Notes under the pieces: model-generated
What the model saw: only the letters and a program-made list of their open reading frames with translations
Database searches by the model: none
Told to the model about the DNA's origin: nothing
In this document: one piece after another, positions 1 through 64,000 of the stretch
Layout of the letters: every line of letters begins with the position of its first letter
How positions within the stretch are numbered: position 1 is the first letter of the stretch
Origin: Candidatus Vogelbacteria bacterium
GTDB taxonomy: Bacteria; Patescibacteriota; Minisyncoccia; Phycocordibacterales; JACOZG01
Direction: 5' to 3'
Assembly (NCBI GenBank): GCA_043807405.1
Contig: JAZDGA010000001.1
Coordinates: forward strand, 25,130-89,129
Length of the DNA: 64,000 nucleotides
Program-made: the position numbers and the translations under genes

Positions 1-598
1 CTGGAGGGTCGATGTAGAGAATATAATCATTGGGACACCAAGGTTCTTTCAGGCGCATAAATTGCGTGAAGTTCCACTCTTGGTGTAGTTGCACCATACA
101 ACGCACCCCCAAATGACTCTCGCCATCTCGCAAGGTTGTGCCGGGAAAGCAAACACGCCAATTGCCAGCACCAGGCGAAACCCAACTGGTCGGAATACGT
201 TCACAATTTTTCCGAAACCAATCGAAAAGACAAGCGTTGCCCAAACATTGGTCCCTAATCCCCCGCTCCCCTAACAATTTGTCTCCCCGAATAGATTTCC
301 CTTCGACTTGTGAGGGCGATCGGTAGAGCTTAATTTGTCCCGGAACAAAACGCCATCTTTTGTACTTTTCATGTTTATAGACAGTTAATTTGCTGTCTGG
401 CAGTGGTTCCACGCCGAGATCAATGACTGATTCCAGAGGGCAAATCTCCATTCGACCCGCTAGCACTTCTTTTATCGCTAGCAAATTCCCCGGATCTATC
501 AAACTTTTCGTAAGCTCTGGCGTATAATTGGCCCCACGCAACGCTCGCTGAATTTCCACGGCCAATTCTAGCTCCGAACGAAACTCATCATTGTCCAT
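1..598 (-). CDS. hypothetical protein; C-terminal part runs off the left window edge (first ~199 aa visible)
   Basis: Own minus-strand translation from ATG at 596-598 (MDNDEFRSELELAVEIQRALRG...). GGGAGG lies 5 nt upstream and the frame stays open to position 1. Absent from the ORF track because no stop lies in the window. Confidence 0.55.
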   Translation of the reverse strand, partial: MDNDEFRSELELAVEIQRALRGANYTPELTKSLIDPGNLLAIKEVLAGRMEICPLESVIDLGVEPLPDSKLTVYKHEKYKRWRFVPGQIKLYRSPSQVEGKSIRGDKLLGERGIRDQCLGNACLFDWFRKNCERIPTSWVSPGAGNWRVCFPGTTLRDGESHLGVRCMVQLHQEWNFTQFMRLKEPWCPNDYILYIDPP

Positions 599-701
599 CC
601 GATCCTCCCTTCTCATTTTGTAAATGTCCTGTTTGTCCAAAAACTGAACCAACCCTAGCAAATTGTTTCCTAAATAGCAATTTTATGATTACAATAGAGG
701 G

Positions 702-1835
702 ATGATTGAATATACGGCCTCACTTGATGAGGAAAAGCGTCTTCTGGCAAAATTAGCCCAGCGCGAAGACGCGGAGGCGAAGCGTCTTCGGCATTATCTT
801 AGTTTGCCAGATTTATCGCGCGCGACCGACAGTCCCCTTCATGCCATTGTCGAGCAAGTGAAAAAAATGCCGTTGTTCCAAAACTTCGACCTTATCACCA
901 TTCCCGAAATCGTCTCGGCTAAAATTAGTTTCGATTTATTTAATTTCAGCTCCGACCATCCGGCGCGCAGTCACTCCGACACTTATTATGTTGATGAAGA
1001 AAATATTTTGCGGACTCACGACACGGTGATGTGGCATTACTATCTCAACGAACCGAAAGTTAAAGAGCAGATTGCGACTAACCAACCCATCGGCGTTTTA
1101 TGTTACGGCAAAGTTTATCGTAAAGACGAGATTGATCGGCGCCATTTGAATGTCTTCCATCAGATGGGCGGACTATATTTAGTGCCTGATTCTCACCCCA
1201 CTTTAACTATTGATGATTTGAAAAAAGTTTTGACCGATATCACTCACCACCTATTTGGTCGCGAGGTTAATTTCCGTTTTACTGCTGAAACTTTCCCCTA
1301 CACTGATCCGAGTTTGGAAATTGAGGTCGAGCAAAATGGACAATGGATTGAAATTCTCGGTGGCGGGATGCCGAAGCAAGAAGTGCTGGCTAATTTCGGT
1401 GTGAAGGGTTACCACGGCTGGGCCTTCGGCTTCGGTCTCGAACGACTGGCTATTTTGAGCATGGATCTGCCGGACATTCGACTCCTCTGGTCGGCTGATC
1501 CGCGAGTAAAAAAACAACTAAGATTGGGAAATCAATATCAAGCCGTTTCTAAATATCCGCCGATTACGCGCGATATTTCCTTCATCGTGCCAAACACTTT
1601 TATTCCGAATAATTATTTTGATCTGATCCGCGATCTGGGTGGCGATTTAGTGGAAGAAGTGACACTCTTAGATAAATACGAAAATCCCACCAAGTTCGGC
1701 GCCGGGAAAATGAGTTACACTTACCGGATTATTTATCGCCACCCTGATCGAACATTAACCAACGAAGAAATCAACAACCTAGACGAAAAAATTCGCGCCC
1801 GCACCGCGAGCGATTTCGGAGCCACACTTCGTTAA
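702..1835 (+). CDS. pheS: single-chain (mitochondrial-type) phenylalanyl-tRNA synthetase: PheS-like catalytic core fused to a C-terminal FDX-ACB anticodon-binding domain
   Basis: Class II core motifs (YRKDEIDRRHLNVFHQ, GWAFGFGLERLAIL). The C-terminal ~95 aa (YPPITRDISFIV...MSYTYRIIYRHPDRTLTNEE) resemble the ferredoxin-fold anticodon-binding domain. No pheT is adjacent. Confidence 0.8.
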   Translation: MIEYTASLDEEKRLLAKLAQREDAEAKRLRHYLSLPDLSRATDSPLHAIVEQVKKMPLFQNFDLITIPEIVSAKISFDLFNFSSDHPARSHSDTYYVDEENILRTHDTVMWHYYLNEPKVKEQIATNQPIGVLCYGKVYRKDEIDRRHLNVFHQMGGLYLVPDSHPTLTIDDLKKVLTDITHHLFGREVNFRFTAETFPYTDPSLEIEVEQNGQWIEILGGGMPKQEVLANFGVKGYHGWAFGFGLERLAILSMDLPDIRLLWSADPRVKKQLRLGNQYQAVSKYPPITRDISFIVPNTFIPNNYFDLIRDLGGDLVEEVTLLDKYENPTKFGAGKMSYTYRIIYRHPDRTLTNEEINNLDEKIRARTASDFGATLR

Positions 1836-1904
1836 AGCAAAAAGAAAACCGCCCTACGCACTTGCAGGACGGCTTGATGAATAGATTGAATTCACTTCTG
1901 AGGA

Positions 1905-2168
1905 TTAGAGATCCCAATCCCATCCAGATAAGTCGAACAACCATGCCGAAGGAAGGAGGCATACGAAACTCCCTACCCCAATGGCACAAACAGCAAGAAA
2001 CCTCGACGTTGTTTCAGGATAATGAGGAGTGAGTCCAGTAAAAACCATAAGACTAAAAAGGACCCCGAAGAGTGAAGCCACCACCATGACGAACGAAACT
2101 AGAAACAAGACAGTTTGCAAAACCCTCATTACGACTAAGTAGAGAACTCTGCTTATCCTCATATCCAT
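1905..2168 (-). CDS. small membrane protein (87 aa), hypothetical
   Basis: ORF track entry with 2-3 hydrophobic helices. AAGGAG sits just upstream of the ATG at 2168. Confidence 0.5.
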   Translation of the reverse strand: MDMRISRVLYLVVMRVLQTVLFLVSFVMVVASLFGVLFSLMVFTGLTPHYPETTSRFLAVCAIGVGSFVCLLPSAWLFDLSGWDWDL

Positions 2169-2284
2169 ACTCCTTTTGTTGTGAAGATCTAATTCTGGTT
2201 TGCTTGCTTAGGACACGCGCCAAGCAAGATATTTTCCTCTTTCAACCTAGCATAAAGGGTACTTATCGTCAATAGACACTCCAG

Positions 2285-2357
2285 AGCCAGCGGTCGGGCT
2301 TGAACCGACGACCTACGGTTTACAAAACCGTTGCTCTACCAACTGAGCTACGCTGGC
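2285..2357 (-). tRNA. tRNA-Thr (anticodon UGU)
   Basis: Manual 73-nt cloverleaf: GCCAGCG TA GCTC AGTTGGTA GAGC A ACGGT TTTGTAA ACCGT AGGTC GTCGG TTCAAGC CCGAC CGCTGGC T. No encoded CCA. Confidence 0.9.
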
Positions 2358-2380
2358 AAACTTTGTGGCAAAATCGAGAA

Positions 2381-2782
2381 CTAACGAATCTTCGCGCGGC
2401 GGGTCATCTCCTCTTTATAATCCTTGATCTGCTCGAGAAAGAAAGACACCGAGCCACGGTGGCGATCACTGGGTGTCTGTCCACGTCCGCGCACGGCATC
2501 AATGAGTAACGCAAACCGTTTTTCGATTCGAGTTAAAACCGCGCGTCCGAATGAAGCAAGCGTGTGCAAAGCCACTAAAAAACGAATGGATAAATGTCTG
2601 ACAATATAACGAACTGCCGTAATCAAACTGTGAGCGGTGGTCGCGATGACCGGTTCTAGAATTTCACTCGCCGATTGAGAAGTGAAGGGGAGATTAGTCG
2701 GACGTTGGTTCTCGAGAATAATCAAACCGAGCACCGCGAGCGAGCTAAAGATAATTAAACTAATAGAAATTATGAGTAACAT
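2381..2782 (-). CDS. hypothetical membrane protein (133 aa)
   Basis: ORF track entry with an N-terminal TM helix (MLLIISISLIIFSSLAVLGLIIL). Lies between tsf and the tRNA on the same strand. Confidence 0.5.
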   Translation of the reverse strand: MLLIISISLIIFSSLAVLGLIILENQRPTNLPFTSQSASEILEPVIATTAHSLITAVRYIVRHLSIRFLVALHTLASFGRAVLTRIEKRFALLIDAVRGRGQTPSDRHRGSVSFFLEQIKDYKEEMTRRAKIR

Positions 2783-2788
2783 AAAATT

Positions 2789-3250
2789 TTAACTATCAGC
2801 CCGCGCGTCGAGACGATGCCAAGCGCCAATCTCGATTCGTTCGCCAAACTTCTGAATCGCCCCCTTAATCAAATCGGCGACGGTTTGATTGGGATCTTTG
2901 ACAAAAGGTTGAGCCAGAAGTTCAGCGACATCCTGTGGTCCCATCGCGGCAATGTGCATCGCCAGATCATCGGCGAGTAAACGGAAATCTTTATTCTTGG
3001 CAACGAAATCTGTTTCAGATTGAAGTTCGAGCAAAGCGCCCAGCGTGCCCGTCGAGTGGACATAAGCGCTCACCGCGCCGGCCCCCAAGGTCCGCGACGC
3101 CTTCTTGCCGGCGATCTGCTCGCCCGCCGCCTTAAGCCATTCGATCGCCTTATCTTCATCGCCCGTCACTGCCTCGAGCGCCCGTTTGCATTCAGCAATC
3201 GAAATACCCGTTCGGTCGCGAAGGGTTTTAATTTGTTTGGCCGAAATCAT
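2789..3250 (-). CDS. tsf: translation elongation factor Ts, unusually short (153 aa)
   Basis: N-terminal UBA-like motif IKTLRDRTGISIAECKRALEA and core LLELQSETDFVAKN. The start overlaps the rpsB stop (ATGA), the classic rpsB-tsf arrangement. Confidence 0.85.
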   Translation of the reverse strand: MISAKQIKTLRDRTGISIAECKRALEAVTGDEDKAIEWLKAAGEQIAGKKASRTLGAGAVSAYVHSTGTLGALLELQSETDFVAKNKDFRLLADDLAMHIAAMGPQDVAELLAQPFVKDPNQTVADLIKGAIQKFGERIEIGAWHRLDARADS

Positions 3251-4005
3251 AAGGACAATGTCAGCACCGGTGATTCGGCGGTGACAACGGGGGCAACGAT
3301 CGGCGTCTCGGCGAGTACTTTGCCCGACTCATAAGCCGTGGCGAGAGCTTCAACGAAATATTCGATACTCAACACACTGCCATCATTACCGACAATCGGA
3401 TAATCAACTAAATTTAAGTTGCAATCCGTGCTTGAGATACTTACGACCGGCACCCCAACTCGTCGCGCTTCGGCCACCGCGATTCCTTCGGCGTCCGAGT
3501 CGATAACTAAAACAGCGCCGGGTAGTTTGGTGAGAGAAACGAGACTGGCAAAATATCGTTCCAAATCTTGGATCTCCTTATCCAGTTTCGCGCGTTCGCG
3601 TTTGGTATAAATTTTGAAACCGCCACTGGCGCTCTCACTCTTCAGCGCTTCCAGACGATCAATCCGCCGACGGATCTCGGTAAAGTTTGTGAGCGTTCCG
3701 CCGATCCACCGCGCGGTCACATAAGGCATGCCAATTCGGCGCGCGACACGCTCCACCGCCGATGACGCTTCGGGCTTCGTGCCGACCAGCAACAATTGCT
3801 TCCCGCTCTGGCCGACTTCTTTAAGAAAATCTTTCGCTTTCTCCAAAGCTAAAATCGTCTGGTCCAAATCAATAATCGTCGCCTTGTTTTTAAAACCGTA
3901 GATGTACGGCTTCACCGATGCGTGCCGACGCGACCGCGAATAACCATAATGCGCTCCGCGCGCAAAAAGTTCCTCAATCACCGGTGATTCAACCTTATTT
4001 ATCAT
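3247..4005 (-). CDS. rpsB: 30S ribosomal protein S2
   Basis: GAHYGYSRSRRHASVKPYIYG...IIDL and VGTKPEA motifs. Start moved to the MINKVE Met (ATG at 4003-4005). The 58 upstream codons in the track overlap a promoter and terminator. Confidence 0.9.
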   Translation of the reverse strand: MINKVESPVIEELFARGAHYGYSRSRRHASVKPYIYGFKNKATIIDLDQTILALEKAKDFLKEVGQSGKQLLLVGTKPEASSAVERVARRIGMPYVTARWIGGTLTNFTEIRRRIDRLEALKSESASGGFKIYTKRERAKLDKEIQDLERYFASLVSLTKLPGAVLVIDSDAEGIAVAEARRVGVPVVSISSTDCNLNLVDYPIVGNDGSVLSIEYFVEALATAYESGKVLAETPIVAPVVTAESPVLTLSL

Positions 4006-4012
4006 ACTCGAG

Positions 4013-4041
4013 AGTATAGCAAGCCAACCAAACTTTGGCAA
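4013..4041 (-). promoter_or_regulatory. sigma70-type promoter of rpsB-tsf (TTGCCA-17-TATACT), ATG 7 nt after the -10: leaderless mRNA predicted
   Basis: The minus strand reads TTGCCAaagtttggttggcttgcTATACTctcgagtATG. Confidence 0.55.
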
Positions 4042-4043
4042 AC

Positions 4044-4077
4044 AAAAAAAGAGGGGCGTAGCACGTGGCCACACCCC
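4044..4077 (-). terminator. rho-independent terminator after the 4181-4642 gene
   Basis: Minus strand GGGGTGTGGC-cacgt-GCTACGCCCC (10-bp stem with G-U pairs) followed by TCTTTTTTT. Confidence 0.55.
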
Positions 4078-4180
4078 CCCGTTGGACTTAAGTCCGAACC
4101 TTACTTCTTGTTGACGATCTTGCCGATCTTGTCTGCCGCCGTTCGCTTTCGCTATTAAGCGGCCATGTTGTGAAAACAAC

Positions 4181-4642
4181 CTACTCCCTGGTCATTCCCA
4201 CCATTTTCTTGAGTCTCTGCAAGAATCCTCGTCTCGGCTTCGGATTCAGGTCGTTGCTGGCGCTCCAACTTACACACGAATGGATGAGATGCATAATGCG
4301 ATCACGTAGCTCCATCACATCCTTCGCCGAAGTACCCTGCACAGTGATGGTTAAGCGCCGAGAATTATAGCGCATGGTACCATTTTGACTATCCCGTTCA
4401 AACTTCTTGAATTCGTCCCGATACACTTGCCCCTGTGCTTTACCGAGGTAGAAGAAAGCTTCCACTGGCTCTCGAGAACTGCTTATCGTGCTAAATGGAA
4501 CCGGAAGCGAGGATGAGACACTAAGTTCTGTCCTCCAGCTCACTATCATCCCCTCTGGGACAACATAACCGCTTGGCAGAGAAACTAGCTGGAGCTTGCG
4601 CGCGACAATTCCGTCGCTATTCAAAAGGACTAGACTAGACAT
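4181..4642 (-). CDS. hypothetical protein (153 aa)
   Basis: ORF track entry. AGAGGAGAAG Shine-Dalgarno lies upstream of the ATG at 4642 and a terminator follows downstream. Confidence 0.55.
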   Translation of the reverse strand: MSSLVLLNSDGIVARKLQLVSLPSGYVVPEGMIVSWRTELSVSSSLPVPFSTISSSREPVEAFFYLGKAQGQVYRDEFKKFERDSQNGTMRYNSRRLTITVQGTSAKDVMELRDRIMHLIHSCVSWSASNDLNPKPRRGFLQRLKKMVGMTRE

Positions 4643-4829
4643 TGTACTTCTCCTCTTTTTGCGTCGCCTAGATTCCGTTAGACTTTTTCAATCTATCCGT
4701 TCTATGGTCGACTAGTTGGGAATGAACACTATCGCTAGCCACGCTAACGATTTCTACCCATAAGGCTATCATACCTAGTTTCAAAAGTCAAGCTCACGGA
4801 GGGGTTTACTAAAAATACGGCTCAACTGG

Positions 4830-5813
4830 TTAGTTATTTGGCAAAGAGCCGGCCGTTTGCAAAGCCGTGATAATCGGTTCAATGTCGCCGGCGAAAATGC
4901 GATCGAGGTTGTGCCAAGATTGTTTGAGACGATGATCGGTGACACGATCTTGAATGATATTATAAGTTCGGATTTTCTCCGAGCGATCGGCAGTGCCAAT
5001 TTGATTGCGCCGTTCGAGCGCTGCCGATCCCGCCACCGCTGTGTCGTGAATCGTTGCTAATTTATTACGCAAAATAAGCATCGCCTTATCCCGATTGCGG
5101 CTCTGGCTTCGTTCACTCGTACACCGCACCACCATCCCCGACGGCTTATGCGCCACTCGCACCGCCGTCTCGACTTTATTGACGTTCTGCCCGCCTGCGC
5201 CGCCGGAACGACTGAAGGTCACTTCAATATCGCTGGGATTGATTTCAAAAGTGGCAGTTTGGCGAAGCGGAATAACTGCCACGGAAGCGGTAGAAGTGTG
5301 GACTCGTCCGAGTTTCTCGGTCGCTGGTACCCGTTGAATTCGATGGACGCCGCTTTCGTAAAACAAAGCTTTGTCGGCGCCGGAGCCGGAGATTTCGAAA
5401 GTGACTTCTTTATAACCACCGAGTTCCGTCTTCGATTCCGAAAGACAAGTGAAGGTCCATCCGCGAATTCCGGCGTAACGTTCATACATTTCGGCTAATT
5501 TCGCCGCAAACAAGGCCGATTCTTCACCGCCCGCGCCGGCGCGAATCTCTAGAATCAAATTGGCCTTATCAGATTGGTCAACACCGCCAATAGAGTTTCC
5601 CGAGTTTGCCTCGCTGGCGATAATTCGTTCGGCTTGTTGGTAAAGAATTTTCTCTTGCTCGGCCAACTCGCGCGTTTCTTCGGTCGCCAATTCTTTCATC
5701 GCTTGATCACTCGTCGCGAGCCGCTCAAGTTCGGTGATTCGCGCGCGAAGCCGTCCGGCCGCCGTCGCCAGATAAGCCGTCTTAGGATTGTTTCGAAAGA
5801 TCGCCCATTCCAT
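4830..5813 (-). CDS. prfA: peptide chain release factor 1
   Basis: GGQ motif ([17 protein letters not shown]) and the RF1-type PxT tripeptide (RVPATE). Start set at MEWAIF; the longer track ORF would overlap rpmE further. The exact start is uncertain. Confidence 0.85.
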
Positions 5814-6078
5814 GTGAAGTCTTGGTGTTCGATTTGACTCGCGGTTTTTTGAGTTTTTTGGTCGCGCCAATTTCGGTACTTTTCACGCGCCGTTTCTTGA
5901 ACTTCTCCACTCGGCCGGCGGTGTCGAGAATTTTATCTTGGCCCGAGAAAAAAGGATGGCAAGTGCTACAAATCTCGATGTGTAATTTCGGCAAAGTTGA
6001 ACCCACGGTAAACGACGCGCCGCAGGAGCAGGCGACCGCCGCTGTTTCGTGATAAATTGGGTGGATATCGGTTTTCAT
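5782..6078 (-). CDS. rpmE: 50S ribosomal protein L31
   Basis: [23 protein letters not shown]...[10 protein letters not shown]...GRVEKF, a typical Zn-ribbon L31. Confidence 0.9.
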
Positions 6079-6102
6079 AAGACTTATGACTGTAGCAAAA
6101 AA

Positions 6103-7458
6103 TTAATTATTTTGCAACGGATCAATCATATTCAGTTGAATATCCGACACTTTTGCCATCACCTGCTTACCATAAGAACAACTGGCCCCGCCAGTGCCAT
6201 AATATTTGCACGCAGCGCCAATTTCGGCAGTATAACGACGACTGCTTGCGCCCAAGTCCGAGAGATACAGCGCCGTCGCCATAATCGCTTGTTCCGGATT
6301 CCAGGGATCAACTTTATCGCCTGCCAAATTAGCTAGTTGACCAATCCGATCTTTAAATAATTCCCAGGTGGACGGAATAAACTGTGATGGCCCCATCGCT
6401 CCGCCATAACCGCGATTGGGAACATAGCGCGCGCCAGGTGGACAAGAAACTGGAGTCAATTTCCAATCGCGACTTAATCGGCTAGTAATGTTTCGGAAAG
6501 GGACGGTGTCGCGCGGCGCTTTCATCACTTTCTCAAATGGCGTACCCGTATTTTTCCCCACGCCGTCGCCCGTTTCAAGACTAGAGAGAATGCATGAACC
6601 TTGATTTTCGCCTAAATTAGACTCTTGGGTTAAGATCGCCAAAATTAGAGCCGGTCGAACTCCGGTTTTCTGCGATGCCTTAGTGGCGTAATCAAGAGCT
6701 TTGCCAAATGGAATCGCCGCCGTGTCACGAAGGGCGAAGAGCGCCACGCGAATCTGGGCGGCGCGTTTTTGCCGTTCTGACAGCACATTTTTATAATTAA
6801 CTTCCTTATTTTTAGTAATCGAGAGCAACTGTTTTTTCTCAGCTTCTTTCTTTTCAATCAATCTCTTTTCCGCTTCGATCCCTTGTCTGGCGTCAATCTC
6901 GGCTTGTTGTTTATCTTCCAACACCACCTTTGCCTCCTCGGTATCAGTCTTCGTCGTTCGCATTTCGGCAAAAGTTTGATGAATCGCATCCTCGAGATAT
7001 TGGTAAGAATCGACCTCATTAAACAAGTTGGCCAGAGTATCCTTCTCAAAAAGTAATTCCACGATCGTGTTCTCTTCGGCGTTGCGCCGTTTACGCAATA
7101 ATTCCGCCAACGAAACTTTGATCGTTTCAATTCGATCGGTTAATTCAATAATCGTTCCGGCTTTTTTCTTAATATCACCACCCAAACGCGCAATTTCCAG
7201 CTGGTGTTGTTTAATCACTAATTTGGCTCGGTTAATTTGACCGTTCAAAATATCGACATCGCGTTTAAGCGAGGCCCCTTGTTGTCGAGTGACTTGCAGA
7301 AGTTTCGTCTGAGCGTCAATTTGTTGTTCAACCAGTTTAAGTTCGCTTTCTAACGCCACCTTGCGTTCGGCCACTTGATCGGCGGTTTGGCCAAAAGTCA
7401 GTGTTGCGACGAGCAACACAGTGACAACCATAAAAAAACTAACCCGCCGTTTCATCAT
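6103..7458 (-). CDS. secreted coiled-coil protein with a C-terminal MltB/SLT_2-like lytic transglycosylase domain
   Basis: Signal/TM helix at the N-terminus and ~230 aa of heptad-rich sequence. Catalytic-type motifs LAILTQESNLG and YGGAMGPSQFIPSTW. Confidence 0.75.
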   Translation of the reverse strand: MMKRRVSFFMVVTVLLVATLTFGQTADQVAERKVALESELKLVEQQIDAQTKLLQVTRQQGASLKRDVDILNGQINRAKLVIKQHQLEIARLGGDIKKKAGTIIELTDRIETIKVSLAELLRKRRNAEENTIVELLFEKDTLANLFNEVDSYQYLEDAIHQTFAEMRTTKTDTEEAKVVLEDKQQAEIDARQGIEAEKRLIEKKEAEKKQLLSITKNKEVNYKNVLSERQKRAAQIRVALFALRDTAAIPFGKALDYATKASQKTGVRPALILAILTQESNLGENQGSCILSSLETGDGVGKNTGTPFEKVMKAPRDTVPFRNITSRLSRDWKLTPVSCPPGARYVPNRGYGGAMGPSQFIPSTWELFKDRIGQLANLAGDKVDPWNPEQAIMATALYLSDLGASSRRYTAEIGAACKYYGTGGASCSYGKQVMAKVSDIQLNMIDPLQNN

Positions 7459-7470
7459 TGCGACAGTATA

Positions 7471-8142
7471 TCACATGGGTTCTTCAACCACCTTTCCATC
7501 CTCGCCCACCACCGGTTCTTTCCCGCGCTTCTCCACTTCGATCGCCGAGAGATCCACCGGCGCTTCTTCTTCAACTTCCTCTTTCGCCACCGAGATCCCG
7601 GCGACCACTTCATCTGGTTTGTGAGTCGTCGTCACGCCCGCCGGTAAAACTAAATCTTTAACTAAAATCTGACTCTCGAGCGTCGCCAGTGGAGTGACAT
7701 CCACCGTAATCCCGCGCGGTAAATCTTTTGGCAAAGCTTCGATTTCCAATTCATGAAGCACCTTGAGTAATATTCCGCCGAGTTCCTTCACCGCCGGCGC
7801 GAGACCGGTATACTCGATTGGAATTTTAATTTTAAGCATCACATCCTGCTCAATCACATAAAGATCAGCGTGAACTAGTTCACTATTAACCGGATGATAA
7901 GCCACTTCGTGAATCAAAACGCTTTTCTTCCCCGCAGGAGTAGTGAGTGTAATAATTGACGATTCGCCGGCTAATTTGAGTACTTTTTTGAAATCCGCGA
8001 GCGAGACAAAAAGCGAAGTCGGCTTGTCTTTATGACCATAGACCACGACAGGTAAACGCCCGGCACGGCGCTCTTTTTTCAACTCCTTGCCAAAAATTGT
8101 CCGTTCTTTCGCTTCAAGCGTAAACATCCCTCTATTATGCAC
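7471..8142 (-). CDS. rplY: 50S ribosomal protein L25/Ctc
   Basis: FTLEAKERTIFGKELKKERRAGRLPVVVYG and PIEYTG motifs. The track start at 8142 is GTG; the ATG at 8125-8127 (MFTLEA) is the more likely start. Confidence 0.85.
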   Translation of the reverse strand: MHNRGMFTLEAKERTIFGKELKKERRAGRLPVVVYGHKDKPTSLFVSLADFKKVLKLAGESSIITLTTPAGKKSVLIHEVAYHPVNSELVHADLYVIEQDVMLKIKIPIEYTGLAPAVKELGGILLKVLHELEIEALPKDLPRGITVDVTPLATLESQILVKDLVLPAGVTTTHKPDEVVAGISVAKEEVEEEAPVDLSAIEVEKRGKEPVVGEDGKVVEEPM

Positions 8143-8162
8143 AGATTTAAAAAAAAGAAAAG
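8122..8162 (-). repeat. copy 1 of a 41-nt direct repeat: native rplY -10 region, SD and start codon
   Basis: aaacatccctctattatgcacagatttaaaaaaaagaaaag matches 8682-8722 at 39/41 positions. Confidence 0.85.
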
Positions 8163-8195
8163 GCGCACGATTAAACAGGGTTCAATGAAAGATAA

Positions 8196-8420
8196 TTACG
8201 CTGTTTGTCTTTGCCTTGCCAATAATTTTTGCGATTTTTGAAAAAATGAACTGGCTTCAAGAATCTCGACAAGAACAGGAATATGGTTCTTCGAGTAATG
8301 CACAACAAAATTCCCAGCCTCTTCAGCATAGTCAATCGGCTGAGACGATACTTCCCAACTCATCACATCAGCTTCCGACTCATAAGAAACCTTCAAATTT
8401 TTGGGCATTTTATTATTCAT
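8196..8420 (-). CDS. DUF2283-family protein (putative antitoxin partner of DUF4258)
   Basis: LKVSYESEADVMSWEVS...VVHYSKNHIPVLVEILEAS resembles the DUF2283 pattern. It overlaps the upstream DUF4258 gene by 4 nt. Confidence 0.7.
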   Translation of the reverse strand: MNNKMPKNLKVSYESEADVMSWEVSSQPIDYAEEAGNFVVHYSKNHIPVLVEILEASSFFQKSQKLLARQRQTA

Positions 8421-8671
8421 AATTTTTCGTATTGGCTACGACGACCCGGATAAAATGTTATGATGACCTGATCATCATCTTCTTCTCGATATACTACCCT
8501 CAATACATGTCGCTCGTCAATTTGTCTTTGAGCAATTAGGAGGGGCAATCGGCTATCATCAACTAGTTCCGGATCATCTACTATTGATATAACTAAGTCC
8601 CTAGTAACTCTAAAACCGTGCCTGGCCAAAACCATAAATTTTCGTTCGGCATGTTTAGTGAATCTGGTCAT
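8417..8671 (-). CDS. DUF4258-family protein (putative toxin)
   Basis: MTRFTKHAERKFMVLARHGF...VVYREEDDDQVIITFYP. Start trimmed to the ATG at 8669-8671; the longer track ORF runs into the duplicated rplY promoter. Confidence 0.7.
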   Translation of the reverse strand: MTRFTKHAERKFMVLARHGFRVTRDLVISIVDDPELVDDSRLPLLIAQRQIDERHVLRVVYREEDDDQVIITFYPGRRSQYEKL

Positions 8672-8681
8672 GACACTACAC

Positions 8682-8722
8682 AAACATCCCTCTATTATGC
8701 ACAGTTTTGAAAAAAAGAAAAG
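8682..8722 (-). repeat. copy 2 of the 41-nt rplY 5'-end repeat, now placed as promoter/leader of the DUF4258-DUF2283 cassette
   Basis: aaacatccctctattatgcacagttttgaaaaaaagaaaag. The relic ATG TTT GTG TAG reading frame stops after 3 codons. Confidence 0.85.
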
Positions 8723-8772
8723 CCCCTTGAAGTGATCGCGGGGCTTCATAGATCGAGAACTTGTGTTAGGTC

Positions 8773-9054
8773 TCAACTTTTTTCGCAATAACACAAACCA
8801 CTTTCATCGGGGATACACACATGCTTGTGTCCCGATTTTCTCCCCGGCAAATCTGAAGCCAAAATATCCTCCGAGCCAACAGTTATTGGTTCCGGGCAAC
8901 CGTTGAAGAAATGGCGTCTGATTTCAGCTCCAGTCACTGGCCCAGTGACGCCAGCATGATTGAACAGAGCGGTATCTCCCTTCGGGCAATCACACGGAAG
9001 ATCATTGTTTCCAGTCTCGATTATTCCAGTATCACTACATTTTTCACAGGTCAT
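8773..9054 (-). CDS. small Cys-rich protein (93 aa), hypothetical
   Basis: Strong AAGGAGG upstream of the ATG at 9054. CxxC...CDC and CxxxxxxxCxC clusters suggest metal binding. Confidence 0.55.
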   Translation of the reverse strand: MTCEKCSDTGIIETGNNDLPCDCPKGDTALFNHAGVTGPVTGAEIRRHFFNGCPEPITVGSEDILASDLPGRKSGHKHVCIPDESGLCYCEKS

Positions 9055-9100
9055 AAAGACCTCCTTTCTTATTTCAAACTATCATGCACAAATAAATTAA

Positions 9101-10075
9101 TCAAACTGTTGTACTAAATTCGGTGGGGTTTTTCCCTGCCAATCCGGCGAGAATGTTTTCGGCGACGAGCAGAGACATTGCTTGACGAGTTTCTTCCGTC
9201 GCCGAAGCTGTGTGCGGAGTCAAAATAACATTCGGCAAATCGGCGAGACCGGGCGCGAGTTGGGGTTCATGTTCAAACACATCCAGACCAGCGCCACGAA
9301 GCGCGCCAGTTCGCAACGCTTCAACTAAAGCCGTCTCATCCACCACCGGCCCGCGCGCGGTATTGATGAGAATCGCCGTCGGCTTCATTAACTTTAATCG
9401 CTCGGCGTTAATCAAATTCCGCGTCGAATCAAGCAATGGCACATGGACTGAAACAAAATCGGCTTGGTTCAAAACATCATCCACCTTGGCACAGTAAGTT
9501 GCACCATATTCTTTTTCAAACGACTCATTGCGGGTCACATCATAATAAATAATTTTCATCTCGAAACCGCGCGCACCGAAGTGCGCCATCCGCGCGCCGA
9601 TTCGTCCCAAGCCAACAATCCCTAAAGTTTTATCAACCAAATTCACCCCGAGGAAAAGCAACGGCGCCCAACCTTGGTATTCACCCGCGCGCACATAGTG
9701 ATCCGCTTCCGCTAACCGCTTGGCGACTGCGATCATCAAAGCGAAGGCGTGTTCGGCGACCGCGTCCGTGAGCACGCCGGGCGTATTGGTAATCATTATC
9801 CCCCGTTGTTTCGCTGTCGCCAAATCAATATTATCGGTTCCCACCGCGTAATTGGCAAAAATTTTCGTCTGCGGGGTAGCGGCAAAAACTTCATCATCAA
9901 TTTTATCCGTCAACAAACACAGCACAGCGTCATAGGGCGTCGCGCGAAGCGCAGTGATTAATTCTTCTTTCGTCAGCACGCCGTCCTTCTCACTCACGAC
10001 CACCTCATGCCCATTTTCTTTTAACAAATTCAGCCCGGCATCAGGAATCTTCCTGGTTACAAAAATTTTCGCCAT
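9101..10075 (-). CDS. D-isomer-specific 2-hydroxyacid dehydrogenase (glyoxylate/hydroxypyruvate reductase or D-glycerate dehydrogenase type)
   Basis: NAD-binding GIVGLGRIGARMA, plus HVPLLDSTRNLIN, ARGPVVDETAL and GAGLDVFEHEP. Confidence 0.85.
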   Translation of the reverse strand: MAKIFVTRKIPDAGLNLLKENGHEVVVSEKDGVLTKEELITALRATPYDAVLCLLTDKIDDEVFAATPQTKIFANYAVGTDNIDLATAKQRGIMITNTPGVLTDAVAEHAFALMIAVAKRLAEADHYVRAGEYQGWAPLLFLGVNLVDKTLGIVGLGRIGARMAHFGARGFEMKIIYYDVTRNESFEKEYGATYCAKVDDVLNQADFVSVHVPLLDSTRNLINAERLKLMKPTAILINTARGPVVDETALVEALRTGALRGAGLDVFEHEPQLAPGLADLPNVILTPHTASATEETRQAMSLLVAENILAGLAGKNPTEFSTTV

Positions 10076-10081
10076 AAAATT

Positions 10082-10936
10082 TTACAAACTATTGAATAAC
10101 TTTAATTTCTTTTCTACCACCGCTTGGACCGCTAGCACCACCGGTTTGAGAATCTTATACGGCGCGACTTCGTCGGGATTCTCTTGCAAAGCCAATCTCA
10201 ACGCGTCGCGATAAGCGACGCGAAGTTCGGTGTTGATATGGATAATCGCAATCCCGGCAGCGATTGCTCGACGAATGTCATCATCGGTATTGCCCGACGC
10301 GCCGTGGAGAACGAGCGGAACGCCAGTCACTTCGCGGAGCAGTTTGATTCGATCAATATCCAGCGCCGGATCCGGGCGTCCCTTCAGCATTCCGTGGATA
10401 TTTCCCACGGCGGGAGCGAAAAGGTCCACGCCAGTCTCCGAGACAAAGCGCTTGGCATCGGCCGGCTTAACGAGATCATCGGCGCCCAAACCAACTCCTT
10501 CCGGCACCGCGTCGAGAAGTTTAGAAGAAGTGCCAATATAGCCGAGCTCGCCTTCAATAGTTATTTCCGGTCTAGTCGAGCGCGCATATTCTACACACCG
10601 TTTCGTCTCGGCAATGTTTTCTTCAAGCGACAATTTACTCCCGTCGAAAATCACCGCATCGAAACCAGCATCAATCGCCTCTTTCACCCGCTCGAAAGAA
10701 TAAGTGTGATCGGCGTTGAGAAAAATTCTGTCTTCCAAACTCTTAACGAGTGCCGCGACTTGCCGAACCCCAATAAAATCGCGTTCACCCTCGGAGACGC
10801 CAATAATCACTGGGACCGCGAGCACCCGCGCGGCGCGGACGACACCCCAGAAACCTTCAATGTTAGAAATATTAAAATGCCCAATCGCCACCTTCCGCGC
10901 CTCGGCATCTTTAATACACTCTCGCAAAGTTTTCAT
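10082..10936 (-). CDS. fba: class II fructose-bisphosphate aldolase
   Basis: GHFNISNIEG, NADHTYSFE, LVLHGASG and INTELR motifs of class II ketose-bisphosphate aldolases. Confidence 0.85.
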   Translation of the reverse strand: MKTLRECIKDAEARKVAIGHFNISNIEGFWGVVRAARVLAVPVIIGVSEGERDFIGVRQVAALVKSLEDRIFLNADHTYSFERVKEAIDAGFDAVIFDGSKLSLEENIAETKRCVEYARSTRPEITIEGELGYIGTSSKLLDAVPEGVGLGADDLVKPADAKRFVSETGVDLFAPAVGNIHGMLKGRPDPALDIDRIKLLREVTGVPLVLHGASGNTDDDIRRAIAAGIAIIHINTELRVAYRDALRLALQENPDEVAPYKILKPVVLAVQAVVEKKLKLFNSL

Positions 10937-11044
10937 ACCTAACTATTGTAGCATTGCCTAATGATTATACAAAATCCCCCCGACCTGCCAAAATTAATTG
11001 ACAAGGGTCAGAGGGATTGAGGGTCAAAGGGTCTGGCCAGAGTT

Positions 11045-11557
11045 TTAGGGCTTGAGTATCTGCGGGAGAACCATCTGACGACGACCGCCGGCACCCCAGA
11101 CATCGTCGATCGAGCGACCGGTCGCGCTCACCCCTAGCCGGCTAGCATCGAGCCAGTGGGCGCGCACCACGAAGAAGAAACTGCCAGCCATCTTAGACAG
11201 AAAGAAAGTGGTAAAGCCCTGTGGGTGAAGATGCGCACGATAATTGATCACAAACTGGATGATCTGTTCTTGGGTCAGATACAAATGGTCTAAAACAACA
11301 CCTTCTCCTTCGATCATCTCGCAGAAAGTGACATAATTCCCCATTCCGTAAACATTAACCAGGGTTTCTGGTTTGGGATCGCCAGAAACTTCGCAACCGC
11401 AACTAGCCAACTCGGGACCGATATAACCCGAGAAAACATCCCTGGCCTCAGATAGAAGTCTCGTTCCATTGGTCACTGGGATAATGAGACCGGGTGTTAA
11501 AAGTTGAAGAACAGAAGTGGCCGGTTTGGCATCCTCTATGCCGATGATAGTACTCAT
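11045..11557 (-). CDS. hypothetical protein (170 aa)
   Basis: ORF track entry. Start set at MSTIIG (ATG at 11555-11557), with AAAGGA 8 nt upstream. Confidence 0.5.
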   Translation of the reverse strand: MSTIIGIEDAKPATSVLQLLTPGLIIPVTNGTRLLSEARDVFSGYIGPELASCGCEVSGDPKPETLVNVYGMGNYVTFCEMIEGEGVVLDHLYLTQEQIIQFVINYRAHLHPQGFTTFFLSKMAGSFFFVVRAHWLDASRLGVSATGRSIDDVWGAGGRRQMVLPQILKP

Positions 11558-11706
11558 CGTTTTATCCTTTCCTGACAATGTTCTCTGTTCTTTCCGGAAT
11601 CTGCCGGTTCAGTCAATTAGGAAATCTAATTGAACTGCTACATTATATGCATATCCAATGTTTTTTGTCAATACTGGGGATAAAAGTGGTTTGGTATAAT
11701 AACGAG

Positions 11707-12711
11707 ATGGAAAATAATCCAGACCAGCAATTTGATTTTGTCGGCATCGGCGATATTGTCACCGATGCTTTTATTCGGCTGAAAAATGCGGAGTTGCATT
11801 GCGATATTAATCACGAACACTGCGAGATTTGCATGGACTTCGGCGCGAAGATCCCCTATGAATCGGTAACGACGGTGCCGGCGGTTGGTAACTCGCCCAA
11901 CGCCACCGTCGCCGCGTCGCGCCTCGGTTTAAGAACCGCGCTCGTCACCGATCTCGGCGATGATTATCACGGTGACGAAGCGCTTGCCACTCTAACAAGA
12001 GAAAAAGTTGACACTCGTTTCGTTCACCGTCATCCCGGTCAAAAAACTAATTATCACTATGTTTTATGGTATCAAGATGACCGTACGATTTTAATTAAAC
12101 ATGAGGAATATCCGTACGCGTTACCCAATCTCGGTTCGCCTCGTTGGATTTATCTAAGCTCGCTTGGCGAACACTCGCTCGCTTATCACGGACTAATAGA
12201 AAAATATTTGCAGAAAAATCCGACCGTGAAGCTCGCCTTCCAACCCGGCACTTTTCAAATTAGTTTGGGGCCAGAAAAATTGAAAGGCATTTACGCTCGA
12301 ACCGAAGTTTTTTTCTGTAATCGCGAAGAAGCGCAAAAAATTCTCAACATCGAAACCGAAGAAATCAAAAAATTACTTAGCGGCCTTCGTGAGTTAGGAC
12401 CAAAAATTGCCGTCATTACTGACGGCGTAATTGGCGCTTACGCTTCGGATGGTGAAAAAATATGGTTCATCCCCCCCTATCCCGATCCCGCCCCGCCTCT
12501 TGAACGCACTGGCGCCGGCGATGCTTTCTCCGCTACCGTCACTGCCGCTCTGGCTTTAGGCGAGCCGTTTCAAACGGCTTTAGCCTGGGGACCAATTAAT
12601 TCGATGTCCGTTGTGCAGAAAGTTGGCGCGCAAGCCGGTCTCCTGACACGCAAAACGCTTGAGCAATATCTCGCTCAAGCGCCTGCTGACTACCAACCGA
12701 AAACCATTTAA
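11707..12711 (+). CDS. PfkB-family carbohydrate kinase (ribokinase/fructokinase-like)
   Basis: FVGIGDIVTD N-terminal motif and C-terminal ERTGAGDAFSATV signature. Start set at the ATG at 11707 (MENNPDQQ). Confidence 0.8.
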   Translation: MENNPDQQFDFVGIGDIVTDAFIRLKNAELHCDINHEHCEICMDFGAKIPYESVTTVPAVGNSPNATVAASRLGLRTALVTDLGDDYHGDEALATLTREKVDTRFVHRHPGQKTNYHYVLWYQDDRTILIKHEEYPYALPNLGSPRWIYLSSLGEHSLAYHGLIEKYLQKNPTVKLAFQPGTFQISLGPEKLKGIYARTEVFFCNREEAQKILNIETEEIKKLLSGLRELGPKIAVITDGVIGAYASDGEKIWFIPPYPDPAPPLERTGAGDAFSATVTAALALGEPFQTALAWGPINSMSVVQKVGAQAGLLTRKTLEQYLAQAPADYQPKTI

Positions 12712-12936
12712 CTAATTACCAGACATCGCCATTCCGCCCTTGTCGCACTTCTTGCAGAGTGATTTGTGGTTAAGAATTTCCACAATCGCCGAGAGCCCAA
12801 CTAGAATGTAAACAACCTTGGCCACACCGGCGGTAATGTAAGTAGCCAAGTCCCAATCGGTAATGAGACCAACCAAAAGCCAGTTCAAACCACCGATAAT
12901 CAACAAGAAAAACGCGATCGCATGTAATCCTTTCAT
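12712..12936 (-). CDS. DUF378-family small membrane protein
   Basis: IAFFLLIIGGLNWLLVGL...VYILVGLSAI, typical of DUF378. Confidence 0.7.
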   Translation of the reverse strand: MKGLHAIAFFLLIIGGLNWLLVGLITDWDLATYITAGVAKVVYILVGLSAIVEILNHKSLCKKCDKGGMAMSGN

Positions 12937-13015
12937 ATTGATAAAATTTAACTAATAATGTCGGTAATTCCGACTCTTATAGTTTATCATATCGCAACCA
13001 ATCTTAAACAAATAC

Positions 13016-14014
13016 TTATCCCCTTTTTACCATTACTCGCTTGACCGCCGAGATAACCCCTTCGACGCCTAAACCATAGTGTTCGATAAGCTCGGCGGGT
13101 GTCCCCGATTGACCAAATTGATCACGGACACCAACAAACTCGATTGGCACCGGGTGATTGGCCACCAGAAACTCGGCCACCGCACCGCCCAAACCGCCCG
13201 CCTGCTGGTGTTCTTCCACGATCACTACGGTCCCCGCCCGCTTCGCTTCGGCGAGAATCGTTTTCTGATCAAGTGGTTTAATCGTGTGACAATTAATCAC
13301 CGTGACCATAATCTTTTCTCGCGCGAGGAGCCGAGCGACGACGAGCGCTTGATAAACCAGTGGTCCACAAGCAATAATCGCGACCGCCGGCTTCTCGGGC
13401 GCCACCAACACATTAGCTTGACCAATCACAAACGGTGAATCTTCGGTCGTGATAATTGGTGTTTTTTCGCGCGCGAGACGGAGATAAACAGGACTTTCGT
13501 GTTTGGCAATCGCCATCGTCGCCCGTTTGGCTTCAAGCGCATCGGCCGGCGCAATCACCGTCATCCGCGGAATCACGCGCATAATCGCAATGTCCTCAAT
13601 CGCCTGATGCGTCCCGCCGTCAGAACCGACCGACACGCCAGCATGCGAGCCGACAATTTTCACATTCCGATTGTTGTAACAAATTGTTGTCCGAATCTGC
13701 TCCCAATTCCGCCCCGGGCTAAACATCGCGTAAGAAGAAAGAAACGGAATCTTCCCCATCGCCGCCAAGCCGGAGGCGACGGCGGCGAGATTTTGTTCGG
13801 CGACACCAATTTCCACAAACCGTTTCGGAAATTTATTTTTAAACAAATGCATTTGAGTAGACTCGGTGAGATCGGCGCACAAACCCACCACGCGCTCGTC
13901 CTGCTCGCCGGCCAACACCAGCCCCTCGCCGAAACCCTTCCGAATCGGCACCTGTTCGACATTCAGATCAAAGACTTTGGGATTAAGTTTTTGGGCAGGA
14001 TTGAGCATAAACAT
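13016..14014 (-). CDS. transketolase, C-terminal (pyrimidine-binding plus C-terminal domain) subunit
   Basis: FPKRFVEIGVAEQN, GPTHQ-like GGTHQAIEDIA and EEHQQAGGLGGAV motifs. Confidence 0.9.
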   Translation of the reverse strand: MFMLNPAQKLNPKVFDLNVEQVPIRKGFGEGLVLAGEQDERVVGLCADLTESTQMHLFKNKFPKRFVEIGVAEQNLAAVASGLAAMGKIPFLSSYAMFSPGRNWEQIRTTICYNNRNVKIVGSHAGVSVGSDGGTHQAIEDIAIMRVIPRMTVIAPADALEAKRATMAIAKHESPVYLRLAREKTPIITTEDSPFVIGQANVLVAPEKPAVAIIACGPLVYQALVVARLLAREKIMVTVINCHTIKPLDQKTILAEAKRAGTVVIVEEHQQAGGLGGAVAEFLVANHPVPIEFVGVRDQFGQSGTPAELIEHYGLGVEGVISAVKRVMVKRG

Positions 14015-14155
14015 TTAATTCCCTATAATTATTATTGCCCGTATTGTTTTAGGAATACGAATCAAGGATTTCATTTTATTAATTATTTTTTTCACTCATG
14101 TTCGCTTTTTATTTTACCACACAATCCTCTAAAACAAACTTATCCACACCCATAG

Positions 14156-14181
14156 CAAGTAGATGCGATAGCAGTTACTTG
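14156..14181 (+). promoter_or_regulatory. 26-nt motif with CAAGTA/TACTTG arms, 15 nt upstream of the PaaX-like gene; candidate operator
   Basis: caagtagatgcgatagcagttacttg matches 42117-42142 at 24/26 positions. Confidence 0.4.
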
Positions 14182-14195
14182 CTACTATTTCCCAA

Positions 14196-14762
14196 ATGAA
14201 GAAGCGACAAAAGCGAATTTATAGTCCGACTAAACAAAAAATTCTCCTGCTCTTAGCTACTGGTCTAGTTTTGGGTTTACGCAAATCCACCATCGGTCAG
14301 CAAGTAAAAATTATTCAACGGGCCACCAAAGAATGGGCTGGAATTAATCGACGGTATCTTTATCAGTGCCTACGCGAATTCCATCATAATCACCTCGTTG
14401 AGTATAAAGAAGATGACGATGGTAATATTAAAATTATTTTAAGCGAGCAAGGAAAAGAACGCGTCCTGCGATTCAAAATTGATCAACTCACTTTACCAAA
14501 ACTAACACACTGGGACAATCAATGGCGAATAGTTTTATATGATATTCCCGAGAAAAAGAAACCAGCGAGAGAAGCTCTGCGAGAAAAACTTAAAGAGCTT
14601 GATTTTTATGAGTGGCAAAAATCAGTTTTTATTTATCCATTTCCTTGTCGAGATGAGATTGATTTTTTGATTGAATTTTTCGAGATCAGATCTTATGTCA
14701 GGTATGCGGAATTAAGCCAACCAACTAATGAAGCAGAACTTAAACTTCATTTCGAACTCTAA
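14196..14762 (+). CDS. PaaX-like transcriptional regulator (wHTH plus Cas2-like C-terminal domain)
   Basis: The C-terminal WRIVLYDIPEKKKPAREALREKLKELDFYEWQKSVFIYP pattern resembles PaaX-family proteins. This is pattern recognition only. Confidence 0.55.
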   Translation: MKKRQKRIYSPTKQKILLLLATGLVLGLRKSTIGQQVKIIQRATKEWAGINRRYLYQCLREFHHNHLVEYKEDDDGNIKIILSEQGKERVLRFKIDQLTLPKLTHWDNQWRIVLYDIPEKKKPAREALREKLKELDFYEWQKSVFIYPFPCRDEIDFLIEFFEIRSYVRYAELSQPTNEAELKLHFEL

Positions 14763-14862
14763 TTTCCAACCTTAGTCTCTGATGCCAAAAATCATTAAGC
14801 CAAATTCTGGCGATAGCAGGGATTCGGTATATAACCTCATTTTGCGCGGGGTTTAACATAAC

Positions 14863-15171
14863 TTAATGTATAAAGAAAATAGAAAACCCGCGTATTAAAT
14901 AAATTATAAATATTAAATGAACTATAGCTAAGATCGTGGCTAAAAGTATTTTTGTTGATTTCGCGCGCCTCAAAATTGAGACAAAACCGTAGACAGCAAT
15001 AAAAATTGAAAAGAAAAACCAAATAAGCATTGACGGGATAAAAATCCATGGAAACGCAATGTAACCACCGGGTGATGTACAAAGGAAAAAAATAAAAACA
15101 AATATTGGGATACAAATTAAGTAGATCGGGGATAAAATTTTTAACCACCGGTAGGATTTATTCATGTTCAT
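14863..15171 (-). CDS. hypothetical multi-pass membrane protein (~102 aa)
   Basis: Chosen over the overlapping 14837-15148 frame because of coherent TM helices and an ATG 7 nt after the upstream stop. The region is AT-rich. Confidence 0.45.
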   Translation of the reverse strand: MNMNKSYRWLKILSPIYLICIPIFVFIFFLCTSPGGYIAFPWIFIPSMLIWFFFSIFIAVYGFVSILRRAKSTKILLATILAIVHLIFIIYLIRGFSIFFIH

Positions 15172-15178
15172 TTTTGGT

Positions 15179-16225
15179 TTATTGTTTCCTATTAACATAC
15201 ATCATATCTGCCTTAAAATTGCCTTTTCCGTCTGTGAAAATCTGTTCAAAGTATAACCTGCTTCCGTCATTTGGAATGCTTGGTTCTCCAACTCCAAGTT
15301 TGCTTGATACGACTAATTCCGGTTCTCCAAATTTATTATTGCCTAATCTTTTTGACTTGTAGATACCCATTGGCATTCCTGTGGGTTGCCTGTTTGAAAC
15401 AAAATACAAATAATTTTCATAAACAAACGTCTGCATGTCATCCCCTTCGCTGTTTATTGGTTCAGGCAACAATTCGGGAGACTGCCATTTCCCATTCACT
15501 TTTTCAGACCTAAAAATATTATGGCCCTTAAATTTTGCGGGCCTTTTGCTCCAGAAAAACATCTCATTCTCTTCTTGGTTTACAAATGGGTCGTCATCCC
15601 AAAAAGTAGAACTAACCTCATCAATCTTTATGGCTGACCCCCATTGACCGTTTTTCTTTTCAGAATAGGCAATCACTTTTTCACTACATTGATCATCAAA
15701 AGAGGCTATAAAATAAGCTTTATGATCATTTACTAAAGTTATACTTTGAACTGGACAATTTAGAGTTAACGGATGTGGCTGTGGCGCGCTCCACCCATTT
15801 GCAGTCTTTTCTACATAAAAAAGATCATATCTTGGAGAATCACCACAGTTCATAGATCCTGTTGGACCTAAGAGACATGTTTTTTTGTTATCTATTGACG
15901 GACCAATCTTTACTAATTTACCATCGCCAAATTGAATCCTAAAAGCGTCAACGTTGATATATCCAAAATAAAAAGTATTTCCATCAGGAGAAATGTAATC
16001 TCCTTCTTGCCACCCGTCTGTGTTAAACGGCATAAGTTGCGGTTCACCCCATTCAGGAGATACTCTGGCTACATCATCTGCTCTGATGGTCTCCCAATTA
16101 ATTCTAACTTCCGGTAAAGATATCGTATCAATTATGGTCGGTTGGCGAAAGGCTAAAACCAAAAAAATAACAACAACCAGAATGACTATCCCCCACAAAA
16201 AATATTTTCGTCTGATTTCACTCAT
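15179..16225 (-). CDS. membrane-anchored protein with TolB-like PD40/WD40 beta-propeller repeats
   Basis: Recurrent ISPDGNTFYF, EMFFWS, YLYFVSNR and DGSRLYFE repeats with an N-terminal TM helix. Start set at MSEIRRK (16223-16225). AT-rich compared with its neighbours. Confidence 0.6.
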   Translation of the reverse strand: MSEIRRKYFLWGIVILVVVIFLVLAFRQPTIIDTISLPEVRINWETIRADDVARVSPEWGEPQLMPFNTDGWQEGDYISPDGNTFYFGYINVDAFRIQFGDGKLVKIGPSIDNKKTCLLGPTGSMNCGDSPRYDLFYVEKTANGWSAPQPHPLTLNCPVQSITLVNDHKAYFIASFDDQCSEKVIAYSEKKNGQWGSAIKIDEVSSTFWDDDPFVNQEENEMFFWSKRPAKFKGHNIFRSEKVNGKWQSPELLPEPINSEGDDMQTFVYENYLYFVSNRQPTGMPMGIYKSKRLGNNKFGEPELVVSSKLGVGEPSIPNDGSRLYFEQIFTDGKGNFKADMMYVNRKQ

Positions 16226-17084
16226 GTTCGCTGTGGATGCGACCCCAGAGGGTGCGGAGTTCTTTAATTGCCATGTCGCCTTCTTGCTTGGTCGGTGGTT
16301 TACCATGCCATTCGTAGCGGTGTTCGAACATCCCGACGCCTTTGCCCGGAATGGTGTGAGCGATAATCACGGTCGGTTTGCCGAAGACGGCCTTGGCGCG
16401 ACCGACAGCGTCGTTGATCTCTTCGAAATTGTGCCCGTCAATCTCAATCACCTGCCAGTTGAAAGCCCGCCACTTATCGGCCAGTGGCTCAAGCGGCATA
16501 ATGTCTTCAGTGAAGCCATCGATCTGGATGTTGTTGCGGTCAACGATGGCGATCAGATTACGAAGACCTTCCCGACCAGCGAGCATAATCGCTTCCCATG
16601 AATTACCAGAATCAAGCTCGCCATCGGACATCAGACAATAAATAAATTTTGTGGAAGCCTCGCCGTGTTCCATCTTCTCGGCGAGGGCCATCCCCACGGC
16701 TTGCGATAAACCCTCGCCGAGCGGGCCGGAACTGGTCTCGAGCATCGGCAACCAATCGCGATGGGGATGACCTTGCAAACGCGAACCGAATTTGCGCAAG
16801 GTTTTTAATTCCTCAACTGGGAAATAACCAGCGTGGGCCATCGTGGCATAGAGCACCGGGCAGATGTGTCCATTAGAGAGCACTAGTCGATCACGATCCA
16901 GCCACCTCGGATCGCGCGGGTCGTGTTTGAGAAGATGGAAGTAGAGCGCGGTGAAGATATCGGCCATCCCCATCGGTCCGGCGGTATGACCAGAGCCGGC
17001 AATAACCAACATCTCGATAATTGATTGACGAATGTCGTTTGCCTTCTTTTCTAAAAATTTAATTTTGTCGTCGTGTAAGTGCAT
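16218..17084 (-). CDS. transketolase, N-terminal (TPP-binding) subunit
   Basis: GSGHTAGPMGMADI, LSNGH and GPLGEGLSQAVGMA motifs. Confidence 0.9.
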   Translation of the reverse strand: MHLHDDKIKFLEKKANDIRQSIIEMLVIAGSGHTAGPMGMADIFTALYFHLLKHDPRDPRWLDRDRLVLSNGHICPVLYATMAHAGYFPVEELKTLRKFGSRLQGHPHRDWLPMLETSSGPLGEGLSQAVGMALAEKMEHGEASTKFIYCLMSDGELDSGNSWEAIMLAGREGLRNLIAIVDRNNIQIDGFTEDIMPLEPLADKWRAFNWQVIEIDGHNFEEINDAVGRAKAVFGKPTVIIAHTIPGKGVGMFEHRYEWHGKPPTKQEGDMAIKELRTLWGRIHSEHE

Positions 17085-17102
17085 AAGATAGCTTGTAGCT
17101 TA

Positions 17103-17771
17103 TTAGCTTGTGGCTTGTAGGAGAAGAGCTTGGAAAGATTGGAGGGAAATAATTGGATCGGGGGTTTGCCAGATAGCCGAACCGATAATTAAGTTATCCA
17201 CGCCAACCCCGAGCGCCAATTTCGCTGTTTCCAAATTCACTCCCCCATCAAGCTGAATTATACACTTGGGCGCGAGCGAGCGTAAGTGTTTAACTTTCTC
17301 CAGCATGCGCGCATCGAAGGGGTGTCCTTGTTCGCCAATCTCGGCAATGGACACTAGGTGAACCAAATTAATTTTTGAAAGATGAGGCGCGAACGCTTCG
17401 ATCGGCGTAGGCAGAAGAAGCGCAATTCCAATCTTCACAACCGACAACGAGAAAGCATCGATGATTTCATCGAGATGCTCCGTCGCTTCTTGGTGAATAA
17501 TTATTCGATCAACGACTAGAGCCCAATCACGAACGATTTCCTCCGGTTTTTCCACCATTAGGTGCGCCTCGATCTTTGTCTGGCCATCAAGAAATCGGAG
17601 ATCTTCGGTCGCATTCTTGCCCGACACATCGGCGGGCCAACTTTTAGCGGGCGTAAAGTGACCATCAGTGATGTCAAGATGCGCCCAGTCCGTGTGACCG
17701 TCGAGAATTTTGAGCTGTCGTTCGACTTCACTATAAGTCTGGCCAATTACCGCCGGGATTATTTGCGCCAT
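17103..17771 (-). CDS. rpe: ribulose-phosphate 3-epimerase
   Basis: HLDITDGHF, HLMVEKPE and IQLDGGVN motifs. Sits in a pentose-phosphate gene context. Confidence 0.75.
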   Translation of the reverse strand: MAQIIPAVIGQTYSEVERQLKILDGHTDWAHLDITDGHFTPAKSWPADVSGKNATEDLRFLDGQTKIEAHLMVEKPEEIVRDWALVVDRIIIHQEATEHLDEIIDAFSLSVVKIGIALLLPTPIEAFAPHLSKINLVHLVSIAEIGEQGHPFDARMLEKVKHLRSLAPKCIIQLDGGVNLETAKLALGVGVDNLIIGSAIWQTPDPIISLQSFQALLLQATS

Positions 17772-17773
17772 AA

Positions 17774-18241
17774 TTAAAATTCCGGATTAGACTTTAATTT
17801 GTAATCGAGTTTAGTGATTCGTCGAATATGCCGATCGGCGCCAGAAAACGGCGTCTCCAGCCAAAGTTTGATAATTTCCTTAGCGCGGTCAAGCTCAACC
17901 AACCGAGCACCGAGAGACAAAATATTGGAATTATTGTGTTCGCGCGACAATTTAATCACCTCACTCGGACCGCCATAAAAAACCGCCGCTCGAACATGTT
18001 TGAACCGATTGGCGCACATCGCTTCACCCTGACCCGAACCGCCAAAAATAATTCCGCGATGATTCTCCGGATCAGACGCCACCATCTTGGCCACAATATC
18101 AATAAAATCTGGATAATCATCCGCCGGCTCGAGCTTGAACGCGCCTTCATCATTTGTCTCATACCCCAAAGAATGCAAATAAACCTTAATCTTCTCCTTC
18201 ATTTCAAACCCCGCATGATCAGATCCGAGAAAGATTTTCAT
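17774..18241 (-). CDS. rpiB: ribose-5-phosphate isomerase B
   Basis: MKIFLGSDHAGFEMK and GGSGQGEAMCANR motifs. Confidence 0.9.
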   Translation of the reverse strand: MKIFLGSDHAGFEMKEKIKVYLHSLGYETNDEGAFKLEPADDYPDFIDIVAKMVASDPENHRGIIFGGSGQGEAMCANRFKHVRAAVFYGGPSEVIKLSREHNNSNILSLGARLVELDRAKEIIKLWLETPFSGADRHIRRITKLDYKLKSNPEF

Positions 18242-18456
18242 TATATAAAATCCTGTTTTGATAATCCGGCAGACTTGATAATTGACAACAGGGTACCTTT
18301 TGGTAAATCGCCAGAATGAAACGGCAGGGTTACTCTTTTTTGATTATCTTTATTATACAAAATATAGTGGCTTCCTGTTGTGTGATCCACTTCAAAACTA
18401 TGACTTTCGAGAATTGCCAACACTTTCTTGAAGGTAATACCGGGTAATTTAGGCAT
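18241..18456 (-). CDS. hicA: HicA-family mRNA interferase toxin
   Basis: A 71-aa YcfA/HicA pattern (KKVLAILESHSFEVDHTTGSHYIL...LPFHSGDLPKGTLLSIIKSAG). Its stop overlaps the rpiB ATG by 1 nt. Confidence 0.85.
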   Translation of the reverse strand: MPKLPGITFKKVLAILESHSFEVDHTTGSHYILYNKDNQKRVTLPFHSGDLPKGTLLSIIKSAGLSKQDFI

Positions 18457-18703
18457 GGCGAACTTTTACATTCGCGGGGAAAGAGATTAAACTCACAAAA
18501 TTTTCTTGGTCCGAAGGCACTGGTTCTTCATGTTTTCTCATTGATTCTACGTAACCGTGAATAGCGTCTACTGCCATCTCTCTAGCTTCGCTAAGGTCTT
18601 TCCCATAACTTATACACCCTGGTAAAGAAGGAACGATGGTAGTAAAACCACCTTCCGGCTCGGCTCTAAAAATAACATTATATTGAAGTATTTTATCTTG
18701 CAT
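18449..18703 (-). CDS. hicB: HicB-family antitoxin
   Basis: YNVIFRAEPEGGFTTIVPSLPGCISYGKDLSEAREMAVDAI (UPF0150/HicB fold). Start trimmed to MQDK (18701-18703). Overlaps hicA by 8 nt. Confidence 0.8.
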   Translation of the reverse strand: MQDKILQYNVIFRAEPEGGFTTIVPSLPGCISYGKDLSEAREMAVDAIHGYVESMRKHEEPVPSDQENFVSLISFPANVKVRHA

Positions 18704-18758
18704 ATAATCAGAATACCTTAAACTACATTTAAGTTCAACTAATATCCATTTTCCTCCC

Positions 18759-18792
18759 ACCCCGCATGATCCGCGCCGAGGAAAATTTACAT
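18759..18792 (-). pseudogene. relic duplicate of the rpiB 5' end (ATG TAA ATT TTC CTC GGC GCG GAT CAT GCG GGG)
   Basis: Matches the real rpiB start region (18208-18241) at 28/34 positions. It would encode M*IFLGADHAG versus MKIFLGSDHAG. Confidence 0.7.
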
Positions 18793-18855
18793 TTATTAAA
18801 ATTCAAATTGCTCCAATCTTAATCATGTGCTGGACCAAGGTGTAAGTGTGCCCTA

Positions 18856-19071
18856 TTACATACAACTGCTTAGTGGCTCAGTCTTGAATGTCCAATAATT
18901 ATCCGGGTTGGGAATTTGCAGATAACCTTGCTTAAAGGCTTGATATGCTGTCAAAATTTCAGTTTTCTCAGGAACTCCAAACATTTCACATCCCGTTACT
19001 ACTTTCCTAACAGGAATAAAAAAGAAAAGAATGATTAAAACCACAACGATCAGTAAAATAATTTTTTTCAT
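18856..19071 (-). CDS. small membrane-anchored protein (71 aa), hypothetical
   Basis: ORF track entry with an N-terminal TM helix (KKIILLIVVVLIILFFFIP). AT-rich. Confidence 0.45.
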   Translation of the reverse strand: MKKIILLIVVVLIILFFFIPVRKVVTGCEMFGVPEKTEILTAYQAFKQGYLQIPNPDNYWTFKTEPLSSCM

Positions 19072-19073
19072 AG

Positions 19074-20099
19074 TTAATTAATTGCCTTTCCAGTTTTGAT
19101 CACATGCTGAACGAGAGTGTGAGTGTACCCCATTTCGTTATCGTACCAGGCAAGAATTTTGATAAGATTTCCTCCCGCTACGCGAGTCATTTCTAAATCA
19201 GCGATAGATGCGTAAGGATCACCAATAATGTCTGACGACACCAAGGGCTCATCGGATGTTTTAAAGATTCCTTTCCACCGCGGATCTTGAGCTGCTCTCC
19301 GTAAAATATTATTGACTTCTTCTTTCGAAGTATTCTTTTTAGTGACAAATGTCAAATCAACGTAAGAACCAACAAGGGTAGGAACACGCACGGAAATTCC
19401 ATCAAAGAAGGGCACCCCTTTAACCGCCTGCGTTACTGATGTCGCGGCGCCGGTAGAAGATGGGACCAGATTATGAGCCGCCGCCCGACCTTCGCGCCAA
19501 TCTTTTTTATTCGGTCCATCCACCAGAGACTGACTAGCGGTATAACTATGAACAGTATCAAGAAGAGCTTTTTCGATATCAAGTGTCTCTTCAATAATGG
19601 CGACAATCGGACTCGCTGCATTCGTGGTGCAAGAGCCATTTGAAGTAATCTGGCAACGCCCAAGTTCTGATTCATTAATCCCCATCAGCACCGTCGCGCC
19701 GACAATCCCCGGCACGGGCTCGCCCTTGACCGGCGCCGAGACGACCACCTTGCGCGCACCAGCGTCGAGATGCGCTTTGGCTTTATCATAACTGGTGAAA
19801 AAACCGGTCGCCTCGACCACCACATCAATTTGCCAATCATGCCACGGCAAATGCGCCGGCTCCTTCTCCTGACACACGCGAATCTCATGACCGTTCACCA
19901 CCAACATTTTTTCCTTGACCGTCACTGGAGGCGCATAACGACCGTAAGCACTATCGTAGCGAAGCAGATAAGCAAGATTCTCTAAGTCGCCGAGATCATT
20001 GACCGCTACCACTTCCAACTCCGGTCGTTCAATCGCAATTTTCAAAAACGCCCGGCCAATTCTTCCTAACCCATTAATTCCAACGCGTATTTTTTTCAT
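19074..20099 (-). CDS. gap: type I glyceraldehyde-3-phosphate dehydrogenase
   Basis: INGLGRIGR, SNGSCTTN and WYDNEMGY motifs. Start set at MKKIRVG (20097-20099), with TTGTGT-17-TATAAT just upstream. Confidence 0.9.
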   Translation of the reverse strand: MKKIRVGINGLGRIGRAFLKIAIERPELEVVAVNDLGDLENLAYLLRYDSAYGRYAPPVTVKEKMLVVNGHEIRVCQEKEPAHLPWHDWQIDVVVEATGFFTSYDKAKAHLDAGARKVVVSAPVKGEPVPGIVGATVLMGINESELGRCQITSNGSCTTNAASPIVAIIEETLDIEKALLDTVHSYTASQSLVDGPNKKDWREGRAAAHNLVPSSTGAATSVTQAVKGVPFFDGISVRVPTLVGSYVDLTFVTKKNTSKEEVNNILRRAAQDPRWKGIFKTSDEPLVSSDIIGDPYASIADLEMTRVAGGNLIKILAWYDNEMGYTHTLVQHVIKTGKAIN

Positions 20100-20133
20100 A
20101 GTGTCTATATTATACCGCGAATCAAGTTCAAAC

Positions 20134-20172
20134 ACAAAAAAAGCAGCCCCGCTCGAGTGAACGAGGGGGCTG
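20134..20172 (-). terminator. rho-independent terminator of the small-ORF transcription unit
   Basis: Minus strand CAGCCCCCTCG-ttcact-CGAGCGGGGCTG followed by CTTTTTTTG. Confidence 0.55.
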
Positions 20173-20263
20173 TACAAACAATCTTAACATTACCTCGGAA
20201 CGTACCGTCTTCTTTTGGCGGCCAGATCGTCTACTGTTCTGCCCGCCAAGTGCCGCTGGTTGA

Positions 20264-20359
20264 TCACGAGATCGCGCCGACGTCGTTGGTCAAATCATTA
20301 CAACCCAAAACACCTTGACTGTTCATCGGACGTCCTCTGGCCCTGATCGTACTTTTCAT
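20264..20359 (-). CDS. candidate 31-aa peptide (MKSTIRARGRPMNSQGVLGCNDLTNDVGAIS)
   Basis: Own translation; below the ORF-track cutoff. AAGGAG lies 8 nt upstream of the ATG, and the unit has its own promoter and terminator. No family recognised. Confidence 0.35.
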   Translation of the reverse strand: MKSTIRARGRPMNSQGVLGCNDLTNDVGAIS

Positions 20360-20437
20360 GGCGCACTCTCCTTGAATAAGACTCGAGACTCAAGTAGTCT
20401 GTCACACATTGACCTCGATGCTACTTGATCTGCGTCT

Positions 20438-20465
20438 AGTATACACGAACGGCAAATCTTGTCAA
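20438..20465 (-). promoter_or_regulatory. near-consensus sigma70 promoter TTGACA-16-TATACT
   Basis: The minus strand reads cgcTTGACAagatttgccgttcgtgTATACTagacg, ~75 nt upstream of the 31-aa ORF. Confidence 0.6.
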
Positions 20466-20533
20466 GCGTTTTTCCAGATTGTCGTGGGGATAAGTTAAAA
20501 TATGGCTTATTTTATGGCTTTTTAGGCAGGCAC

Positions 20534-20568
20534 AAAAAACCCGAGCGTGCATAACAGCGACGCCCGGG
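20534..20568 (-). terminator. hairpin plus T-tract ~270 nt downstream of gatB
   Basis: Minus strand CCCGGGCG-N13-CGCTCGGG (one mismatch) followed by TTTTTTG. Confidence 0.5.
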
Positions 20569-20786
20569 TCCCTTCAAACACAACGACTTCGGGTAGATCG
20601 TATCTACTCAGATCTCCTTTTATTATGCATTTTTCCAACAAAAGAAAACGCACAGAAACGAACTACACCTTGAAAAAGACCAACAACCACACTAAGGGGG
20701 ACAACCACTCGTTTCCCTCATCTTTTTATCTCCCTATAATGATGAGAAAAAACCCGTGTTTCCGTTCCGCGACTAAACCGAACTCC

Positions 20787-20814
20787 AGTTTATCATTTTC
20801 AAATTAGTCGTCAA
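20787..20814 (-). promoter_or_regulatory. candidate promoter TTGACG-16-TAAACT with TGn extended -10
   Basis: The minus strand reads TTGACGactaatttgaaaaTGaTAAACT, immediately downstream of the gatB stop. Confidence 0.4.
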
Positions 20815-20840
20815 TATGGAAAAGTAAATCTGTGGATATC

Positions 20841-22340
20841 TCAAGTTAAAATCTTGGTGAAAAGATTCTTGAGAATTTCTGGATTGGCACTGCCTTTCGA
20901 CGCCTTCATCCCCTGCCCGATTAGGAATTGTAGTGACGCCTGTTTGCCGGCACGATAGTCGATCACCACTTTCGGATTATCGGCAATTATTTTTTCCGCA
21001 ATCGTCTGCAATTCACCAGTGTCACTTTTTTGGAACAGACCTTTAGCTTCAGCAATCTCTCTCGGACTTTCTCCAGTTACTATCATTCCAGTTAAAATAT
21101 CTTTCGCTCCACGCGACGACACTTCACTATCGCCGATCATCACGATAAGCACAGCAAAGTTTTTATCTTGCTTGTTTAATTTAGTGTAATCGCCGTTAAT
21201 TAATTTGATCAGATCATTGGTAATATAATTGGTTGCGAGTTGAATTAATTTTTTATCTTCCTTCAAATCTTCGGTTACCGCTTCGAAGAAGTGCGCCAAT
21301 TCCGGCGTAGTCACAAACATCTCGACGTCTTCAGTCTTGATTCCAAAATCTCGCGCGTAGCGCTCGCGCTTCTGCCACGGCAATTCTGGAATCGTCGCCG
21401 ACAAATTCTTGAAAACTTCAATTTCACTGATTCGAAGTTTCGGCAAATCAGGATCGGGAAAGTAGCGATAATCGTGTGACGACTCTTTGAGTCGTTGGGA
21501 AAAAGTTATTCCCTTCGTCTCGTCCCAACCCCGCGTCTCTTGAACCACTTTTCCACCGGCTTCAAGCAATTCCGTTTGCCGTTTGAATTCATATTGGATT
21601 GCCTGCTCGACGCTTCGAAAAGAATTCAGATTCTTAACTTCAACTTTCGTTCCTAATTTAAGGTTCGACCTTTTTGGATTCTCAAGGTCGAACCTTGGAA
21701 TTACACTAATATTGGCCTCCACTCTCATCTCGCCCTTCTCCATATTCGCTTCCGAGACATTAAGATAGCGTAGGAGTAATTGTAATTCGCGGGCGAAATC
21801 GCCCGCTTGTTTGGCACTGGTGATTACAGGTTCTGTCACAAGTTCCATCAGTGGCACACCGGCACGATTGAAATCAATTAAACTATCCTTACCACTTTCC
21901 GAGTGAATTGACCGCGCCGTATCTTCTTCAAGGTGAACGCGCGTAATCTTAACTCCGTTAATTGCCCCGCTGGTAATCAACGGATATTGATGCTGACTGA
22001 TTTGATAGCCCTTCGGGATGTCGGGATAAAAATAATTTTTGCGATCAAACTCGGTAAAGTCAGCCAGCGTCCCGCCAACCGCCAGCCCGACTCGCAAAAC
22101 ATGTTCCACCGCTTTTTGATTAATCGTCGGCAAGATCCCGGGATGGCCGAGGCAAATCGGACAGATATTCACATTGGGCCGTTTCTCACTTGCCTCGCCG
22201 GCAGGCGGGTCCGGATCATTCGCCGAATCGCAAAACATCTTTGTTTTGGTCTTCAGCTCGGCATGAATCTCAAGCCCGATAGTGAGTTGATATTTATCCC
22301 CTTTTAAATTACTTGACATAGTTTTTGTATTTGCTATCAT
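20841..22340 (-). CDS. gatB: Asp-tRNA(Asn)/Glu-tRNA(Gln) amidotransferase subunit B
   Basis: IGLEIHAEL, NICPICLGHPG, DFNRAGVPLMELVTEP and the C-terminal GatB/YqeY region. The start may be Met8 (22319). Confidence 0.9.
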   Translation of the reverse strand: MIANTKTMSSNLKGDKYQLTIGLEIHAELKTKTKMFCDSANDPDPPAGEASEKRPNVNICPICLGHPGILPTINQKAVEHVLRVGLAVGGTLADFTEFDRKNYFYPDIPKGYQISQHQYPLITSGAINGVKITRVHLEEDTARSIHSESGKDSLIDFNRAGVPLMELVTEPVITSAKQAGDFARELQLLLRYLNVSEANMEKGEMRVEANISVIPRFDLENPKRSNLKLGTKVEVKNLNSFRSVEQAIQYEFKRQTELLEAGGKVVQETRGWDETKGITFSQRLKESSHDYRYFPDPDLPKLRISEIEVFKNLSATIPELPWQKRERYARDFGIKTEDVEMFVTTPELAHFFEAVTEDLKEDKKLIQLATNYITNDLIKLINGDYTKLNKQDKNFAVLIVMIGDSEVSSRGAKDILTGMIVTGESPREIAEAKGLFQKSDTGELQTIAEKIIADNPKVVIDYRAGKQASLQFLIGQGMKASKGSANPEILKNLFTKILT

Positions 22341-22350
22341 AAAAATGTAG

Positions 22351-22479
22351 TCACGATGAAAAGTCCCCCTTGAGGTTCCGTCCTCCGGGGGTCCTTTTCT
22401 TTTTGTACTCGACTTTCCAGCCTAGTTCCTTAATGGCTAGATATAAATTCTGTCCATCAATAAAAGCATAATTTTTCAT
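22351..22479 (-). pseudogene. N-terminal remnant (~29 aa) of an NYN/LabA-like ribonuclease-domain gene
   Basis: MKNYAFIDGQNLYLAIKELGWKVEYKK matches the start of NYN-domain proteins and then degenerates, stopping after 42 codons. Confidence 0.45.
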
Positions 22480-22553
22480 TGCTCTTAATTTTATCACGAT
22501 TTTGAACACAAAAAAAGCGAGGTCGGATGACCCCGCGTGGAAAGGTGAACGGA

Positions 22554-22838
22554 TCACAAATTGTCTTTAGGCCAAGACGGGCAATACTTTTGGTAAAATT
22601 TGAGACCTTCGACACTTACATGAATCCAGAAAAGTTCTTGGCACTTTGGACATTGAAACACAATGGCCCCAGCCCCAGCATAATAACTACCCCTTTTAAC
22701 GACCTCATGATTAAAACCAACAACATGCGGAGCGATCACACGAGTTAGTTTGTTACCAATCTCCCAACCATATTCACACTCCCATTCCATAGCATGATAA
22801 AGACCGTTTAAGACCGTAATGCCCCACGAATGTGTCAT
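22554..22838 (-). CDS. hypothetical protein (94 aa) with a CPKC...C motif
   Basis: ORF track entry, preceded by promoter-like repeat copy 1 and GAGGTG. Confidence 0.5.
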   Translation of the reverse strand: MTHSWGITVLNGLYHAMEWECEYGWEIGNKLTRVIAPHVVGFNHEVVKRGSYYAGAGAIVFQCPKCQELFWIHVSVEGLKFYQKYCPSWPKDNL

Positions 22839-22843
22839 GCGAC

Positions 22844-22890
22844 ACCTCGATTCTACCCGCTAGGTTAGCATATCTAGGTTTAGATGTCAA
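22844..22890 (-). repeat. copy 1 of a ~47-nt promoter/5'-UTR direct repeat
   Basis: The minus strand reads TTGACAtctaaacctagatatgcTAACCTagcgggtagaatcgaggt. Its partner lies at 24514-24562. Confidence 0.75.
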
Positions 22891-22921
22891 TGGCAAAGTT
22901 CGTATCTCCTCACAATCCCGA

Positions 22922-24351
22922 GTAAGTTATCCACAAAAAGACCATACAAAATATGGGGTTTTTGCTAAAATAGAGGTCTAAATGCTAGGTCAATTAAGTC
23001 GAGAAATCAGACTCCAAATCAGTGTCACCAGGCTGAAGAAGGGCACGCAGAAACTGCGAGAGAAAGTGGTCGAACTCCTCCATTCAAACAAAGAAAAGGA
23101 TCGGCGGATCGCTGACTTGGAAGCTAAACTGATCGACAAAGAGTCTCAACGAAAAGAATTGCTCTCCTACCTCTACAAACCGGGCAAGAAAACTGGGGAA
23201 GCCAAACCGCGAGGCAAGCAACCGGGCGCGCCGGCTTACCATCGGCCAATTCCGCCGCCATCAGCCGTGACCCAAGAACACAGTTATGTCTTGAAAATTT
23301 GCCCCATCTGTGAAAAAGAAGTCGGGGGCGTAGTTGATACCGTGGTCAAGTACACCGAAGACATCGCCCTGAAGCCACGACCAATCGTCACCAAACATAC
23401 GATTACCCGTCACTGGTGCGCGCGCTGCGAGACTTATGTCAAATCAAAAAACATTCCACCGATCACTCGGATTGGTATCAAGACCATGGGTTATGTTCTC
23501 TACGCTCGATACCGTCTCCGTTTGCCGTTGGGCAAGATCAAAGAGAGTCTGCTGGACCTCTATGACTTCAAACTCTCGGAAGGTGAAATCGTGGCGACCT
23601 TGAAGGACGCCGAGACCCTTTTCGGCAAAGATTATGAAGCGATTATCGCACTCATCCAAGCCGCCACCACTGTCTACGCCGATGAAACTGGTTGGCGAAT
23701 GGATGGAAACAACTGGTGGCTGTGGGTGTTCGTCACCACGACCGGCACCCAATATTTGATTGAAGACAGTCGAGGCAAGGGCGGGCCTGAACGAGCGTTG
23801 GGAAACAAAGCTGATCGCGTGATCATTTCCGACGGCTATGCCGCTTACCAAAATCTAGCGGGCGACAAACAACAATGCTGGGTGCATCTATTGCGAGTAG
23901 CCAAACTTCAGTCGCTCTCGTTGTATCAGGATTTGGTTGTTCTCTACAAGAAACTGTTACTCGAATTAGAGAAACCACTCGGGCAACGAGACAAAGAAAA
24001 GTTAAAAAAAGAATTGGCTGATTTGATTGTTAAATCATACTTGGAACCGACGGTGGGAAAAGTCCGGGAGAGAATGAAGCGTCACCAAGCGGTACTTTTT
24101 ACCTGTCTTGATTATGAAAGTGTTCGGCCCGAGAACAATACCGCCGAACGAGCGATCCGACCACAAGTCGTGATGCGTAAAATCTTCGGCGGATCGCGAT
24201 CGTTGGCGGGGGCTCAAGCTCATCAAGTCAACTCGTCAGTGTTGGAAACGATGCGTCAACGGAACCCCGAAGCTAATTTCTTCGATGTCATTTTACCCTT
24301 GCTGGAGAAACGTCGCTCGGAGGTGTGAGCTGATACTTTTTTGTGATCCAC
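22922..24351 (+). mobile_element. IS66-family insertion sequence, single-ORF type; ends approximate
   Basis: Imperfect terminal inverted repeats GTAAGTTATCCACAAAAAG (22922-22940) and CTTTTTTGTGATCCAC (24336-24351) flank an IS66-type transposase. No clear target duplication could be identified. Confidence 0.7.
22982..24328 (+). CDS. IS66-family DDE transposase
   Basis: N-terminal coiled coil, zinc-finger CPICEKEV...CARCETYV, YADETGWRMDGNNWWLWVF, SDGYAAYQNL, QQCWVHLLR and NNTAERAIRPQVVMRKIFGGSRS. Confidence 0.9.
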   Translation: MLGQLSREIRLQISVTRLKKGTQKLREKVVELLHSNKEKDRRIADLEAKLIDKESQRKELLSYLYKPGKKTGEAKPRGKQPGAPAYHRPIPPPSAVTQEHSYVLKICPICEKEVGGVVDTVVKYTEDIALKPRPIVTKHTITRHWCARCETYVKSKNIPPITRIGIKTMGYVLYARYRLRLPLGKIKESLLDLYDFKLSEGEIVATLKDAETLFGKDYEAIIALIQAATTVYADETGWRMDGNNWWLWVFVTTTGTQYLIEDSRGKGGPERALGNKADRVIISDGYAAYQNLAGDKQQCWVHLLRVAKLQSLSLYQDLVVLYKKLLLELEKPLGQRDKEKLKKELADLIVKSYLEPTVGKVRERMKRHQAVLFTCLDYESVRPENNTAERAIRPQVVMRKIFGGSRSLAGAQAHQVNSSVLETMRQRNPEANFFDVILPLLEKRRSEV

Positions 24352-24450
24352 TCCTTTCTGTACCTCGACCATTCCAACCCAACTTCTAACCCCACCGAGC
24401 ACTGACAAAAGGAAACCCAAAATCATCAGAATCATCAGAAAAGAACGCAT
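24256..24450 (-). pseudogene. small membrane-protein gene apparently interrupted by the IS66 element
   Basis: The first ~33 codons (MRSFLMILMILGFLLSVLGG...) are native, and the frame then reads into the IS end. About 10 possible remaining codons lie left of the IS (22891-22921). Confidence 0.4.
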
Positions 24451-24513
24451 AATTCACCTCTCTCGTTTTATCTTGCCTGCAAGGTTCAGCCAAGAATCAC
24501 GCGATTTCGGCTT

Positions 24514-24562
24514 ACCTCACGATTCTGCCCACTAGGTTAGCATATCTAGGTTTAGAAGTCAA
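24514..24562 (-). repeat. copy 2 of the ~47-nt promoter/5'-UTR direct repeat
   Basis: The minus strand reads TTGACTtctaaacctagatatgcTAACCTagtgggcagaatcgtgaggt. Confidence 0.75.
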
Positions 24563-24678
24563 ATTTTTCGGGCGGTTTTTATAAAATATGCTTTAACCGA
24601 GCCAAATGTTAAACACCGAGTGTTCAACAAATTGTCTGGATCTTTGGATAAAATTACTGTCTGTGTTAGTATCTAACT

Positions 24679-24852
24679 ATGTCAAAAAACTCAAAATTTA
24701 CAGTGGAACTTGAGCAAGAAACGGATGGTCGCTGGATTGCCGAGGTCCAAGAATTGCCGGGGGTGCTTTGTTATGGCACCAACCGTGAGGAGGCTCTCGC
24801 CAAAGCCGAGGTGTTGGCTGGTAAGTTAAGCATCAACGCGGGTCTCATTTAA
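24679..24852 (+). CDS. orphan HicB/UPF0150-like antitoxin (57 aa)
   Basis: Own translation (below the track cutoff): MSKNSKFTVELEQETDGRWIAEVQELPGVLCYGTNREEALAKAEVLAGKLSINAGLI. No hicA partner is adjacent. Confidence 0.6.
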   Translation: MSKNSKFTVELEQETDGRWIAEVQELPGVLCYGTNREEALAKAEVLAGKLSINAGLI

Positions 24853-24887
24853 TTATTTCTCTGTCTGGTTGGTTAAATTTTAATAAA

Positions 24888-24914
24888 AATGTTCGACGTC
24901 AGACGTCGAACATT
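24888..24914. terminator. perfect 11-bp hairpin between convergent genes (bidirectional terminator candidate)
   Basis: AATGTTCGACG-tcaga-CGTCGAACATT, flanked by A/T-rich runs. Confidence 0.55.
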
Positions 24915-25109
24915 CTATCTAAAAGTCCAAAATAAATCATTGGGCCAAAAAGGTGAAAAAACGAGGGCTCTTAGATAAGCATGCGGATTAAAAAGAGCTT
25001 CATACCAAACACCTCCATATTTTACTTCTAAACTAAACTCACCGAGCATGCCGTAAATTAAACCCACTAAAAGATAAAAAATAATGATCAATAGAAAAAT
25101 CTTTTTCAT
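24915..25109 (-). CDS. small membrane protein (64 aa), hypothetical
   Basis: ORF track entry with a hydrophobic N-terminus (KKIFLLIIIFYLLVGLIYG). Lies downstream of rpsI. Confidence 0.4.
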   Translation of the reverse strand: MKKIFLLIIIFYLLVGLIYGMLGEFSLEVKYGGVWYEALFNPHAYLRALVFSPFWPNDLFWTFR

Positions 25110-25116
25110 GTTAAAT

Positions 25117-25569
25117 CTACCGCTTACTCCACTGTGGAGCTTTGCGGGCTTTTTTCAAGCCGAACTTGCGGCGTTCTTTCATTCGCGAATCGCGCGTGAG
25201 GAATTTTTTTTGCTTCAACGGCACGCGAAGTTCCGGTGTTATCTTAATCAACGCCCGCGCGATGCCGAGAGAAATAGCTTCGGCTTGGGAATGAATCCCG
25301 CCACCGCGGACATGAATGCTAATCGCCCATTTGCCGCCGGCCGGCGCGAGCGCAAACGGCGCCAGCACAATTCGGTGCAAACTAAGAATGCGGAAATAAT
25401 TATCGAGTGATTGATCATTGATTAGGATCGTTTGTTTAGTACTCGGTGTTAAGCGCACGCGAGCCACGGAAGTTTTGCGCCGGCCCACCGCTTCGATATA
25501 CCGAACAGCAACCTTGGCGGCTCTCACTGTTTTCTTTTTGGCGGCGATCGTTGGAGTAATTGGGGTCAT
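25117..25569 (-). CDS. rpsI: 30S ribosomal protein S9
   Basis: GRRKTSVARVRL, GGGIHSQAEAISLGIARAL and the C-terminal RKFGLKKARKAPQWSKR. Confidence 0.9.
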   Translation of the reverse strand: MTPITPTIAAKKKTVRAAKVAVRYIEAVGRRKTSVARVRLTPSTKQTILINDQSLDNYFRILSLHRIVLAPFALAPAGGKWAISIHVRGGGIHSQAEAISLGIARALIKITPELRVPLKQKKFLTRDSRMKERRKFGLKKARKAPQWSKR

Positions 25570-25578
25570 GAAAATAAT

Positions 25579-25935
25579 TTAAGCGGTGACCATTAAATGT
25601 TTAAGAATCAGTCGGCGCAATTTATTGTTGGGCAACATGCCTTTCACCGCCTGGCGAAAAAGTTCCGGATAACCTCGGCGCAGAGCCAGATTGGCCATCG
25701 TCTCCGACTTCAGCCCGCCCGGATAACCAGTGTACCGGCGATATTCCGTCCGGGCAAATTTAGCCGGTTGAATTTTTAATTTCGCCACATTTGTCACCGT
25801 CACCGAGACAGACGGCAGAATATACGGTCGGAAATTCGCTTCGCCCTTACCGCGAAGAAGCGACGCGGTACGCGAGGCTATTCGTCCCAACGATTCTCCG
25901 GTGGCATCAATTGTGTAATTTTTCATATTAAACAA
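25579..25935 (-). CDS. rplM: 50S ribosomal protein L13 (short, 118 aa)
   Basis: IDATGESLGRIASRTASLLRGK and YRRYTGYPGGLK motifs. Canonical rplM-rpsI pair. Confidence 0.85.
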   Translation of the reverse strand: MFNMKNYTIDATGESLGRIASRTASLLRGKGEANFRPYILPSVSVTVTNVAKLKIQPAKFARTEYRRYTGYPGGLKSETMANLALRRGYPELFRQAVKGMLPNNKLRRLILKHLMVTA

Positions 25936-26278
25936 ATTCTATTAACGCTTGCGGACTCCCGTCCGCGAGCCGCGGTGGTAATTTAGTAATTCGCGTATAG
26001 CCGCCGGCGCGGGTTTGATAACGCGGAGCAATTTCGGTCATTAATTTTCGCATCGCTTCCGGTCGGCCGAGACGAGACAAGAGCAAGCGACGATCCGCCA
26101 GCAGTCCGCCCCGCGCGCGCGTTACCAACTTTTCGATCAACGGACGGAGTTCCTTCGCGCGCGCGGTCGTCGTCTTGATTTTGCCACGAGCAATCAAGTT
26201 GACGGCTAAAGACCGCAAGAACGCGCGTCGTTGATTGCGCTCCCGACCAAATTTTCGATTGTGATTGTGGTGGCGCAT
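25928..26278 (-). CDS. rplQ: 50S ribosomal protein L17
   Basis: MRHHNHNRKFGRERNQRRAFLRSLA...TTTARAKELRP. Follows rpoA. Confidence 0.9.
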   Translation of the reverse strand: MRHHNHNRKFGRERNQRRAFLRSLAVNLIARGKIKTTTARAKELRPLIEKLVTRARGGLLADRRLLLSRLGRPEAMRKLMTEIAPRYQTRAGGYTRITKLPPRLADGSPQALIEFV

Positions 26279-26280
26279 AA

Positions 26281-27276
26281 TTAATCTTTGAGAGTCACAC
26301 CATTTCGGTTAAGCACTTCTTTAATTTCTTTGATCCCCTTCTCGCCCAAACCGTCAATGGCCGAGAGATCGGACTCATGTTTTCGCGACAAACCGCCGGC
26401 GGTTCGAATACTAGCGCCCGCTAACGCCTTCGCCACGCGCGACGAGAAATCAAGATCCTCCACTCGCGTTTTGAGAAAATCGTTATCCAGCGCCTCGGCC
26501 GACTCGTCGGTCTCGGCGCTTTTAGCCGTCTTGGCAGTTTTTTTAGTTGGTATTTCAACCTCCGCCATTGGCGATTCCAGCTCCTTGAAACCAATGATTG
26601 CCTTGAGTTGATTAATCATAATTTCAATCGATTTTTCCAACGCCGAATGTGGGCTAACACTTCCATCCGTTTCAATTGTCAAACGAAGGCGGTTATAATC
26701 GGTCCGATCACCGACTCGCATATTCTCCACTTCATAACTCACCCGCCGAATCGGCGTAAATGAAGCGTCAAGAATTATCGTCCCGATTGATGGCGGACGA
26801 GTGTTTTGAAGCGCTTCTTTCGGCACATAACCAATCCCCCGTTCGAGGGTTAACTCCACTTTGAATTCCGCTCCCTTCTCGGTTAAGGTGGCGATCACTT
26901 GATCCGGATTGACCACTTCTACTTGCCCGCCGGTCTCGATATCGCCCGCCGTCACGGTGCGCGCTCCCTTAATCGAAATCGTCGCTACTTGTGGTCCATC
27001 GCTTATTAATTTAAAATGAATTTTTTTCAAATTGAGAATAATCATGATGATATCCTCCTTCACCCCCTTCAAGGTTGTAAACTCATGCGGTGCGCCTTCA
27101 ATCTTGAGCATCGTAATCGCCGTGCCAATCATTGAGGAGAGAATAATTCGGCGCAAGGAATTGCCCAGCGTCTGACCATAACCGGGATAGAGTCCCTCAA
27201 TTTCGTAAATCCCTTTATTTCCTTCCTCGCTGATAATGCGGGGCTTCGAAGGCATAATAATATTTGGATCAATCAT
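26281..27276 (-). CDS. rpoA: DNA-directed RNA polymerase subunit alpha
   Basis: GYGQTLGNSLRRILLSS-like N-terminal domain and a C-terminal HhH domain (DLDFSSRVAKALAGASIRTAGGL). Confidence 0.9.
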   Translation of the reverse strand: MIDPNIIMPSKPRIISEEGNKGIYEIEGLYPGYGQTLGNSLRRIILSSMIGTAITMLKIEGAPHEFTTLKGVKEDIIMIILNLKKIHFKLISDGPQVATISIKGARTVTAGDIETGGQVEVVNPDQVIATLTEKGAEFKVELTLERGIGYVPKEALQNTRPPSIGTIILDASFTPIRRVSYEVENMRVGDRTDYNRLRLTIETDGSVSPHSALEKSIEIMINQLKAIIGFKELESPMAEVEIPTKKTAKTAKSAETDESAEALDNDFLKTRVEDLDFSSRVAKALAGASIRTAGGLSRKHESDLSAIDGLGEKGIKEIKEVLNRNGVTLKD

Positions 27277-27291
27277 AAAATTATTTATTAT

Positions 27292-27912
27292 TTAGACTCG
27301 ACTATAAAAATCAATAATGGCGCTAAGGTTGAGATTCGACTCTGTCTCCTCCAGCGCTGGCTTGGCAATAATTTTGGCCTCTCGATCCGCCGTGTAAAGA
27401 AGCCACGCCGGCGGTTCGTATTCTTTAAGACGCGCCGCCACCGCGCGAAAGACGCCGTTGTCACGACTTTGAATTCGAATACTGATAATGTCTCCGACGG
27501 AGACCACATATGACGGAATTGTCACTCGGCGACCATTCACCAAAATGTGACCGTGGCTAACCACTTGTCGGGCAAAAGCGCGCGACGGCACAAAACCCAA
27601 ACGATAAACTACATTATCTAAACGGGATTCGACCATTTGACCGAGATTGACCAGCGGATTGCCGGTCTTAATCATCTGACTGCGCTTCACATAACTTCGG
27701 AATTGCCGTTCATTAACGCCGTAGGTATAACGGGCTTTTTGTTTCTCGCGAAGCTGACTACCATAATCTGACGCCGACCGCGAACGATGCCCAGTCGTCT
27801 TGCCTGCTTTAGCCGCGCCAGTGCCAGAAATCGCGAATTTAGTCGTCTGACATTTAGGAAAAATCCGTTCTCCCAATCGGCGGCAAATTTTAAATTTTGG
27901 TCCAGTTTTCAT
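27292..27912 (-). CDS. rpsD: 30S ribosomal protein S4
   Basis: KFKICRRLGERIF, LESRLDNVVYRLGF and SHGHILVNGRRV (S4 domain). Confidence 0.9.
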   Translation of the reverse strand: MKTGPKFKICRRLGERIFPKCQTTKFAISGTGAAKAGKTTGHRSRSASDYGSQLREKQKARYTYGVNERQFRSYVKRSQMIKTGNPLVNLGQMVESRLDNVVYRLGFVPSRAFARQVVSHGHILVNGRRVTIPSYVVSVGDIISIRIQSRDNGVFRAVAARLKEYEPPAWLLYTADREAKIIAKPALEETESNLNLSAIIDFYSRV

Positions 27913-27925
27913 ATTAAATATTTAA

Positions 27926-28354
27926 TTAGACCCGTCGAGGTTTTTTGGGTTTCGGCCCATTGAAAGGCACCGGAGTCGCGTCCTTAATCGCCGTTAAGGC
28001 AATCCCTTTCCCGGCAAAAGCGCGCATTGAGGATTCTCGACCGGAACCGACACCCTTGATGACCACTTCCACTTCTTTAATTCCCATTCCGCTAGCTTTG
28101 TCGGCCATCAACTCTCCCACCTTGCCAGCCGCGAAAGTAGTCCCCTTCTTGGCGCCCCGGAAACCGAGAGCGCCGCTCGATGACCAAGCCAAAGTTTGTC
28201 CACTGCCGTCAGTTAAAGTTAATTTGGTATTGTTGTAAGTTGATTGAATATACAAAATGCCGTGAGTAAACTTCTTTTTCGAACCAGAAGGAGACACCGC
28301 CTTGGGGGCGTCGGTCGTAGTTCCAGCTTGAGCGACAATGCGTTTCTTGCCCAT
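27926..28354 (-). CDS. rpsK: 30S ribosomal protein S11
   Basis: GILYIQSTYNNTKLTLTD, GFRGAKKGTTFAA and KGVGSGRESSMRA. Start trimmed to MGKKRI (28352-28354); the longer track ORF overlaps rpsM. Confidence 0.9.
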   Translation of the reverse strand: MGKKRIVAQAGTTTDAPKAVSPSGSKKKFTHGILYIQSTYNNTKLTLTDGSGQTLAWSSSGALGFRGAKKGTTFAAGKVGELMADKASGMGIKEVEVVIKGVGSGRESSMRAFAGKGIALTAIKDATPVPFNGPKPKKPRRV

Positions 28355-28361
28355 AAAATGA

Positions 28362-28742
28362 TTATTTCTTCTCGACCTTCTTCCGACCAGAGCCCATCGT
28401 CTTTCGAACATTACCTCGGCGAGTGCGGGAATTGGTTCGCGTCCGCTGACCGCGCGACGGTAGACGACGAGCGTGGCGCGAACCACGATAAGATTTGATG
28501 TCAATCAACCGTTTGACATTAGCGCCCACTTCGCGTTTGAGCGCGCCTTCAAGCTTGCAAGTTTCCAACGCGCGGCGAATCCGATTTTCCTCTTCCGCCG
28601 TGACCGCCGGTGGCTTGATCTCTCTCGCGACTTTCGCCTCGGCTAAAATTGTTTGCGCCCGACTCCGACCCACCCCGTAAATATAGGTTAGGGCAACATC
28701 GAGTCGTTTCGTGTCCGGAATAGTGATACCAGCAATACGCAT
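28362..28742 (-). CDS. rpsM: 30S ribosomal protein S13
   Basis: MRIAGITIPDTKRLDVALTYIYGVGRSRA and YRGSRHARRLPSRGQRTRTN. Confidence 0.9.
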   Translation of the reverse strand: MRIAGITIPDTKRLDVALTYIYGVGRSRAQTILAEAKVAREIKPPAVTAEEENRIRRALETCKLEGALKREVGANVKRLIDIKSYRGSRHARRLPSRGQRTRTNSRTRRGNVRKTMGSGRKKVEKK

Positions 28743-28751
28743 AATAATAAT

Positions 28752-28868
28752 TCAGGCCTGCTTTTGTTTGTGCTTAGGCTTGTTAGGACAAATAATATAC
28801 AGGTGACCACGCCGACGAACCATCCGACATTGGACACACCGTTTCTTAATTGTTGAGCGAACCTGCAC
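28752..28868 (-). CDS. rpmJ: 50S ribosomal protein L36 (38 aa, GTG start)
   Basis: Own translation (below the track cutoff): (M)QVRSTIKKRCVQCRMVRRRGHLYIICPNKPKHKQKQA. Lies between infA and rpsM as expected. Confidence 0.85.
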   Translation of the reverse strand: MQVRSTIKKRCVQCRMVRRRGHLYIICPNKPKHKQKQA

Positions 28869-28887
28869 TGGACAAAAAGTTAAAAAT

Positions 28888-29100
28888 TTATAAACGTTTC
28901 GTAATTCTACCTTTGCCTCCATAGGGATCTAGGAGGACTTCGACCCGATCACCGACCAAAACCTTGATACGATGATAACGCATCTTACCAGCTAAATAAG
29001 CGAGAATTTCCTCGCCCGAATCAAGAGCGACCCGAAAAAGAATGTTGGGCAAGGCTTCCAGCACGACGCCGGGTATCGGTTCGCTTAACTTAATTGCCAT
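28888..29100 (-). CDS. infA: translation initiation factor IF-1
   Basis: S1-like fold: [45 protein letters not shown]. Confidence 0.9.
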
Positions 29101-30448
29101 TGGGTATATCGCTCTGATTGGTCGTGGTAGACATCTTAGCAGGGGGTCTTTCTGCCGTCAAGCCTGCCTTGTCGGCAGACAGGCTTATCCGTTCGGGATT
29201 AGTTGGAAACCGCGTGAGCCACGGTGGTTTGAAAGTGACGGTTGAACTGATAATATTCGGATATTTTACAAACACCGCTTGATAATCACGCGTACTCCGA
29301 TCAAGCAGATCGTTAACTAACGCTGTTTGATCAAACGACCAAACCAAATCGCCTTCGCCCGCTAAAGTAAAACTGAATTCGGTTAATTGCTGCGGATCGG
29401 ACGAGGGTCCAAGGGCATGAAAATCTAACTGCTCAAGATTTTCAAACAAAACTGGCGCGCCGTCATAAGACGGAAGAAGCCGGCGGGCTAAAATTTGGCT
29501 CAACTCGGCGCGTGAAAAAATCGGCACCACTAACTCCGCCCGACGGGAAAGCGCGATTTGTTGTCCGGTCGAAACATTCGTCGTACTCGCCTCTTCAAGT
29601 CGCCAAAAAATGTTACTTGGATACCAAATATAATCATCAAGACTCTGGCCGGTCGCTTCAGCGAGCAGTCGCTCCTTCAATCGCCGAAGGAGTTCTGCCT
29701 CCGCCGTTGAGCGGACAGTGTCACTAACCACCCGCCGTTCGCCAATAAAACCACCAGTGAAAGCCCCTTCCGCCTGCGCGGTAATCGTTTTGAAACGAGA
29801 ATCATTCTTGAAACCGGGAATAGTGAAAGTTGTCTTCGCCCCGTTATAACTGGGCCCGGGCTGATCAGCCACAACTTTCACCGTGAGCTCCCCGGACTTA
29901 ATTACTCCCCCGACTAAAGTATAACCCGGGATAAGAACCGGGGCTTGAATTCGATAAATTTTTCCGTCTGAAGATTCGAAGCGGGTGTTGGTCACTAATT
30001 TCTCCACTTTCTGGCTGTGGCGGTTTGTGATAATAATTTTTCCGCTGGCTCGTTCTGCAACCGCCACCGCTTCGCCGGCCGGAACAGTAATTGATTCACT
30101 GCCTTGAATCACCATTGTCTGAAAACCGAGAACCGTTGATGGGGCGGCCTCGTTAGGCAAATTAACTGTTCGGTAAGTACCCGAAACCGCGAGGGGCAGA
30201 CGACGCACAGTGATCGTCACTACCGCTCGACCGAAGGCAATTGAAAGAAAATAAGTCCCAGCGATTACCGCCGCCAAAATAATCGGAAGGATAATCGGCC
30301 ACCGGCGACGGCGGGTTCGGCTGGGGCGATCGTACTGCGTCGGCAAAATAACCGGAGCGTCAGATTTAGAAGTAGCCGACGAAGCGGGCAAAACATCCTG
30401 CAGACTGCGTTTCGGACGTTTAATATCTTCGATTAAATCTTTAGCCAT
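29090..30448 (-). CDS. hypothetical single-pass membrane protein (452 aa) with a large extracytoplasmic domain
   Basis: TM helix at about aa 50-72 ([23 protein letters not shown]). Overlaps both the upstream gene (8 nt) and infA (11 nt). Confidence 0.55.
29151..29186. repeat. GC-rich interleaved palindrome inside the 3' end of the 452-aa ORF
   Basis: TCTGCCG...CGGCAGA interleaved with AAGCCTG...CAGGCTT. Translated as [11 protein letters not shown]. Confidence 0.45.
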
Positions 30449-31628
30449 GGTGATTAACTTTTAATAGTTTATCATAAAACACTGATCCCACCAATAAATG
30501 CTCGCTCTGATTGACCGCCGTCCCAATCTGATAACCGCATTGACCAGCCAGACTGATCGCCGTAAGAACCGTGGTGCTGAAAGATTGATTCCCGCCGAGA
30601 ATTTCATTGTACTGACCCTGCTTCAGCCAATCAAGGAAAAGGGCGGTAACGAGCGGATCGCCGATCGCCATAATTTCCCGCGGAACAAGATGCTGTTCCG
30701 ATAAGGCTTCGAGTGTTTGATAAAAATAAGCGGTCCAAACTTTTTGAAAATTAGCCAGACCGGAAATCATTTGCTTGTTCATTGATTGACTCTGGCCGCC
30801 TCGGCGATAAAGGCGAAGGGCCGAAAGCGCTTCCTCCGGTACGGTGTTAAGAGTCTTGGCGAGCTCCCGAATCAGACCATTGTGGCCGGCGGGAAAAGAA
30901 ATGCTTTCCCAAAGAATATCTTCCGCCAGAAGTAAAACCTCGGTTACTTCCGCGCCAATGTCAATGAGGAAACGGTAGCGTCGATCGCCGAAGTGATCTC
31001 GACAAATCGAAAAAAGGGCAAAAGGAAAGGAGTGAAACTCAATCGGCGCGTGGTGAACGAAACCTTGAACCACTTCGCGAAAACGGGCAATAATCCGCTC
31101 CGATCCGATACTCACATAATGGTACAGCTCGACTTCATTGGCGGTCTGGCCCTCGGGCAAGTGAGTCACATAACGATTTAATTTAATCTGCATCGTCTTG
31201 CTCTCAATCACTCGATGAGCATCACTCAAAACTTCGTTATAAAGTTGCGGGTGTTGTTGAATAAATTGTTTAAGATCCGTGGCGATTAAATTATTAAGTA
31301 AAGTCGCCGTCACGCGAAAAGGTTTCTCTGCCGTGTGACGTACCACTCGAGTTTGCGAAGCGTAGAAAGGCGCGGATAGAAAACAAATAACCCGCGCCGG
31401 TCGGCTGTCTGGTTCGCGAACAATTGCGTCGAGCACCGTCTTGAGCGCTATGACCACTTGATTGAGAAAACGCTCCAGATTGAGCTCGGCTTGGAAAGGC
31501 AAAGGTACGCGCGTCACCGCGCGCGTCGGCGAACAGAATATCTCGCGGACCTTGTCATAAGTCGGATCGAGCAATAGTCCGCTGACGCTGTCATTCGAGA
31601 GATCAATGATCATCACCGGTTTCGCCAT
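30441..31628 (-). CDS. actin-like ATPase-fold protein (PilM/FtsA-like), hypothetical
   Basis: Phosphate-1-like MIIDLSNDSVSG and phosphate-2-like FLIDIGAEVTEVLL...FPAGHNGL. Assignment rests on motif resemblance only. Confidence 0.45.
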   Translation of the reverse strand: MAKPVMIIDLSNDSVSGLLLDPTYDKVREIFCSPTRAVTRVPLPFQAELNLERFLNQVVIALKTVLDAIVREPDSRPARVICFLSAPFYASQTRVVRHTAEKPFRVTATLLNNLIATDLKQFIQQHPQLYNEVLSDAHRVIESKTMQIKLNRYVTHLPEGQTANEVELYHYVSIGSERIIARFREVVQGFVHHAPIEFHSFPFALFSICRDHFGDRRYRFLIDIGAEVTEVLLLAEDILWESISFPAGHNGLIRELAKTLNTVPEEALSALRLYRRGGQSQSMNKQMISGLANFQKVWTAYFYQTLEALSEQHLVPREIMAIGDPLVTALFLDWLKQGQYNEILGGNQSFSTTVLTAISLAGQCGYQIGTAVNQSEHLLVGSVFYDKLLKVNHHG

Positions 31629-31727
31629 TGCTTAATTGTACCACAAGCGCCAAGATCTCGGCTCGCAAAATCAGTGGACAGAAAAAAAGCGACCCCCCAT
31701 CGAGAGGATCGCTTATGCTTATGGATG

Positions 31728-32885
31728 TTAGACCGTCACTTCTCGCTTGATTATCGCCACCAATTGCCGGCGAACCTCTTTTAGCAGACGACGAGATAGA
31801 TTCGAGCTATCCGCGACTTTTTTCCAGTCGTCGAAAGTGTGAGCTAAACGCGGAATCCGGCTTTCCAGTTTCCGAATCAGCTTCACCCGTTCGTTTTTGG
31901 CTATTCTTATTCTTTCATAAGCCAAGAGGGTGCGTAACAACAAGTGATGATCCAGCGAATGAGCGACTTGCAACATTTTTTTGAATAACGGCCCGGCGTC
32001 TTCATTTTCCCAAACATGGGGAAGTGTCCAATGAGACCCACAACCTGCTGGAATACCAGCCGAGACAAAACCGTCTAGTTCTTCGAAACTGTGACAGAAC
32101 TTAACGATTTTCCGACAGACTTGAGACCGCAGGAGAGGTCCTAGGACTGGATACATCGACCCCCTTCCACCACAATTATTACGTTCTGAAAGTGCCGTCA
32201 CCAGAAGTCGCATCAGTCCTTCTTTGGTCTGGACATTGCGAACCAATTTCGAAGCAAGAACATTGAGCCGATGCTCGATCTCCTGCTGTAACCGAGGTTG
32301 AGATGAAATTATCCAATGCAATTCCTCCCATTTTCGAACTCCATTCCAATCATTTGGCTCGAGAGAACAACACTGTTTCTTTGTTAACTCAAACAGTTTA
32401 GCCGAAGCTACCCCCGCGAGAATTTTATCCTGTTTGTCCCTTGCGATTCGGAGAAGTTTGCTCCAATCATCGTACTGCTCGGCATATTGACGCATTTGCT
32501 CAAAACATTTTCTGGCCTCGATTTCTAGTCGATGACGAAGACAGAAACTATACATACTTTCCCAAACTGCGAACCGGTTTGTCTTCGATTCCTCGGCAGC
32601 AACAAACATTTTTCCAAGAAGTATTCCTCTCCCAAGCTTATCCTTCTTCGACAAACTAGTATAGACTTCTTGCCACTGCCAAATTACCAAAGCCGTAGCT
32701 TCAATAACTTGAAAAATTTTTTTTCGAAGGGGGGACGGCCCAGAACGTGCAACATTTTGGTAGATCTCCATCGCTTCACGGTAAGTAAGCTTCTGCCAAA
32801 AATCTTTCGGCAACCGCTTAGCTTGCCAAAATAAAACCACGGCCCACCTAAACCCAATTTTTGTCACCACATTGTCAAAGGTCAC
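31728..32885 (-). CDS. hypothetical all-helical protein (385 aa)
   Basis: ORF track entry. No recognisable motif. Confidence 0.45.
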   Translation of the reverse strand: MTFDNVVTKIGFRWAVVLFWQAKRLPKDFWQKLTYREAMEIYQNVARSGPSPLRKKIFQVIEATALVIWQWQEVYTSLSKKDKLGRGILLGKMFVAAEESKTNRFAVWESMYSFCLRHRLEIEARKCFEQMRQYAEQYDDWSKLLRIARDKQDKILAGVASAKLFELTKKQCCSLEPNDWNGVRKWEELHWIISSQPRLQQEIEHRLNVLASKLVRNVQTKEGLMRLLVTALSERNNCGGRGSMYPVLGPLLRSQVCRKIVKFCHSFEELDGFVSAGIPAGCGSHWTLPHVWENEDAGPLFKKMLQVAHSLDHHLLLRTLLAYERIRIAKNERVKLIRKLESRIPRLAHTFDDWKKVADSSNLSRRLLKEVRRQLVAIIKREVTV

Positions 32886-33078
32886 TGGTCATCTCCTTTT
32901 GTTACCATTTCGTTCAAACCAAAGAGCTACTCCATTTCGCCCTTGGTTTTCCAATCCAAAATAGAGTAAAGCATAGATAGGTGCGGGTGTCAATCAAAAT
33001 CAAAATTAAAAAATGCCATTGTACCAACTCCTCACGATCGTGAGAGGATGGAATAATCGATTTTTAAATTACGAAAAA

Positions 33079-34749
33079 TCAATTCTCCAACACCGCCTTG
33101 ATACGCCGAATGCCTTGGGCGACGGGTTCATCTTTAAGAATTTTGAATCGGCCGAGTTCGCCGGTGTGAGCGACATGCGGACCACCGCAAAACTCCAAGC
33201 TGAAAGCTTGCCCCGAGCTTGTCGAGGGGTTACCAATAAAATAAACTGATACAGATTCGCCATATTTCTGCCCGAATTCCATCTCGGCGCCGAGTTTTTC
33301 GGCTTCGGCTTTGCTCATCTCTTTTTTTGTCACTGGCAAATCTTCGGCAATTTTCTGGTTTACTAAATTTTCTACTCTCTTTTTCTCTTCATCCGTCAGT
33401 TTGCGGTCGAAAGAGAAATCTAGTCGGAGCCGTTCTTGATTGATATTCGAACCGCGTTGTTTAACTTGTTTGCCGAGAATCTGCTGAAGCGATGCTAAAA
33501 GTAGATGATGCGCAGTATGCAATTTAATCGTTTTCGGTTCGTGATCAGCGAGTCCGCCGGTGAATTTGCCGGTGATTCCGGCCCGCGAAACTTCTTGATG
33601 CCGCTCAAACTCTTTTTCAAATTCCGCGCGCGACAAATTGGGATAACGGTCTTTAATTACCTCAAACGGCAAACCATAACTCTCATATAGTTTGAAAGCT
33701 GTCGTGGTCTCTACCACCGATAATTTCTCTAATTCTCGCAAACCGTTCCGTAATGCCTCGCTATATTTAGTTTTTTCTTCATTAAAGACTTCAATAATTT
33801 CTGGCGCGCCTAGTTCCGGATAAAAAGTTTGATCATCATAAGCAATCACTCGACGGATTAAGCGACGTAGAACATAACCGGCGCCTTTGTTTGACGGCCT
33901 GACCCCATCGACGATGAGGAACGAGATGGCTCGCGTATGATCGGCGATGATTCGCTGGGCTCGTTCATCAACGATCGTGGTTGAAATACGGGAGATGAGT
34001 GAAGCAAACAAATCAGTGTCAAAAATATTCGCTTTCTTTTGCGCTATCATCACCAACCGCTCAAACCCCACACCGGTATCTATACCCTTAATATCCAACT
34101 CTTTCAATTTAATAGTTTCAGGCGCGTTGAGGAGTTGTTCGCGAGTACCAAAACAAAAATACTCATTGAAAACTATATTCCAAATCTCAACATCTTTACC
34201 TTGCGAATTTTTACAATAAATTTCAGTCGTCGGACCACAAGGTCCAGAGCTACCAGTGGGACCCCAAAAAACATCTGCCATCCCCTCTTCTCTTACATCT
34301 TTAATTCCGAGCACTTCCCAAATTTTTCGAGATTCTTCATCTTTAGGAACCACACTGGAAATCTCCAGACCGCCGAAAACCGTCACATAGGAGATAGTCA
34401 GTTCTAATTCTTGAGTAATAAACTCGTATGCTAGTTTAATCGCCTCTTCCTTGCCGTAACCGCCAAAAGAAAAATTGCCGAGCATTTCGAAAAAAGTCAG
34501 GTGTGAATCGTCTCCAACTTCGTCAATATCGGAAGTGCGAAAAGATTTTTGGATTGAGACGACATTTTTGGAACCAAAATCTCTAATTGGGTCAGCCACG
34601 CCGGTATAATACAGCTTAAACTGTTGCATTCCCGCCGTCGTCAGAAGCACCGACGGATCAGTCGGAATCAGCGACGACGACGGCACAATCTTGTGTCCGC
34701 GCTTAACAAAAAAATCCAAAAACCTCTGCCGAATTTCCTTTGATTCCAT
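33079..34749 (-). CDS. alaS: alanyl-tRNA synthetase, compact form (556 aa) lacking the C-Ala domain
   Basis: N-terminal RQRFLDFFVKRGHKIVPSSSLIP...LLTTAGMQQF and FEMLGNFSFG. Editing-site HTAHHLL and CGGPHV motifs lie close to the C-terminus. Confidence 0.85.
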   Translation of the reverse strand: MESKEIRQRFLDFFVKRGHKIVPSSSLIPTDPSVLLTTAGMQQFKLYYTGVADPIRDFGSKNVVSIQKSFRTSDIDEVGDDSHLTFFEMLGNFSFGGYGKEEAIKLAYEFITQELELTISYVTVFGGLEISSVVPKDEESRKIWEVLGIKDVREEGMADVFWGPTGSSGPCGPTTEIYCKNSQGKDVEIWNIVFNEYFCFGTREQLLNAPETIKLKELDIKGIDTGVGFERLVMIAQKKANIFDTDLFASLISRISTTIVDERAQRIIADHTRAISFLIVDGVRPSNKGAGYVLRRLIRRVIAYDDQTFYPELGAPEIIEVFNEEKTKYSEALRNGLRELEKLSVVETTTAFKLYESYGLPFEVIKDRYPNLSRAEFEKEFERHQEVSRAGITGKFTGGLADHEPKTIKLHTAHHLLLASLQQILGKQVKQRGSNINQERLRLDFSFDRKLTDEEKKRVENLVNQKIAEDLPVTKKEMSKAEAEKLGAEMEFGQKYGESVSVYFIGNPSTSSGQAFSLEFCGGPHVAHTGELGRFKILKDEPVAQGIRRIKAVLEN

Positions 34750-34849
34750 TTCATCTAGCGTATCACAATTTTCGAGTTAAAAAAACCCCGGCGGTTAGCG
34801 ATGCTAACCAACCGGGGAGTGAATCAAGATCAGTGTGCCATTGCGTCAT

Positions 34850-35728
34850 TTAAGCAGGGGTTATTTCTTTCTTCAACCAACGCGTAGCAAGATGTTCGGC
34901 CCAGCGTTTGCCCCAGCGACACTCCAGACGACCAAGAATTCCGCCCACCGCGCTACCAATCACCGCACCGAAGAAAGCGTTGCCATGTTGGTAGCAGGTG
35001 ATCAAGCCAATCGCCGTCCCTAATCCAGTTGCCGTGAAGCAAATCCGTCGCTCTTCGCTGTGAATGAGAACGAACGAGATAACCACGAGCCGACAGACAT
35101 CACTTACAAACGCCACGGCTGTCCCCGGAATTTTCGCCACCACCCAGATCAACCCTTTGGCGAGAAAGTAAATGATCACAAAGGGCAAAGAAATTAAATT
35201 GCAATAGAGAGCAAAACCCCGACCAAATTCCATGACGGCTGGAGAAACTGGTTTTTCTGGGGGACCTATCTCTTTCGACATGCCGAACGCAACAATCAAC
35301 GAGAGTCCGGCACTTATCGATGTTAACACCAACGCGAGAACCACAAGATTCGCTGGATTCAATGGGTCACTTTTTTCTTGTGCGGAAGTTGACATAAGAA
35401 AAATCAAAAACAAAGTAAACCAAAAAATCCCCCCAACAAAAGACATACTCCAATAGAACCAGAGCTTGAAAAACCGGACTACTCTTGCCCGATCCGGTTT
35501 CCAACCTGCCACCTCCTGCCATGCTTTCTTCACTCCCGCGAGGACGCCGGCGAAGTCGCACATCACCCAAGCCAAACTCCCCGCGAGGAGAGCAAACACC
35601 GGCACAATCCACCAACCGAGGCTGAATTGCATTTTGGCACCCCAACCCAGAAGTACCCCAATCGCGACACACATCACGATGGTATAGTCCATTTTCCGAG
35701 CTGTTTGTCTCTCATTCTTCTCGTCCAT
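34850..35728 (-). CDS. hypothetical multi-pass membrane protein (292 aa)
   Basis: ORF track entry with at least 7 hydrophobic segments. Confidence 0.5.
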   Translation of the reverse strand: MDEKNERQTARKMDYTIVMCVAIGVLLGWGAKMQFSLGWWIVPVFALLAGSLAWVMCDFAGVLAGVKKAWQEVAGWKPDRARVVRFFKLWFYWSMSFVGGIFWFTLFLIFLMSTSAQEKSDPLNPANLVVLALVLTSISAGLSLIVAFGMSKEIGPPEKPVSPAVMEFGRGFALYCNLISLPFVIIYFLAKGLIWVVAKIPGTAVAFVSDVCRLVVISFVLIHSEERRICFTATGLGTAIGLITCYQHGNAFFGAVIGSAVGGILGRLECRWGKRWAEHLATRWLKKEITPA

Positions 35729-35851
35729 TGTTTTCCTGCCTTTCTGTTAAGGGTTACCTGATTATTAGCCAAGAAACACACTGTTTCTCGATTTTCGAAG
35801 ACCAACTACTTACATAATACACGAAGCTGTAAAAAAGTCAACCCCGAGCAG

Positions 35852-35880
35852 TCATGTCAAGGCACCGCCTTGACATTAGG
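35852..35880. repeat. palindromic repeat type B (TCATGTCAAGGC-N3-GCCTTGACATTAGG) overlapping the mnmA stop codon
   Basis: tcatgtcaaggcaccgccttgacattagg. Near-identical copy at 60600-60628 and a half-degenerate copy at 41851-41871. Confidence 0.8.
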
Positions 35881-36958
35881 TAATCACGCCACCGCCGAGG
35901 CAGGTGAGGCCAAGAGAATCGAAGAAGACACAGGATTGACCGGGAGTGGCGCCGAATAATGGTTTGGTGAAAGTGACGCGCGCGCGATGACCAGTTAAAT
36001 TTTCCACTCGGCAAGCAACCAGCGGCGCGCGGTAACGAATCCGCGCTTTGATTATTTTATTCGAGGCCGGTGACGCGCCACTAATCCAATTCACTGAATT
36101 GAGCATAATCTCACGCCGCGCGGATTGACTGGCTACCGGTTGCGCCGAAACAACAAGAATGTTTTTCTTAATATCCTTGGCGATAATATAGAGCGGAGCG
36201 GCATTCGGTGTTTGAGCCGTCACCCGAAAGCCGTGCCGTTCACCGATAGTGTAAAAATACGCGCCATTATGCTCGCCGATTTCCTTTCCCATTTCATCCA
36301 GAACTTTCCCCTTTTTCTTTGGCAAATATTGCTCGAGGAAATCTTTGAAATTAATTTTACCGAGGAAACATAAACCTTGACTATCTGGTTTTTCGGCGTT
36401 TACCAAACCGAATTTAGTTGCCAATTTTCTCACTTTTGGTTTTTTATATTTACCAATGGGAAATAAAGTTTTAGTTAAAATTTCTGAAGTTAAAGTCCAG
36501 AGAAAATAAGTTTGATCTTTTGCTTTATCTGCCGAAGCTAGAAGCTGAAAGCTAGAACCTAAAAGCTGATTTTGAGCGTAATGGCCGGTCGCAATATAAT
36601 CAGCCCCGCGCTTCAGCGCTTCGCGATAGAAAATGCCAAATTTAATTTCCTTGTTGCACATCACATCCGGATTCGGCGTTCGCCCCGCGCGATATTCTTT
36701 CAACAAATAATCAATCACCAATTTTTTATAATCGGCTGATAAGTCAAAAGTAAGGAGAGGCACGCCAATTCTCGCCGCGACGCGCATTGCGTCACGGCGT
36801 TCCTCACGCCAATCACAAGCCGAGAGTTCGGGTGCCCAAATCTTGATGAAAACACCTGTCACATCATACCCCGCTTTCTTCAGCAAAGCCGCCGCCACCG
36901 ACGAATCCACACCCCCCGACATCGCGACAAAGACTTTTAGCTTTTTACTTTTTACCAT
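35876..36958 (-). CDS. mnmA: tRNA 2-thiouridine(34) synthase MnmA
   Basis: PP-loop VAMSGGVDSSVAA, plus DQTYFLW and GLCFLG motifs. Confidence 0.9.
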   Translation of the reverse strand: MVKSKKLKVFVAMSGGVDSSVAAALLKKAGYDVTGVFIKIWAPELSACDWREERRDAMRVAARIGVPLLTFDLSADYKKLVIDYLLKEYRAGRTPNPDVMCNKEIKFGIFYREALKRGADYIATGHYAQNQLLGSSFQLLASADKAKDQTYFLWTLTSEILTKTLFPIGKYKKPKVRKLATKFGLVNAEKPDSQGLCFLGKINFKDFLEQYLPKKKGKVLDEMGKEIGEHNGAYFYTIGERHGFRVTAQTPNAAPLYIIAKDIKKNILVVSAQPVASQSARREIMLNSVNWISGASPASNKIIKARIRYRAPLVACRVENLTGHRARVTFTKPLFGATPGQSCVFFDSLGLTCLGGGVIT

Positions 36959-37035
36959 GGTACTTTCACTCTAGCAGAAAAATAAAAAAAGTGCCGTTTT
37001 TGCGTAACTTCATGAAATTTGTTAATATAATTCGC

Positions 37036-37764
37036 ATGGACAAGAAACAAGCCCTCCAGCAAAAATCGGGAGAGTACAAGAGTGTGGTGAGTGAGATTTT
37101 AGACAATCCGGATATTCGCGACCAATTTATTTTGAAGCTCACTTACCACAGCAGTGGTATTGAAGGCAGTACGCTCACCGAACCGGACACAGCGGCCATT
37201 CTTTTTGACAATGTCGCCTTGCCCAATAAAAGTTTGACCGAGCAACTGGAGGCGAAAAATCATCAGACTGCTTTAAATTATCTCTTTGAACATCTTGCCA
37301 AAAAAGAAAAAGTTGATGAGCATCTGGTTCTAAAACTCCACAGCATTCTCATGAACGGCGTTCGCTCGGACGCCGGCGTTTATCGCCAACACGCGGTCAG
37401 AATTGTCGGCGTTAATTTGCCGACCGCAAATTATATGAGCGTGCCGAAATTAATGTCAGAAATGATGACTCAAATTACCGAAAAATCTCAAGATGTTATC
37501 GCCCTGTCAGCCAGTGTCCATAGCCAGTTTGAACAAATTCATCCCTTTTCTGATGGTAATGGTCGAGTCGGACGATTATTTATGAACGCCATGTTATTAA
37601 ATGAAAACTTTGCCCCAGCGATCATTCGTCAAGAGGAGAAACGACTTTATTACGCTTATCTTTACGAGGCTCAAACCACAGAAGATCAGAGCCAGTTAGA
37701 AAATTTCCTTTGCGATGCCGTGATGGACGGATTCAAAATTTTGGACCGGACAGATGTGAGATAA
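37036..37764 (+). CDS. Fic-family protein (class II, N-terminal inhibitory helix)
   Basis: Fic motif HPFSDGNGRVGR and an inhibitory-type motif SSGIEG ([ST]xxxE[GN]) upstream. Start set at the ATG at 37036; the track start at 36991 is GTG. Confidence 0.8.
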   Translation: MDKKQALQQKSGEYKSVVSEILDNPDIRDQFILKLTYHSSGIEGSTLTEPDTAAILFDNVALPNKSLTEQLEAKNHQTALNYLFEHLAKKEKVDEHLVLKLHSILMNGVRSDAGVYRQHAVRIVGVNLPTANYMSVPKLMSEMMTQITEKSQDVIALSASVHSQFEQIHPFSDGNGRVGRLFMNAMLLNENFAPAIIRQEEKRLYYAYLYEAQTTEDQSQLENFLCDAVMDGFKILDRTDVR

Positions 37765-37772
37765 TCATTATT

Positions 37773-38540
37773 ATGATTTGGCTTTACGCTCTAGCTAGTG
37801 TGGTGATCGTTAGTTTAATTTCCCTCATCGGACTAATCACTTTCCCCGTGAGCGATGAACGGTTGCGGAAAATGCTTTTTATTCTAGTGGCACTCGCGGT
37901 CGGGGCGCTTTTTGGCGACACCATCATCCATCTTCTGCCCGAAATCTTCAGCGCGACGGGTGGTCAGACGAGTGCCGTGATCGGCATGCTGGCGGGAATT
38001 TTAATTTTTTTCATTTTAGAAAAATTCCTCCACTGGCGACACAGCCACACTCTTGATGATTGCGGTAAAACCGAAAATGGTCAACATCAAACGATTAAAC
38101 CTGTCGGTCATTTAAGTTTAATCGCCGATGGTTTGCATAATTTAATTGATGGAATAATTATCGGCGTCAGTTATCTGGTTTCACCAGCCGTGGGGTTAGC
38201 CACTACTCTGGCGGTGATTCTCCATGAGATTCCGGATGAGATTGGTAATTTCGGTGTGCTGATTCACGCCGGCTTCAGCCGGCGACAAGCGATCGGTTTC
38301 AACGCTTTATCCGCGTCGCTGGCAATTGTGGGCACGGTCGTCGCGCTGGCTTTCGGCACAATAATTATTCAATTCACTTCCGTATTTTTGGCGCTCGCCG
38401 CTGGTGGTTTCCTCTATATCGCCGGCTCGGATCTTGTCCCCGAACTTCATAAAACCACCGACTTAAAAAAATCCGCCCTCCAACTCCTCGCCATCATCAT
38501 CGGCATTTCACTGATGCTTCTGCTTAAATTGATTGACTAA
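37773..38540 (+). CDS. ZIP-family divalent metal (zinc) transporter
   Basis: HNLIDGIIIG and LHEIPDEIGNFGVLI motifs with ~8 TM helices. Start set at MIWLYA (37773). Confidence 0.8.
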   Translation: MIWLYALASVVIVSLISLIGLITFPVSDERLRKMLFILVALAVGALFGDTIIHLLPEIFSATGGQTSAVIGMLAGILIFFILEKFLHWRHSHTLDDCGKTENGQHQTIKPVGHLSLIADGLHNLIDGIIIGVSYLVSPAVGLATTLAVILHEIPDEIGNFGVLIHAGFSRRQAIGFNALSASLAIVGTVVALAFGTIIIQFTSVFLALAAGGFLYIAGSDLVPELHKTTDLKKSALQLLAIIIGISLMLLLKLID

Positions 38541-38545
38541 GGCAA

Positions 38546-38581
38546 GGTGCGAAATGTTTACGACCGTTTCAATTTCGCACC
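38546..38581 (+). terminator. 10-bp hairpin after the ZIP gene
   Basis: GGTGCGAAAT-N16-ATTTCGCACC. The T-tract is weak. Confidence 0.45.
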
Positions 38582-38658
38582 CTGTTCTTAATAAAAATAC
38601 GACCGTGGATTTTGTAAGACATCAAACGGAAATTATTTAACATATCGTTTTTCGGTAA

Positions 38659-38692
38659 TAAAAAACCCGCACAATCTTGCGACGATGCGGGT
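38659..38692 (-). terminator. rho-independent terminator after the 38718-39365 gene
   Basis: Minus strand ACCCGCA-N14-TGCGGGT followed by TTTTTTAT. Confidence 0.6.
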
Positions 38693-38717
38693 TTCAGTTG
38701 GATACTGATTGGGGGGG

Positions 38718-39365
38718 TTAATCTTCTTCCCCTTCTTTTTTACGAAAGACACGACCACCCATAGCTTCCCAAGCCATCTCGGGATCGTCAGTTATAACAC
38801 CCTCTGACTTAGCTACCATCAACACCATTTCCCCAATGTCTTCAGAGAATGGATTGATGACACCAGCAATCCAGGTAGCGAGGTTTTGTTGCAACCTTCT
38901 GATGATTGCCCACGGTATCTTGCCGTCCATGATGTAAAGGAGATCATCGTAGTTCTCCTCAAACCACTTTTGGATTTTCTTGACATACTTCTTGCGTTCC
39001 TCGTCTATGATCTCCCTGAATTCATCATCCGACTCAATATATTCTGGACGCCCCAGTTTCTCAACCGTCATGATTTCTGCTAACTTGGTATCAACGTGCT
39101 CAATCGCATCGACAAGATTGTGGGAAGTCAGACAATTCCATTTGTTTCCACTTTCTTGCCTATAAACAGCGTTGGCTGCTATCAACGACCGGTTAAGAAT
39201 GCTCACGAATGGAACAGCCAAACGGATCGGTCGTTTACGAAGCAGATTGGCAATGCGATGGAGAGAATACAGGGGGATATCACCACTTGTCTCTCCAATC
39301 ATTTGTCTCAAACATATTTTTTGTTCCAGACGTTGAGACATGACACACGACTGAGAGAGTTGCAT
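38718..39365 (-). CDS. hypothetical protein (215 aa)
   Basis: ORF track entry. No recognisable motif; acidic C-terminus. Confidence 0.45.
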   Translation of the reverse strand: MQLSQSCVMSQRLEQKICLRQMIGETSGDIPLYSLHRIANLLRKRPIRLAVPFVSILNRSLIAANAVYRQESGNKWNCLTSHNLVDAIEHVDTKLAEIMTVEKLGRPEYIESDDEFREIIDEERKKYVKKIQKWFEENYDDLLYIMDGKIPWAIIRRLQQNLATWIAGVINPFSEDIGEMVLMVAKSEGVITDDPEMAWEAMGGRVFRKKEGEED

Positions 39366-39524
39366 GGTTATACCTTTCTCAAAAATAGTTTATTTAGTTG
39401 TCAAAGCGATGAACACCACCGCTACAATTGACTGCCACTAGCTTAGCATAAAAGACTACCGCTTGTCAAGCGTTTTGGTAGAATATGCCTGCCCGCCTCT
39501 GGCGGGATTTAAAATAAGGTTAAA

Positions 39525-40496
39525 CTAGGGTAAATACTTAGCTTTGTTGCGTTTGTGTTCGGCGAAATCAACAGCGTAGTGGAAAGTGCCAAAGCGATCG
39601 GAGAGGTAGAACCAATAATCCGATTCGATGGGCGTGAGCGCCGCCGTTAGCGACGCGAGACCGGGATTGGCAATCGGTCCGATCGGCAAACCACGATAAC
39701 GATAAGTGTTATACGGTGACGAAGTGGCGAGATCTTTCCGACTAAGTTCGAAAGTATTTCGGCCGACAATGTACGGGAACACGGCATCAACTTGCAGGGG
39801 CATTCCCGCGTCAAGTCGTTTCCAGAGAATGCCGGCAATCAGCCGACGCGATTCGGTGGTGCGCGCTTCGCGCTCAACTAAAGACGCCATAATCACCACT
39901 TGCTCGAGCGTGCGTCCGGAATGATCGAGGAGTGGCGTGAGTGGTTTGGTCGCCGTTCGAAATTGCTTCGTTAAGGTTTCAATTATTCGATCAATACTCC
40001 AGGTTGGCTGAAAATAATAGGTGTCGGGGAAAAGATAACCCTCCTGCGGTTGGGCCTGCGCAATAAAAGTTTCGGCATCAAAATCCGGTATTTGGCGCGC
40101 GATTAAATTGCCGATATCATCAGCGGTCGCGCCTTCGGGAATTGTCACCTTAATTGGCGCGATACCATAATCACCGTCAACCAGTCGACGGGCAATTGCC
40201 GGCATCGCCTCCGGCTCGCGAAAAACATAATCCCCCGCCATCGCTATCCCTGATTTATAACGAATAAAATATTCCAATCCCGTGGCTGAACGAACCAAAT
40301 GTTTCTCGGCAAATAACGAAGAAATCTCGGCCACTGATAATCCTTCCGGCACTGTCACCATAATCCCGCGCGGAAAATTACTTGGTGGAGAAAAGAAGAA
40401 AATAAAAAACAGAGACGCCGCAAGAGCTAGCGTCAAGATAAGAAAAAGGGTGCGGTTAGAAATACCCGGCGGAAAAAGTCGTGATCGTTGCAACAT
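39525..40496 (-). CDS. mltG: endolytic murein transglycosylase MltG (YceG-like)
   Basis: N-terminal TM helix, plus EGYLFPDTYYF and ASLVEREA motifs. Confidence 0.85.
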   Translation of the reverse strand: MLQRSRLFPPGISNRTLFLILTLALAASLFFIFFFSPPSNFPRGIMVTVPEGLSVAEISSLFAEKHLVRSATGLEYFIRYKSGIAMAGDYVFREPEAMPAIARRLVDGDYGIAPIKVTIPEGATADDIGNLIARQIPDFDAETFIAQAQPQEGYLFPDTYYFQPTWSIDRIIETLTKQFRTATKPLTPLLDHSGRTLEQVVIMASLVEREARTTESRRLIAGILWKRLDAGMPLQVDAVFPYIVGRNTFELSRKDLATSSPYNTYRYRGLPIGPIANPGLASLTAALTPIESDYWFYLSDRFGTFHYAVDFAEHKRNKAKYLP

Positions 40497-40499
40497 AAA

Positions 40500-41738
40500 T
40501 CAAATCGGCAGATCAATCGGCGGTTCGCCACGTTTGGATTCAATCTTCGCCAAGGTGGGCGTCGCCGCGACTTGACCGGGGAAGTGATAAATCGTCGCTA
40601 ATTCTTCGGTGTTTAAAACCATCGGCTTACCGACATACGGCGGATAGAAATAAGATCGGCGACGATAAGCGTCAAAAATTTTCCGCTTCATTCGTTCGAC
40701 GCGAATCCCCTTAAAATCTTTCCACTGTTCATCAACACCAGTCGTAAGACCATACTTGAAACCATTTAAGTTGGCCGAATTGAACTGTTTGATTGAACCG
40801 CCCATCCCGGGAATATTCGCGTCCTTAAATTGATCTTTGGGGGCGATATAAATCGCTCGAAAACCACAATCGAAAGCAAGTTTATCCATACTCCGCTCAA
40901 TCGCCTCCACCACTGTCCGCTCGCCCGGGCTTAAGGCCAAAGCGCCGAAAGGAATCGCGTTGGGGTCGGATCCGGGCTTGAACTGCTCTCGCTTCATCAA
41001 TTTATCAATCAGGACTGCGGCATCGCCCTTCCAATCTTGTTTGCCAAACCAAGTTCCCGGCTTATGAAAACGCGTTCGCGTCGCAACGATTAAAATCTGC
41101 ATCCAAACTTGTTCAGCCGGCGTAATTGAACCCAAAAATTCGAGCACCGGCGTGATGGGGTCAACCTTGAATTCTTCCTTCGGATCTTTATCCAAGCCGT
41201 AATCCACATAGGTTTTAATCGGGTAAGCGTCCTCTTTGCTAAAAGCGAATTCCACGCCCCAAATTTTATGATTCGACTGTGGGGTGCCATAAGCGGGAAT
41301 ATTTTGTGTATAATCTTCAGCTTCCGAAATTTCAATCCCGGGATATTGCGAGTAAATTTGCGACTCGACTAAATTCTTGAAAAATTTAGGAGTGTAGATG
41401 TAAAAGTGAACGGTTCCACCGAGGGACACCAGTTCGAGTGAGAAATAGGTTCGGACAATACCTTGAGTGAAGCGAGTCCATTTATTACCTTCAAAGGTTT
41501 GGTAGAAAACCCCGAGCACCACTTCCATCGCCTTCGGCGATTTGCTCATTTCACGTGGCAGTTTGATATCCAACAACACCCATTTCGTGTCACGAATATT
41601 AATCGCTTGGATGTAATAATACCAAAGCTTCCAGGCCATGTAGACGAGAAAAACCGGCAACCAAATAATCGCCGTCCGACCGATAGTCGTCCACAGCAAC
41701 CAAAGACTTTCATTCACAACACTCGCCGTCGTGAGCAT
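40500..41738 (-). CDS. hypothetical membrane protein (412 aa)
   Basis: ORF track entry with two N-terminal TM helices and then a large soluble domain. No family recognised. Confidence 0.5.
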   Translation of the reverse strand: MLTTASVVNESLWLLWTTIGRTAIIWLPVFLVYMAWKLWYYYIQAINIRDTKWVLLDIKLPREMSKSPKAMEVVLGVFYQTFEGNKWTRFTQGIVRTYFSLELVSLGGTVHFYIYTPKFFKNLVESQIYSQYPGIEISEAEDYTQNIPAYGTPQSNHKIWGVEFAFSKEDAYPIKTYVDYGLDKDPKEEFKVDPITPVLEFLGSITPAEQVWMQILIVATRTRFHKPGTWFGKQDWKGDAAVLIDKLMKREQFKPGSDPNAIPFGALALSPGERTVVEAIERSMDKLAFDCGFRAIYIAPKDQFKDANIPGMGGSIKQFNSANLNGFKYGLTTGVDEQWKDFKGIRVERMKRKIFDAYRRRSYFYPPYVGKPMVLNTEELATIYHFPGQVAATPTLAKIESKRGEPPIDLPI

Positions 41739-41765
41739 TGGTTTATTATATCATAAATTGTTAAC

Positions 41766-41845
41766 CCCGCCCTAACCCTCCCCGAAGGAGAGGGCGATTT
41801 GATTCCCCCCTTCCCCTTCGGGGAAGGGGTTTGGGGATGAGGTGA
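41766..41845. repeat. ORF-less (MITE-like) pair of type A GC-rich hairpins, the same repeats that bound the DUF559 cassette in leuS
   Basis: aaccctccccgaaggagagggc (hairpin at 41776-41794), a 9-nt spacer, then CCCCTTCCCC-ttc-GGGGAAGGGG (41807-41829) followed by gtttggggatgagg. Confidence 0.7.
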
Positions 41846-41850
41846 AAGTT

Positions 41851-41904
41851 GATGTCAAGGCACCGCCTTGCCAGGGGGCTAGAAGCCTTGCCAGGGGGCT
41901 AGCC
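41851..41904. repeat. degenerate type B palindrome followed by a 2-copy 20-nt tandem repeat
   Basis: gatgtcaaggcaccgccttg, then gccttgccagggggctagaa repeated twice. Confidence 0.6.
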
Positions 41905-42116
41905 TGGGCTTCTTCTAGAAAATACTTAAAACTTCCACCTCTGATATTTCTTCCACTTTAACCATTGTCTGTCTCCTTAAAAAAGAGAAACGGGAAGGAT
42001 CGAAAACCTACAACTAATCATACTCTAAATTAATTAATTGTCACATTTTGCCAGCACGACAAATTTGAAAAAACTAACCAAATAATTCAGCGCTCATCTC
42101 GCCTTCACACCAATAT

Positions 42117-42142
42117 CAAGTAGTAGCGATAGCAGTTACTTG
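42117..42142 (+). promoter_or_regulatory. second copy of the 26-nt CAAGTA...TACTTG motif
   Basis: caagtagtagcgatagcagttacttg matches 14156-14181 at 24/26 positions. Confidence 0.4.
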
Positions 42143-42255
42143 GTACAAGTATGATATAGAGTAGATGAAGTAATTGGCGAGGACTCCCCTCGCCAGTGGT
42201 TAAAAAAGATTCGCCCCTTTAAACAGAGCGAATCGTAAGAGGCAATGTTGGTTAC

Positions 42256-42474
42256 TCAAGCATAACGCCATTCATACACTTTCCCCTTGAAGTACAACTC
42301 TACACCAGGCTGGTACCACTTCCCTTCCGTATAGATGAAAAAGAGTGGCTCCCGATCACAGTCATATCGTCCATAAACTCGAGCTCCTTCTGGTGGTTTT
42401 TCGTCTTTTGTTTCTACCCAAGGTCCTTTTGCTTGTACCATAACTTCAACCATCCTTTCTAACAGAGATCCCAT
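42256..42474 (-). CDS. hypothetical small protein (72 aa), weakly DUF551-like
   Basis: GPWVETKDEKPPEGARVYG...EGKWYQPG is reminiscent of phage-associated DUF551. No SD is present. Confidence 0.35.
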   Translation of the reverse strand: MGSLLERMVEVMVQAKGPWVETKDEKPPEGARVYGRYDCDREPLFFIYTEGKWYQPGVELYFKGKVYEWRYA

Positions 42475-42556
42475 TGAACAACACTAACCAAACTTAACCC
42501 TACGATATTTTGGTCCTTCTTGCAATTAGTACAGCATCACGATTCTTGCACAACAA

Positions 42557-43588
42557 TCAGCTCACCGCGTATTTGCCTTCTTTGTTTTTCTTGAAGAATT
42601 TCGGATTCTTGAGATTGACGAGGACGGTGTTCGGTTTGACATAGCGCTCTTTGAGCACGCGGGTCATCACTTCCGGCTCGGTCAAAGGGCCGTGCTTCTT
42701 GATGATATTCTCAATTACTTCGCGAACAATGCCCGGCGTGTAACCCCATTCGGTAAGCGCATAGATGCCCCGACCGACAAGGACGAAGCGTTTATCTTTA
42801 ATCAGTTCGTTGTGGCAAGTCGCCGGATTGGCATGGCGATTGAATCGTGTATTAATCTCTTTCGCCACCTCGGTGAAATGCATCGGCGAACCTTGCTGAC
42901 GAAGCACGAGGAAGGCGTAATCGCGAACTCCGCGCACGCGCACCGACGGCGATTTGGCAAGACCCCATTCGCCAACCGGCGAGACACCTAAGTGTTTAGA
43001 GATCGAGAGCCAACGGCGGGCTTTTTCTTCTGAATCGGCTTCCGTTCCCGCTTCTTTAAGCGCCGTTAATAGGCGAAGGATCATTTCCCGTTCCGAAAGC
43101 AGATCGGTGTCCGATAAACTTTCCACCACCTGCTGAAGTGAAGCGTGGACGCGGTCGGCAAGAGTTTTATCCACCAACCAACGATGATGGAAGTGATCGT
43201 CTTCTTTGAGCCGAGTAAATTCATCGCCCAAAACGAGGAGGAAGTGAAGATTATTCTGCACCGCCAAATTTTTATCTAAATAATTCAAAAACTCGCGCTC
43301 GTGCGCAATTCCGCCGTATTCATTAAGCGCCGTTTCAAGCTCGGCGAAAATTGTTTCCGTCGCGTTGAAAGCCGGCGACTTGCGAATCGCCCGCAAAGAA
43401 AACTCTTCAATCTGCCGAACTCGTTCACGGGTAATACCATACCGTTTGCCAATCGCCTCGAGGGTTTCGCCCTCCCCTTCTTCAAGGCCATAGCGCCGAG
43501 ACATAATATCTTGGGCGCGGGTCGGCAAAATGGCGAGTAGGGCTTTGCCAACCTGTTTGGGCTTGAAACTAATGGTTTCTTTAATCAT
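42557..43588 (-). CDS. DNA-binding protein with an N-terminal sigma-70 region-4-like HTH and a C-terminal HARE-HTH-like domain
   Basis: ETLEAIGKRYGITRERVRQIEEFSLRAIRK (region 4.2 pattern). C-terminal YAFLVLRQQGSPMHFTEVAKEI...FVLVGRGIYALTEWGY. Confidence 0.6.
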   Translation of the reverse strand: MIKETISFKPKQVGKALLAILPTRAQDIMSRRYGLEEGEGETLEAIGKRYGITRERVRQIEEFSLRAIRKSPAFNATETIFAELETALNEYGGIAHEREFLNYLDKNLAVQNNLHFLLVLGDEFTRLKEDDHFHHRWLVDKTLADRVHASLQQVVESLSDTDLLSEREMILRLLTALKEAGTEADSEEKARRWLSISKHLGVSPVGEWGLAKSPSVRVRGVRDYAFLVLRQQGSPMHFTEVAKEINTRFNRHANPATCHNELIKDKRFVLVGRGIYALTEWGYTPGIVREVIENIIKKHGPLTEPEVMTRVLKERYVKPNTVLVNLKNPKFFKKNKEGKYAVS

Positions 43589-43704
43589 ATCTTATATCTA
43601 TCATCTTAGTCGAATGCCGTCAAGCCGTCAAGGGGATGACAAAAAGTTGGGATAAAAAATCCCCACCCAATTGTGTTGGTGAGGATCCAAAATCCGAAAT
43701 TAGT

Positions 43705-43986
43705 TTATCGAGTCGAACATTCCAAATTGGCAAGAAAGTTGAGATTATCGACAACCCTATTGAGGGCCAATCTTTCTGCGCAGGGACCGAGAGGAATTAC
43801 CGATTTCACAATTTGATCCGGAATACTTAAATATCGCAACAATCGAGGTGTTGGGGTCTGACTCGGAGGAGAATCGGCATCACTGACGAGCGCCTGTTTG
43901 ATCGCAAAAACCTTTCCCTTTCCCCCGCGACGCTCTCGCCTGCGCCTCTGCTTCGAGGTTTCTAACTTCTTACCGTTTTCGTTCAT
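43705..43986 (-). CDS. possible small basic protein (93 aa), hypothetical
   Basis: ATG at 43984-43986 after GGGAG...GAGG. Arg/Lys-rich N-terminus. Weak call. Confidence 0.3.
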   Translation of the reverse strand: MNENGKKLETSKQRRRRERRGGKGKVFAIKQALVSDADSPPSQTPTPRLLRYLSIPDQIVKSVIPLGPCAERLALNRVVDNLNFLANLECSTR

Positions 43987-44052
43987 CCTCAATCTCCCAC
44001 TAAAAAAAAAATAAAGACCTGTAACGAACGCCAGTTAGACTATAGCGGATTC

Positions 44053-47000
44053 TTAGTTGTTGTCAATGACAAAATTTATTAGGCGGTTGGGGATAAAAAT
44101 TGTTTTCCGAACGGGCTTGTCCTTAAGCCACATTTTCACCTTCGGCCGACTGATTGCTAATTGCGTTAATTCCTTCTCGCCCAGACCATTCTCGGCTTCA
44201 AAAACATCTCGTGTCTTACCATTAATCTGAACCACGATTTTAACTTTTATCCGCCGGCTGGCGGATTGCACTTTAAGCTCTCTCGGCCACGGCGCAAGAT
44301 GAATTGATTTTTTCTCACCGAGATTTTGCCAGAGTTCATCAGTAATATGAGGAGCAAAAGGCGACAACAGTTTCAAAAATATTTTTATCGTAGCAACGGA
44401 AATGGTTGATTCTTTTTCCAAACTGTTTAGCAAAATCATCAAGCTAGAAATTGCCGTATTAAATTTCATCACTTCGATGTCATCACTGACTTTTTTAATT
44501 GTTTGATTGATTAGAGATTGGAGATTCTCTTCTTGAATTTTATTTTTAGTTTTTAGTTTTACCTGCCCGACGGCAAGGCGGGCACTTTGCACTATCTTCC
44601 AGACTCGTTCCAAGAAGCGACGCGAGCCAACCAGTCCGTCTTCATTCCATGCAATCGCCTGATCGAAAGGTCCCATAAACATCTCGTAAACCCGCAAAGT
44701 GTCGGCGCCGAAACGCCTGACAATGTCATCGGGATTCACCACATTACCCCGCGATTTCGACATTTTCTCGCCATCGTGAGCTAAAATAAAACCGTGGGAG
44801 GTCCGTTTCTGATAGGGTTCTTGGCCGGGGACCAACTTGAGATCGTTCAAAACTTTATGCCAGAAGCGGGAGTAGAGCAAGTGAAGCGTGGTGTGCTCCG
44901 TCCCGCCGTTGTACCAATCAACCGGTAACCACCGGTTTAACTTTTTTTGAATTTTAGAACTTGAAAATTGTTTGGAAATTGATAATTGGGAATTGAGATT
45001 TTCGCTTACGCAGTAAGCGACATAGTACCAGCTTGAGCCCGCCCAATTGGGCATCACATCCGTCTCGCGTCGCGCTGTACCACTGCATTTAGGACACTTA
45101 ACCTTGACCCATTTCTCCACCAAGGCTAATGGCGACTCGCCGTTATCCGTCGGCTGATATTTTTTAACGACCGGCAATTTAACCGGTAAATCTTTTTCCG
45201 GCACCGGCACCCACTCCTGACACTTCTGACAAAAAACTAACGGGATTGGCTCGCCCCAATATCGCTGGCGTGAAAAAACCCAATCGCGGAGTTTGTAAAT
45301 CGTTTGTTTTTCCCCATCAACCAATTTAATTATTTCATCTCGCACTTCTTCACTATTTTTTCCATCAAATTGATCGGAATTAGTAAGAACACCTATCCCT
45401 GTGTAAATCTGCCGATCAATTTTCATGCCATCCAAAATAAGGGGCATCTCACTGTGAGTCATTTTTTCAGAAGTTAATTCAGCAAGAGGTAACCAGACCA
45501 TTTCGTGAATATTTTTTTCTTCTTCAGAAATTTCTTCTTTTTTATCATCTTCGAGATCAAAGAGAATACTGTAGGTGTGAGCGATTCGATTAACATCCTT
45601 ATGCGCGGCAAAAAATTCTGACTGGGCCTCTCCTAAAATTTTTACCAACTTAACTTTTTGATAACCAGTCTCTTCCTTAATTTCTCTTATCGCCGCCAAG
45701 ACGGGATCTTCGCCTTCTTCTACCCCCCCCATCACGAAGGTTGTCCAAGGTTGTTTTTTCCATTTCAAACATAGAAATTTCCCCGTCTTGGGATTTCTCA
45801 CTACGGCAATTATCGCATTACGAAAAACGATTTTTTTACCAGGAACATGAGGATTCCTAGTATCAATCAATCGTGGTATTACGACATTCCGAATCGCCAA
45901 ATTGTGTTTCTGGGCGAAAGCGAGATCGCGTTCATCATGCGCGGGGACTCCCATAATCGCGCCGGTGCCGACATCCCCCATCACATATTCAGCTTCCCAA
46001 ATCGGAATTTTTTCCTGACTAACCGGATTGATCGCATACTCGCCCGTAAAATGATCGGCCGCACCATGCCGAGCGATGAAGGTTGCGCCGAAAATCGTCT
46101 CGGGACGGGTGGTGAAAACTTTAATTGAATCAACCCCTCCCAAACCCTCCCCGAAGGAGAGGGCTTTCAATGTCTCGTTAATTTCTGCCACAACTAACAT
46201 CCCATTCTCAATTACTTTTTCATTTTTGAACCTGATGATCTTAAAACCTTTCTGCTCAAGAAAGCTGGACCTCTCTTGGTCAGATTCTTTTTGGCAATCA
46301 TGAACATCGCCATCAACTTCAACTACCAACTTTTTTTCTAAACAAACAAAATCAACAATAAATTTTCCAATTATATGTTGCCGTCTAAAATGATAATTGG
46401 TTGCATCCCTTCTCAATAATTGCCACAAGAGATCTTCGGCCTTAGTCGAATTCTGCCGCATCTCTTTGGCTTTTTCCTGCAAGGCCTGCCAAGTTTGCGG
46501 ATCAGTGGTTTGGTATCCAAATTCCCCCTCTCCTTCGGGGAGGGGGCTGGGGGAGGGGTTGAAAATCTTGAATTCGATCTCCGCCCCCTCACTTCGCCCA
46601 ATCCAATTCCGCTGTTGCGACTTCACCGACTCGGGATAATTAACCAGATCAAGTTCGCGGTCGAGTCGGTCGGCATATTTGGTGATTGCGAGCATCCATT
46701 GCTCTTTATCTCGCATTTCCACCGCCGTCCCACACCGTTCGCATTTGCCATCGTTTACTTCCTCATTTGCCAAACCAATCTTACAACTCGGACACCAATT
46801 GATCGGCACTTTCGCTTTGTAAGCCAAACCTTTTTTGAAAAATTGCAAGAACATCCACTGCGTCCACTGATAATAATTCGGATCGGTGGTGTTTATTTCG
46901 CGCGACCAGTCGAAGGAGAAGCCGAGCGACTGGAGTTGCTTCCGGTAGCGAGTGGCATTTCTTTTAGTAATTAATTGGGGAGGCAAACCGGTTTTAATTG

Positions 47001-47268
47001 CGTAATTCTCGGTCGGCAAACCGAACGCGTCCCAACCCATCGGATAAAGCACCTCATAACCTTCCGCTCGCCGTTTCCGCGCCACCGCGTCCATCGCCGT
47101 ATAACCCCGGACATGCCCGACATGCACACCTTCGCCCGACGGATACGGAAATTCAACGAGAGCGTAATATTTTTTCTTCCGACTTCTTTCATTCATCCGA
47201 TGAAATTTCTTGGCTTCCCACACCTTCTGCCACTTCGCTTCAATCGCCTTAGGATTATATTTTCTCAT
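44053..47268 (-). CDS. leuS: leucyl-tRNA synthetase carrying two in-frame domain insertions (DUF559 endonuclease-like and Nudix)
   Basis: HIGH (HVGHVRGY), NWIGRSEGAEIEF, editing motifs TTRPET and GTGAIMGVPAHDERD, LRDWVFSRQRYWGEPIP and KMSKS. At 1071 aa it is larger than the ~800-880 aa I recall for bacterial LeuRS. Confidence 0.9.
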   Translation of the reverse strand: MRKYNPKAIEAKWQKVWEAKKFHRMNERSRKKKYYALVEFPYPSGEGVHVGHVRGYTAMDAVARKRRAEGYEVLYPMGWDAFGLPTENYAIKTGLPPQLITKRNATRYRKQLQSLGFSFDWSREINTTDPNYYQWTQWMFLQFFKKGLAYKAKVPINWCPSCKIGLANEEVNDGKCERCGTAVEMRDKEQWMLAITKYADRLDRELDLVNYPESVKSQQRNWIGRSEGAEIEFKIFNPSPSPLPEGEGEFGYQTTDPQTWQALQEKAKEMRQNSTKAEDLLWQLLRRDATNYHFRRQHIIGKFIVDFVCLEKKLVVEVDGDVHDCQKESDQERSSFLEQKGFKIIRFKNEKVIENGMLVVAEINETLKALSFGEGLGGVDSIKVFTTRPETIFGATFIARHGAADHFTGEYAINPVSQEKIPIWEAEYVMGDVGTGAIMGVPAHDERDLAFAQKHNLAIRNVVIPRLIDTRNPHVPGKKIVFRNAIIAVVRNPKTGKFLCLKWKKQPWTTFVMGGVEEGEDPVLAAIREIKEETGYQKVKLVKILGEAQSEFFAAHKDVNRIAHTYSILFDLEDDKKEEISEEEKNIHEMVWLPLAELTSEKMTHSEMPLILDGMKIDRQIYTGIGVLTNSDQFDGKNSEEVRDEIIKLVDGEKQTIYKLRDWVFSRQRYWGEPIPLVFCQKCQEWVPVPEKDLPVKLPVVKKYQPTDNGESPLALVEKWVKVKCPKCSGTARRETDVMPNWAGSSWYYVAYCVSENLNSQLSISKQFSSSKIQKKLNRWLPVDWYNGGTEHTTLHLLYSRFWHKVLNDLKLVPGQEPYQKRTSHGFILAHDGEKMSKSRGNVVNPDDIVRRFGADTLRVYEMFMGPFDQAIAWNEDGLVGSRRFLERVWKIVQSARLAVGQVKLKTKNKIQEENLQSLINQTIKKVSDDIEVMKFNTAISSLMILLNSLEKESTISVATIKIFLKLLSPFAPHITDELWQNLGEKKSIHLAPWPRELKVQSASRRIKVKIVVQINGKTRDVFEAENGLGEKELTQLAISRPKVKMWLKDKPVRKTIFIPNRLINFVIDNN
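45394..45873 (-). other. Nudix hydrolase domain inserted in the CP1 editing domain of LeuRS (aa ~466-625)
   Basis: Perfect Nudix box GGVEEGEDPVLAAIREIKEETGY (aa 514-536, nt 45661-45729), between IRNVVIP and VLTNSDQFDG. Confidence 0.8.
46135..46560 (-). mobile_element. DUF559 (Vsr-like endonuclease) cassette with hairpin terminal inverted repeats, inserted in frame in leuS (aa ~237-378)
   Basis: LLWQLLRRDATNYHFRRQHIIGKFIVDFVCLEKKLVVEVDGDVH...GFKIIRFKNEKV. Bounded by inverted GC-rich repeats at 46134-46164 and 46524-46558. Confidence 0.75.
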
Positions 47269-47308
47269 GAATGAATTTCAGTATAACAGCCAAATCCAAG
47301 GTGTAACA

Positions 47309-47336
47309 TTGACAACATATCTTAAATATGTATAAT
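47309..47336 (+). promoter_or_regulatory. near-consensus sigma70 promoter TTGACA-16-TATAAT
   Basis: cattGACAacatatcttaaatatgTATAATggg, ~135 nt upstream of the ATG at 47472. Confidence 0.6.
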
Positions 47337-47471
47337 GGGCGACAGAATCTGCGGGGCGGTCTGGACCCGACAGAAATGGACTGAAGTGTTCGGCTTGGCC
47401 TGAAACCAAGCGTCAGAACGGGCTACTGGGGCCCCAGCCATTCCTTTTCCAAACCAACGAAGGAGTTTCCT

Positions 47472-48029
47472 ATGGACCTTGTCAAAATGAACAAAGACAG
47501 CACCCTGCCCAATGCCTTACGCCGCGCGTGGATGGACCACACTGGCGACGATCCTCTCCGTTCAAGCCAAATTTCGAGAAGGCTTCTTTGGCTCTTTCTT
47601 GGATCCTTGGTAATGCTTGCAGTGGCATTCTTTTGGTTTGTGTTTGTGCCAACATCATTTCCAAATTCAAGCAACAGTGATTATGGTTATTTAGCAATTC
47701 TGGGAGTGATTGGGGTGATAGTATCTATCGCTCTTGACACAAGAAATGACAAGAATGTCATGAAATTCGCCAGGGCAGTTGCGAGTTTATGCCAGGATAC
47801 CCCCTACGAATACGAAATCAGCGCGCTAGTTCAGTTAAGTTTCTTTGGTGACCTGCGTCCAATCGCCGACCAGAAACTACGCGCCCTCGCCCAAAGGATT
47901 AAAGACCTGCAAGCGCAAGCTCAAGAAACCGAGGCCAATAAAATCCGCCTTGAGGAATTCAAGCCACTTCACCAAAGTTTCTACCAGCTCGGCCTAGCTG
48001 ATGAGACCTGGGATTCTTATTTCCGCTAG
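47472..48029 (+). CDS. hypothetical membrane protein (185 aa)
   Basis: AAGGAG lies 8 nt upstream of the ATG. Two TM helices are followed by a helical C-terminal domain. Confidence 0.55.
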   Translation: MDLVKMNKDSTLPNALRRAWMDHTGDDPLRSSQISRRLLWLFLGSLVMLAVAFFWFVFVPTSFPNSSNSDYGYLAILGVIGVIVSIALDTRNDKNVMKFARAVASLCQDTPYEYEISALVQLSFFGDLRPIADQKLRALAQRIKDLQAQAQETEANKIRLEEFKPLHQSFYQLGLADETWDSYFR

Positions 48030-48053
48030 GAGATGGGAAAGGGTAAGTCTACT

Positions 48054-48089
48054 GACCTGCGATCGCCTCACGGCTTCGCAGGTCTTTTT
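48054..48089 (+). terminator. rho-independent terminator
   Basis: GACCTGCGA-N13-TCGCAGGTC followed by TTTTTAT. Confidence 0.65.
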
Positions 48090-48108
48090 ATATCTTGAAC
48101 TCAATCAC
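48088..48108 (-). repeat. relic duplicate of the last 6 codons plus stop of ychF
   Basis: The minus strand reads GTG ATT GAG TTC AAG ATA TAA (VIEFKI*). The live ychF end is GTT ATC GAG TTT AAG ATA TAA, and all 3 differences are synonymous. Confidence 0.7.
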
Positions 48109-48154
48109 CCGCCTTCGTCCGCCTCTGGCGGACTACGGACGGGCAGGCATCCCC
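48109..48154. repeat. 46-nt GC-rich palindromic element lodged between the two ychF 3'-end copies
   Basis: ccgccttcgtccgcctctggcggactacggacgggcaggcatcccc, with core hairpin TCCGCC-tctg-GGCGGA. A related CCCGCCtctgGCGGG sits at ~39494-39508. Confidence 0.6.
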
Positions 48155-49141
48155 TTATATCTTAAACTCGATAACGTCACCGTCGCAAACCACATAATCC
48201 CGACCTTCGATCCGGAGCAATCCCCGCTCGCGGGCGCTCGCGTATGAACCAACGTCGAGAAGCGTTTGCCAATTGATGACTTCCGCCTTAATGAAGCGTT
48301 CGCGGAAGTCGCCGTGAATCGCCGCGCCGGCTTCGGGTGCCGTCGCTCCCCGCTTCACCGTCCACGCCCGTGTCTCATCCTCGCCGGTGGTGAAAAAAGT
48401 CATCAACCCGAGCAATTTGTAACTCGCCGTAATTAAATCATCTAACCCCGTGCCAAACACCGGATCAATTTCAACGATTTCATTTACTTCGCCCCCCAAT
48501 TTATTTTTAAAATCCGTAACTATATTCTCGGTCGCCGCCGAGATATTGAGCACATAGAGCATCGGTTTGGCGGTCAACAAATGCAAATCTTTCGGCGCTT
48601 CACTCCCCGCCCGCTTCCCCTCTTTTAACTTGGTTTCAATTTCTGCCAATAATTTCTCTTCGGCCACCGCCTCTTTTTTCCCCTGCTTCACTTCTCGCCC
48701 GAGCGACACGCGCCGTTTCGTCACGGTCTCGAGATCCGCCAAACATAATTCTAAATTTATTGTCTCAATATCCGAAAGCGGATCAATTTTATTCGCCACA
48801 TGAACAATGTCCTTATCTGTGAAAACTCGGACCACATGCGCGATCGCGTCAACTTCTCGAATGTGAGATAAAAATTGGTTTCCTAACCCCTCACCTTTCG
48901 AAGCACCGGCGATTAAGCCGGCGATATCCACGAACTCTACCGCCGCCGGCACCGTCTTGATCGATTTCGAAAAAGCCGTGAGCTTGTCCAGACGCGGATC
49001 CGGTACCGCCACCACTCCGACTGACGGATCAATTGTGCAGAACGGATAATTCTCCGCCGGCACGCCCTTCTTCGTCAGCGCATTAAACAGCGTTGACTTC
49101 CCCACATTTGGTAATCCGACGATGCCGATGCTTAAACTCAT
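48155..49141 (-). CDS. ychF: ribosome-binding ATPase YchF
   Basis: GIVGLPNVGKSTLFNALT P-loop, DIAGLIAGASKGEGLGN and a TGS-like C-terminus. Start set at the ATG at 49139-49141 (MSLSIG). Confidence 0.85.
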   Translation of the reverse strand: MSLSIGIVGLPNVGKSTLFNALTKKGVPAENYPFCTIDPSVGVVAVPDPRLDKLTAFSKSIKTVPAAVEFVDIAGLIAGASKGEGLGNQFLSHIREVDAIAHVVRVFTDKDIVHVANKIDPLSDIETINLELCLADLETVTKRRVSLGREVKQGKKEAVAEEKLLAEIETKLKEGKRAGSEAPKDLHLLTAKPMLYVLNISAATENIVTDFKNKLGGEVNEIVEIDPVFGTGLDDLITASYKLLGLMTFFTTGEDETRAWTVKRGATAPEAGAAIHGDFRERFIKAEVINWQTLLDVGSYASARERGLLRIEGRDYVVCDGDVIEFKI

Positions 49142-49193
49142 GTCAAACAATGTAGCAAAAAAACTAATTATGTGATAGTAATGGGGTTGGAGT

Positions 49194-49421
49194 TTGGGAA
49201 AAATAAAGATCTTTTATAAGGAGCAAAAAGTGGATCGCTTTTCAAGAATAACATTGTTTACAATTGGTTTTCTCGTGGTTGTTGGTTGGACCGCAATAAT
49301 TTGTATCGATGGACTACCGATCACTTTGGAGGCTCTTAGCGCGACGGCTTTCCCTGTTATTATGGGACTATTCGTGATCTATGTGAGTATTTTTTATGCT
49401 CGGTCGCCCCAGAAAAAGTGA
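49194..49421 (+). CDS. small membrane protein (75 aa, TTG start), hypothetical
   Basis: ORF track entry with two hydrophobic helices. Confidence 0.4.
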   Translation: MGKIKIFYKEQKVDRFSRITLFTIGFLVVVGWTAIICIDGLPITLEALSATAFPVIMGLFVIYVSIFYARSPQKK

Positions 49422-49433
49422 AGCCATTATCAG

Positions 49434-49452
49434 TCAACACCGAGTGTTGACA
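49434..49452. repeat. palindromic repeat type C (GTCAACAC-cga-GTGTTGAC)
   Basis: Related copies at 24612-24624 and, as a 13-bp inverted repeat, inside uvrA (63453-63490). Confidence 0.55.
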
Positions 49453-49456
49453 CACG

Positions 49457-49494
49457 CGCCACAACCCTCGGGTTTGGCGCCTTTTTATTTTTTA
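49457..49494 (+). terminator. rho-independent terminator between convergent genes
   Basis: GCGCCACAACCC-tc-GGGTTTGGCGC followed by CTTTTTATTTTTT. Confidence 0.65.
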
Positions 49495-49722
49495 CAAAAG
49501 CAACCCCTGCAATTCCGTCGCGTGAGCTTGCATTATTTCCATCGCGGCGGTTTGTTTATCCATTCCCCCTTTTACTTTCGCTTCAATTTCGACAGCAATT
49601 TGTTTGAACAGTTCGGGATTCTTTTTCATCGCGCTAAGCACCATTTCAATCTGCGCCTCGGGCACGCCCTGCGACTTGAGCATCTTCTTGAGCAAGAAAT
49701 CTTGAAACATCGTAGTTTCCAC
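49492..49722 (-). CDS. hypothetical helical protein (76 aa)
   Basis: ORF track entry. No family recognised. Confidence 0.4.
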   Translation of the reverse strand: METTMFQDFLLKKMLKSQGVPEAQIEMVLSAMKKNPELFKQIAVEIEAKVKGGMDKQTAAMEIMQAHATELQGLLL

Positions 49723-49753
49723 GATACCAAATCTGTGCTAATTTAACAACACT

Positions 49754-49827
49754 GGGCCTATAGTATAGCGGTAGAACGGTTCCATGGCATGGAACAGGTC
49801 CGGGTTCGACTCCCGGTAGGTCCACCA
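49754..49827 (+). tRNA. tRNA-Ala (anticodon GGC) with genomically encoded CCA
   Basis: GGGCCTA TA GTAT AGCGGTA GAAC G GTTCC ATGGCAT GGAAC AGGT CCGGG TTCGACT CCCGG TAGGTCC A CCA. The G3:U70 identity pair is present. Confidence 0.85.
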
Positions 49828-49984
49828 CTTCGCCCCGCCAATATGGCGGGGCTTCGCGGTGCGAGCACTTAATAGCTTCAGCGACGAGGTGCGAGCATTC
49901 ATCTTCACCGCGAAGGAAGTGGTGTGACCCCGCAGAGTCCCGCGTAACGCAGTGAAGCGGGACAAAGTGGGGTATAATTATTAA

Positions 49985-50224
49985 ATGTATTATGTTTACA
50001 TTTTAAAAAGTCTTAAAGATAATAGTTACTACACTGGCGTTACAATCAATCTTGAAAAAAGATTAACCGAACACAACTCTGGTTATTCAGCCTATTCTTC
50101 ATCAAAAATACCTTTCGAAATAGTTTGGCATTGCACTTTCCTAGACAGGAGTAAGGCCTACAATTTTGAAAAATATTTAAAATCCAGTTCCGGATTCGCT
50201 TTCCGAAATAAACATCTTATTTAA
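49985..50224 (+). CDS. small GIY-YIG nuclease-family protein (79 aa)
   Basis: MYYVYILKS...YYTGVT...LEKRLTEHNSG, the GIY-YIG/UPF0213-type pattern. Confidence 0.8.
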   Translation: MYYVYILKSLKDNSYYTGVTINLEKRLTEHNSGYSAYSSSKIPFEIVWHCTFLDRSKAYNFEKYLKSSSGFAFRNKHLI

Positions 50225-50316
50225 GAAACGCGGGTAATTCTCTCCACAACATGCTAAAGTAGGGGTCGGTTATTGTTCTTCACAATGGTCTTTTTAATAG
50301 GAAAGTGGGGCGCGGG

Positions 50317-50961
50317 ATGAGCATGATTGTAATGGGGCAGACCATATCTAGATTCCAAAAACAAATCAACAGATTGGAACGACTCGGGATTCCTAGATTG
50401 TTTGGAATCGAGAACGACAATTGGAAATCATGGTTAGCCAAATTTGGAGTGACTGAATCAAGCCTAACCGGCAAGAAATCTTTTATCGGCTTGCCGGTAG
50501 GATTAATTCCAGTCGCTGATCGGTGGATTTTTTGGCAGGGACTTTGCCCTAATCTGGAATTAAATAGCGAGATGATCGAAACAGCGACTAAGCGTCTACA
50601 CCGAGGTAATCTGCCAACTGAAGCTTATGTCGTCAGAGAAGTGTCATTCGACATCTGGAGCGAGACCGCCATGAAAGCTGTCAAAGATTGGCCCCGTCTG
50701 CAAGTAGAATTGTCCGACGCCAAACGCGTTGGTTTGACTAGTGAAGAATTGGCCACTTCTCTGGCTTACGATCCGAATCATCATGATACGATGCTTGCCT
50801 TGGGTTCAGTAGAAGATGACGTGGTTCCTTGCCTCGAGCCCGTCACTAGCCATTGGAAATTGTCGCTCTATCGTTTCAGAGATTTCATCGACGAAAAGGG
50901 CCAATGGGTGTCACCCTTCGGTGGCGCGGGTCGTGTCGTCGCGCCAACCGCGAAACAGTAA
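50317..50961 (+). CDS. hypothetical protein (~214 aa)
   Basis: ORF track entry (the track start at 50305 is GTG; the first ATG is at 50317). A strong terminator follows. Confidence 0.5.
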   Translation: MSMIVMGQTISRFQKQINRLERLGIPRLFGIENDNWKSWLAKFGVTESSLTGKKSFIGLPVGLIPVADRWIFWQGLCPNLELNSEMIETATKRLHRGNLPTEAYVVREVSFDIWSETAMKAVKDWPRLQVELSDAKRVGLTSEELATSLAYDPNHHDTMLALGSVEDDVVPCLEPVTSHWKLSLYRFRDFIDEKGQWVSPFGGAGRVVAPTAKQ

Positions 50962-50967
50962 GTATCA

Positions 50968-51004
50968 GACCTCGCTCCGCCAACCGGCGGACGAGGTCTT
51001 TTTT
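50968..51004 (+). terminator. rho-independent terminator
   Basis: GACCTCGcTCCGCC-aacc-GGCGGACGAGGTC followed by TTTTTT. Confidence 0.7.
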
Positions 51005-51022
51005 ATGTTATGATAAATTCTT

Positions 51023-51613
51023 ATGTTTGATTTGGTCTCATTAGTTGAAGGCGCCGGTTATTTGGGTCTCTTCGCTATCATCTTCGCCGAGTCGGGTATT
51101 TTGCTCGGCTTCTTCTTGCCCGGCGATAGTCTCCTCTTCACCGCTGGCTTTCTCGCTTCACAAGGTTATCTCGCCATCGTCCCACTAATTATTCTCCTCT
51201 TCATTGCGGCGGTCTTGGGTGATGCCGTCGGTTACACTTTTGGGAAAAAGATCGGACCGAAAATATTTTCCCGACCAAAATCATTTTGGTTTAATCCCGC
51301 GCATATCGAAAGAACTAAAACTTTCTTCGAGCGCTACGGCGCGAAAACTATTTTGCTCTCCCGCTTCCTGCCCGCCGTGCGTACCGTCGCGCCGATTATG
51401 GCGGGCATCGGCGGGATGCGCTACCGCGTCTTCGCGATCTACAACGGCATCGGCGCTTTGGCTTGGGCTTGTGGTCTTACTTTACTCGGTTATTTTTTTG
51501 GTCGGACAATTCCGAACGCGGACAAATATCTTGTCCCGATCGTTCTCGCCATTATTATTCTCTCCATCCTCCCCACCATCTGGCAAATTATTAAAGAAAA
51601 GCGTAAAGTGTAG
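51023..51613 (+). CDS. DedA-family (VTT domain) membrane protein
   Basis: GLFAIIFAESGILLGFFLPGDSLLF and SRFLPAVRTVAPIMAG motifs. Confidence 0.8.
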   Translation: MFDLVSLVEGAGYLGLFAIIFAESGILLGFFLPGDSLLFTAGFLASQGYLAIVPLIILLFIAAVLGDAVGYTFGKKIGPKIFSRPKSFWFNPAHIERTKTFFERYGAKTILLSRFLPAVRTVAPIMAGIGGMRYRVFAIYNGIGALAWACGLTLLGYFFGRTIPNADKYLVPIVLAIIILSILPTIWQIIKEKRKV

Positions 51614-51622
51614 GGTGGATTA

Positions 51623-51946
51623 GGGCGGTTAGCCCCTCACTCAGAAATTCCTTGGACGATCGATATGTATTACGTTTATTTACTAAAGAGCCGTAAAAAT
51701 GGTAATCTTTATATCGGGTACTCCAGCGATCTTAAGCGCCGTTTAAGTGAACACAACAACGGGCAGAATCGGTCAACTAAACCGTACGCTCCGTATTCAC
51801 TAGTTTATTACGAAGCATATCGATCGTCCGCTGATGCTAAAGAGCGCGAGTCCCAGTTGAAACGTTTTTCTCAAGCATATACTCAGTTAAAACGCCGAGT
51901 TGATAATAGCATCAGCGAGGAATTTCCTGAGTGAGGGGCGGTTAGC
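51623..51946 (+). mobile_element. GIY-YIG nuclease cassette with ~20-nt terminal inverted repeats, flanked by an 11-nt direct repeat of the tRNA 5' end
   Basis: Direct repeat GGGCGGTTAGC at 51623-51633 and 51936-51946. Inverted repeats cccctcactcagaaattcc (51633-51651) and ggaatttcctgagtgagggg (51919-51938). Confidence 0.65.
51665..51934 (+). CDS. small GIY-YIG nuclease-family protein (89 aa)
   Basis: MYYVYLLKS...LYIGYSSDLKRRLSEHNNG. The last 5 codons (EEFPE*) are encoded by the right inverted repeat. Confidence 0.8.
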   Translation: MYYVYLLKSRKNGNLYIGYSSDLKRRLSEHNNGQNRSTKPYAPYSLVYYEAYRSSADAKERESQLKRFSQAYTQLKRRVDNSISEEFPE

Positions 51947-51956
51947 TCAGTTGGTA

Positions 51957-51995
51957 CCCGCCCGAACAAGCCGAACCTCGTTCGGATCGGGCGGG
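51957..51995 (+). repeat. D-loop hairpin element, copy 1 (CCCGCCCGA...TCGGGCGGG)
   Basis: A 9-bp outer stem plus the inner CCGAAC-ctc-GTTCGG hairpin, inserted directly after D-loop GGTA. Confidence 0.75.
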
Positions 51996-52027
51996 GAGCG
52001 TTCGTACACCCCGTCACAAATCAATAC

Positions 52028-52099
52028 GCACCCTTAGCTCAGTGGTAGAGCGTTCCGTTCACATCGGAAAGGGCGTAGGTTCAATCCCTACAGGGTGCA
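52028..52099 (+). tRNA. tRNA-Val (anticodon CAC), intact, nested inside the interrupted tRNA-Val
   Basis: GCACCCT TA GCTC AGTGGTA GAGC G TTCCG TTCACAT CGGAA AGGGC GTAGG TTCAATC CCTAC AGGGTGC A. Confidence 0.9.
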
Positions 52100-52287
52100 T
52101 GGTAAAATTTATGATGGGGCTTCACACGCGAGAGGTCATAGGTTCGAATCCTATACCGCCCAATGTCAACAGGGAACATGTGGATAAGTGCTTTGGGACA
52201 ATCAAGATAATTTATTGTATAATAAATTTGATATCAACCCGTGTTGGGTGTTTCTAAAAAGGTCAAAATAAGTTCATTAATAAAATT

Positions 52288-52926
52288 ATGGAAAACAACA
52301 AAGTCAATCAAAGTAAGTTAGAAAAATCCAAAGAACTTGCCTTGCATTACATGAAAACACTGGTCGAGGTGGCCAGAGAGTCATTCTTAATTCTTGACCC
52401 TAATTTTCGGGTAATTTCGGCGAACGAGGTTTTTTACAGCAATTTTCGGGTTAAACCCGAGCAAACGGAAAATAGGTTGCTTTATGAATTGGGAAATGGT
52501 CAATGGAATATTTCCGAACTGAAAAAATTATTGGAAAAAATCCTGCCAGAGAAAAAAGTGGTAAAAGATTATAGGGTTACACATATTTTCGAAACAATTG
52601 GGAAAAAAACAATGATGCTCAGCGCAAGACAAATAGACTCGGTGCAATTGATTATCTTGGCCATAGAAGATATCAGTGACAGAAAAAAGCTGGAGGAAAA
52701 ATTAGCCAAGCACATCAGAAAGCAAGAAACCTTAATCGCCGAACGGACAGCAAACCTTGCCGATAAAATTAAGGAGTTGGAATCGGTGAATAAAAGCATG
52801 GTGGGGCGAGAACTAAAAATGGTAGAACTCAAAAAAGAAATCATGACTTTAAAACAACGAATTAAAAATGGGAACAGTGAAAACGGCAATAATAATGGCA
52901 ATCATAAAAATGGTCGATCAAAATGA
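52288..52926 (+). CDS. PAS-domain plus coiled-coil protein
   Basis: PAS-like ESFLILDPNFRVISANEVFYSNF...LYELGNGQW, followed by a heptad-rich C-terminus. Overlaps the kinase gene by 4 nt. Confidence 0.6.
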   Translation: MENNKVNQSKLEKSKELALHYMKTLVEVARESFLILDPNFRVISANEVFYSNFRVKPEQTENRLLYELGNGQWNISELKKLLEKILPEKKVVKDYRVTHIFETIGKKTMMLSARQIDSVQLIILAIEDISDRKKLEEKLAKHIRKQETLIAERTANLADKIKELESVNKSMVGRELKMVELKKEIMTLKQRIKNGNSENGNNNGNHKNGRSK

Positions 52927-54188
52927 AATCCAAAACTTCCTTAGATCTTTATAAATCAATACGAAAACAAGTAGAAAAAGAGCTGGCAGATGAAAAGATC
53001 GCCACTCGAAATGTCCTCGAAGATTTAAGTATTGAAAAATCAAAAGTAGAAATAGCCAAAGCTAAAGAAGAAGCAATTTTACTATCAATTGGTGATGGAC
53101 TTTTGGCCACTGACGAAAAAGGGAATCTCACATTTATAAATAAAGTTGCCGAAAAACTACTCGACCAAAAGAGTGAAAAGGTTATAGGAAAAAATTTTTC
53201 TGAAGTCCTTTCAATGGAAGATGAGAGGGGGGTATCTGTTCTACCAGAAAAACGCCCCATAAATATGGCCCTAGCCGGTGGCACTACTACTACTGCTTCT
53301 ACTACTAGTCTAGTCTACTATTATGTACGGAAAGATAAAACAAAATTTCCGGTAGCCACAACGGTAACCCCCGTTCTTCTCGATGGAAAAATGATCGGGG
53401 CAATTGAAATTTTCCGAGACATCACGCGAGAAAAAGAAATTGACCAAGCTAAAACCGGGTTCATTTCCTTAGCTTCTCATCAATTAAAAACACCAGTGAC
53501 AGCAATTAATTGGCTAACAGAGAGACTTTTGGGCAAGGGGGCTGGGGCTCTGACTCCATTACAAAAGGAATATTTTAATGATATCCGTGCAGCTAGTTTG
53601 CGGATGATTGAACTGGTTAACGCGCTTCTTAACATCTCGCGTATTGAACTCGGCGCGTTTGCTATCCAACCAGTGAAAATGAACATTCACAAAGTGATAA
53701 AAAATGCACTTTACGAGTTGCAGCCATTACTAAATCGGAAACATCTGGTACTTAAGGAAAATTATTCTCCAGAAAATCTAGTTGTTCCGATAGACAAACA
53801 ATTATTTCTTATAATAATCAGCAACCTCGTCTTAAATGCTATTCACTACACACCGGAAAACGGGCAAATACAAGTTACCTGCCAACGGCGGGCAACCGAT
53901 GTTATGATCTCAGTTCAAGACACTGGCTGTGGAATTCCGAAACAACAACAAGACAAATTGTTTACCAAATTCTTTCGAGCCGACAACGCTAGGGAAAAAT
54001 CTCCTGATGGAACGGGACTTGGACTTTATTTGGTTAAATTAATCCTTGATCATTCCGGTGGCTTAATCTGGTTTTCGTCACAAGAAAATCAGGGCTCTGT
54101 TTTCTATATAACCATTCCCCTAGAAGGAATGAGAAAACAAACCGGGACCTTGCCCCTCGTTATACCCCAAATTAAAACTGTGATATGA
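52923..54188 (+). CDS. sensor histidine kinase (PAS-HisKA-HATPase_c), no TM segment evident
   Basis: H-box SHQLKTPVTAINW, an N-box region and the G-box GTGLGLYLVKLILDHSGG. Confidence 0.85.
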   Translation: MKSKTSLDLYKSIRKQVEKELADEKIATRNVLEDLSIEKSKVEIAKAKEEAILLSIGDGLLATDEKGNLTFINKVAEKLLDQKSEKVIGKNFSEVLSMEDERGVSVLPEKRPINMALAGGTTTTASTTSLVYYYVRKDKTKFPVATTVTPVLLDGKMIGAIEIFRDITREKEIDQAKTGFISLASHQLKTPVTAINWLTERLLGKGAGALTPLQKEYFNDIRAASLRMIELVNALLNISRIELGAFAIQPVKMNIHKVIKNALYELQPLLNRKHLVLKENYSPENLVVPIDKQLFLIIISNLVLNAIHYTPENGQIQVTCQRRATDVMISVQDTGCGIPKQQQDKLFTKFFRADNAREKSPDGTGLGLYLVKLILDHSGGLIWFSSQENQGSVFYITIPLEGMRKQTGTLPLVIPQIKTVI

Positions 54189-54196
54189 TATAATAT

Positions 54197-54604
54197 GTGC
54201 ATATGACAAAAAGTAAGGAAACGACAATTCTGATTGTCGAAGATGAAGCAGCCCAACGCAAGCCACTTGCCGACGAATTGCGAGACGAGGGATTCCGTGT
54301 TCTCACGGCCCAAAATGGGCAAGAGGGATTGGAGTTAGCGCTGCGTGAACATCCAGATTTAATTTTGCTCGATATTCTTATGCCAGTTATGGATGGTTTA
54401 ACGATGATGAAAAAAATGCGTGAGACAAATTTGTGGGGCAAACAAGTACCAATAATTCTTTTAACAAATTTGAGCGCTAATGAAGAAAAAATGATGCAAG
54501 CAATTACGAGAGATGAACCGGCGTTTTTTCTTGTAAAATCAGACTGGACATTGCAGGATGTCGTAAGTAAGATAAAAGAGCGACTTGCGCAAAACATAGA
54601 TTAA
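54197..54604 (+). CDS. stand-alone response-regulator receiver protein (CheY-like)
   Basis: ILIVEDE, LILLDILMPVMDG and a conserved K region. No output domain. Confidence 0.85.
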   Translation: MHMTKSKETTILIVEDEAAQRKPLADELRDEGFRVLTAQNGQEGLELALREHPDLILLDILMPVMDGLTMMKKMRETNLWGKQVPIILLTNLSANEEKMMQAITRDEPAFFLVKSDWTLQDVVSKIKERLAQNID

Positions 54605-54609
54605 GATAC

Positions 54610-54684
54610 GCGGGGCATGGTGCCTGCCCGACCATTCGGTCGTTCGGGCGGGTAACGGTAACATTCACGACCCGCCCCGCACCA
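54610..54684 (+). other. 75-nt tRNA-like remnant containing D-loop hairpin copy 2 (54623-54652) and ending in ACCA
   Basis: GCGGGGC...GCCCCGC form a 7-bp acceptor-like stem with an ACCA tail. The interior holds CCTGCCCGA...TCGGGCGGG, and no T-arm or cloverleaf can be drawn. Confidence 0.5.
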
Positions 54685-54691
54685 AGTTCAA

Positions 54692-54762
54692 CGGGATGTA
54701 GTATAGTGGTAGTATGCACGATTCGGGTTCGTGCGGCCCGAGTTCGAATCTCGGCATCCCGA
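54692..54762 (+). tRNA. tRNA-Pro (anticodon CGG)
   Basis: CGGGATG TA GTAT AGTGGTA GTAT G CACGA TTCGGGT TCGTG CGGC CCGAG TTCGAAT CTCGG CATCCCG A. Has the C1:G72 pair typical of bacterial tRNA-Pro. Confidence 0.85.
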
Positions 54763-54911
54763 CAGTAAAACTTTGGTGTGGGGTTCGCAGGTTCGTGAGA
54801 CTCTGGGTTCTCCGCCAGTTGGCGGACCAGTGCCCTGATTGGTAAAATCTGATATAATGAAGATTGTTGTTTGTTATAAATTTGAACCTTGAAAATTGAA
54901 AACGGAGGAAG

Positions 54912-56198
54912 ATGCATATGGGTCAAAATGTTTTAATCGTCGGCGGGGGCGGAAGAGAACATGCCCTAGCGTGGAAACTCGCGCAATCGCCTCGTATCAG
55001 CAATCTCTATATCGCACCGGGAAATGGCGGTACGCGTCAAATTGGTGAAAATATTCCAATTAGTACTACTGACATTCCGAGTCTTGTTAACTTCGCCAAG
55101 GAGAAGCAGGTGGATATGACTGTAGTTGGACCAGACGATCCGCTAGCGCTTGGTATTGTGGATGCTTTTCAAGCTCGAGGACTACGGATATTCGGACCAA
55201 CGCAAGTGGCGACGGAAATTGAATCATCCAAAGCTTTCGCAAAAGATTTGATGACCGAAGAAAATATTCCAACCGCCACCTTCCGTATTTTTTGCAAGCA
55301 CCGCGAAGCACTAGCGTATGTTCGCCAACACGGGACACCGATTGTGGTGAAAGCCGATGGACTTACTCTCGGCAAGGGCGCGTATGTTTGTAAAACATTG
55401 GCGGAAGCAGAAACTGCCCTAGCGGAAATCATGCTTGACCGTATCTACAAAGAGGCAGGAAGGCAAGTAGTTATCGAGGAATTTCTTGATGGCCAAGAAA
55501 TCTCTATCCATACTTTCTGCGACGGAGAAACTTCTATTTTGCTACCGTCTTCTCAAGACCACAAGCCAATACGTGACGGCGACGAAGGTCGGAACACCGG
55601 TGGCATGGGAACGATCGCGCCGGTTCCATGGTTAAGCGTAGAAGCGATGCGAACAATTGACAAACAAATTGTCCGGCCAACTCTTGAAGCCCTCGCGAAC
55701 CGTGGCAGGAAATTCACTGGTTTGCTCTATCCGGGACTCAAGCTGACAAGTAGCGGACCGAGGGTAATTGAGTTCAATGCGCGGTTCGGCGATCCGGAAA
55801 CACAAAGTTATATGCGTCTTCTCAAAACCGACCTGCTCGATATCTTGGAAGCGTGCGTGAACGGGACACTCGCAAAACTAACGATTGAGTGGCACACCGG
55901 CTTCGCCGCATGTGTCGTCATTGCCTCCACCGGTTATCCTGATGTATACAAAAAAGGATTTCCAATCCATGGTGTCACCGAAGCTGAAAATGTTCCGGGG
56001 GTTATCGTTTTCCATGCAGGAACAAGTTTTGATCAGGAGCTCAAAACTGCCGGCGGGCGTGTCCTTGGCGTAACAGCAATCGGTAACACGCTCCGCGATA
56101 CGCTTAACCGAGCCTACGAAGCAGCCCGTTTTATTAAGTTTGAGGGTATGCAGTATCGACACGATATCGGAGCGAAAGCTCTCACCACTGGGTTCTAG
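54912..56198 (+). CDS. purD: phosphoribosylamine-glycine ligase
   Basis: VLIVGGGGREHALAWKL, an ATP-grasp core and EFNARFGDPETQ. Confidence 0.9.
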   Translation: MHMGQNVLIVGGGGREHALAWKLAQSPRISNLYIAPGNGGTRQIGENIPISTTDIPSLVNFAKEKQVDMTVVGPDDPLALGIVDAFQARGLRIFGPTQVATEIESSKAFAKDLMTEENIPTATFRIFCKHREALAYVRQHGTPIVVKADGLTLGKGAYVCKTLAEAETALAEIMLDRIYKEAGRQVVIEEFLDGQEISIHTFCDGETSILLPSSQDHKPIRDGDEGRNTGGMGTIAPVPWLSVEAMRTIDKQIVRPTLEALANRGRKFTGLLYPGLKLTSSGPRVIEFNARFGDPETQSYMRLLKTDLLDILEACVNGTLAKLTIEWHTGFAACVVIASTGYPDVYKKGFPIHGVTEAENVPGVIVFHAGTSFDQELKTAGGRVLGVTAIGNTLRDTLNRAYEAARFIKFEGMQYRHDIGAKALTTGF

Positions 56199-56229
56199 TT
56201 CCTTCGGGGGCTAGAACCCTTTTTCTTTT
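56190..56229 (+). terminator. rho-independent terminator of purD (hairpin includes the stop codon)
   Basis: GGGTTCTAG-ttccttcgggg-CTAGAACCC followed by TTTTTCTTTT. Confidence 0.7.
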
Positions 56230-56272
56230 CGGTTTGCTTTTCTCCGCCAATTTCGTTATCATTTTTTAGATT

Positions 56273-56367
56273 GGGCTCATCGTATAGTGGTACCCGCCCG
56301 ACCGAATGACTTCGGTCGTTCGGGCGGGGTACGCGGCATTCGCACCGCGCCCGCCAGACGATCACAA
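56273..56367 (+). pseudogene. 5' half of a tRNA-Ala(CGC)-like gene carrying D-loop hairpin copy 3 (56293-56328); no 3' half found
   Basis: GGGCTCA TC GTAT AGTGGTA [CCCGCCCGA..TCGGGCGGG] GTAC G CGGCA TTCGCAC, after which it diverges. Lies immediately upstream of the intact tRNA-Ala(CGC). Confidence 0.55.
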
Positions 56368-56438
56368 GGGCCTATAGTCTAGTAGTACGACGCGTCATTC
56401 GCATTGACGAGGCGGGGGTGCGATTCCCCCTAGGTCCA
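56368..56438 (+). tRNA. tRNA-Ala (anticodon CGC)
   Basis: GGGCCTA TA GTCT AGTAGTA CGAC G CGTCA TTCGCAT TGACG AGGC GGGGG TGCGATT CCCCC TAGGTCC A. G3:U70 is present. Confidence 0.85.
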
Positions 56439-56439
56439 C

Positions 56440-56486
56440 AAAAAAGCTCCCACTTGTTTACCAACAGGCAAACGTAGAGGGAGCTT
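56440..56486 (-). terminator. rho-independent terminator of the 56508-57482 gene
   Basis: Minus strand AAGCTCCC-N27-GGGAGCTT followed by TTTTTG. Confidence 0.55.
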
Positions 56487-56507
56487 TGGAAAACTTGGCT
56501 GATCGAT

Positions 56508-57482
56508 CTAGAGTTGTTTCTTCAACCAACTCTCGATTGTCAGAAAAATCTCTGACCATGAACGCCGGGACGGTCGTGTGTTCTTGGCGGCACGTCCCCC
56601 GCCAGTGGTAATCAAACCGATCTGGGGATGATAGAACCAATTGTCTAGACGACCCTCTTCATCCGGACAAGTATCTATCGGCAATTTTCCGTAGTTTTCG
56701 AAACGTCGAAGTTCTGACACTAAATCACCCAATGGCAACCCAGCCTTGTGGTCGGCCATAATCGTTACATGACCGGTGCTCGAATCCCGACGAATAGAGA
56801 GACGCGCGCCACGAGAGCGAGTGGCTTTCAGGATATGTTCCGAAGTCGAGGTGATGCTTGCTAACATATGGTTACCACAACGACGATAGGAAACACTTCC
56901 ACCAACACAAGCCAGATCGTAAGCCCTTTGGAATTTGGTCTGGTCATCGAGAAAATTCTCCATCATAATGATCCCCTGCTCGAGCATTTCGTTCGACGAT
57001 CGGCCGTTGCGATACATTGCCGTCATCACCGATTCAATACTCAAAACTCCGCTGCCACCATTGAGATCGCAGTCCGTGACTTGCTTCGTAAGCCAAGCGA
57101 CGGCTCGTCCCTCCGGCGACTTCGAATCGAGGTCAAGATATTCGGCGACAAGAGAAGTCGTTGAGTGTCCCTGTTTGCGGGGAATTCCATATTTGGGATC
57201 AGGGTGTTCATCGAACATCCCAGATCCTTGACCAAGAAGCAGAACGCCTCGTTCCAGCCAGTTTTCAGCCGACGCGCCATCGGGAGTCTGCCCGCCGTAC
57301 GGCCAGAAAACTACCCGAGCGGTCTCAATACCGGGGAATAATGCCCGACCAAAACGATGAAGTAACACGAGAGCTACCACTTCATCGAGATGTGGCCCTT
57401 CGTGCATTGCCACAACCTGAACAGGATACGGAATCTTTTCAGTTACCGTTACCATTCGTCCAACCTGCCTTTCAGTTTTCAA
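56508..57482 (-). CDS. hypothetical protein, weak resemblance to MYG1/UPF0160 metal-dependent hydrolases
   Basis: MHEGPHLDEVVALVLL and LGQGSGMFDEHP are reminiscent of MYG1 His/Asp motifs. This is pattern resemblance only. Confidence 0.35.
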   Translation of the reverse strand: MKTERQVGRMVTVTEKIPYPVQVVAMHEGPHLDEVVALVLLHRFGRALFPGIETARVVFWPYGGQTPDGASAENWLERGVLLLGQGSGMFDEHPDPKYGIPRKQGHSTTSLVAEYLDLDSKSPEGRAVAWLTKQVTDCDLNGGSGVLSIESVMTAMYRNGRSSNEMLEQGIIMMENFLDDQTKFQRAYDLACVGGSVSYRRCGNHMLASITSTSEHILKATRSRGARLSIRRDSSTGHVTIMADHKAGLPLGDLVSELRRFENYGKLPIDTCPDEEGRLDNWFYHPQIGLITTGGGRAAKNTRPSRRSWSEIFLTIESWLKKQL

Positions 57483-57559
57483 CGACCAACCAAATAACCT
57501 TACAGCGAGCCATTCCCGCTATTCGCGTCTATCTTAGCATATCACACAAAAGAAGTCAA

Positions 57560-57630
57560 TGGACCCGGGGAGAATCGAACTCCCGTCTACCGGATGCAAA
57601 CCGGTCATTTTACCACTGAACTACGGGCCC
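57560..57630 (-). tRNA. tRNA-Ala (anticodon UGC)
   Basis: GGGCCCG TA GTTC AGTGGTA AAAT G ACCGG TTTGCAT CCGGT AGAC GGGAG TTCGATT CTCCC CGGGTCC A. G3:U70 is present. Abuts the ddl stop. Confidence 0.85.
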
Positions 57631-58602
57631 TTAATTTTTATTTAACGCTAAAGTAAGGATGTGATCAAGAAAATTTGGATACGGACAACCAACTGCTTTT
57701 AACGCTTTCGGCAAAAGCGATTCTTTGGTCAAGCCGGGCAAACTGTTGGTCTCGAGCAGATAAATCCCATGGGGAGTGAGAATGAAATCCGAGCGCGAAT
57801 AATGTCGGAGGCCGAGCGCTCGGTGAGCCGTGATCGCTAACTTTTCGAGCTCGCGCTTTTCATTGTCGGTGAAATTTCCCGGACAAATTTCGGCGGTTTG
57901 GCCGCTATATTTATCCTGATAATCCCAAAGAAGTTTCCCTTTCGGTCGGCGAATTTCAATTGGTGGCAGAGCGTAACACTCCGCTCCGCGGAAATCATCA
58001 ATCACGCCAGCCGTCGCTTCGCGACCGCGAAGATAATGTTCGACGAGAAGCGTCGGCGAGACCACCCAACCATCAACAATCGCCTGCGCTAAATCCTGAA
58101 TGTTCCGAGCAAAAAAAAGACCAACTGATGAACCGCGATCATTCGGTTTAATCACCCACGGGGGCGAAACCTTTTGAAAAACTTCTCGCGCCGAGAGTGA
58201 GCTGCCATCATTCCCATCTCGCCGAACCACCAATCCGGGCGAGACCTTGAGTCCCGCCCGGCGAAACAAATCTTTCGACATCTCTTTATTCATTCCTAGC
58301 GCCGAAGGCGCCGTCCCCGAACCAGTGTATGGCAGACCCAACTGGTCAAGTTCGCTTTGAATCTTCCCATCTTCGCCATACTCACCGTGAAGCGCGTTGA
58401 AAAACACATCCACTTGACGAGCGATTCGCTGGGGCGCCGTCGGCAAACCGCCCAAATGCCACACACCGGCGCGGTCAATTAAAATATCCCGGCCGTGATA
58501 AGCGGCGGGCAAATGTTCCAAGACGCTCTGGCCCGTCGCCAACGAAACTTCATACTCGTGGCCAAGACCACCGCGCAAAACACCGACCCGAGCTTTAACC
58601 AT
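57631..58602 (-). CDS. ddl: D-alanine--D-alanine ligase
   Basis: GGLGHEYEVSL, FNALHGEYGEDGKIQ, WVIKPNDRGSSVG and LETNSLPGLT, the ATP-grasp Ddl pattern. Confidence 0.9.
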   Translation of the reverse strand: MVKARVGVLRGGLGHEYEVSLATGQSVLEHLPAAYHGRDILIDRAGVWHLGGLPTAPQRIARQVDVFFNALHGEYGEDGKIQSELDQLGLPYTGSGTAPSALGMNKEMSKDLFRRAGLKVSPGLVVRRDGNDGSSLSAREVFQKVSPPWVIKPNDRGSSVGLFFARNIQDLAQAIVDGWVVSPTLLVEHYLRGREATAGVIDDFRGAECYALPPIEIRRPKGKLLWDYQDKYSGQTAEICPGNFTDNEKRELEKLAITAHRALGLRHYSRSDFILTPHGIYLLETNSLPGLTKESLLPKALKAVGCPYPNFLDHILTLALNKN

Positions 58603-58605
58603 AGG

Positions 58606-58986
58606 TTAGATCAATTTCTTGATCTTGCCGACCACATCGTCAAGAGTGAAGTTGGCTTTAATGAGAAAATCATCTACTCCGAGCGCTTTCGCTTTCTCGA
58701 TATCTTCTTTTTGACCGAGGTTAGAAAAGATTATGACCGGAATCGCTTTGGTCGCGTCAGTTTCGCGAATTTTCTTCAGCACTTCAAAACCGTCCTTGCC
58801 GGGCAAAAGCAAATCAAGCAAAATGAGACTCGGATGAGCTGTTTCAATCATCGAAATCGCGTTCTCACCGTCCACGGCCACTTCAATATGATAATTTTCT
58901 TTTTCCAAACGTTTCGCCGTCAATGATCGAAGAAATTCATCGTCCTCAACAATTAAAATAGTTTTCTTGTTGCTATTATTTTCCAT
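58606..58986 (-). CDS. stand-alone response-regulator receiver protein
   Basis: ILIVEDDEFL, LILLDLLLPGKDG and IIFSNLG motifs. Confidence 0.85.
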   Translation of the reverse strand: MENNSNKKTILIVEDDEFLRSLTAKRLEKENYHIEVAVDGENAISMIETAHPSLILLDLLLPGKDGFEVLKKIRETDATKAIPVIIFSNLGQKEDIEKAKALGVDDFLIKANFTLDDVVGKIKKLI

Positions 58987-59000
58987 AATATCGATGTTAA

Positions 59001-60098
59001 TTAATTTGATAAATTATTCCGGTAAACTGGAATAGTGAAATGAAATTGGGTCCCCTGTCCCGGTTCGCTTTCAAACCAAATTGCTCCGCCGTGCTTCTCG
59101 ACAATATCCCGTGAAATGAAGAGACCAAGCCCGGTTCCGTCAGTTTGAACCTTGGTCGCATTCGAACCACGGAAGAAGCGGTGGAAAATCTTATCTCGTT
59201 CAACGGGCGGAATGCCGATACCGGTATCAGAGACAATTACTTCTAAACTACTTTCCGCACTGTTCATTCTAGCATCCCCCACCGAGACTGTCACCTCTCC
59301 ACCTTGAGGTGTATATTTCATCGCGTTGTCAATCAGATTTTCAATTACCATGCTCAACTTAATCGGATCGGCCAACACTTTCGGCGGAGCCACTGGTGGT
59401 TTAATGCACTTCAACTTAATCAGCTTGCTTTCGGCTTGGTTAGTAAATTCGAATAAAACACTTTCAATAAGCGCTGGTAAATCTACCGGCAAAAAATTGT
59501 AATCCGAACGATCCGCTTCCATATAATCGACATTCAGCAAATCATTAATAATTGCGATCATTCGCTGGGTGCTTTCGTAGCCCTTCTCGATAAAATTGTG
59601 TTGATCTTTAGTTGTCGGCCCCAAATCGCCCTTGAGCAACATGTGGAAAGTCCACTTGATAGCCGAGAGGGGCGTTCGTAATTGGTGAGTGGTAACCGAG
59701 ACAAATTTGGATTTGGCTTGCTCGAGATTCTGAAGACGTTTATTGGCCAGCGTTAATTCAAAATCTTTATCAAAAAGTTGTTTGGCGTAAGTTTCGAGTT
59801 CTTGGTTCAATTTCTTAAACTCCGCGCTTTTCGTCGCTTCCTCCCGAATTTGATCCGCCAGCAAACGATTTCGTTCTCGATTAAGTTTGGCGACATAGCC
59901 AATGAAAAAACCCATGATCGCGAGATAGGCAATCACGGGAACTAAGAAGAGCAGATAGACTTCACTCTGAATGCCCGAGGCATTGATAATCAAGAGAAGC
60001 ACCGTTGAGAGAACAACGGTAATCACTCCCCAAAAAATCATCGGGTTCACTGTTCGTCGCCCCAAATTCGTCAGATGAATATGCCGCGGTATTTCCAT
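59001..60098 (-). CDS. membrane-bound sensor histidine kinase
   Basis: Two N-terminal TM helices, H-box THQLRTPLSAIKW and G-box GTGLGLFISRDIVEKHGG. Confidence 0.85.
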   Translation of the reverse strand: MEIPRHIHLTNLGRRTVNPMIFWGVITVVLSTVLLLIINASGIQSEVYLLFLVPVIAYLAIMGFFIGYVAKLNRERNRLLADQIREEATKSAEFKKLNQELETYAKQLFDKDFELTLANKRLQNLEQAKSKFVSVTTHQLRTPLSAIKWTFHMLLKGDLGPTTKDQHNFIEKGYESTQRMIAIINDLLNVDYMEADRSDYNFLPVDLPALIESVLFEFTNQAESKLIKLKCIKPPVAPPKVLADPIKLSMVIENLIDNAMKYTPQGGEVTVSVGDARMNSAESSLEVIVSDTGIGIPPVERDKIFHRFFRGSNATKVQTDGTGLGLFISRDIVEKHGGAIWFESEPGQGTQFHFTIPVYRNNLSN

Positions 60099-60140
60099 AC
60101 CTTATTATTATACCGCGTTAATGGTCAAGGGGATAGTGAT

Positions 60141-61400
60141 TTACACTATTTTCCGGCGGTGGCGATGGAAGGTGATGGCGAAGCGGTGCGCTTCGTGATT
60201 GATGAGGAAAATTAAACGGTGTTGGTCTGGCGATAATTTTTGATTGCTTAGAATTTCTTTGGGCTTATGTTTCTTGTCTTTCACCCCTGCCACGATTGGT
60301 ATGGTAATTTTATTTTCGGTCAAAACTTTTTGGGCGAGATCAAACTGATTTACTCCCCCATCAACTACAATCAAGTCTGGCCTTGGCCACTCGGTGTGAA
60401 CCAATCGCCGTTCTAACACTTCACGCAAATTCGCCAAATCATCACCGCCGTGATTAACTTTAAATTTCCGATAATCGCTCTTCTTCAATTCCCCGTCTTC
60501 CGCCACCACCATCACGCCGACCGCGTGGCTACCACCCAAGTGCGCAATATCGTAAGCTTCAATTCTATGATAATCTGCGCCTTTCATGTCAAGGCTATTC
60601 ATGTCAAGGCTAAGCCTTGACATTAGGATTGGGTTTTTAATTAACCCCACATCCTGAATATGTTGAAGCGCGCAAATTTGATCCCGAAGTGGCGCACTTT
60701 TTTCGAAATCTTGTCGTTTAGCCGTGGCGCGCATTTCCCGAGTAAGTTTTGCAATTAACGGCCGTACTCGGCCGGCCAAAAGCAATTTCAAATGGTTAAT
60801 TCGTCGGCGATAATTCGTTGTTGTAATTTCTCCGCTGCAAACTCCCGGGCAAAGACCGATTTGCGCGTTGAAACATTTTTTCCCGACCAATGGTTGGCAT
60901 TTGTCTCGATAAGGAAAAATTTTACGGATCAATCGTAACGCTTCGCGAAGTTCACTCGTGTTGGGGAAAGGTCCGAAAGTCGCCCCGACGTAAAGTCGGG
61001 GTCCCGACCGAAGCGTCGGGACTTCTTTAGCTTTTAGGTTTTGACCTCTAACCATTAAAACTCTTGGAAATTCTTCGTCAGTAATAATTACATACCAAAA
61101 ACTTTTATCATCCTTCTCCCGCGCATTATATTTCGGCTGATGTTTTTTAATCAACGCTGATTCGAGAAGCAACGCTTCAAGCACCGAATCAGTTTTTTGA
61201 TAACGAATTCCAGTCGCAAGCGCCAACATTTGCACAATCCGTCCACCTCGACTGGTTTCAACTCCCGCCGAAGAGAAATAACTCCGCACGCGATCGCGCA
61301 GTGAAGTCGCCTTGCCAATATACAGAATTTCCCGCCCGCGGGTAAAAAAATACACCCCGGGCGCATCAGGCAGTTTTTTAATCTTTTTTATGACTAACAT
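60141..61400 (-). CDS. uvrC: excinuclease ABC subunit C, short form (419 aa) without the C-terminal (HhH)2 domain
   Basis: GIY-YIG (PGVYFFTRGREILYIGKATSLRDR), a UVR-like helix (FEKSAPLRDQICALQ) and the RNase H-like endonuclease region (RIEAYDIAHLGG...VVDGG). Confidence 0.8.
   Translation of the reverse strand: MLVIKKIKKLPDAPGVYFFTRGREILYIGKATSLRDRVRSYFSSAGVETSRGGRIVQMLALATGIRYQKTDSVLEALLLESALIKKHQPKYNAREKDDKSFWYVIITDEEFPRVLMVRGQNLKAKEVPTLRSGPRLYVGATFGPFPNTSELREALRLIRKIFPYRDKCQPLVGKKCFNAQIGLCPGVCSGEITTTNYRRRINHLKLLLAGRVRPLIAKLTREMRATAKRQDFEKSAPLRDQICALQHIQDVGLIKNPILMSRLSLDMNSLDMKGADYHRIEAYDIAHLGGSHAVGVMVVAEDGELKKSDYRKFKVNHGGDDLANLREVLERRLVHTEWPRPDLIVVDGGVNQFDLAQKVLTENKITIPIVAGVKDKKHKPKEILSNQKLSPDQHRLIFLINHEAHRFAITFHRHRRKIV
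60586..60628. repeat. type B palindromic repeat (1.5 copies) inserted in frame in uvrC
   Basis: tcatgtcaaggct, then tcatgtcaaggctaagccttgacattagg. Translated as PILMSRLSLDMNSLDMKG. Confidence 0.75.
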
Positions 61401-63947
61401 TTATTTCTTCTTCAACGCCCGTTTGAGATACTTCGCGGTGTGGGAAGTGATGACATTGGCAACATGTTCCGGCGTGCCTTGGGCTACGATTTGCCCGCCC
61501 TTCTGGCCGCCTTCTGGTCCGAGATCAATCACCCAATCGGCGTTTTTAATTACTTCCATATTATGCTCAATCACTACGACAGTGTTTCCACGATCAACTA
61601 ATTTCTGGAGAATGATAATCAAATGACGTACATCTTCATAATGTAAACCGACCGTTGGTTCGTCGAGCAGATAAATTGTCCGCTCGGTGATCGGCCGATA
61701 AAGTTCAGAAGAAATTTTGACTCGCTGGGCGTCCCCGCCCGAAAGCGTTGTCGCCGATTGACCAAGCTCGAGATAACCGAGTCCAACTTCATTCAGAGTT
61801 TTCAGCCGATCGGCAATCGCCGGAATGTCGCGGAAAAAAGCCAGCGCCTCCTCGACCGTCATTTGCAAAATCTGGTAAATATTTTTTTTCTTATACATCA
61901 CCTCGAGCGTTTCTTTGTCGAATCGTTTGCCGCGACAGACATCGCACTCGACATAGACCGTCGGCAAAAAATGCATCTCCACCGCGATCGTGCCATTGCC
62001 TTGGCAGGCTTCACACCGCCCGCCGCGCACATTGAAGGAAAAACGATTAGCCTTCCAGCCCCGAACGCGCGCCTCCTCGGTCGAGGCGAAAAGATTGCGA
62101 ATCCAAGTGAACGCGCCGGTGTAAGTGGCCGGATTTGAGCGCGGTGTCCGGCCGATCGGCGATTGATCAATTAAAATTGTCCGACTGACATATTCTGTGC
62201 CGGTAAATTCTCGGCAATTATAAATTTCGTTGGTTCGATAACGGCGTTCGAACCGTCCCTGCAAATTCTTGTGAAGAATTTCATAAACTAAAGAAGATTT
62301 TCCCGATCCCGAAACACCAGTAATCGCCACCAGCCGACCTAAGGGAATTGTTGCGTCAAGATCGGTGATGTTGAAAATTTTCCCCCCGCGAATTTTAATC
62401 GCGCCCTGTTCCGCCGTTCGACGAATAGCCGGCACGGGAATTGCTTCGTCACCTCGTAAATAATCAATCGTTAAAGAACCAAAATCATTCGTCTTGGCTG
62501 TAATAAATTTCTCGGTCTCGCCCACCGCCACAATGTGACCACCGTGCACGCCCGCGCCCGGACCGATATCCACCAAATAATCCGAACTAAGAATCGTATC
62601 TTCATCATGTTCGACCACGATAATCGTGTTACCGAGATCGCGAAGCTCCTTCAAAGTTTTAATCAACCGTTCGTTATCGCGCGGATGAAGACCGATCGTC
62701 GGTTCGTCGAGAACATAGAGCGTCCCCACGAGACGGGAGCCGAGTTGCGAAGCAAGACGAATCCGTTGGGATTCTCCGCCCGAGAGCGTGTGGGCGCGCC
62801 GATCCAGTGTCAAGTAATCAAGACCGACATCAAGCAAAAATTGCAGTCGGTGTTCGATCTCCTTGAGAATCACTTTGGCAATGGCGCGTTCTTGGTCCGT
62901 TAATTTCGCTTGCGTCAAAAATTCTTGCGCCACGGCAATCGAGAGCGCGGTAAATTGAGCAAGATTGATACCGCCGATCGTCACCGCCAACGCTTCCGGA
63001 CGAAGCCGGGTACCGGCACAAACTAGACACGGATCGTCACCGAAGAGATGTTTGGTCCCAAGTCCGCGACATTCCGGGCACGCGCCGTAAGGCGAATTGA
63101 AAGAGAAGAGCCGTGGTTCAATTTCCGGATAAGAGAAACCGTCGTGCGGACAAGCGAAACGCACCGACATAATGAAAGAATCTTCACCAATTTTCACCCC
63201 GACCAAACCATCGGCAAGCTCAACCGCCTTCTCAATCGCTTCGGCCAGCCGACTTTTGATGTCACCAATCAACGGTAACTCATCCACCACCGCGCTAATC
63301 TCGTGCTTCTTATTTTTCTCCAGAATAATTCGTTCACGAAGCAATTTCCGCGCGCCGTTAACCATCACCTCGCGATAACCTTTGTCGAGCAGATCGTAAA
63401 GCAATTGATAATGTTCCCCTTTCCGACCGCGAATCACCGGCGCGAGGATCAGAACACTCGGTGTCTTATTGGCTCCAGACACCGAGTGTTTCTTTACCGT
63501 GGCAATTTTTTTACTAACTAACGAGATGATCTCCGACGGCGAAAGTTTCTCAATCAAGCGACCACAAATCAAGCAGTGAGGCGCGCCGACGCGCGCGTAG
63601 AGCACACGCAGATAATCATCAATCTCGGTGATCGTGGCAACCGTGGATCGCGGATTGCCAGAGCGCGTTTTCTGATCAATTGAAATCGCCGGCGATAAAC
63701 CGCTAATCTCATCCACATCGGGCTTCTGCATCTGCAGTAAAAATTGTCGCGCGTAAGCCGAGAGTGATTCCACATAGCGCCTCTGACCTTCGGCAAAAAT
63801 GGTGTCAAACGCCAAAGAAGATTTTCCCGAGCCGGAAAGTCCGGTAAAGACCACGAGTTTCCCGCGTGGGATCTCGAGATTAATATTTTTCAGATTATGC
63901 GTCCGCGCCCCCTTGATAATAATTTTCCCAGTATCTTCTTTCGTCAT
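61401..63947 (-). CDS. uvrA: excinuclease ABC subunit A
   Basis: Two ABC ATPase modules ([41 protein letters not shown]) and zinc-finger CxxC pairs. Confidence 0.9.
63453..63490. repeat. 13-bp inverted repeat (type C family) in frame within uvrA
   Basis: AACACTCGGTGTC-N12-GACACCGAGTGTT. Translated as [13 protein letters not shown]. Confidence 0.6.
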
Positions 63948-64000
63948 AAGCCAAGCAGTTTAGCACGCCAACCAAAATTTGACAAAAATAACTGGTTATG

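Follow-up and report, generated by a model that had tools for sequence, protein, structure and literature searches.

A complete Nudix domain inserted in the CP1 editing domain of a bacterial-type leucyl-tRNA synthetase of Patescibacteria

The 64-kb stretch of DNA analysed here (the window) encodes an otherwise intact bacterial-type leucyl-tRNA synthetase (LeuRS) of an ultra-small bacterium of the Patescibacteria (CPR), which carries a complete and in-frame Nudix-fold domain inside a loop of its CP1 editing domain (Table 1). No other Nudix box occurs in the window. The presence of such a domain within CP1 had been proposed in a first-pass annotation made from the sequence, together with a PF00293 search, a structure prediction and a survey of related LeuRSs, and is borne out by the HMM match, the alignment to the LeuRS structure 1h3n, AlphaFold2 modelling with Foldseek, and recurrence in more than 100 assemblies. 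The segment then delimited, 45394–45873, corresponds to aa 466–625, and all the motifs quoted lie where they had been placed, with IRNVVIP at aa 459–465, VLTNSDQFDG at aa 627–636 and the Nudix box GGVEEGEDPVLAAIREIKEETGY at aa 514–536.

Table 1 Features of the LeuRS gene and of its two inserted domains (positions in the window).
Feature	Position	Strand	Remarks
leuS CDS	44053..47268	minus	1071-aa bacterial-type LeuRS with two inserted domains; ORF and TIGR00396
Class I signature HIGH (HVGH, aa 49–52)	47113..47124	minus	H49, G51 and H52 invariant among 100 homologues
Second CP1 insert, DUF559 (Vsr-like endonuclease fold), aa 236–380, 145 aa	46129..46563	minus	PF04480 E=1.5e-33; replaces Tth 237–241
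Editing-site threonine-rich motif TTRPET, aa 386–391	46096..46113	minus	aligned with Tth TTRPDT
Editing-site motif GTGAIMGVPAHDERD, aa 434–448	45925..45969	minus	counterpart in Tth, GTGAIMAVPAHDQRD
Nudix insert, aa 464–620, in the CP1 editing-domain loop past GTG..HDERD	45409..45879	minus	alignment to 1h3n
Pfam NUDIX PF00293 match, aa 482–604	45457..45825	minus	E=5.3e-19, 69 bits
Nudix box GX5EX7REUXEEXGU, aa 514–536	45661..45729	minus	motif position
Subfamily signature FFAAHKDVNR, aa 552–561	45586..45615	minus	X-loop region, 16–25 residues past the Nudix box
Class I signature KMSKS, aa 835–839	44752..44766	minus	K835, S837 and K838 invariant among 100 homologues

The host protein scores 872 bits against the bacterial leucine–tRNA ligase model TIGR00396 (leuS_bact; cutoff, 548.4), its top PDB matches are LeuRS structures, and its editing domain is recognized by PF13603 (E=1.6e-36). 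Among 100 LeuRS homologues, T386, T387, R388 and T391 of the threonine-rich motif are at least 90% conserved, and D445 and D448 of the second editing motif are invariant. The synthetic and editing motifs are intact despite the Nudix insert, as the first-pass annotation had stated for TTRPET and GTGAIMGVPAHDERD, both conserved across the family.

The point of insertion is defined by two blocks that align to Thermus thermophilus LeuRS (Tth, 1h3n), query residues 406–463 to Tth 305–362 and 621–844 to Tth 376–593, so that the 157 residues of the insert replace only 13 (Tth 363–375). The earlier claim that this region is longer than in Thermus and Escherichia coli LeuRS stands, but the 25–35 residues given for the reference enzymes do not, the loop having 13 unaligned residues in Tth and about 17 between the motifs; since the real loop is shorter than stated, the case for an insertion is strengthened. 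The match to the Nudix superfamily model is well above the Pfam gathering cutoff (21.1 bits) and covers profile positions 2–124 of 134, and the isolated segment gives E=2.3e-20. Every residue of the box is present in the window protein (G514-x5-E520-x7-R528-E529-I-x-E532-E533-x-G535-Y536). In the full-length AlphaFold2 model the Nudix region has a pLDDT of 92–97, and the model of the domain by itself (mean pLDDT 93.7) has the α/β/α sandwich with the Nudix box on a loop–helix–loop, the helix 522–534 bearing REIKEE; Foldseek matches it with probability 1.0 to many Nudix structures, the top one being 2azw (TMq 0.73).

A chimeric assembly or mis-joined contig, or a segment removed from the mRNA or the protein, might be suspected from the drop in base composition over the Nudix insert (GC 0.391 and GC3 0.350, against 0.464 and 0.511 in the LeuRS body) and from the public gene call of this locus, which is shortened to only 809 aa. 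However, the leuS frame runs without interruption across 44053–47268, the same junction and length recur in over 100 sequences assembled independently (NCBI, JGI, ENA and Logan), the shortened call starts within the DUF559 insert and not the Nudix insert, and no intein or intron signature is present; an artefact is effectively refuted, and its probability is negligible. An intein or other self-splicing insert was rejected: Pfam matches no Hint or intein domain, the junctions (VVIP/RLID and IYTGI/GVLT) have the wrong residues for an intein, which would start with Cys or Ser and end in His-Asn before a Cys, Ser or Thr, and the Nudix region is modelled as a packed folded domain in the full-length protein. 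Repeats resembling transposon ends were weak at the borders of the Nudix segment and at chance level only (I5, 72% complementarity; I10, 11 nt).

Of the 120 top-scoring LeuRS homologues, a list skewed towards Nudix-bearing sequences, 107 have the insert at the same site, and in most of them it is 157–158 aa long; those with an organism name are all CPR. Embedding at the same junction occurs, among the matches listed, in genomes labelled Saccharibacteria, Parcubacteria and Gracilibacteria and in two 'Bacilli/Bacillales' MAGs. Some LeuRSs hold the same subfamily at a second CP1 site as well, giving two to three copies per protein. LeuRS–Nudix sequences are common in public databases, where they are named generically. 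The family came to light when 1.84 billion representatives were searched exhaustively with the profile, which gave 136 clusters at E≤1e-30; a word-indexed search with the 160-aa segment had returned only 14 proteins. Of the best 149 clusters, 104 have a LeuRS sequence and 30 are free-standing genes of about 160 aa.

Across 113 domain copies, whose mean identity is 45%, E529, E533 and G535 are identical in all, G514 is kept in 112, E532 in 107, R528 in 101, and E520 in 101 with Gln in 11 more. Outside the box, R483, K557, N560, R561 and W592 are classed as invariant (K557 in 111 copies, N560 in 112 and R561 in 113), and positions 552 (Phe in 72, Tyr in 40, Trp in one) and 553 (Phe in 70, Tyr in 40) are aromatic in nearly all. 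Judged from this alignment, the catalytic Nudix residues are shown to be under strong purifying selection. The pyrophosphatase embedded in LeuRS is probably active. The signature [FY][FY]AAHKxxNR is common to the LeuRS-embedded, the free-standing and the prolyl-tRNA synthetase (ProRS)-embedded members described below and marks the compact subfamily to which the domain belongs.

In two LeuRS backbones whose identity outside the inserts is about 94%, the Nudix domains are only 34% identical (BLASTP), and close relatives (P0002, with 82% body identity, P0056 and P0044) are devoid of the domain, which is therefore dispensable for LeuRS function. The identities of body and Nudix domain are uncorrelated (r=0.01), but the homologues had been selected for their total score against the query, a choice that may bias this value, and the claim of recombination is therefore based on the individual BLASTP pairs. 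As far as such comparisons tell, the Nudix cassette is often exchanged and lost over short timescales; it would be an exchangeable module, swapped among LeuRS genes through homologous recombination and frequently deleted. A role in defence, suggested by the cassette swapping, was rejected, as PADLOC gives only a 21-bit match (candidate family PDC-S07). The DUF559 insert, which lies in the same editing domain and was not mentioned in the first-pass annotation, has ends formed by perfect 19-nt terminal inverted repeats (46145–46163 and 46526–46544) with extensions, and by these features it looks like a mobile element. In other homologues the same or nearby CP1 sites hold α/β-hydrolase, HAD, ANT-like or DUF559 domains, a pattern as expected from a merely permissive loop.

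It is very unlikely that the Nudix domain has no hydrolase activity and is kept by recombination and drift, whether as a passenger (neutral or selfish) or as a module with a structural or regulatory role but no catalysis. Its patchy presence among close relatives, its swapping between near-identical backbones, its atypical base composition, the neighbouring insert with terminal inverted repeats, and the loss of the G-x5-E glutamate from three of the five ProRS-embedded copies would all be in keeping with such a passenger. They are outweighed, in our opinion, by the residues retained in 113 of 113 copies at so low a mean identity, by the invariant residues outside the box, by the confidently predicted fold, by borders free of inverted repeats, of intein blocks and of any Hint domain, and by the retention of free-standing members as genes.

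The same subfamily is inserted in a class II synthetase, ProRS, in five clusters; their nearest relatives carry the names Nanoarchaeota or Woesearchaeota, so that the hosts are probably DPANN archaea. Free-standing members were also found next to aminoacyl-tRNA synthetase (aaRS) genes: 73 bp upstream of thrS, with a second such member 48 bp upstream; 2 bp upstream of a Nudix-less leuS and, equally, 2 bp upstream of a Nudix-bearing leuS; and 12 bp downstream of argS, ahead of ileS. Four of 11 free-standing contexts have such a neighbour (thrS, leuS or argS/ileS) and the other seven have none; for the four of 11, the binomial probability is about 2e-3 if an aaRS gene is assumed to adjoin about 5.5% of genes. 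Two Saccharibacteria loci with the order nusB-nudix-rnc near leuS (L081 and L061) were left uncounted because the subfamily signature is absent from their Nudix genes on alignment. Since the subfamily occurs repeatedly inside or beside aaRS genes, the Nudix and the synthetase are probably functionally linked, and gene context thus favours a real tie to aaRS function.

Our best guess for the substrate, which we offer tentatively and with low confidence, is a dinucleoside polyphosphate of the Ap4A type, with the enzyme working alongside aminoacylation. Many aaRSs make Ap4A-type compounds when ATP attacks the enzyme-bound aminoacyl-adenylate. In the mechanism envisaged, the domain would be an active Mg2+-dependent pyrophosphohydrolase that cleaves these products to ATP and AMP (or ADP and AMP) as aminoacylation proceeds, recycling scarce adenine nucleotides in a salvage-dependent organism; with both activities on one LeuRS polypeptide, or encoded in one operon, the dosage of the hydrolase would follow that of the synthetase. 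The polyphosphate chain would be bound by the invariant basic residues R483, K504, K557 and R561, and the second nucleobase would stack against the invariant aromatic pair at +16/+17 past the box. According to Dunn et al. (1999), as given in a later review (PMC5389931), a Tyr in the X-loop about 16–18 residues past the box marks the ApnA hydrolases; both positions, +16 and +17, are Phe in the window protein, and in the family they are aromatic, with Tyr in only part. The Foldseek neighbours include ApnA hydrolases (Rv2985, human NUDT2, Aquifex aq_158, Thermus Ndx1 and DR1025) as well as Msm MutT1, although the ApnA matches are indistinguishable from those to other small Nudix enzymes, and the phmmer and profile matches to Ap4A hydrolases are weak (lupin 1f3y, E=1e-4 to 9e-7; aq_158, E=1e-3 to 2e-5). 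ArgRS, one of the neighbours, forms no adenylate in the absence of tRNA and therefore should not make Ap4A. Of the functional idea in the first-pass annotation, offered there as speculative, the Ap4A part remains plausible and is indirectly supported by the repeated association of the subfamily with aaRS genes. Its other part, the clearing of mis-activated adenylates, is chemically unlikely, because an aminoacyl-adenylate is an acyl-phosphate, whereas the linkage split by Nudix enzymes is a pyrophosphate.

The curated substrate families of NCBIfam give no assignment that reaches threshold. RppH is the top curated family for every member tested, always below its cutoff: against PRK00714 the window domain scores 28.5 bits and four free-standing members 23–40, the cutoffs being 116–118. 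An ADP-ribose pyrophosphatase would be recognized by a Pro in the X-loop about 16 residues past the box (PMC5389931), and this candidate was rejected as there is no Pro at aa 550–555 (SEFFAA); the Bacillus methanolicus ADP-ribose pyrophosphatase is the top single-sequence PDB match (E=1.5e-5), over the N-terminal half only.

Action on an RNA 5' end is unlikely, yet has several points in its favour. The domain would then be an RppH-like or decapping pyrophosphohydrolase that removes a 5'-triphosphate, or an Np(n)N- or NAD-type cap, from an RNA that the synthetase presents, the tRNA 5' end being the most obvious candidate; this end adjoins the CCA end handled by CP1. Besides RppH (PRK00714 variants) as the nearest curated family, with a match spanning nearly the whole model in member P0165 (39.8 bits), YtkD, an RNA deprotection pyrophosphohydrolase, is also matched; both hosts, LeuRS with its CP1 domain and ProRS, are tRNA binders; and five invariant basic residues would fit a polyphosphate or an RNA backbone. 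Among PDB sequences, the family profile finds its best match in AvrM14 (E=2.5e-9, in an alignment that includes its K-D-x-x-R signature), an effector that decaps mRNA (PMC12425495); that it is no Ap4A hydrolase speaks against the Ap4A-type substrate. Further neighbours are oomycete decapping effectors, Dcp2, NUDT12, NUDT16-like proteins and RppH. Against this, all these matches are far under the family cutoffs, and free-standing members occur without a tRNA-binding partner. Moreover, mature bacterial tRNAs bear a 5'-monophosphate after RNase P processing, and a tRNA substrate would therefore require unusual biology.

An enzyme with no mechanistic tie to leucylation is also improbable. Such a domain would clean up oxidised or non-canonical (d)NTPs in the manner of MutT, or be a Nudix enzyme of some other general kind; it would be accommodated by two CP1 loops that tolerate inserts, an essential and steadily expressed gene being a safe carrier in a tiny genome. 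The variety of other domains at the CP1 sites and the loss of the Nudix domain from close LeuRS relatives are in agreement with this, as are the top structural neighbours, which include Msm MutT1 along with further NTP pyrophosphohydrolases. So is the setting of several members: on three contigs fpg/mutM is followed 4 bp downstream by free-standing P0152, in the vicinity of ruvA and polA, a location that points to a MutT-like role and away from Ap4A; P0125 has fpg 3 kb upstream; a uracil-DNA glycosylase gene is near P0226; and P0175 shares its gene block with thymidylate kinase, dUTPase and a further Nudix. However, the MutT equivalog (NF008044) gives only 19.3 bits against a cutoff of 148, and a mere hitch-hiker would leave unexplained the independent insertion in class I and class II aaRSs in two domains of life, the use of two CP1 sites, and the adjacency of free-standing members to four different aaRS genes. 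With an Ap4A-type substrate still preferred, a broader proposal, possible but doubtful, is that CPR and DPANN share a dedicated aaRS-associated Nudix family, spread as a recombining cassette, which, once inserted in the LeuRS editing domain or in ProRS, would provide a second and unrelated hydrolytic site acting in cis on what the synthetase makes or holds, either Ap4A-type by-products or a polyphosphate or cap at the 5' end of its bound tRNA.

The aaRSs are among the most conserved enzymes, with an architecture that in bacteria is considered all but fixed. In this LeuRS the proofreading domain houses a whole second enzyme, apparently retained over a large part of Patescibacteria. No description of this architecture was found in full-text literature searches, consistent with the remark in the first-pass annotation that it was not one known to have been described, and neither 'tRNA' nor 'synthetase' occurs in the 2017 review of the whole Nudix clan (PMC5389931). 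Should the domain degrade dinucleotides made by aaRSs or process tRNA 5' ends, it would show how a minimal metabolism handles the nucleotide by-products of translation, and would offer a direct experimental handle in a single recombinant protein, wild type compared with a Nudix-box mutant, which bears on the long debate over whether synthetase-made Ap4A is a signal or waste. If action in cis is the true reading, an unrecognised layer of clean-up or quality control would be acting on aminoacylation in the smallest known cells; if the domain is only a hitch-hiker, it would still be a clear case of domain accretion in reduced genomes, although of less mechanistic interest. Finally, the cassette exchange and the DUF559 element mark the two CP1 loops as hot spots of in-frame domain gain, which is useful for understanding the origins of multidomain enzymes and for LeuRS engineering.

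The window LeuRS is worth comparing with known systems. It shares with the bacterial LeuRSs of T. thermophilus (1h3n/2bte) and E. coli (4aq7/4arc) the family, the domain order, HIGH, KMSKS, the threonine-rich motif and GTG..HD.RD, but contains 157 (Nudix) and 145 (DUF559) extra residues, at Tth 363–375 and 237–241, respectively, which T. thermophilus LeuRS does not have, and has neither Tth 262–304 of the editing domain nor any of the leucine-specific domain. With the small monomeric Nudix enzymes (NUDT2, aq_158, Ndx1, Rv2985 and E. coli RppH), the inserted domain has in common the fold, the box, a size of about 150 aa and an X-loop aromatic residue 16–17 past the box; however, it is only 15–26% identical to the ApnA/RppH/MutT1 group, falls below all curated family thresholds, has its own signature and is embedded in another enzyme. 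AvrM14-A/B of flax rust (8dp8/8dp9), matched over about 105 residues, aligns its K-D-x-x-R motif with K557-x2-N-R561; it is a secreted, free-standing eukaryotic effector of about 25% identity.

A second catalytic domain in a nucleotide-using polypeptide is likewise found in NadM-Nudix (NMN adenylyltransferase/ADP-ribose pyrophosphatase) and in the GNAT-containing IleRS (NF040702), whose NCBIfam models match the window LeuRS weakly, but the partners and the Nudix subfamily differ, and NadM-Nudix is an end-to-end fusion with no insertion in an editing-domain loop. The domains appended to eukaryotic aaRSs (GST-like, WHEP, EMAPII and UNE) are also additions beyond the catalytic core, mostly terminal, non-catalytic interaction modules. 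In clear contrast, the Nudix domain of LeuRS is internal, apparently catalytic, bacterial, and exchanged or lost on short timescales.

The single long open reading frame encoding the 1071-residue protein specifies a bacterial-type leucyl-tRNA synthetase (LeuRS), which scores 872 bits with TIGR00396 against a cutoff of 548 and has LeuRS structures as its top PDB matches both by sequence and by predicted fold; its synthetic and editing signatures are invariant or near-invariant among 100 LeuRS homologues. Residues 482-604 hit the Pfam NUDIX model at E=5e-19 (69 bits versus a cutoff of 21), and in the alignment to Thermus thermophilus LeuRS (Tth), where residues 406-463 correspond to Tth 305-362 and residues 621-844 to Tth 376-593, the Nudix site holds 157 residues versus 13 in Thermus. 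The first-pass annotation, made from the sequence alone, had placed a Nudix domain in the CP1 editing domain at aa 466-625 between intact editing motifs; the alignment and the HMM search that it had proposed bear this out, every motif it quoted lies where it had been located, and the flanking editing motifs are indeed preserved. Only the ~25-35 residues that it gave for Thermus and E. coli LeuRS at this site were too generous to the null expectation, and the case for an insertion is stronger with the 13 residues actually present in Thermus.

Positions and contexts of the features discussed (aa, residues of the window LeuRS; L-numbers, loci of relatives)
Feature	Position	Strand	Observation
LeuRS open reading frame	window 44053-47268	-	1071 aa
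Nudix insert	aa 464-620
DUF559 endonuclease-fold insert, 145 aa	aa 236-380, window 46129-46563	-	Pfam E=1.5e-33; Thermus has 5 residues there
Terminal inverted repeats of DUF559 insert	window 46130-46163 / 46526-46562		~34 nt, perfect 19-nt core
Synthetic signatures	HVGH aa 49-52, KMSKS aa 835-839		present
Editing signatures	TTRPET, GTGAIMGVPAHDERD		present
Start of public gene call P0001	aa 263, window 46480-46560		inside DUF559 insert
Both repeat arms without cargo	window 41766-41836		intergenic, arms ~14 nt apart
Gene downstream of leuS	window 42557-43588	-
Free-standing member near thrS	73 bp upstream of thrS		second cluster 48 bp upstream
Free-standing member near leuS	2 bp upstream of insert-less leuS		"split" version of fusion
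Free-standing member near leuS	2 bp upstream of insert-bearing leuS
Free-standing member near argS	12 bp downstream of argS		just upstream of ileS
Free-standing member near fpg/mutM	L089 3016-4513		4 bp downstream of fpg/mutM; also L090, L091
Editing-domain piece plus Nudix	L019 3653-4510		complete ORF, Clostridiales MAG
ProRS with Nudix domain	L088 5593-7524
IleRS with histidine-phosphatase domain	L096 5094-8498		His_Phos_1

The reading frame is unbroken across the Nudix insert. A full-length AlphaFold2 model based on a 100-sequence alignment has a mean pLDDT of 88.6, with values of 92-97 over the Nudix segment and low values only at the linkers of the DUF559 insert; modeled by itself, the domain reaches a pLDDT of 93.7 and retrieves many solved Nudix structures in Foldseek at probability 1.0, the top one being E. 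faecalis 2azw (TMq 0.73), so that the structure prediction suggested earlier likewise returned a Nudix fold. Among the 120 best LeuRS matches in a 5.8-billion-protein collection, all named ones of which are CPR/Patescibacteria, phmmer detected the domain in 107 (Nudix only, 83; Nudix and DUF559, 24), the others having DUF559 only (7) or neither (6); the insert is 157-158 aa long in most of them and the junction is always identical. When GTDB species genomes were scanned by pattern, the domain turned up at this LeuRS junction in genomes labeled Saccharibacteria, Parcubacteria, and Gracilibacteria, and also in two MAGs carrying Bacillales/Bacilli labels. Because the frame is unbroken and the insertion recurs at the same junction in many lineages, a chimeric assembly, the alternative that the first-pass annotation had itself raised, is excluded as its source; around the Nudix segment, no intein, intron, or transposon signatures were found. 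We regard the presence of a Nudix domain within the LeuRS editing domain as secure.

The mean pairwise identity is 45% for 113 copies of the Nudix domain and 66% for the LeuRS body, that is, LeuRS outside the inserts. Within the Nudix box, G514 is retained in 112 copies, E520 in 101 (with Q in 11 others), R528 in 101, E532 in 107, and E529, E533, and G535 in all 113; equally fixed outside the box are R483, W503, K504, W508, K557, N560, R561, E584, and W592, and almost all copies have an aromatic residue (F, Y, or W) at both aa 552 and aa 553. Near-fixation of these residues despite 45% identity is what purifying selection on an enzyme produces, unlike the decay of a passenger, and the domain is quite likely to be catalytically competent.

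Close relatives show rapid gain, exchange, and loss of the Nudix domain among LeuRS genes. The closest relative of the window LeuRS, P0002 (82% body identity), has the DUF559 insert and no Nudix domain; since its gap also takes out the adjoining native G-x-L-x-NS-x-F-x-G segment, the absence is a secondary deletion. The homologues P0006 and P0056, 88% identical, differ in the DUF559 insert, and P0005 and P0007, 83% identical, carry different inserts. In P0014 and P0038, the aligned bodies are 94% identical, whereas the Nudix domains (aa ~505-700) share only 34%; on both sides of the cassette the sequences match almost residue for residue, and the divergent tract runs on into flanking LeuRS residues, as expected if the donor was another Nudix-bearing leuS, by homologous recombination. 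In the window gene, the Nudix insert has a GC3 of 0.35 versus 0.51 for the body, below every equal-length body window. The nearest relatives of its Nudix domain reside in LeuRS bodies only ~64% identical, and the Nudix-bearing P0003 and P0005, with bodies 74% identical to the window LeuRS, have Nudix domains only 43-49% identical. As the same or nearby positions are occupied by alpha/beta-hydrolase, HAD, or ANT-like (PF10706) domains in other homologues, the two CP1 loops are hot spots of in-frame domain acquisition in general.

The DUF559 insert looks like a mobile element residing in frame within an essential gene. Both of its repeat arms are GC hairpins, each with a TTCG loop, and they translate to the peptides PSPLPEGEGE and LSFGEGLGG; the window contains 4 copies of the repeat 19-mer versus 0 expected. 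The cargo-less pair of arms in an intergenic region is a MITE-like relative. At a third site (aa ~826-850, before DWYNGG), P0014 and P0038 have a short PLSFGEGEGGV-type sequence resembling the right-hand end of the DUF559 insert, perhaps a footprint left by excision. In the public gene call, the window LeuRS is P0001 (809 aa), which omits the N-terminal 262 aa including HIGH and starts just downstream of AAGGAG in the left repeat arm; the gene caller was probably misled into this truncation by the Shine-Dalgarno-like repeat. Downstream of leuS lies a gene whose product resembles, by eye, a sigma-70 region-4/HARE-HTH protein, and at the locus of the homologue P0161 a gene with these Pfam domains follows leuS; the neighborhood may be conserved between the two.

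A profile of the domain and its free-standing relatives, searched against 1.84 billion representative proteins, outlined a compact family of 136 clusters with a threshold of E<=1e-30, or 399 with E<=1e-10. The best 149 representatives comprise 104 with LeuRS sequence, 30 free-standing proteins (~155-230 aa), and 15 of other architectures, and the signature [FY][FY]AAHKxxNR and other invariant residues are common to embedded and free-standing members. By Pfam, the last group includes tandem Nudix proteins, ~280-aa proteins in which the Nudix domain is joined to a C-terminal fragment of a LeuRS editing domain, and P0232. In free-standing proteins of ~215-295 aa (the ORF at L019 and P0211, P0235, P0204, P0151, P0191, and P0134), some in Clostridia-labeled MAGs, the Nudix domain is flanked by a LeuRS remnant, namely a degenerate C-terminal editing-domain piece and/or a YTG.G flank; they look like excised fragments of Nudix-bearing leuS surviving as genes. 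Alpha/beta-hydrolase, HAD, or ANT-like domains and double or triple sets of Nudix are seen in other Patescibacteria LeuRSs (P0013, P0036, P0012, P0019, P0098, and P0107), placed either at these CP1 sites or immediately past the editing domain, with protein lengths of up to 1722 aa. In P0232, a class II prolyl-tRNA synthetase (ProRS), the inserted Nudix domain follows the anticodon-binding domain and precedes the C-terminal zinc domain. Such proteins form five clusters (P0232 and P0284-P0287) and probably belong to DPANN archaea, since the Nudix-less sequences nearest to them carry Nanoarchaeota or Woesearchaeota annotations; one of the five retains a canonical Nudix box, and three have lost the G-x5-E glutamate.

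One subfamily has been inserted independently in class I and class II synthetases in two domains of life, and it also occupies the second CP1 site of LeuRS, giving two or three copies (P0013, P0029, and the 1722-aa P0036). Free-standing members have synthetase neighbors in 4 of 11 informative contexts and no synthetase gene beside them in the other 7; assuming that ~5.5% of genes have a synthetase gene as neighbor gives a binomial probability of ~2e-3, or ~1.5e-2 with the two leuS cases merged. These associations tip the balance slightly toward a functional tie of the Nudix domain to aminoacylation. The domain might instead perform MutT-like sanitising or be a hitch-hiker without a mechanistic link to the synthetase, a reading that we rank third and consider improbable; its main argument is the permissiveness of the CP1 loops as general hot spots of domain gain, and the member adjoining fpg/mutM, in one of the 7 contexts lacking a synthetase gene, lies in a DNA-repair neighborhood with ruvA and polA nearby, which argues that some members, at least, act in a MutT-like manner. 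At L096, an isoleucyl-tRNA synthetase (IleRS) with an inserted histidine-phosphatase domain adjoins a free-standing subfamily member and ArgRS, with thymidylate kinase, dUTPase, and another Nudix upstream.

Curated NCBIfam models were passed neither by the window domain nor by four free-standing members; their top family is RppH, at 23-40 bits versus cutoffs of 116-118, and the MutT model gives 19 bits versus 148. Against solved structures, the family profile best matches AvrM14 (E=2.5e-9), an mRNA-decapping effector (PMC12425495), with NudB and lupin Ap4A hydrolase next, and the Foldseek neighbors span classes, including the ApnA hydrolases Rv2985, NUDT2, aq_158, Ndx1, and DR1025 as well as MutT1, RppH, decapping effectors, and NudB. 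The invariant aromatic pair 16-17 residues past the Nudix box is located in the X-loop, which touches the substrate X moiety and in which Tyr marks ApnA hydrolases (PMC5389931). Neither the Pro characteristic of ADP-ribose pyrophosphatases nor the SQPWPFPQS motif of NADH diphosphatases (PMC5389931) is present in the window Nudix domain. Only one kind of nucleoside polyphosphate is known to be produced by adenylate-forming synthetases, namely Ap4A-type dinucleoside polyphosphates; as the fold neighbors and the aromatic X-loop fit too, we tentatively rank these compounds, which the first pass had also suggested, as the foremost of several possible substrates. RppH-like action on RNA 5' ends, placed second and rather doubtful, would suit both the closest curated families and hosts that bind tRNA, but it requires an unusual substrate. 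The other earlier suggestion, clearance of mis-activated aminoacyl-adenylates by the Nudix domain, is unlikely, because these are acyl-phosphates while Nudix enzymes cleave pyrophosphate linkages.

The impression at first pass that this architecture had not been described agrees with full-text literature searches and a comprehensive Nudix-clan review (PMC5389931), in which no description of a Nudix domain in LeuRS CP1 was found; public databases contain many Nudix-bearing LeuRS sequences, labeled generically, e.g., "class I tRNA ligase family protein". Compared with T. thermophilus LeuRS, the window LeuRS lacks Tth 262-304, ~43 residues of the editing domain (aa 400-406 region) also missing in 36% of the homologues, and the leucine-specific domain (aa 823-834 region), which is absent from all 100 aligned homologues as well; the enzyme is pared down in some places and enlarged by whole domains in others. 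Altogether, each part is of a known kind, bacterial LeuRS on the one hand and Nudix hydrolase on the other; what appears to be new is their combination, a predicted catalytic Nudix domain inside CP1 whose subfamily is also found within ProRS and beside other synthetase genes.

Follow-up and report, generated by a model that had tools for sequence, protein, structure and literature searches.

Three adjacent tRNA genes, i.e. those for tRNA-Val(CAC), tRNA-Pro(CGG) and tRNA-Ala(CGC), form a cluster within the 64-kb stretch of DNA analysed here (referred to below as the window), which belongs to an ultra-small CPR/Paceibacteria bacterium. Each of these genes is interrupted by small palindromic insertions, and each of the three resulting composites encloses a complete tRNA gene of foreign type, whose anticodon equals that of the outer gene around it. 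The features of the cluster, together with the insertions encoding GIY-YIG nucleases, are collected in Table 1.

Table 1. Components of the interrupted tRNA genes and neighbouring GIY-YIG insertions (positions in the window)
Position	Strand	Feature	Evidence
49828..50247	+	Second GIY-YIG insertion, ORF 49985-50224 (79 aa), directly after tRNA-Ala(GGC)	Pfam E = 5e-16
51623..51633	+	GIY-YIG cassette, left direct repeat: upstream 11-nt copy of the tRNA-Val 5' end (GGGCGGTTAGC)	
51632..51652	+	GIY-YIG cassette, left terminal inverted repeat (GCCCCTCACTCAGAAATTCCT)	
51665..51934	+	89-aa single-domain GIY-YIG nuclease ORF, UPF0213 type	Pfam PF01541 E = 6e-17
51919..51939	+	GIY-YIG cassette, right terminal inverted repeat, running across the stop codon into the GGGC with which the tRNA begins	
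51936..51956	+	Outer tRNA-Val(CAC), nt 1-21	100% identity with the resident gene of L001
51957..51995	+	Hairpin-family copy (one of 3): 39-nt palindrome inserted after TGGTA, D loop	
51996..52004	+	Outer tRNA-Val, nt 22-30	
52005..52027	+	Left end of the tRNA cassette, inverted repeat CCCCGTCACAAAT	
52028..52099	+	Inner tRNA-Val(CAC), complete, divergent (~75% identical to outer), presumed working copy	ARAGORN, Rfam 71.3 bits
52100..52119	+	Right end of the tRNA cassette, inverted repeat ATTTATGATGGGG	
52120..52162	+	Outer tRNA-Val, nt 31-73	blastn (outer nt 30-73, window 52119-52162) 100% identical to L001
54611..54622	+	Outer resident-type tRNA-Pro(CGG), nt 1-12	
54623..54652	+	30-nt family hairpin after TGGTG, D stem	
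54653..54670	+	Outer tRNA-Pro, nt 13-30	
54671..54783	+	Pro tRNA cassette: left repeat CCCCGCACCAAGTT, inner tRNA-Pro(CGG) 54692-54762, right repeat ACTTTGGTGTGGGG	Inner: Rfam 62.6 bits
54784..54838	+	Outer tRNA-Pro 3' part, decayed	
56273..56292	+	Outer resident-type tRNA-Ala(CGC), nt 1-20, 1 mismatch	
56293..56328	+	36-nt family hairpin after TGGTA, D loop	
56329..56344	+	Outer tRNA-Ala, nt 21-36; the piece stops behind position 37 of the anticodon loop	
56345..56438	+	Left cassette flank (CCGCGCCCGCCAGACGATCACAA) and inner tRNA-Ala(CGC) 56368-56438	Inner: Rfam 59.1 bits

An earlier note, made from the sequence alone, had described the tRNA-Val(CAC) gene as broken into three pieces, and most of this description was borne out. 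When the proposed pieces (51936-51956, 51996-52005 and 52121-52162) are joined, ARAGORN recognises a tRNA-Val(CAC) of 73 nt, and the cloverleaf holds up under covariance scoring, as the gene of the related lineage L001, identical to the joined sequence once its boundary is corrected as below, reaches 73.3 bits in Rfam. The outer gene as it lies in the genome is detected by neither program. The first insertion is indeed a hairpin, which folds at -24.5 kcal/mol (z = -4.2) and whose stem begins directly at both junctions. For the second insertion, the proposed length of 115 nt was correct but its site, between positions 31 and 32, was not: we place it at 52005-52119, between G30 and C31, because tRNA position 31 is a C in related genomes and not a T. 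The complete tRNA-Val(CAC) proposed inside this segment was confirmed, and the predicted pairing of the segment ends reaches 13 positions, with one G-T pair and one mismatch. The outer gene carries no point mutations, which fits a recent insertion and is not by itself proof of a dead gene. The inner gene is of the type resident as Val(CAC) in another CPR lineage (L006/L007), and, compared with its nearest relative (L006), it shows paired changes in the acceptor stem. Short stretches of the cassette flanks resemble other sequences, i.e. the Val-Pro spacer of L011 on the left (CACCCGTCACA) and the sequence after the outer tRNA-Pro on the right (TGGTAAAAT); both are too short to interpret.

The three pieces are not unrelated sequences, since the joined outer tRNA-Val matches at 73 of 73 positions the uninterrupted gene of L001, which occupies the same locus after the orthologous DedA gene. 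An uninterrupted copy, differing by at most 1 nt, is present in all relatives checked (8 lineages including L001). Besides L001, the plain gene was found in L008-L018, L028, L029 and L031 (DedA 79-93% identical at the amino acid level), and neither the hairpin, the nested tRNA nor the GIY-YIG ORF is present at the locus in any of these genomes or in L001. Because eight related lineages carry the uninterrupted gene, the interrupted state is derived, and, judged by these sequence comparisons, the outer tRNA-Val is the ancestral resident gene. In a search for a closer strain, the PAS protein encoded downstream of the composite had homologues of at most 73% identity and none above, and an exact-protein look-up found the DedA or GIY-YIG protein of the window on no other contig. 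No nested tRNA was found in a second genome.

The architecture of the Val composite is repeated at tRNA-Pro(CGG) (54611-54838) and tRNA-Ala(CGC) (56273-56438), two cases absent from the earlier note. The common build consists of a family hairpin after TGGTR in the D arm and of an insertion in the anticodon arm, which carries a divergent tRNA with the same anticodon. The insertion points in the anticodon arm vary (30/31 in Val, 31/32 in Pro and 37/38 in Ala). In all three pairs of inner and outer genes the anticodon is kept and about 25% of the sequence is changed, the acceptor stems included. The outer tRNA-Pro has accumulated several lesions, i.e. a CA inserted in the anticodon, the replacement of the T-loop GAATC by a small hairpin (TCCGCCAGTTGGCGGA) and, in the acceptor stem, a C>T substitution; with the inserts removed, it would have a 9-nt anticodon loop and no T arm. 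The Ala composite lacks the right cassette flank, and the 3' part of its outer gene (nt 37-74) was not found anywhere in the window. Its inner tRNA is identical to the resident Ala(CGC) of L029, a lineage without any outer remnant, which looks like the end state of a replacement process.

Since both the outer Pro and the outer Ala gene have decayed or been truncated, we regard the outer genes as pseudogenes rather than as split genes awaiting splicing. The earlier note had offered as one of its two readings a split tRNA that needs unknown processing, and this reading was not sustained. In its broader form, it would have the outer tRNAs still functional, their inserts being removed by a novel bacterial processing and ligation pathway or their fragments working unjoined, as a counterpart of the archaeal multi-intron and split tRNAs. 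The 73/73 intact Val sequence, the self-contained stem-loop character of the inserts and the position of the Ala insert at the canonical intron site 37/38 speak for this possibility, as does the occurrence of a related cassette in an RNase P RNA gene and of insertions in CPR rRNA genes (PMC11270868), i.e. in RNAs that must still work. However, the junctions contain no bulge-helix-bulge motif, and the 115-nt insert is flanked by an asymmetric loop of 4 nt and 9 nt between the anticodon stem and the cassette stem. No intron family was matched in the window at E <= 1, whether group I or group II, and neither a group I core nor any other ribozyme core was found. The inserts measure 30-115 nt, and the longer ones consist mostly of tRNA. 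Moreover, the outer genes are neither a sole nor a conserved source of their tRNAs, as every relative has a plain gene and each composite contains a complete tRNA with the same anticodon, so that nothing is required from the outer gene. We therefore consider continued use of the outer genes very improbable.

The hairpins in the D arms form a family (CCCGCCCGA...TCGGGCGGG) of 30-39 nt without an ORF. Exactly three copies occur in the window, one in each outer tRNA, and none in 129 kb of related loci; their arms are invariant and their loops variable. TGGTA alone was rejected as the target of these hairpins, since the motif also occurs, without a hairpin, in tRNA-Thr, in tRNA-Ala(TGC) and in the inner genes of Val and Pro. 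A genome-wide REP-like repeat was likewise rejected for this window, as all three copies lie inside outer tRNAs. Scans of viral contigs for the inner tRNA and the hairpin gave nothing, or one chance match in a coding region.

All the inner tRNAs exceed the RF00005 gathering threshold of 29 bits (Rfam 59-71 bits) and the genes look functional; they are presumably the expressed ones. No promoter-like site was predicted inside the cassettes in the scanned Val and Pro-Ala regions, a result that is not decisive. The inner tRNAs are flanked by terminal inverted repeats (CCCCGTCAC.., CCCCGCACC..), the core of which is common to the repeats around the GIY-YIG ORF. In the Val and Pro cassettes these repeats comprise 13-14 positions, starting with CCCC and ending with GGGG; CCCC...GGGG pairs of this kind are rare, with 9 of them in the window, the GIY-YIG cassette being one. 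The core CCCCGTCAC compares with CCCCTCAC of the GIY-YIG cassette, and CCCCGCACC equals the repeat of the GIY-YIG cassette in L025, although the overlap amounts to ~8-9 nt only (CCCC(G)TCAC or CCCCGCACC). The flanks of the Val, Pro and Ala cassettes are homologous to one another and unlike those found around the corresponding tRNA types in L006 or L029, which led us to reject the 115-nt insert as an ordinary tRNA locus copied together with its surroundings. The three hairpins and three tRNA cassettes of the window all lie within the one former tRNA cluster. No target-site duplication flanks either of them, whereas the GIY-YIG cassette does have one.

This cassette, upstream of tRNA-Val, was recognised in the earlier note by its 89-aa GIY-YIG ORF and by the inverted repeats and 11-nt duplication that bracket it; all these elements were confirmed, the second copy of GGGCGGTTAGC lying at 51936-51946. 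Among solved structures, the encoded protein is closest to 1zg2 and 1ywl, which are UPF0213 proteins with lengths of 96-107 aa. The NCBIfam model of group I intron endonucleases matches the first ~35 residues only, far below the cutoff, and neither the 89-aa nor the 79-aa single-domain protein has a separate DNA-binding domain of the kind seen in I-TevI and SegB. The repeats of the cassette have the core CCCCTCAC.../...GTGAGGGG; CCCCTCAC is conserved in homologous tRNA-associated cassettes, with the variant CCCCGCAC in L025, and the inner part of the repeats co-varies. With its insertion at tRNA position 10/11 the cassette has duplicated the initial 10-11 nt, so the tRNA downstream of it stays whole. 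A duplication matching the start of the local tRNA was also found in L019, L020-24, L026 and L027. The site is polymorphic: the window and L019 have the cassette, L001 and 7 other lineages do not. The L019 copy is 95.5% identical at the nucleotide level, compared with ~80% for the neighbouring DedA genes, as expected for a selfish cassette. Homologues of the nuclease (67-80% aa identity) precede intact genes for tRNA-Val(TAC), tRNA-Val(GAC) and tRNA-Ala(CGC), and one related cassette (L025) lies inside the P3 hairpin of an RNase P RNA gene. By this distribution the cassette is a separate mobile unit that targets RNA genes. It is not a part of the interruption, as the earlier note had assumed: in L019 the same cassette precedes a tRNA-Val whose D loop has no hairpin. 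The second GIY-YIG insertion of the window has a different architecture with a hairpin-rich leader and is absent from L001.

The L019 copy also bears on the possibility that the composites are an assembly artefact, in which reads of two co-occurring strains with different tRNA alleles were joined by the assembler. The composites are known from one assembly, and several related contigs (L005, L010, L019 and L028) end within tRNA-Val. However, L019 independently confirms the junctions of the GIY-YIG cassette, and the three composites share family hairpins and repeats that are not of tRNA origin. A chimera through shared k-mers was rejected, as the junctions lie outside the sequence common to the outer and inner tRNAs, whose longest shared word is ~12 nt. 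We regard an artefact as extremely improbable.

Based on these observations, we suggest that inverted-repeat cassettes colonise structured-RNA genes, and that the tRNA-carrying versions compensate for the gene they destroy; we hold this to be the likely explanation, with a mechanism of movement that we infer. It corresponds to the other reading of the earlier note, in which a selfish element breaks a resident tRNA and delivers a replacement. This reading is better supported than that of a split tRNA by the ancestral outer gene, the two further cases and the GIY-type repeats at the insert ends, so that the note's interpretation stands in this respect and fails where it proposed a split tRNA and attributed the GIY-YIG cassette to the interruption. 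Under the proposed scenario, an ancestral Val(CAC)-Pro(CGG)-Ala(CGC) cluster would have been invaded by small inverted-repeat elements that insert in the stem-loop regions of structured-RNA genes. Three kinds of element are present: (i) an autonomous-looking cassette, in which inverted repeats surround a GIY-YIG nuclease ORF, (ii) ORF-less hairpins of 30-39 nt inserted after TGGTR in the D arm and (iii) repeats (CCCCGTCAC.., CCCCGCACC..) enclosing a foreign-type tRNA gene with the same anticodon, inserted in the anticodon arm. The interrupted outer genes would be dead and would then decay, while the resident promoter would drive transcription of the composite, from which the inner tRNA could be freed by ordinary RNase P and 3'-end processing enzymes and take over decoding. 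Only cassettes landing in a cognate gene would survive, since their cargo replaces the gene destroyed. Over time the outer remnants would be lost, and the net outcome would be a foreign allele in place of the tRNA gene. The composite is predicted to fold as a cloverleaf within a cloverleaf, with the inserts as separate stem-loops, which is as expected under this explanation.

The tRNA cassettes and hairpins were probably mobilised in trans by a structure-specific nuclease of the GIY-YIG type. The local nuclease may not serve the hairpins, as their repeat (CCCGCCCGA) differs from that of the GIY-YIG cassette (CCCCTCAC). Several points count against the proposed explanation: the nested arrangement is known from a single genome, the tRNA cassettes and hairpins have no target-site duplication, their insertion points in the anticodon arm differ, and it is not obvious how a nuclease domain of 89 aa would join DNA.

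Some of the same points would be accommodated by passive capture. According to this alternative, double-strand breaks in the resident tRNA genes, made perhaps by a nuclease that cuts tRNA genes, were closed by illegitimate or microhomology-mediated repair with DNA of related CPR bacteria carrying homologous tRNAs, and the hairpins are unrelated filler or REP-like sequences that persist in dead genes. The absence of target-site duplications, the variable insertion points and the restriction to a single genome agree with it, as do the residence of the inner tRNA types in other CPR lineages and the fact that in this lineage the cluster is a hot spot where other genes insert, its spacers holding PAS, kinase and regulator genes and purD. 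On the other hand, passive capture needs three independent events, all of them cognate, all in the anticodon arm and all accompanied by a D-arm hairpin of one family. Nor does it agree with the flanks of the inner tRNAs, which are homologous, contain the GIY-type repeat core and do not match those in L006 or L029. We consider passive capture unlikely, although deserving of consideration.

The exchange might also have benefited the host. In this case, the resident tRNAs would be targeted by a nuclease specific to tRNAs or tRNA genes (a toxin, a phage factor or a homing endonuclease), the nested tRNAs would be selected resistant alleles and the insertions would inactivate the sensitive copies. 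It is in line with this idea that the three swaps keep the anticodon while changing ~25% of the sequence, acceptor stems included, that GIY-YIG nucleases adjoin tRNA genes here, and that there is a precedent in SegB of phage T4, a GIY-YIG enzyme that cuts tRNA gene regions (PMC2330249). However, toxin or immunity genes were not seen beside the composites, and both the nesting inside the old genes and the cassette-type repeats would be left unexplained. We find selection of resistant alleles improbable as the explanation of the locus; it is compatible with the colonisation by cassettes proposed above, as a selective addition and not as an alternative mechanism.

The cassettes can be compared with several known systems. 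T4 SegB is a free-standing GIY-YIG homing endonuclease encoded in a tRNA gene cluster (PMC2330249). As in our case, a GIY-YIG gene lies among tRNA genes and is present or absent between relatives. SegB, however, is a multi-domain, sequence-specific enzyme, whereas the protein described here is a bare catalytic domain of 89 aa of the UPF0213 type, and its cassette has terminal inverted repeats and a 10-11 nt duplication of the tRNA 5' end. We know of no Seg enzyme with a replacement tRNA gene nested in its target.

A further likeness is to the insertions of CPR rRNA genes, which are not introns and some of which encode GIY-YIG proteins (Tsurumaki et al. 2024, PMC11270868). The same study describes short insertions, as yet uncharacterised, that lie at the top or the base of stem-loops. 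Common to both cases are the clade, the structured-RNA targets, the stem-loop sites, the GIY-YIG ORFs outside group I and II introns and the short ORF-less companions. The difference is that rRNA and RNase P RNA must tolerate their inserts, whereas in the present case the insertion kills the host tRNA and brings a substitute gene as cargo. That study does not mention tRNA, and we found no report of such insertions in tRNA genes in the literature searched, nor, for bacteria or CPR, any account of tRNA genes that are nested or interrupted by palindromes.

Archaea offer another parallel, i.e. disrupted tRNA genes with multiple or non-canonical introns, intron transposition in Thermoproteales and split tRNAs (PMC4390854; PMC10714607). 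There, too, different tRNA genes of one genome carry related short stem-loop inserts, at several sites (D arm, anticodon arm and T loop). The archaeal genes, however, remain functional, their inserts having bulge-helix-bulge motifs and being spliced out by EndA and a ligase, whereas the present host is a bacterium, the motif is missing, the outer genes are decaying and a full replacement gene is present.

Phages and islands with tyrosine integrases, as well as pNOB8-type plasmids, use tRNA genes as integration sites and restore the gene from a partial copy that they bring along. An archaeal example of such tRNA-gene-integrating elements has been described (PMC3293823). The cassettes resemble them in being inserted in a tRNA gene and in carrying a sequence that keeps a working tRNA, nt 1-11 in the case of the GIY-YIG cassette and a whole gene in that of the tRNA cassettes. 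The tRNA cassettes differ in their size of ~115 nt and in that the carried copy is a complete divergent gene inside the old one, with no fused restoration. No integrase gene lies beside the composites, no att-type direct repeat of the tRNA 3' part was detected, and outer-tRNA fragments are not repeated in the window except for the 11-nt 5' copy.

Short palindromic insertions tolerated within genes are represented by the Rickettsia palindromic elements and the intervening sequences of 23S rRNA. Like other miniature inverted-repeat or palindromic elements, those described here may have autonomous and ORF-less versions with common ends, but to our knowledge none of the known elements brings a tRNA gene as a substitute for the host gene it interrupts. 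So far, group I introns and integrases that restore the tRNA have been regarded as the only causes of interruption in bacterial tRNA genes; the three parallel cases reported here represent a different solution, in which the insertion supplies a whole substitute gene.

More tentatively, the CCCC...GGGG cassettes might all belong to one CPR mobile family residing in hairpin loops of tRNA, RNase P RNA and rRNA genes, moved by bare single-domain GIY-YIG nucleases (UPF0213/Slx1-like) that recognise DNA structure and not sequence. The members with a tRNA cargo would then act as a gene-replacement drive, killing the resident gene and installing a foreign allele, and would constitute a previously unrecognised route of horizontal tRNA gene turnover. 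We put this extension forward as a possibility that we at present rather doubt.

From a practical point of view, tRNA finders report the inner genes only, and the pseudogene shells around them are invisible to standard annotation. If the cassettes are mobile, they would represent a new kind of selfish element with built-in rescue, whose logic is like that of self-splicing introns and target-restoring integrases. They would also provide the first biological context for the very common small GIY-YIG proteins of the UPF0213 type, and would tie the puzzling insertions in CPR rRNA genes to a definable family of elements. Finally, they would offer a concrete mechanism for the exchange of tRNA genes between lineages, of which L029, where Ala(CGC) has been cleanly replaced by the allele found nested here, may be an example.

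The arrangement at the interrupted tRNA-Val(CAC), that of a D-arm hairpin and an anticodon-arm cassette holding a complete, divergent tRNA with the same anticodon, is repeated in the window at tRNA-Pro(CGG) and tRNA-Ala(CGC), the remaining two members of the ancestral Val-Pro-Ala cluster. This recurrence is our main new result; the interrupted and nested tRNA-Val described in the earlier note is real, and the phenomenon is larger than was reported there, as the same architecture occurs twice more. The outer pieces of all the composites match the resident genes of relatives, inner and outer genes share approximately 75% identity, and the anticodon-arm insertion points vary (30/31, 31/32 and 37/38 in Val, Pro and Ala, respectively). 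Neither the tRNA cassettes nor the D-arm hairpins are accompanied by target duplications.

Organization of the three composite tRNA loci (window positions)
Composite	Outer 5' part	D-arm hairpin	Outer middle part	Cassette	Inner tRNA	Outer 3' part
Val(CAC)	51936-51956	51957-51995	51996-52004	52005-52119	52028-52099	52120-52162, intact
Pro(CGG)	54611-54622	54623-54652	54653-54670	54671-54783	54692-54762	54784-54838, decayed
Ala(CGC)	56273-56292	56293-56328	56329-56344	left flank 56345-56367	56368-56438	absent

The sequence of the Val region agrees exactly with the earlier description. As it stands, the inner gene is the sole tRNA detected there by ARAGORN and Rfam (71.3 bits), while the joined outer pieces are called by ARAGORN as a 73-nt tRNA-Val(CAC). 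Folding confirmed that the 39-nt insert forms a strong hairpin (-24.5 kcal/mol, z = -4.2), and the 115-nt insert has ends that pair across 13 positions. The second interruption does lie in the anticodon arm, but not at the 31/32 site claimed previously: placing it between G30 and C31 makes the joined outer pieces identical (73/73) to the tRNA-Val(CAC) of L001, a contig of a Candidatus Paceibacterota MAG syntenic with the window, found by using the 3' part of the outer tRNA as query against species-representative genomes. L001 shares 77-87% nucleotide identity with window positions 42870-51605 across most of their length, and in it an uninterrupted tRNA-Val(CAC) (Rfam, 73.3 bits) comes immediately after the DedA gene, followed by tRNA-Pro(CGG) and tRNA-Ala(CGC). 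The uninterrupted outer tRNA for which the earlier note suggested searching related genomes, the same plain gene with at most 1 nt difference, was present in all contigs whose DedA protein was 79-91% identical (L008-L018, L028, L029 and L031; together with L001, 8 lineages). The interrupted state of the window is thus derived, and the outer tRNA-Val is the ancestral resident gene. Four independent metagenome contigs (L005, L010, L019 and L028) end inside or at the end of an outer-type tRNA-Val, which could reflect ordinary repeat-induced breakage or insertion polymorphism at this site in natural populations.

The three tRNAs are adjacent in L001, L011 and L029 (within about 260-300 nt), while in the window they are separated by purD and by genes encoding a PAS protein, a histidine kinase and a response regulator (52163-54604 and 54912-56198). 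The former cluster is a gene-insertion hot spot.

The earlier note offered two readings, a selfish element delivering a replacement tRNA or a split tRNA awaiting processing. The latter, i.e. a functional split gene, found no support: a bulge-helix-bulge motif was present at none of the junctions, no intron families were detected, and the outer genes, judging from their sequence, are most probably pseudogenes. In the outer Pro, CA is inserted in the anticodon, a further small hairpin has taken the place of the T loop and the acceptor stem has a C>T substitution; the 3' half of the outer Ala is absent throughout the window. No point changes were seen in the outer Val, consistent with its having been hit more recently. 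In the predicted folds of the composites, one cloverleaf sits within another. As no promoter-like sites were predicted within the cassettes (Val region and Pro-Ala region), the inner tRNAs would most simply be transcribed from the resident promoter, and might then be freed by the normal end-processing enzymes.

The D-arm hairpin family has exactly three copies in the whole window, every one inside an outer gene, with invariant arms (CCYGCCCGA ... TCGGGCGGG) and indel differences in the loops. Each is immediately preceded by TGGTA or TGGTG; the intact tRNAs containing TGGTA (Thr, Ala-TGC, inner Val and inner Pro) have no hairpin.

The GIY-YIG cassette at the 5' end of the outer tRNA-Val is a mobile unit separate from the tRNA interruptions. 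Its 89-aa ORF does encode a GIY-YIG domain protein (Pfam, E = 6e-17), a bare catalytic domain with UPF0213 proteins as the closest structures, and is bracketed by an inverted repeat of approximately 21 nt and by an 11-nt direct duplication of the 5' end of the tRNA. The cassette is missing from 8 lineages. In L019 it is 95.5% identical at the nucleotide level, versus only about 80% for the adjacent DedA genes, yet the D loop of the L019 tRNA-Val has no hairpin. Further homologues (67-80% amino acid identity) occur in L020-24, L025, L026 and L027 from other genomes or metagenomes. Three of these sites lie upstream of intact tRNAs, namely tRNA-Val(TAC) in L020-24, tRNA-Val(GAC) in L026 and tRNA-Ala(CGC) in L027, and in every case the duplication (GGGCGGTTAGC, GGGCACTTAGC and GGGCCCGTAG, respectively) is the local tRNA's own first 10-11 nt. 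The core of the inverted repeats, CCCCTCAC/GTGAGGGG, is kept, with co-variation further in. In L025 (Logan SRR22808039, 1460-2208) the cassette interrupts the P3 hairpin of a gene for RNase P RNA: it is preceded by the 5' strands of P1 and P2, its repeats CCCCGCACC/GGTGCGGGG make up the P3 stem, and the P3 loop contains the ORF. An essential ribozyme gene here carries an ORF-containing insert of ~290 nt; the RNA may tolerate this insert or may be cleaved. In CPR rRNA genes, GIY-YIG ORFs in non-intron insertions and many short unclassified stem-loop insertions have been described (PMC11270868); that study does not mention tRNA genes.

A second GIY-YIG ORF, of 79 aa and with 36% identity to the first, has been inserted immediately 3' of tRNA-Ala(GGC) (49828-50247), an insertion absent from L001, and is preceded by about 150 nt dense in GC-rich hairpins, e.g. 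GCCCCGCCAATATGGCGGGGC. L027 carries a reverse-complement copy of the tRNA 5' end plus left repeat (GTGAGGGGCTACGGGCCC, about 1318-1336), about 100 nt from tRNA-Ala(TGC), and L026 an ORF-less hairpin (GAAAAGGTGT...ACACCTTTTC, about 1243-1280) just 5' of its cassette, where the direct repeat is 16 nt; both are possible cassette relics. Within the LeuRS gene (44053-47268, minus strand), an in-frame insert (46149-46540) encodes a DUF559 (Vsr-like endonuclease) domain (aa 263-367) flanked by CCCCGAAGGAGAGGGC and its complement, a 16-nt inverted repeat. Here too an inverted-repeat cassette has a nuclease as its cargo, with a protein gene as the host; DUF559 is also present in the LeuRS of L008. An intergenic ORF-less hairpin (41770-41835) with the same repeat (CCCCGAAGGAGAGGG...CCTTCCCCTTCGGGG) looks like a cargo-less copy of this second family. 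The LeuRS gene also contains an inserted NUDIX hydrolase domain (45340-45892, aa 482-604), a stretch of about 550 nt missing from the L001 gene; in L019, NUDIX is encoded instead by a gene of its own (334 aa) that lies between DedA and the GIY-YIG cassette.

Inverted repeats that start with CCCC and end with GGGG are few: searching all of the window (minimum of 11 positions, within 700 nt) returned only 9 pairs, including those of the GIY-YIG, Val tRNA and Pro tRNA cassettes. The Val cassette and the GIY-YIG cassettes have matching repeat cores (CCCCGTCAC and CCCCTCAC, respectively), the Pro cassette repeat, CCCCGCACC, is identical to that of the L025 GIY-YIG cassette, and all three tRNA cassettes have flanks homologous to one another. 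On these grounds we interpret the nested tRNAs as probable cargo of an inverted-repeat cassette of this type, in which a tRNA takes the place of the nuclease ORF, and the D-arm hairpins as related elements that lack cargo and have a somewhat different repeat. A selfish element with a replacement tRNA is the better supported of the two earlier readings. We rank its rivals in the order: passive capture of foreign DNA at breaks, replacement beneficial to the host, a split gene that remains functional and, last, an artefact of assembly.

As to the source of the inner genes, a tRNA of the inner Val type serves as the ordinary resident Val(CAC) in L006/L007, a different groundwater CPR lineage, where it belongs to a Val-Pro-Ala cluster; it differs from the inner Val by paired acceptor-stem changes and has unrelated flanks. 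The resident Ala(CGC) of L029 (3190-3260) has the same sequence as the inner Ala. L029 is a close relative with outer-type Val and Pro and no outer Ala remnant, and its Ala(CGC) looks like a completed replacement. Together these suggest a plausible stepwise series, from the intact gene (relatives) through a fresh (Val), a decayed (Pro) and a truncated composite (Ala) to clean replacement (L029 Ala). Genome and metagenome scans did not find a nested tRNA in a second genome.

A tRNA gene with cassettes on both sides would be a natural origin for the tRNA cargo; the window has a GIY-YIG cassette at the 5' end of one tRNA and another directly after the 3' end of a tRNA. The cognate pairing would require no special targeting if cassettes hit tRNA genes and the outcome is viable only where the cargo can replace the target. 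Literature searches found no described system covering the nested-tRNA arrangement; the closest in logic are selfish elements that compensate for damage to their own target.

Follow-up and report, generated by a model that had tools for sequence, protein, structure and literature searches.

A probable miniature mobile palindrome of Patescibacteria in tRNA genes that are also split by tRNA-bearing cassettes

The 64-kb stretch of genome analysed here (the window) contains three resident tRNA genes that are each interrupted by a short GC-rich hairpin, and we consider it probable that this hairpin is a miniature mobile palindrome, common among the ultra-small CPR/Patescibacteria, that lies in genes also split by cassettes carrying replacement tRNAs. 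The evidence comes from the anatomy of the three loci, an empty site in a near-identical relative, a conserved hairpin family, in-frame copies in protein genes and a bias in the junctions at which the copies are found.

Nested anatomy of the three tRNA loci

Each resident gene (Val-CAC, Pro-CGG and Ala-CGC) carries two insertions, a hairpin in the D arm and a tRNA cassette in the anticodon loop (Table 1). A preliminary description had reported three hairpins, and their coordinates hold with none expected by chance. The exact-arm pattern gave two matches in the window and none in shuffled sequences; copy 2 falls outside the pattern due to a single arm mismatch. The predicted folds of hairpins 1, 2 and 3 had energies of -24.5, -17.0 and -23.7 kcal/mol (z -3.3 to -4.3), and neither the hairpin nor the tRNA halves matched known RNA families. 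The three copies had been placed at the same D-loop site, which is correct for copies 1 and 3, both after GGTA, but not for copy 2, where the GGTG is not G18G19 and the D stem itself is split (CGGGGCA TG GTG^T AACGGTA ACAT). ARAGORN accepts the D arm of this host gene in a repaired reconstruction.

Table 1. Features of the nested tRNA loci in the window
Feature	Coordinates	Strand	Description
GIY-YIG nuclease element	51623..51937	+	directly upstream of outer tRNA-Val; 89-aa ORF 51665-51934
Outer tRNA-Val(CAC)	51936..52162	+	parts 51936-51956, 51996-52005, 52121-52162; broken by hairpin 1 and cassette 52006-52120
Hairpin copy 1	51957..51995	+	39 nt; inner stem is the variant CCGAAC/GTTCGG; sits at 21/22 of resident tRNA-Val(CAC)
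Cassette 1	52006..52120	+	left arm ACACCCCGTCACAAATCAATAC, tRNA-Val(CAC) 52028-52099, right arm TGGTAAAATTTATGATGGGGC
Outer tRNA-Pro, degenerate	54611..54838	+	parts 54611-54622, 54653-54670, 54784-54838
Hairpin copy 2	54623..54652	+	30 nt, arm CCTGCCCGA; D stem 12/13 of resident tRNA-Pro; nhmmer family hit
Cassette 2	54671..54783	+	left arm CCCGCCCCGCACCAAGTTCAA, tRNA-Pro(CGG) 54692-54763, right arm CAGTAAAACTTTGGTGTGGGG
Outer tRNA-Ala(CGC)	56273..56344	+	positions 1-37 only (56273-56292, 56329-56344)
Hairpin copy 3	56293..56328	+	36 nt, near family consensus; between positions 21 and 22 of resident tRNA-Ala(CGC)
Cassette 3	56345..56439	+	left arm CCGCGCCCGCCAGACGATCACAA and intact tRNA-Ala(CGC) 56368-56439

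The hosts of the hairpins had been described as tRNA-like 5' modules, each followed by an intact tRNA. The intact tRNAs are there and the modules are 5' parts of tRNAs, but they are not merely that, as the 3' parts of the outer Val and Pro genes were found downstream of the intact tRNAs, which are thus nested inside the old genes. The outer genes form a decay series. After removal of both inserts in silico, the outer Val (GGGCGGUUAGCUCAGUUGGUAGAGCGUUCGUUUCACACGCGAG...) is a canonical 73-nt tRNA-Val(cac) with a perfect cloverleaf, and the minimum free energy structure of the whole Val locus is a cloverleaf nested in a cloverleaf (-91.6 kcal/mol, z -5.2). The outer Pro is degenerate, with a 9-nt anticodon loop and a defective T arm in which a second mini-palindrome, TCCGCCAGTTGGCGGA (54811-54826), has replaced the T loop. 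For the outer Ala, no 3' half was found in a search of the 64-kb window.

The cassettes are about 115-135 nt long, have inverted-repeat ends and contain a complete tRNA with the anticodon of the outer gene. This anticodon match, previously noted for two of the three loci, apparently extends to all three, although it is only likely for Pro, where the outer loop is corrupted (TTCGCAGGT). The arms of cassette 1 are the inverted repeats CCCCGTCA and TGATGGGG, and cassette 2 is flanked by a 13-bp inverted repeat. No right arm was recognisable for cassette 3, where a terminator-like hairpin comes next, and its tRNA-Ala(CGC) differs from the outer one. We infer that hairpins entered the D arms of the three resident genes and that cassettes split the anticodon loops, each bringing a complete tRNA with the same anticodon. 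The outer genes would now be pseudogenes at differing stages of decay, and decoding would depend on the cassette-borne Val-CAC, Pro-CGG and Ala-CGC genes, the status of which is that seen within the window.

An empty site, the hairpin family and its targets

The orthologous loci indicate that the outer genes are the resident ones. In L001, purD is followed by an uninterrupted tRNA-Ala(CGC) (L001:1742-1812) that matches the 5' part of the outer Ala, and in L202-L206 a GIY-YIG gene is followed by an intact tRNA-Val at the position of the outer Val. The locus L201 is 95.5% identical to the window at the nucleotide level, up to the last base before hairpin 1, and its empty site reads GGTA^GAGCGTT with neither hairpin nor duplication. 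The presence/absence comparison that had been proposed for orthologous tRNA loci thus shows a hairpin that is missing from L201 while relatives keep uninterrupted genes. A tRNA-derived, SINE-like repeat, one of the explanations offered in the preliminary description, is contradicted by the modules being the resident genes, in synteny with L001 (Ala) and with L201-L206 (Val).

The hairpin belongs to a conserved family with the consensus CCCGCCCGACTGAACGACTTCAGTCGTTCGGGCGGG, found in both orientations on low-GC metagenome contigs, many of them unrelated. Pairing in the inner stem is kept by compensatory changes (11:22 UA/CG four times, 13:20 AU/GC three times). Members lie inside RecG, SecA, UvrD, NusA, GyrA, MsrA, AtpG, GlmS and other genes of related bacteria, essential ones included, where they read in-frame as PAR...SGG. 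Relative to PDB 2j89, the copy in MsrA adds exactly 12 aa between NRQ and GND, and the protein-gene insertion is missing in the closest CPR homologues (76-87% identity). All nine coding copies have lengths divisible by three, compared to 5 of 14 non-coding copies (p=0.0026), and eight of the nine are in the PAR...SGG phase. This reading-frame constraint implies that the element is translated and not spliced. In protein genes, in-frame copies alone would survive, translated as loops of 10-13 residues. The empty site, the conserved family and the clean lineage-specific insertions in protein genes support another of the earlier suggestions, a miniature mobile element. This would be 26-48 bp of GC-rich, quasi-palindromic mobile DNA that transposes at the DNA level and inserts precisely and without target-site duplication, weakly favouring junctions such as GGTR^ or GTTC^. 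Neither a transposase nor an autonomous copy sharing the ends of the hairpin was identified.

The idea that the element targets D-loops was borne out in part. The motif GGTR adjoins the element in 7 of 36 copies, compared to 0.56 expected (p about 1e-6), and the GGTA of the D loop is thus a natural hot spot; the preferred junctions are GGTR or T-rich, and GTTC^ is also favoured. However, most copies lie outside tRNA sequences, and the sites within tRNA pieces vary (9/10, 12/13, about 18, 21/22, 26/27 and 56/57). Across the metagenomes, at least nine copies were in coding genes, about 14 in non-coding sequence and five in tRNA pieces, proportions that are biased because the sample was chosen by exact 9-nt arms. 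In 0.97 Mb of loci unselected for the pattern, all family hits were in dead tRNA pieces, and a hairpin was present in each dead tRNA piece examined (window, L007, L137, L160 and L190). The pattern recurs independently in L007, where an outer tRNA-Met bears a related hairpin and its inverted-repeat cassette contains tRNA-Met; the outer tRNA pieces there carry deletions. The hairpin frequency in dead tRNA pieces exceeds what passive accumulation easily explains and hints at a mechanistic link to the disruption event. As a mobile element, the hairpin would persist in dead tRNA genes because these offer preferred motifs (D-loop GGTA and T-loop GTTC) and there is no selection against insertion.

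GIY-YIG elements and other readings of the loci

The tRNA genes in question are also flanked by small GIY-YIG nuclease elements, which may drive the rearrangements. The element upstream of the outer tRNA-Val begins with a duplicate of tRNA-Val positions 1-11 (51623-51633) and has the inverted repeats CCCTCACTCAGAAATTCCT (51634-51652) and AGGAATTTCCTGAGTGAGGG (51918-51937), an architecture that recurs in L201, L202, L343 and L344. It is conceivable, but in our judgement unlikely, that the hairpin functions within a GIY-YIG-driven system for tRNA-gene replacement. GIY-YIG elements and ORF-less derivatives, the tRNA cassettes, would then invade tRNA genes by homing or transposition, and the hairpin would be a minimal ends-only derivative, or else a scar or insert that inactivates the old copy. 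Such inactivation would make the host dependent on the element-borne tRNA and protect the invaded allele. GIY-YIG ORFs do abut tRNA genes, twice in the window, in L202-L206 (Val), L217-L226 (Trp), L084, L190, L343 and L344, and twice each in L007 and L160. They are bordered by inverted repeats starting CCCTCAC and by an 11-nt copy of the 5' end of the tRNA, and cassette arms in L007 (CCCTCACACCAA) and in cassette 2 of the window (CCCCGCACCAA) are similar to these repeats, but the likeness is short and could be due to chance. For both Met and Asp in L007, the order is a hairpin-bearing 5' tRNA piece, a GIY-YIG ORF and then an intact tRNA of that kind, as in the window but with the ORF retained. 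In L190 and L160 the hairpin lies at the end of a GIY-YIG ORF or flanks it on both sides. In contrast, hairpins in protein genes have no GIY-YIG gene nearby, many GIY-YIG elements lack the hairpin (L202, L217 and L343-L345), and the hairpin has no target duplication whereas the GIY-YIG elements have 11-25 nt of duplicated tRNA. Replacement was like-for-like in four of five nested cases, the exception being L137 with an outer CAT tRNA and an inner Trp. The GIY-YIG proteins, putative nucleases of 82-89 aa, consist of the catalytic domain only.

The flawless outer Val is a counterpoint to the pseudogene view, as a functional interrupted gene would look alike. We considered whether the hairpin and the tRNA-bearing insert could be RNA-level introns, removed by an undescribed bacterial pathway or after excision of the inner tRNA by RNase P/Z, as in archaeal multi-intron or split tRNAs. 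The insert flanks lengthen the anticodon stem like intron helices, and the inserts are located in loops, as is the case in Thermoproteales tRNA genes. This reading is nevertheless very improbable. The host is bacterial (it has Ddl, and the nearest relatives of its purD are Patescibacteria). The hairpin stem lies entirely within the insert and so forms no bulge-helix-bulge motif, and no group I intron match was found. The defects of the outer Pro, Ala and L007 genes speak against function, the same hairpin is not spliced in ORFs, and the outer tRNA is redundant beside an inner one that bears the same anticodon.

We give hardly any credence to a processing or regulatory leader, in which the hairpin-bearing 5' module would serve the downstream tRNA as a switch between mutually exclusive pairings: the hairpin is missing at orthologous loci, where the module is also absent, it occurs inside unrelated ORFs, and it has no fixed position or orientation with respect to the tRNA. 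The alternative pairing of its G-rich 3' arm with a downstream CCCGCC/CCCCG run wins when the 5' module is folded alone but loses in the full locus, where these runs, which are the left inverted-repeat arms of the cassettes, pair with GGGG runs in the far arm beyond the inner tRNA and the hairpin remains closed. As a mobile palindrome, the hairpin would play no part in downstream tRNA expression.

Comparison with known systems

Rickettsia palindromic elements (RPEs), reportedly described by Ogata and colleagues in 2000, resemble the hairpin as palindromic selfish DNA of a reduced bacterial genome, found in-frame in unrelated housekeeping ORFs, where translation gives a conserved peptide compatible with function; RPEs are found in RNA genes too. 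They are about 100-150 bp long and known only from Rickettsia, whereas the hairpin is a 26-48 bp, GC-rich element of CPR, without target duplication and with a marked enrichment in disrupted tRNA genes. RPEs are summarised in a review of MITEs (PMC10969869). The RAYT-mobilised REP/REPIN sequences share with the hairpin that they are dispersed, lineage-conserved, imperfect palindromes of 20-40 nt whose single strand forms a hairpin, but REPs are extragenic with a GTAG or CGTC head, whereas the hairpin starts with CCCG, enters genes and has no linked RAYT (PMC3116915, PMC3733652). Archaeal tRNA genes can likewise be disrupted (multi-intron, split or permuted), with interruptions in the D arm, anticodon loop and T loop and with halves that complementary flanks bring into contact, but these genes are functional and need a bulge-helix-bulge and the EndA endonuclease (PMC4390854, PMC4033280, PMC3978253). 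The window genes instead have a bacterial host, no such motif, decaying outer genes and a complete second tRNA inside.

The small dispersed repeats of Nostocaceae, reportedly described by Elhai and colleagues in 2008 (Genome Research 18:1484, cited in PMC3116915), are also about 20-40 nt, hairpin-forming and mobile. They and mitochondrial GC clusters belong to other sequence families and other hosts, and we know of no described association of either with replaced tRNA genes or GIY-YIG elements. Mitochondrial GC clusters or coding palindromes (e.g. PMC6649704) are very small hairpin-forming mobile repeats as well. Like the hairpin, the Nostocaceae repeats and GC clusters can lie within structured elements or coding sequence of a genome that is richer in AT.

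The SegB gene of phage T4 is a free-standing GIY-YIG homing endonuclease gene in a tRNA cluster, and the window likewise has GIY-YIG nuclease genes beside tRNA genes. Integrative elements and GIY-YIG genes at tRNA loci are further mobile DNA with tRNA genes as targets; they restore or supply the tRNA sequence that they disrupt. The nucleases of the type found in the window differ from these systems by their size (82-89 aa), the absence of a DNA-binding domain and their inverted-repeat borders. Integrases copy the 3' part of the tRNA, leaving a single orphan fragment, whereas in the window a whole tRNA lies in the anticodon loop of its counterpart.

Nested tRNA genes in the window

The three GC-rich hairpins of the preliminary description were present in the window, and intact tRNA-Val(CAC), tRNA-Pro(CGG) and tRNA-Ala(CGC) were found close downstream of them with ARAGORN and Rfam. 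The pattern CCCGCCCGA-N8-30-TCGGGCGGG had two matches in the window compared to none in dinucleotide shuffles, and the third copy showed a single arm mismatch (CCTGCCCGA). The stem-loops folded at -24.5, -17.0 and -23.7 kcal/mol, with z-scores of -3.3 to -4.3. All three hairpins had been placed at the same D-loop position. This held for the Val and Ala copies, at 21/22, but the Pro copy splits the D stem at 12/13 and lies outside the D loop.

Reading past the interval described earlier, we found at locus 1 a complete tRNA gene that is interrupted twice, by the hairpin and by a cassette carrying an intact tRNA-Val. When the three outer pieces were joined, ARAGORN returned a canonical 73-nt tRNA-Val(cac). 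The minimum free energy structure of the native 228-nt locus was one cloverleaf nested in another (-91.6 kcal/mol, z -5.2), with the outer anticodon stem lengthened by the insert flanks CCCCGUCA/UGAUGGGG. Locus 2 followed the same plan, but with a damaged outer gene: the anticodon loop of the outer Pro was 9 nt, its T loop was mostly replaced by a mini-palindrome, TCCGCCAGTTGGCGGA, and ARAGORN called it tRNA-Pro only once both defects had been repaired in silico. At locus 3, the outer tRNA-Ala(CGC) was retained for positions 1-37 only and was followed by the left cassette arm and then by a different intact tRNA-Ala(CGC); a search of the window did not find its 3' half.

Target duplications were sought for the tRNA cassettes, and none could be defined. 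In intron mode on the native sequence, ARAGORN recovered the outer genes only after excision of the hairpin and gave many spurious long-intron calls. Rfam searches, at the gathering threshold and at E≤5, returned no family for the hairpin, the tRNA halves or the cassette arms. The 3' arm of the hairpin had been proposed to pair alternatively with downstream runs; these partners proved to be the cassette arms, and folding of the full transcript showed no competition with the hairpin.

Features of the nested tRNA loci, hairpins in other tRNA pieces, and small GIY-YIG elements (L numbers denote loci or contigs from relatives or metagenomes)
Feature	Position	Context
Outer tRNA-Val, part 1 (GGGCGGTTAGCTCAGTTGGTA)	window 51936-51956	locus 1
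Hairpin	window 51957-51995	locus 1
Outer tRNA-Val, part 2 (GAGCGTTCGT)	window 51996-52005	locus 1
115-nt insert with intact tRNA-Val	window 52006-52120	locus 1
Outer tRNA-Val, part 3 (TTCACACGCGAGAGGTCATAGGTTCGAATCCTATACCGCCCA)	window 52121-52162	locus 1
Hairpin	window 54623-54652	locus 2; layout CGGGGCA TG GTG^hairpin^T AACGGTA ACAT T CACGA^cassette^TTCGCAGGT TCGTG ... TGCCCTG A
Hairpin	window 56293-56328	locus 3
Hairpin, L137	D loop 21/22 of CAT-tRNA 5' half	upstream of intact tRNA-Trp
Two hairpins, L160	T loop 56/57 of 3' fragments	either side of GIY-YIG ORF
Hairpin, L182	T arm	
Hairpin, L190	position 26/27 of duplicated 3' part	downstream of intact tRNA-Arg and GIY-YIG ORF
GIY-YIG ORF	window 51665-51934	adjoins tRNA gene
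GIY-YIG ORF	window 49985-50224	adjoins tRNA gene
GIY-YIG element	window 51623-51937	inverted repeats, tRNA 1-11 duplicate
GIY-YIG element	L201:1662-1978	inverted repeats, tRNA 1-11 duplicate
GIY-YIG element	L202:2470-2790	inverted repeats, tRNA 1-11 duplicate
GIY-YIG element	L343:1170-1480	inverted repeats, tRNA 1-11 duplicate
GIY-YIG element	L344:1165-1490	inverted repeats, tRNA 1-11 duplicate

Orthologous loci and the hairpin family

The D-Ala-D-Ala ligase, PurD and two-component system encoded in the window identified a bacterial host. An exact-protein look-up of the window PurD gave no match, and its nearest relatives were from Patescibacteria (CPR) MAGs, with up to 75% identity. In the closest of these, L001, an uninterrupted tRNA-Ala(CGC) comes after purD, and its sequence matches the 5' part of the outer Ala gene. 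The 89-aa GIY-YIG ORF of the window stops 1 nt short of the outer tRNA-Val, and its homologues showed the same arrangement. In L202-L206 (80% amino acid identity), an intact tRNA-Val comes after the stop codon, and L201 (99% amino acid and 95.5% nucleotide identity) could be aligned to window base 51956, after which it reads GAGCGTT. L201 thus presents the empty hairpin site GGTA/GAGC, with neither hairpin nor duplication. These comparisons show that the residents are the outer genes and that the hairpin is derived, having been inserted precisely. In the purD-flank loci of 80 genomes, no exact-arm hairpin was found, and a relaxed search and nhmmer gave related copies in one relative only, L007. 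In L001, a ~60-nt GC-rich inverted repeat (AAAATTCCTGAACCCGTCCGCTCGGGCGGCGCGGGGTGGGG...) was also seen on both sides of purD (L001:1-60 and 1577-1640).

The element, 26-48 bp long, is made up of two inverted arms joined by a small loop; it is short and non-coding with terminal inverted repeats, as in a MITE. Because the palindrome is imperfect, an orientation can be assigned to it. In the inner stem, pairing was preserved by compensatory changes (11:22 UA/CG, four times; 13:20 AU/GC, three times), and an alternative register was also mostly paired. A metagenome scan with the exact hairpin arms yielded many high-GC chance palindromes and also the family, a coherent set of low GC, present in both orientations, whose consensus is CCCGCCCGACTGAACGACTTCAGTCGTTCGGGCGGG. 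Copies were found on dozens of contigs in all, with three in the window and two each in L130, L163 and L160. A scan of viral contigs returned mostly high-GC terminator-like palindromes and only about five family-like copies, with no sign of a phage vector, and a cognate autonomous element with ends identical to the hairpin was not found. Non-coding hairpins on five contigs (L149:1035-1160, L104, L132, L083 and L099) lay amid repeats that were short and tandem or of low complexity, for example GGTTCCTGGTTTCTGG or CAAGAACCAAGAAAC. On L018, a 44-nt GC palindrome (CCCGCCCGCAACGCC...GGCAGGCGGG) occurred twice with identical 25-nt flanks (5090-5133 and 7454-7497), near a tRNA-Ala(CGC) 3' fragment (5189-5205).

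Many hairpins lay within long, intact ORFs whose Pfam domains run on both sides of the insertion, including RecG, SecA, UvrD, NusA, GyrA, MsrA, ATP synthase gamma, GlmS, a DinG-like helicase and an ADP-forming acyl-CoA synthetase. MsrA, compared to PDB 2j89, carries an exact 12-residue insertion, PARPDDSGRSGG, between TTLNRQ and GNDVGTQYRS. It was absent from the nearest Patescibacteria homologues (76-87% identity) and present only in a 99%-identical protein. In a strictly defined set of 33 pattern-selected copies, the length was a multiple of three in all nine coding copies compared to 5 of 14 clearly non-coding ones (Fisher p=0.0026), and eight of the nine coding copies shared the reading phase P-A-R...S-G-G. 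Such a constraint on the reading frame indicates, at the sequence level, that the element would be carried through into the protein and not spliced out. The empty site in L201 and the MsrA homologues both showed presence/absence polymorphism of the hairpin, and both argued against a target-site duplication: none was seen between the empty and filled sites, and the MsrA junction NRQ/GND was clean.

tRNA genes as probable targets and the small GIY-YIG elements

Five of the 33 pattern-selected copies were located in tRNA pieces. In 0.97 Mb of sequence chosen without the pattern (the window plus the loci of purD and of GIY-YIG), matches to the hairpin profile were confined to the three window copies and L007, all of them in dead tRNA pieces. 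In L007, the outer tRNA-Met has a related hairpin inserted at 9/10, plus a cassette whose inverted repeats of 15-22 bp enclose an intact tRNA-Met (-119.7 kcal/mol, z -6.2), and at two more L007 loci (Met, Asp) a hairpin-bearing 5' tRNA piece is followed by a GIY-YIG ORF and then an intact tRNA. L007 reproduces the whole window architecture independently. Its purD (6001-7269) has an intact tRNA-Ala(TGC) on one side and, on the other, an exact copy, 36 nt long, of the 3' half of that tRNA gene (positions 39-74; L007:5782-7540), and because of this bracketing it seems to lie inside a tRNA-targeted insertion. The window purD is similarly bracketed, by the disrupted Pro and Ala genes.

GGTR adjoined the element in 7 of 36 copies compared to 0.56 expected (p about 1e-6), and the commonest base at junction position -2 was T. 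This junction bias makes the universal D-loop GGTA and T-loop GTTC natural hot spots, and since an insertion would be intolerable in a live tRNA gene, copies persist in dead ones. The like-for-like replacement, to which L137 is an exception, could reflect either selection on single-copy tRNA genes or homing via flanking tRNA homology.

ORFs encoding 82-89-aa GIY-YIG proteins directly adjoin tRNA genes in the window and in many relatives. The five elements in the table are ~300 bp long, with an 84-89-aa GIY-YIG nuclease as the sole ORF. They are delimited by inverted repeats of 12-20 bp (CCCTCAC...GTGAGGG) together with a direct repeat of tRNA positions 1-11 (e.g. GGGCGGTTAGC), and an intact tRNA (Val, Ala-CGC or Ala-GGC) is placed directly after the stop codon. 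The unit looks like an IS- or MITE-like element, and we know of no family like it. The cassette arms resemble the GIY-YIG repeats (L007 CCCTCACACCAA; window cassette 2 CCCCGCACCAA), and this similarity, which is short, suggests a possible common origin of the tRNA cassettes, and perhaps also of the hairpin, from one element superfamily. The GIY-YIG element ends, which begin CCCTCAC, are only loosely similar to those of the hairpin, and L190 and L160 carry whole hairpins beside GIY-YIG ORFs.

In the window, 157 nt separate the second small GIY-YIG ORF from tRNA-Ala(GGC), which is upstream of it. This spacer (49828-49984) contains GC palindromes (GCCCCGCCAATATGGCGGGGC, ~49833-49853), with a core, CCGCCA..TGGCGG, resembling the mini-palindrome in the outer tRNA-Pro T loop (54811-54826). 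Tandem pairs were seen elsewhere, with two identical 86-aa copies in L207/L208 (L207:1501-2676), and in L217-L224 two different copies flank tRNA-Trp (L217:1501-2209). GIY-YIG contigs (L201, L203-L206) repeatedly ended inside or just past the adjacent tRNA, which suggests that assemblies break at tRNA loci that are repeated or polymorphic and therefore probably under-sample such architectures.

Interpretation and comparison with known systems

The best-supported reading is that the hairpin is a miniature palindromic mobile element, lying in three resident tRNA genes that were functionally replaced by same-anticodon cassette tRNAs. A miniature mobile element had been among the candidates in the preliminary description; short inverted arms, dispersal and polymorphism bear it out, whereas a target-site duplication is absent.

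Reading the inserts as introns would fit the outer Val exons, which are complete with a cloverleaf, but those of Pro are not, and for Ala no 3' half is seen in the window. In archaeal and eukaryal spliced tRNA introns, a bulge-helix-bulge spans the junctions, whereas the hairpin stem runs from the first to the last inserted base without 3-nt bulges. A group I P3-P9 core is typically >200 nt, compared to a window insert of 115 nt, of which 72 nt are tRNA, and no such core was matched in Rfam at the gathering threshold or E≤5. Introns are disfavoured by the bacterial host, the absence of both motifs, the missing Ala 3' half, the defects in the outer Pro gene and in the outer pieces of L007, and the reading frame kept by the coding copies. 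A tRNA-derived, SINE-like repeat finds no support in the modules, which lie at orthologous tRNA positions of relatives and differ from each other in sequence. A leader or regulator of the downstream tRNA is disfavoured because the module is lacking at orthologous loci and unrelated ORFs also contain the element. An intrinsic terminator (the stem is not followed by a T-run), a CRISPR repeat (copies are single and arrays absent) and an assembly artefact (three loci and an independent genome, L007, share the architecture) were rejected.

On a wider and rather unlikely reading, CPR bacteria would harbor a hitherto undescribed mobile system specialised for tRNA genes, comprising GIY-YIG elements, ORF-less derivatives with tRNA cargo and hairpins that are ends only, substituting a same-anticodon copy, with the hairpin form also in essential protein genes. 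The ~300-bp inverted-repeat elements, with an 82-89-aa GIY-YIG nuclease as their sole ORF, would destroy the resident tRNA gene and put the element-borne copy in its place. Such a 'kill and replace' drive at the DNA level would make the element indispensable, and the hairpin form would also invade essential protein genes, where it would be translated as a loop of 12 residues.

If the best-supported reading holds, a complete tRNA gene embedded in the anticodon loop of the one that it replaces would be a new arrangement in bacteria and would offer a concrete route to study the turnover of single-copy tRNA genes in reduced genomes. tRNA finders would report the inner genes only and miss the nested pseudogenes, and protein annotations would silently include PAR...SGG inserts. 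CPR genomes, regarded as streamlined, would be home to an active family of mobile palindromes, extremely small and able to enter the essential SecA, GyrA, NusA and RecG without lethality, and the recurrent link with tiny inverted-repeat GIY-YIG elements would suggest a candidate for a new nuclease-based mobility mechanism. Searches of full texts outside subscription journals, in which an earlier description is possible, gave nothing on the hairpin family or in-frame palindromes in CPR, on CPR tRNA introns or on the replacement of bacterial tRNAs by nested ones.

On the best-supported reading, the hairpin would behave like the Rickettsia palindromic elements, like REPs and like small dispersed repeats. 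It shares with MITEs its small size, inverted repeats, dispersal and polymorphism, but lacks their target-site duplication. REP/REPIN-RAYT elements carry a conserved GTAG or CGTC at one end and are extragenic, whereas the hairpin ends in CCCG...CGGG with at least nine copies in ORFs, and no Y1 (RAYT) transposase was found among the ORFs near the loci. Like the Rickettsia palindromic elements, the hairpin is inserted in frame into ORFs and would be translated as a peptide, but those elements are ~100-150 bp long and belong to Rickettsia, whereas the hairpin is 26-48 bp and its hosts are Patescibacteria.
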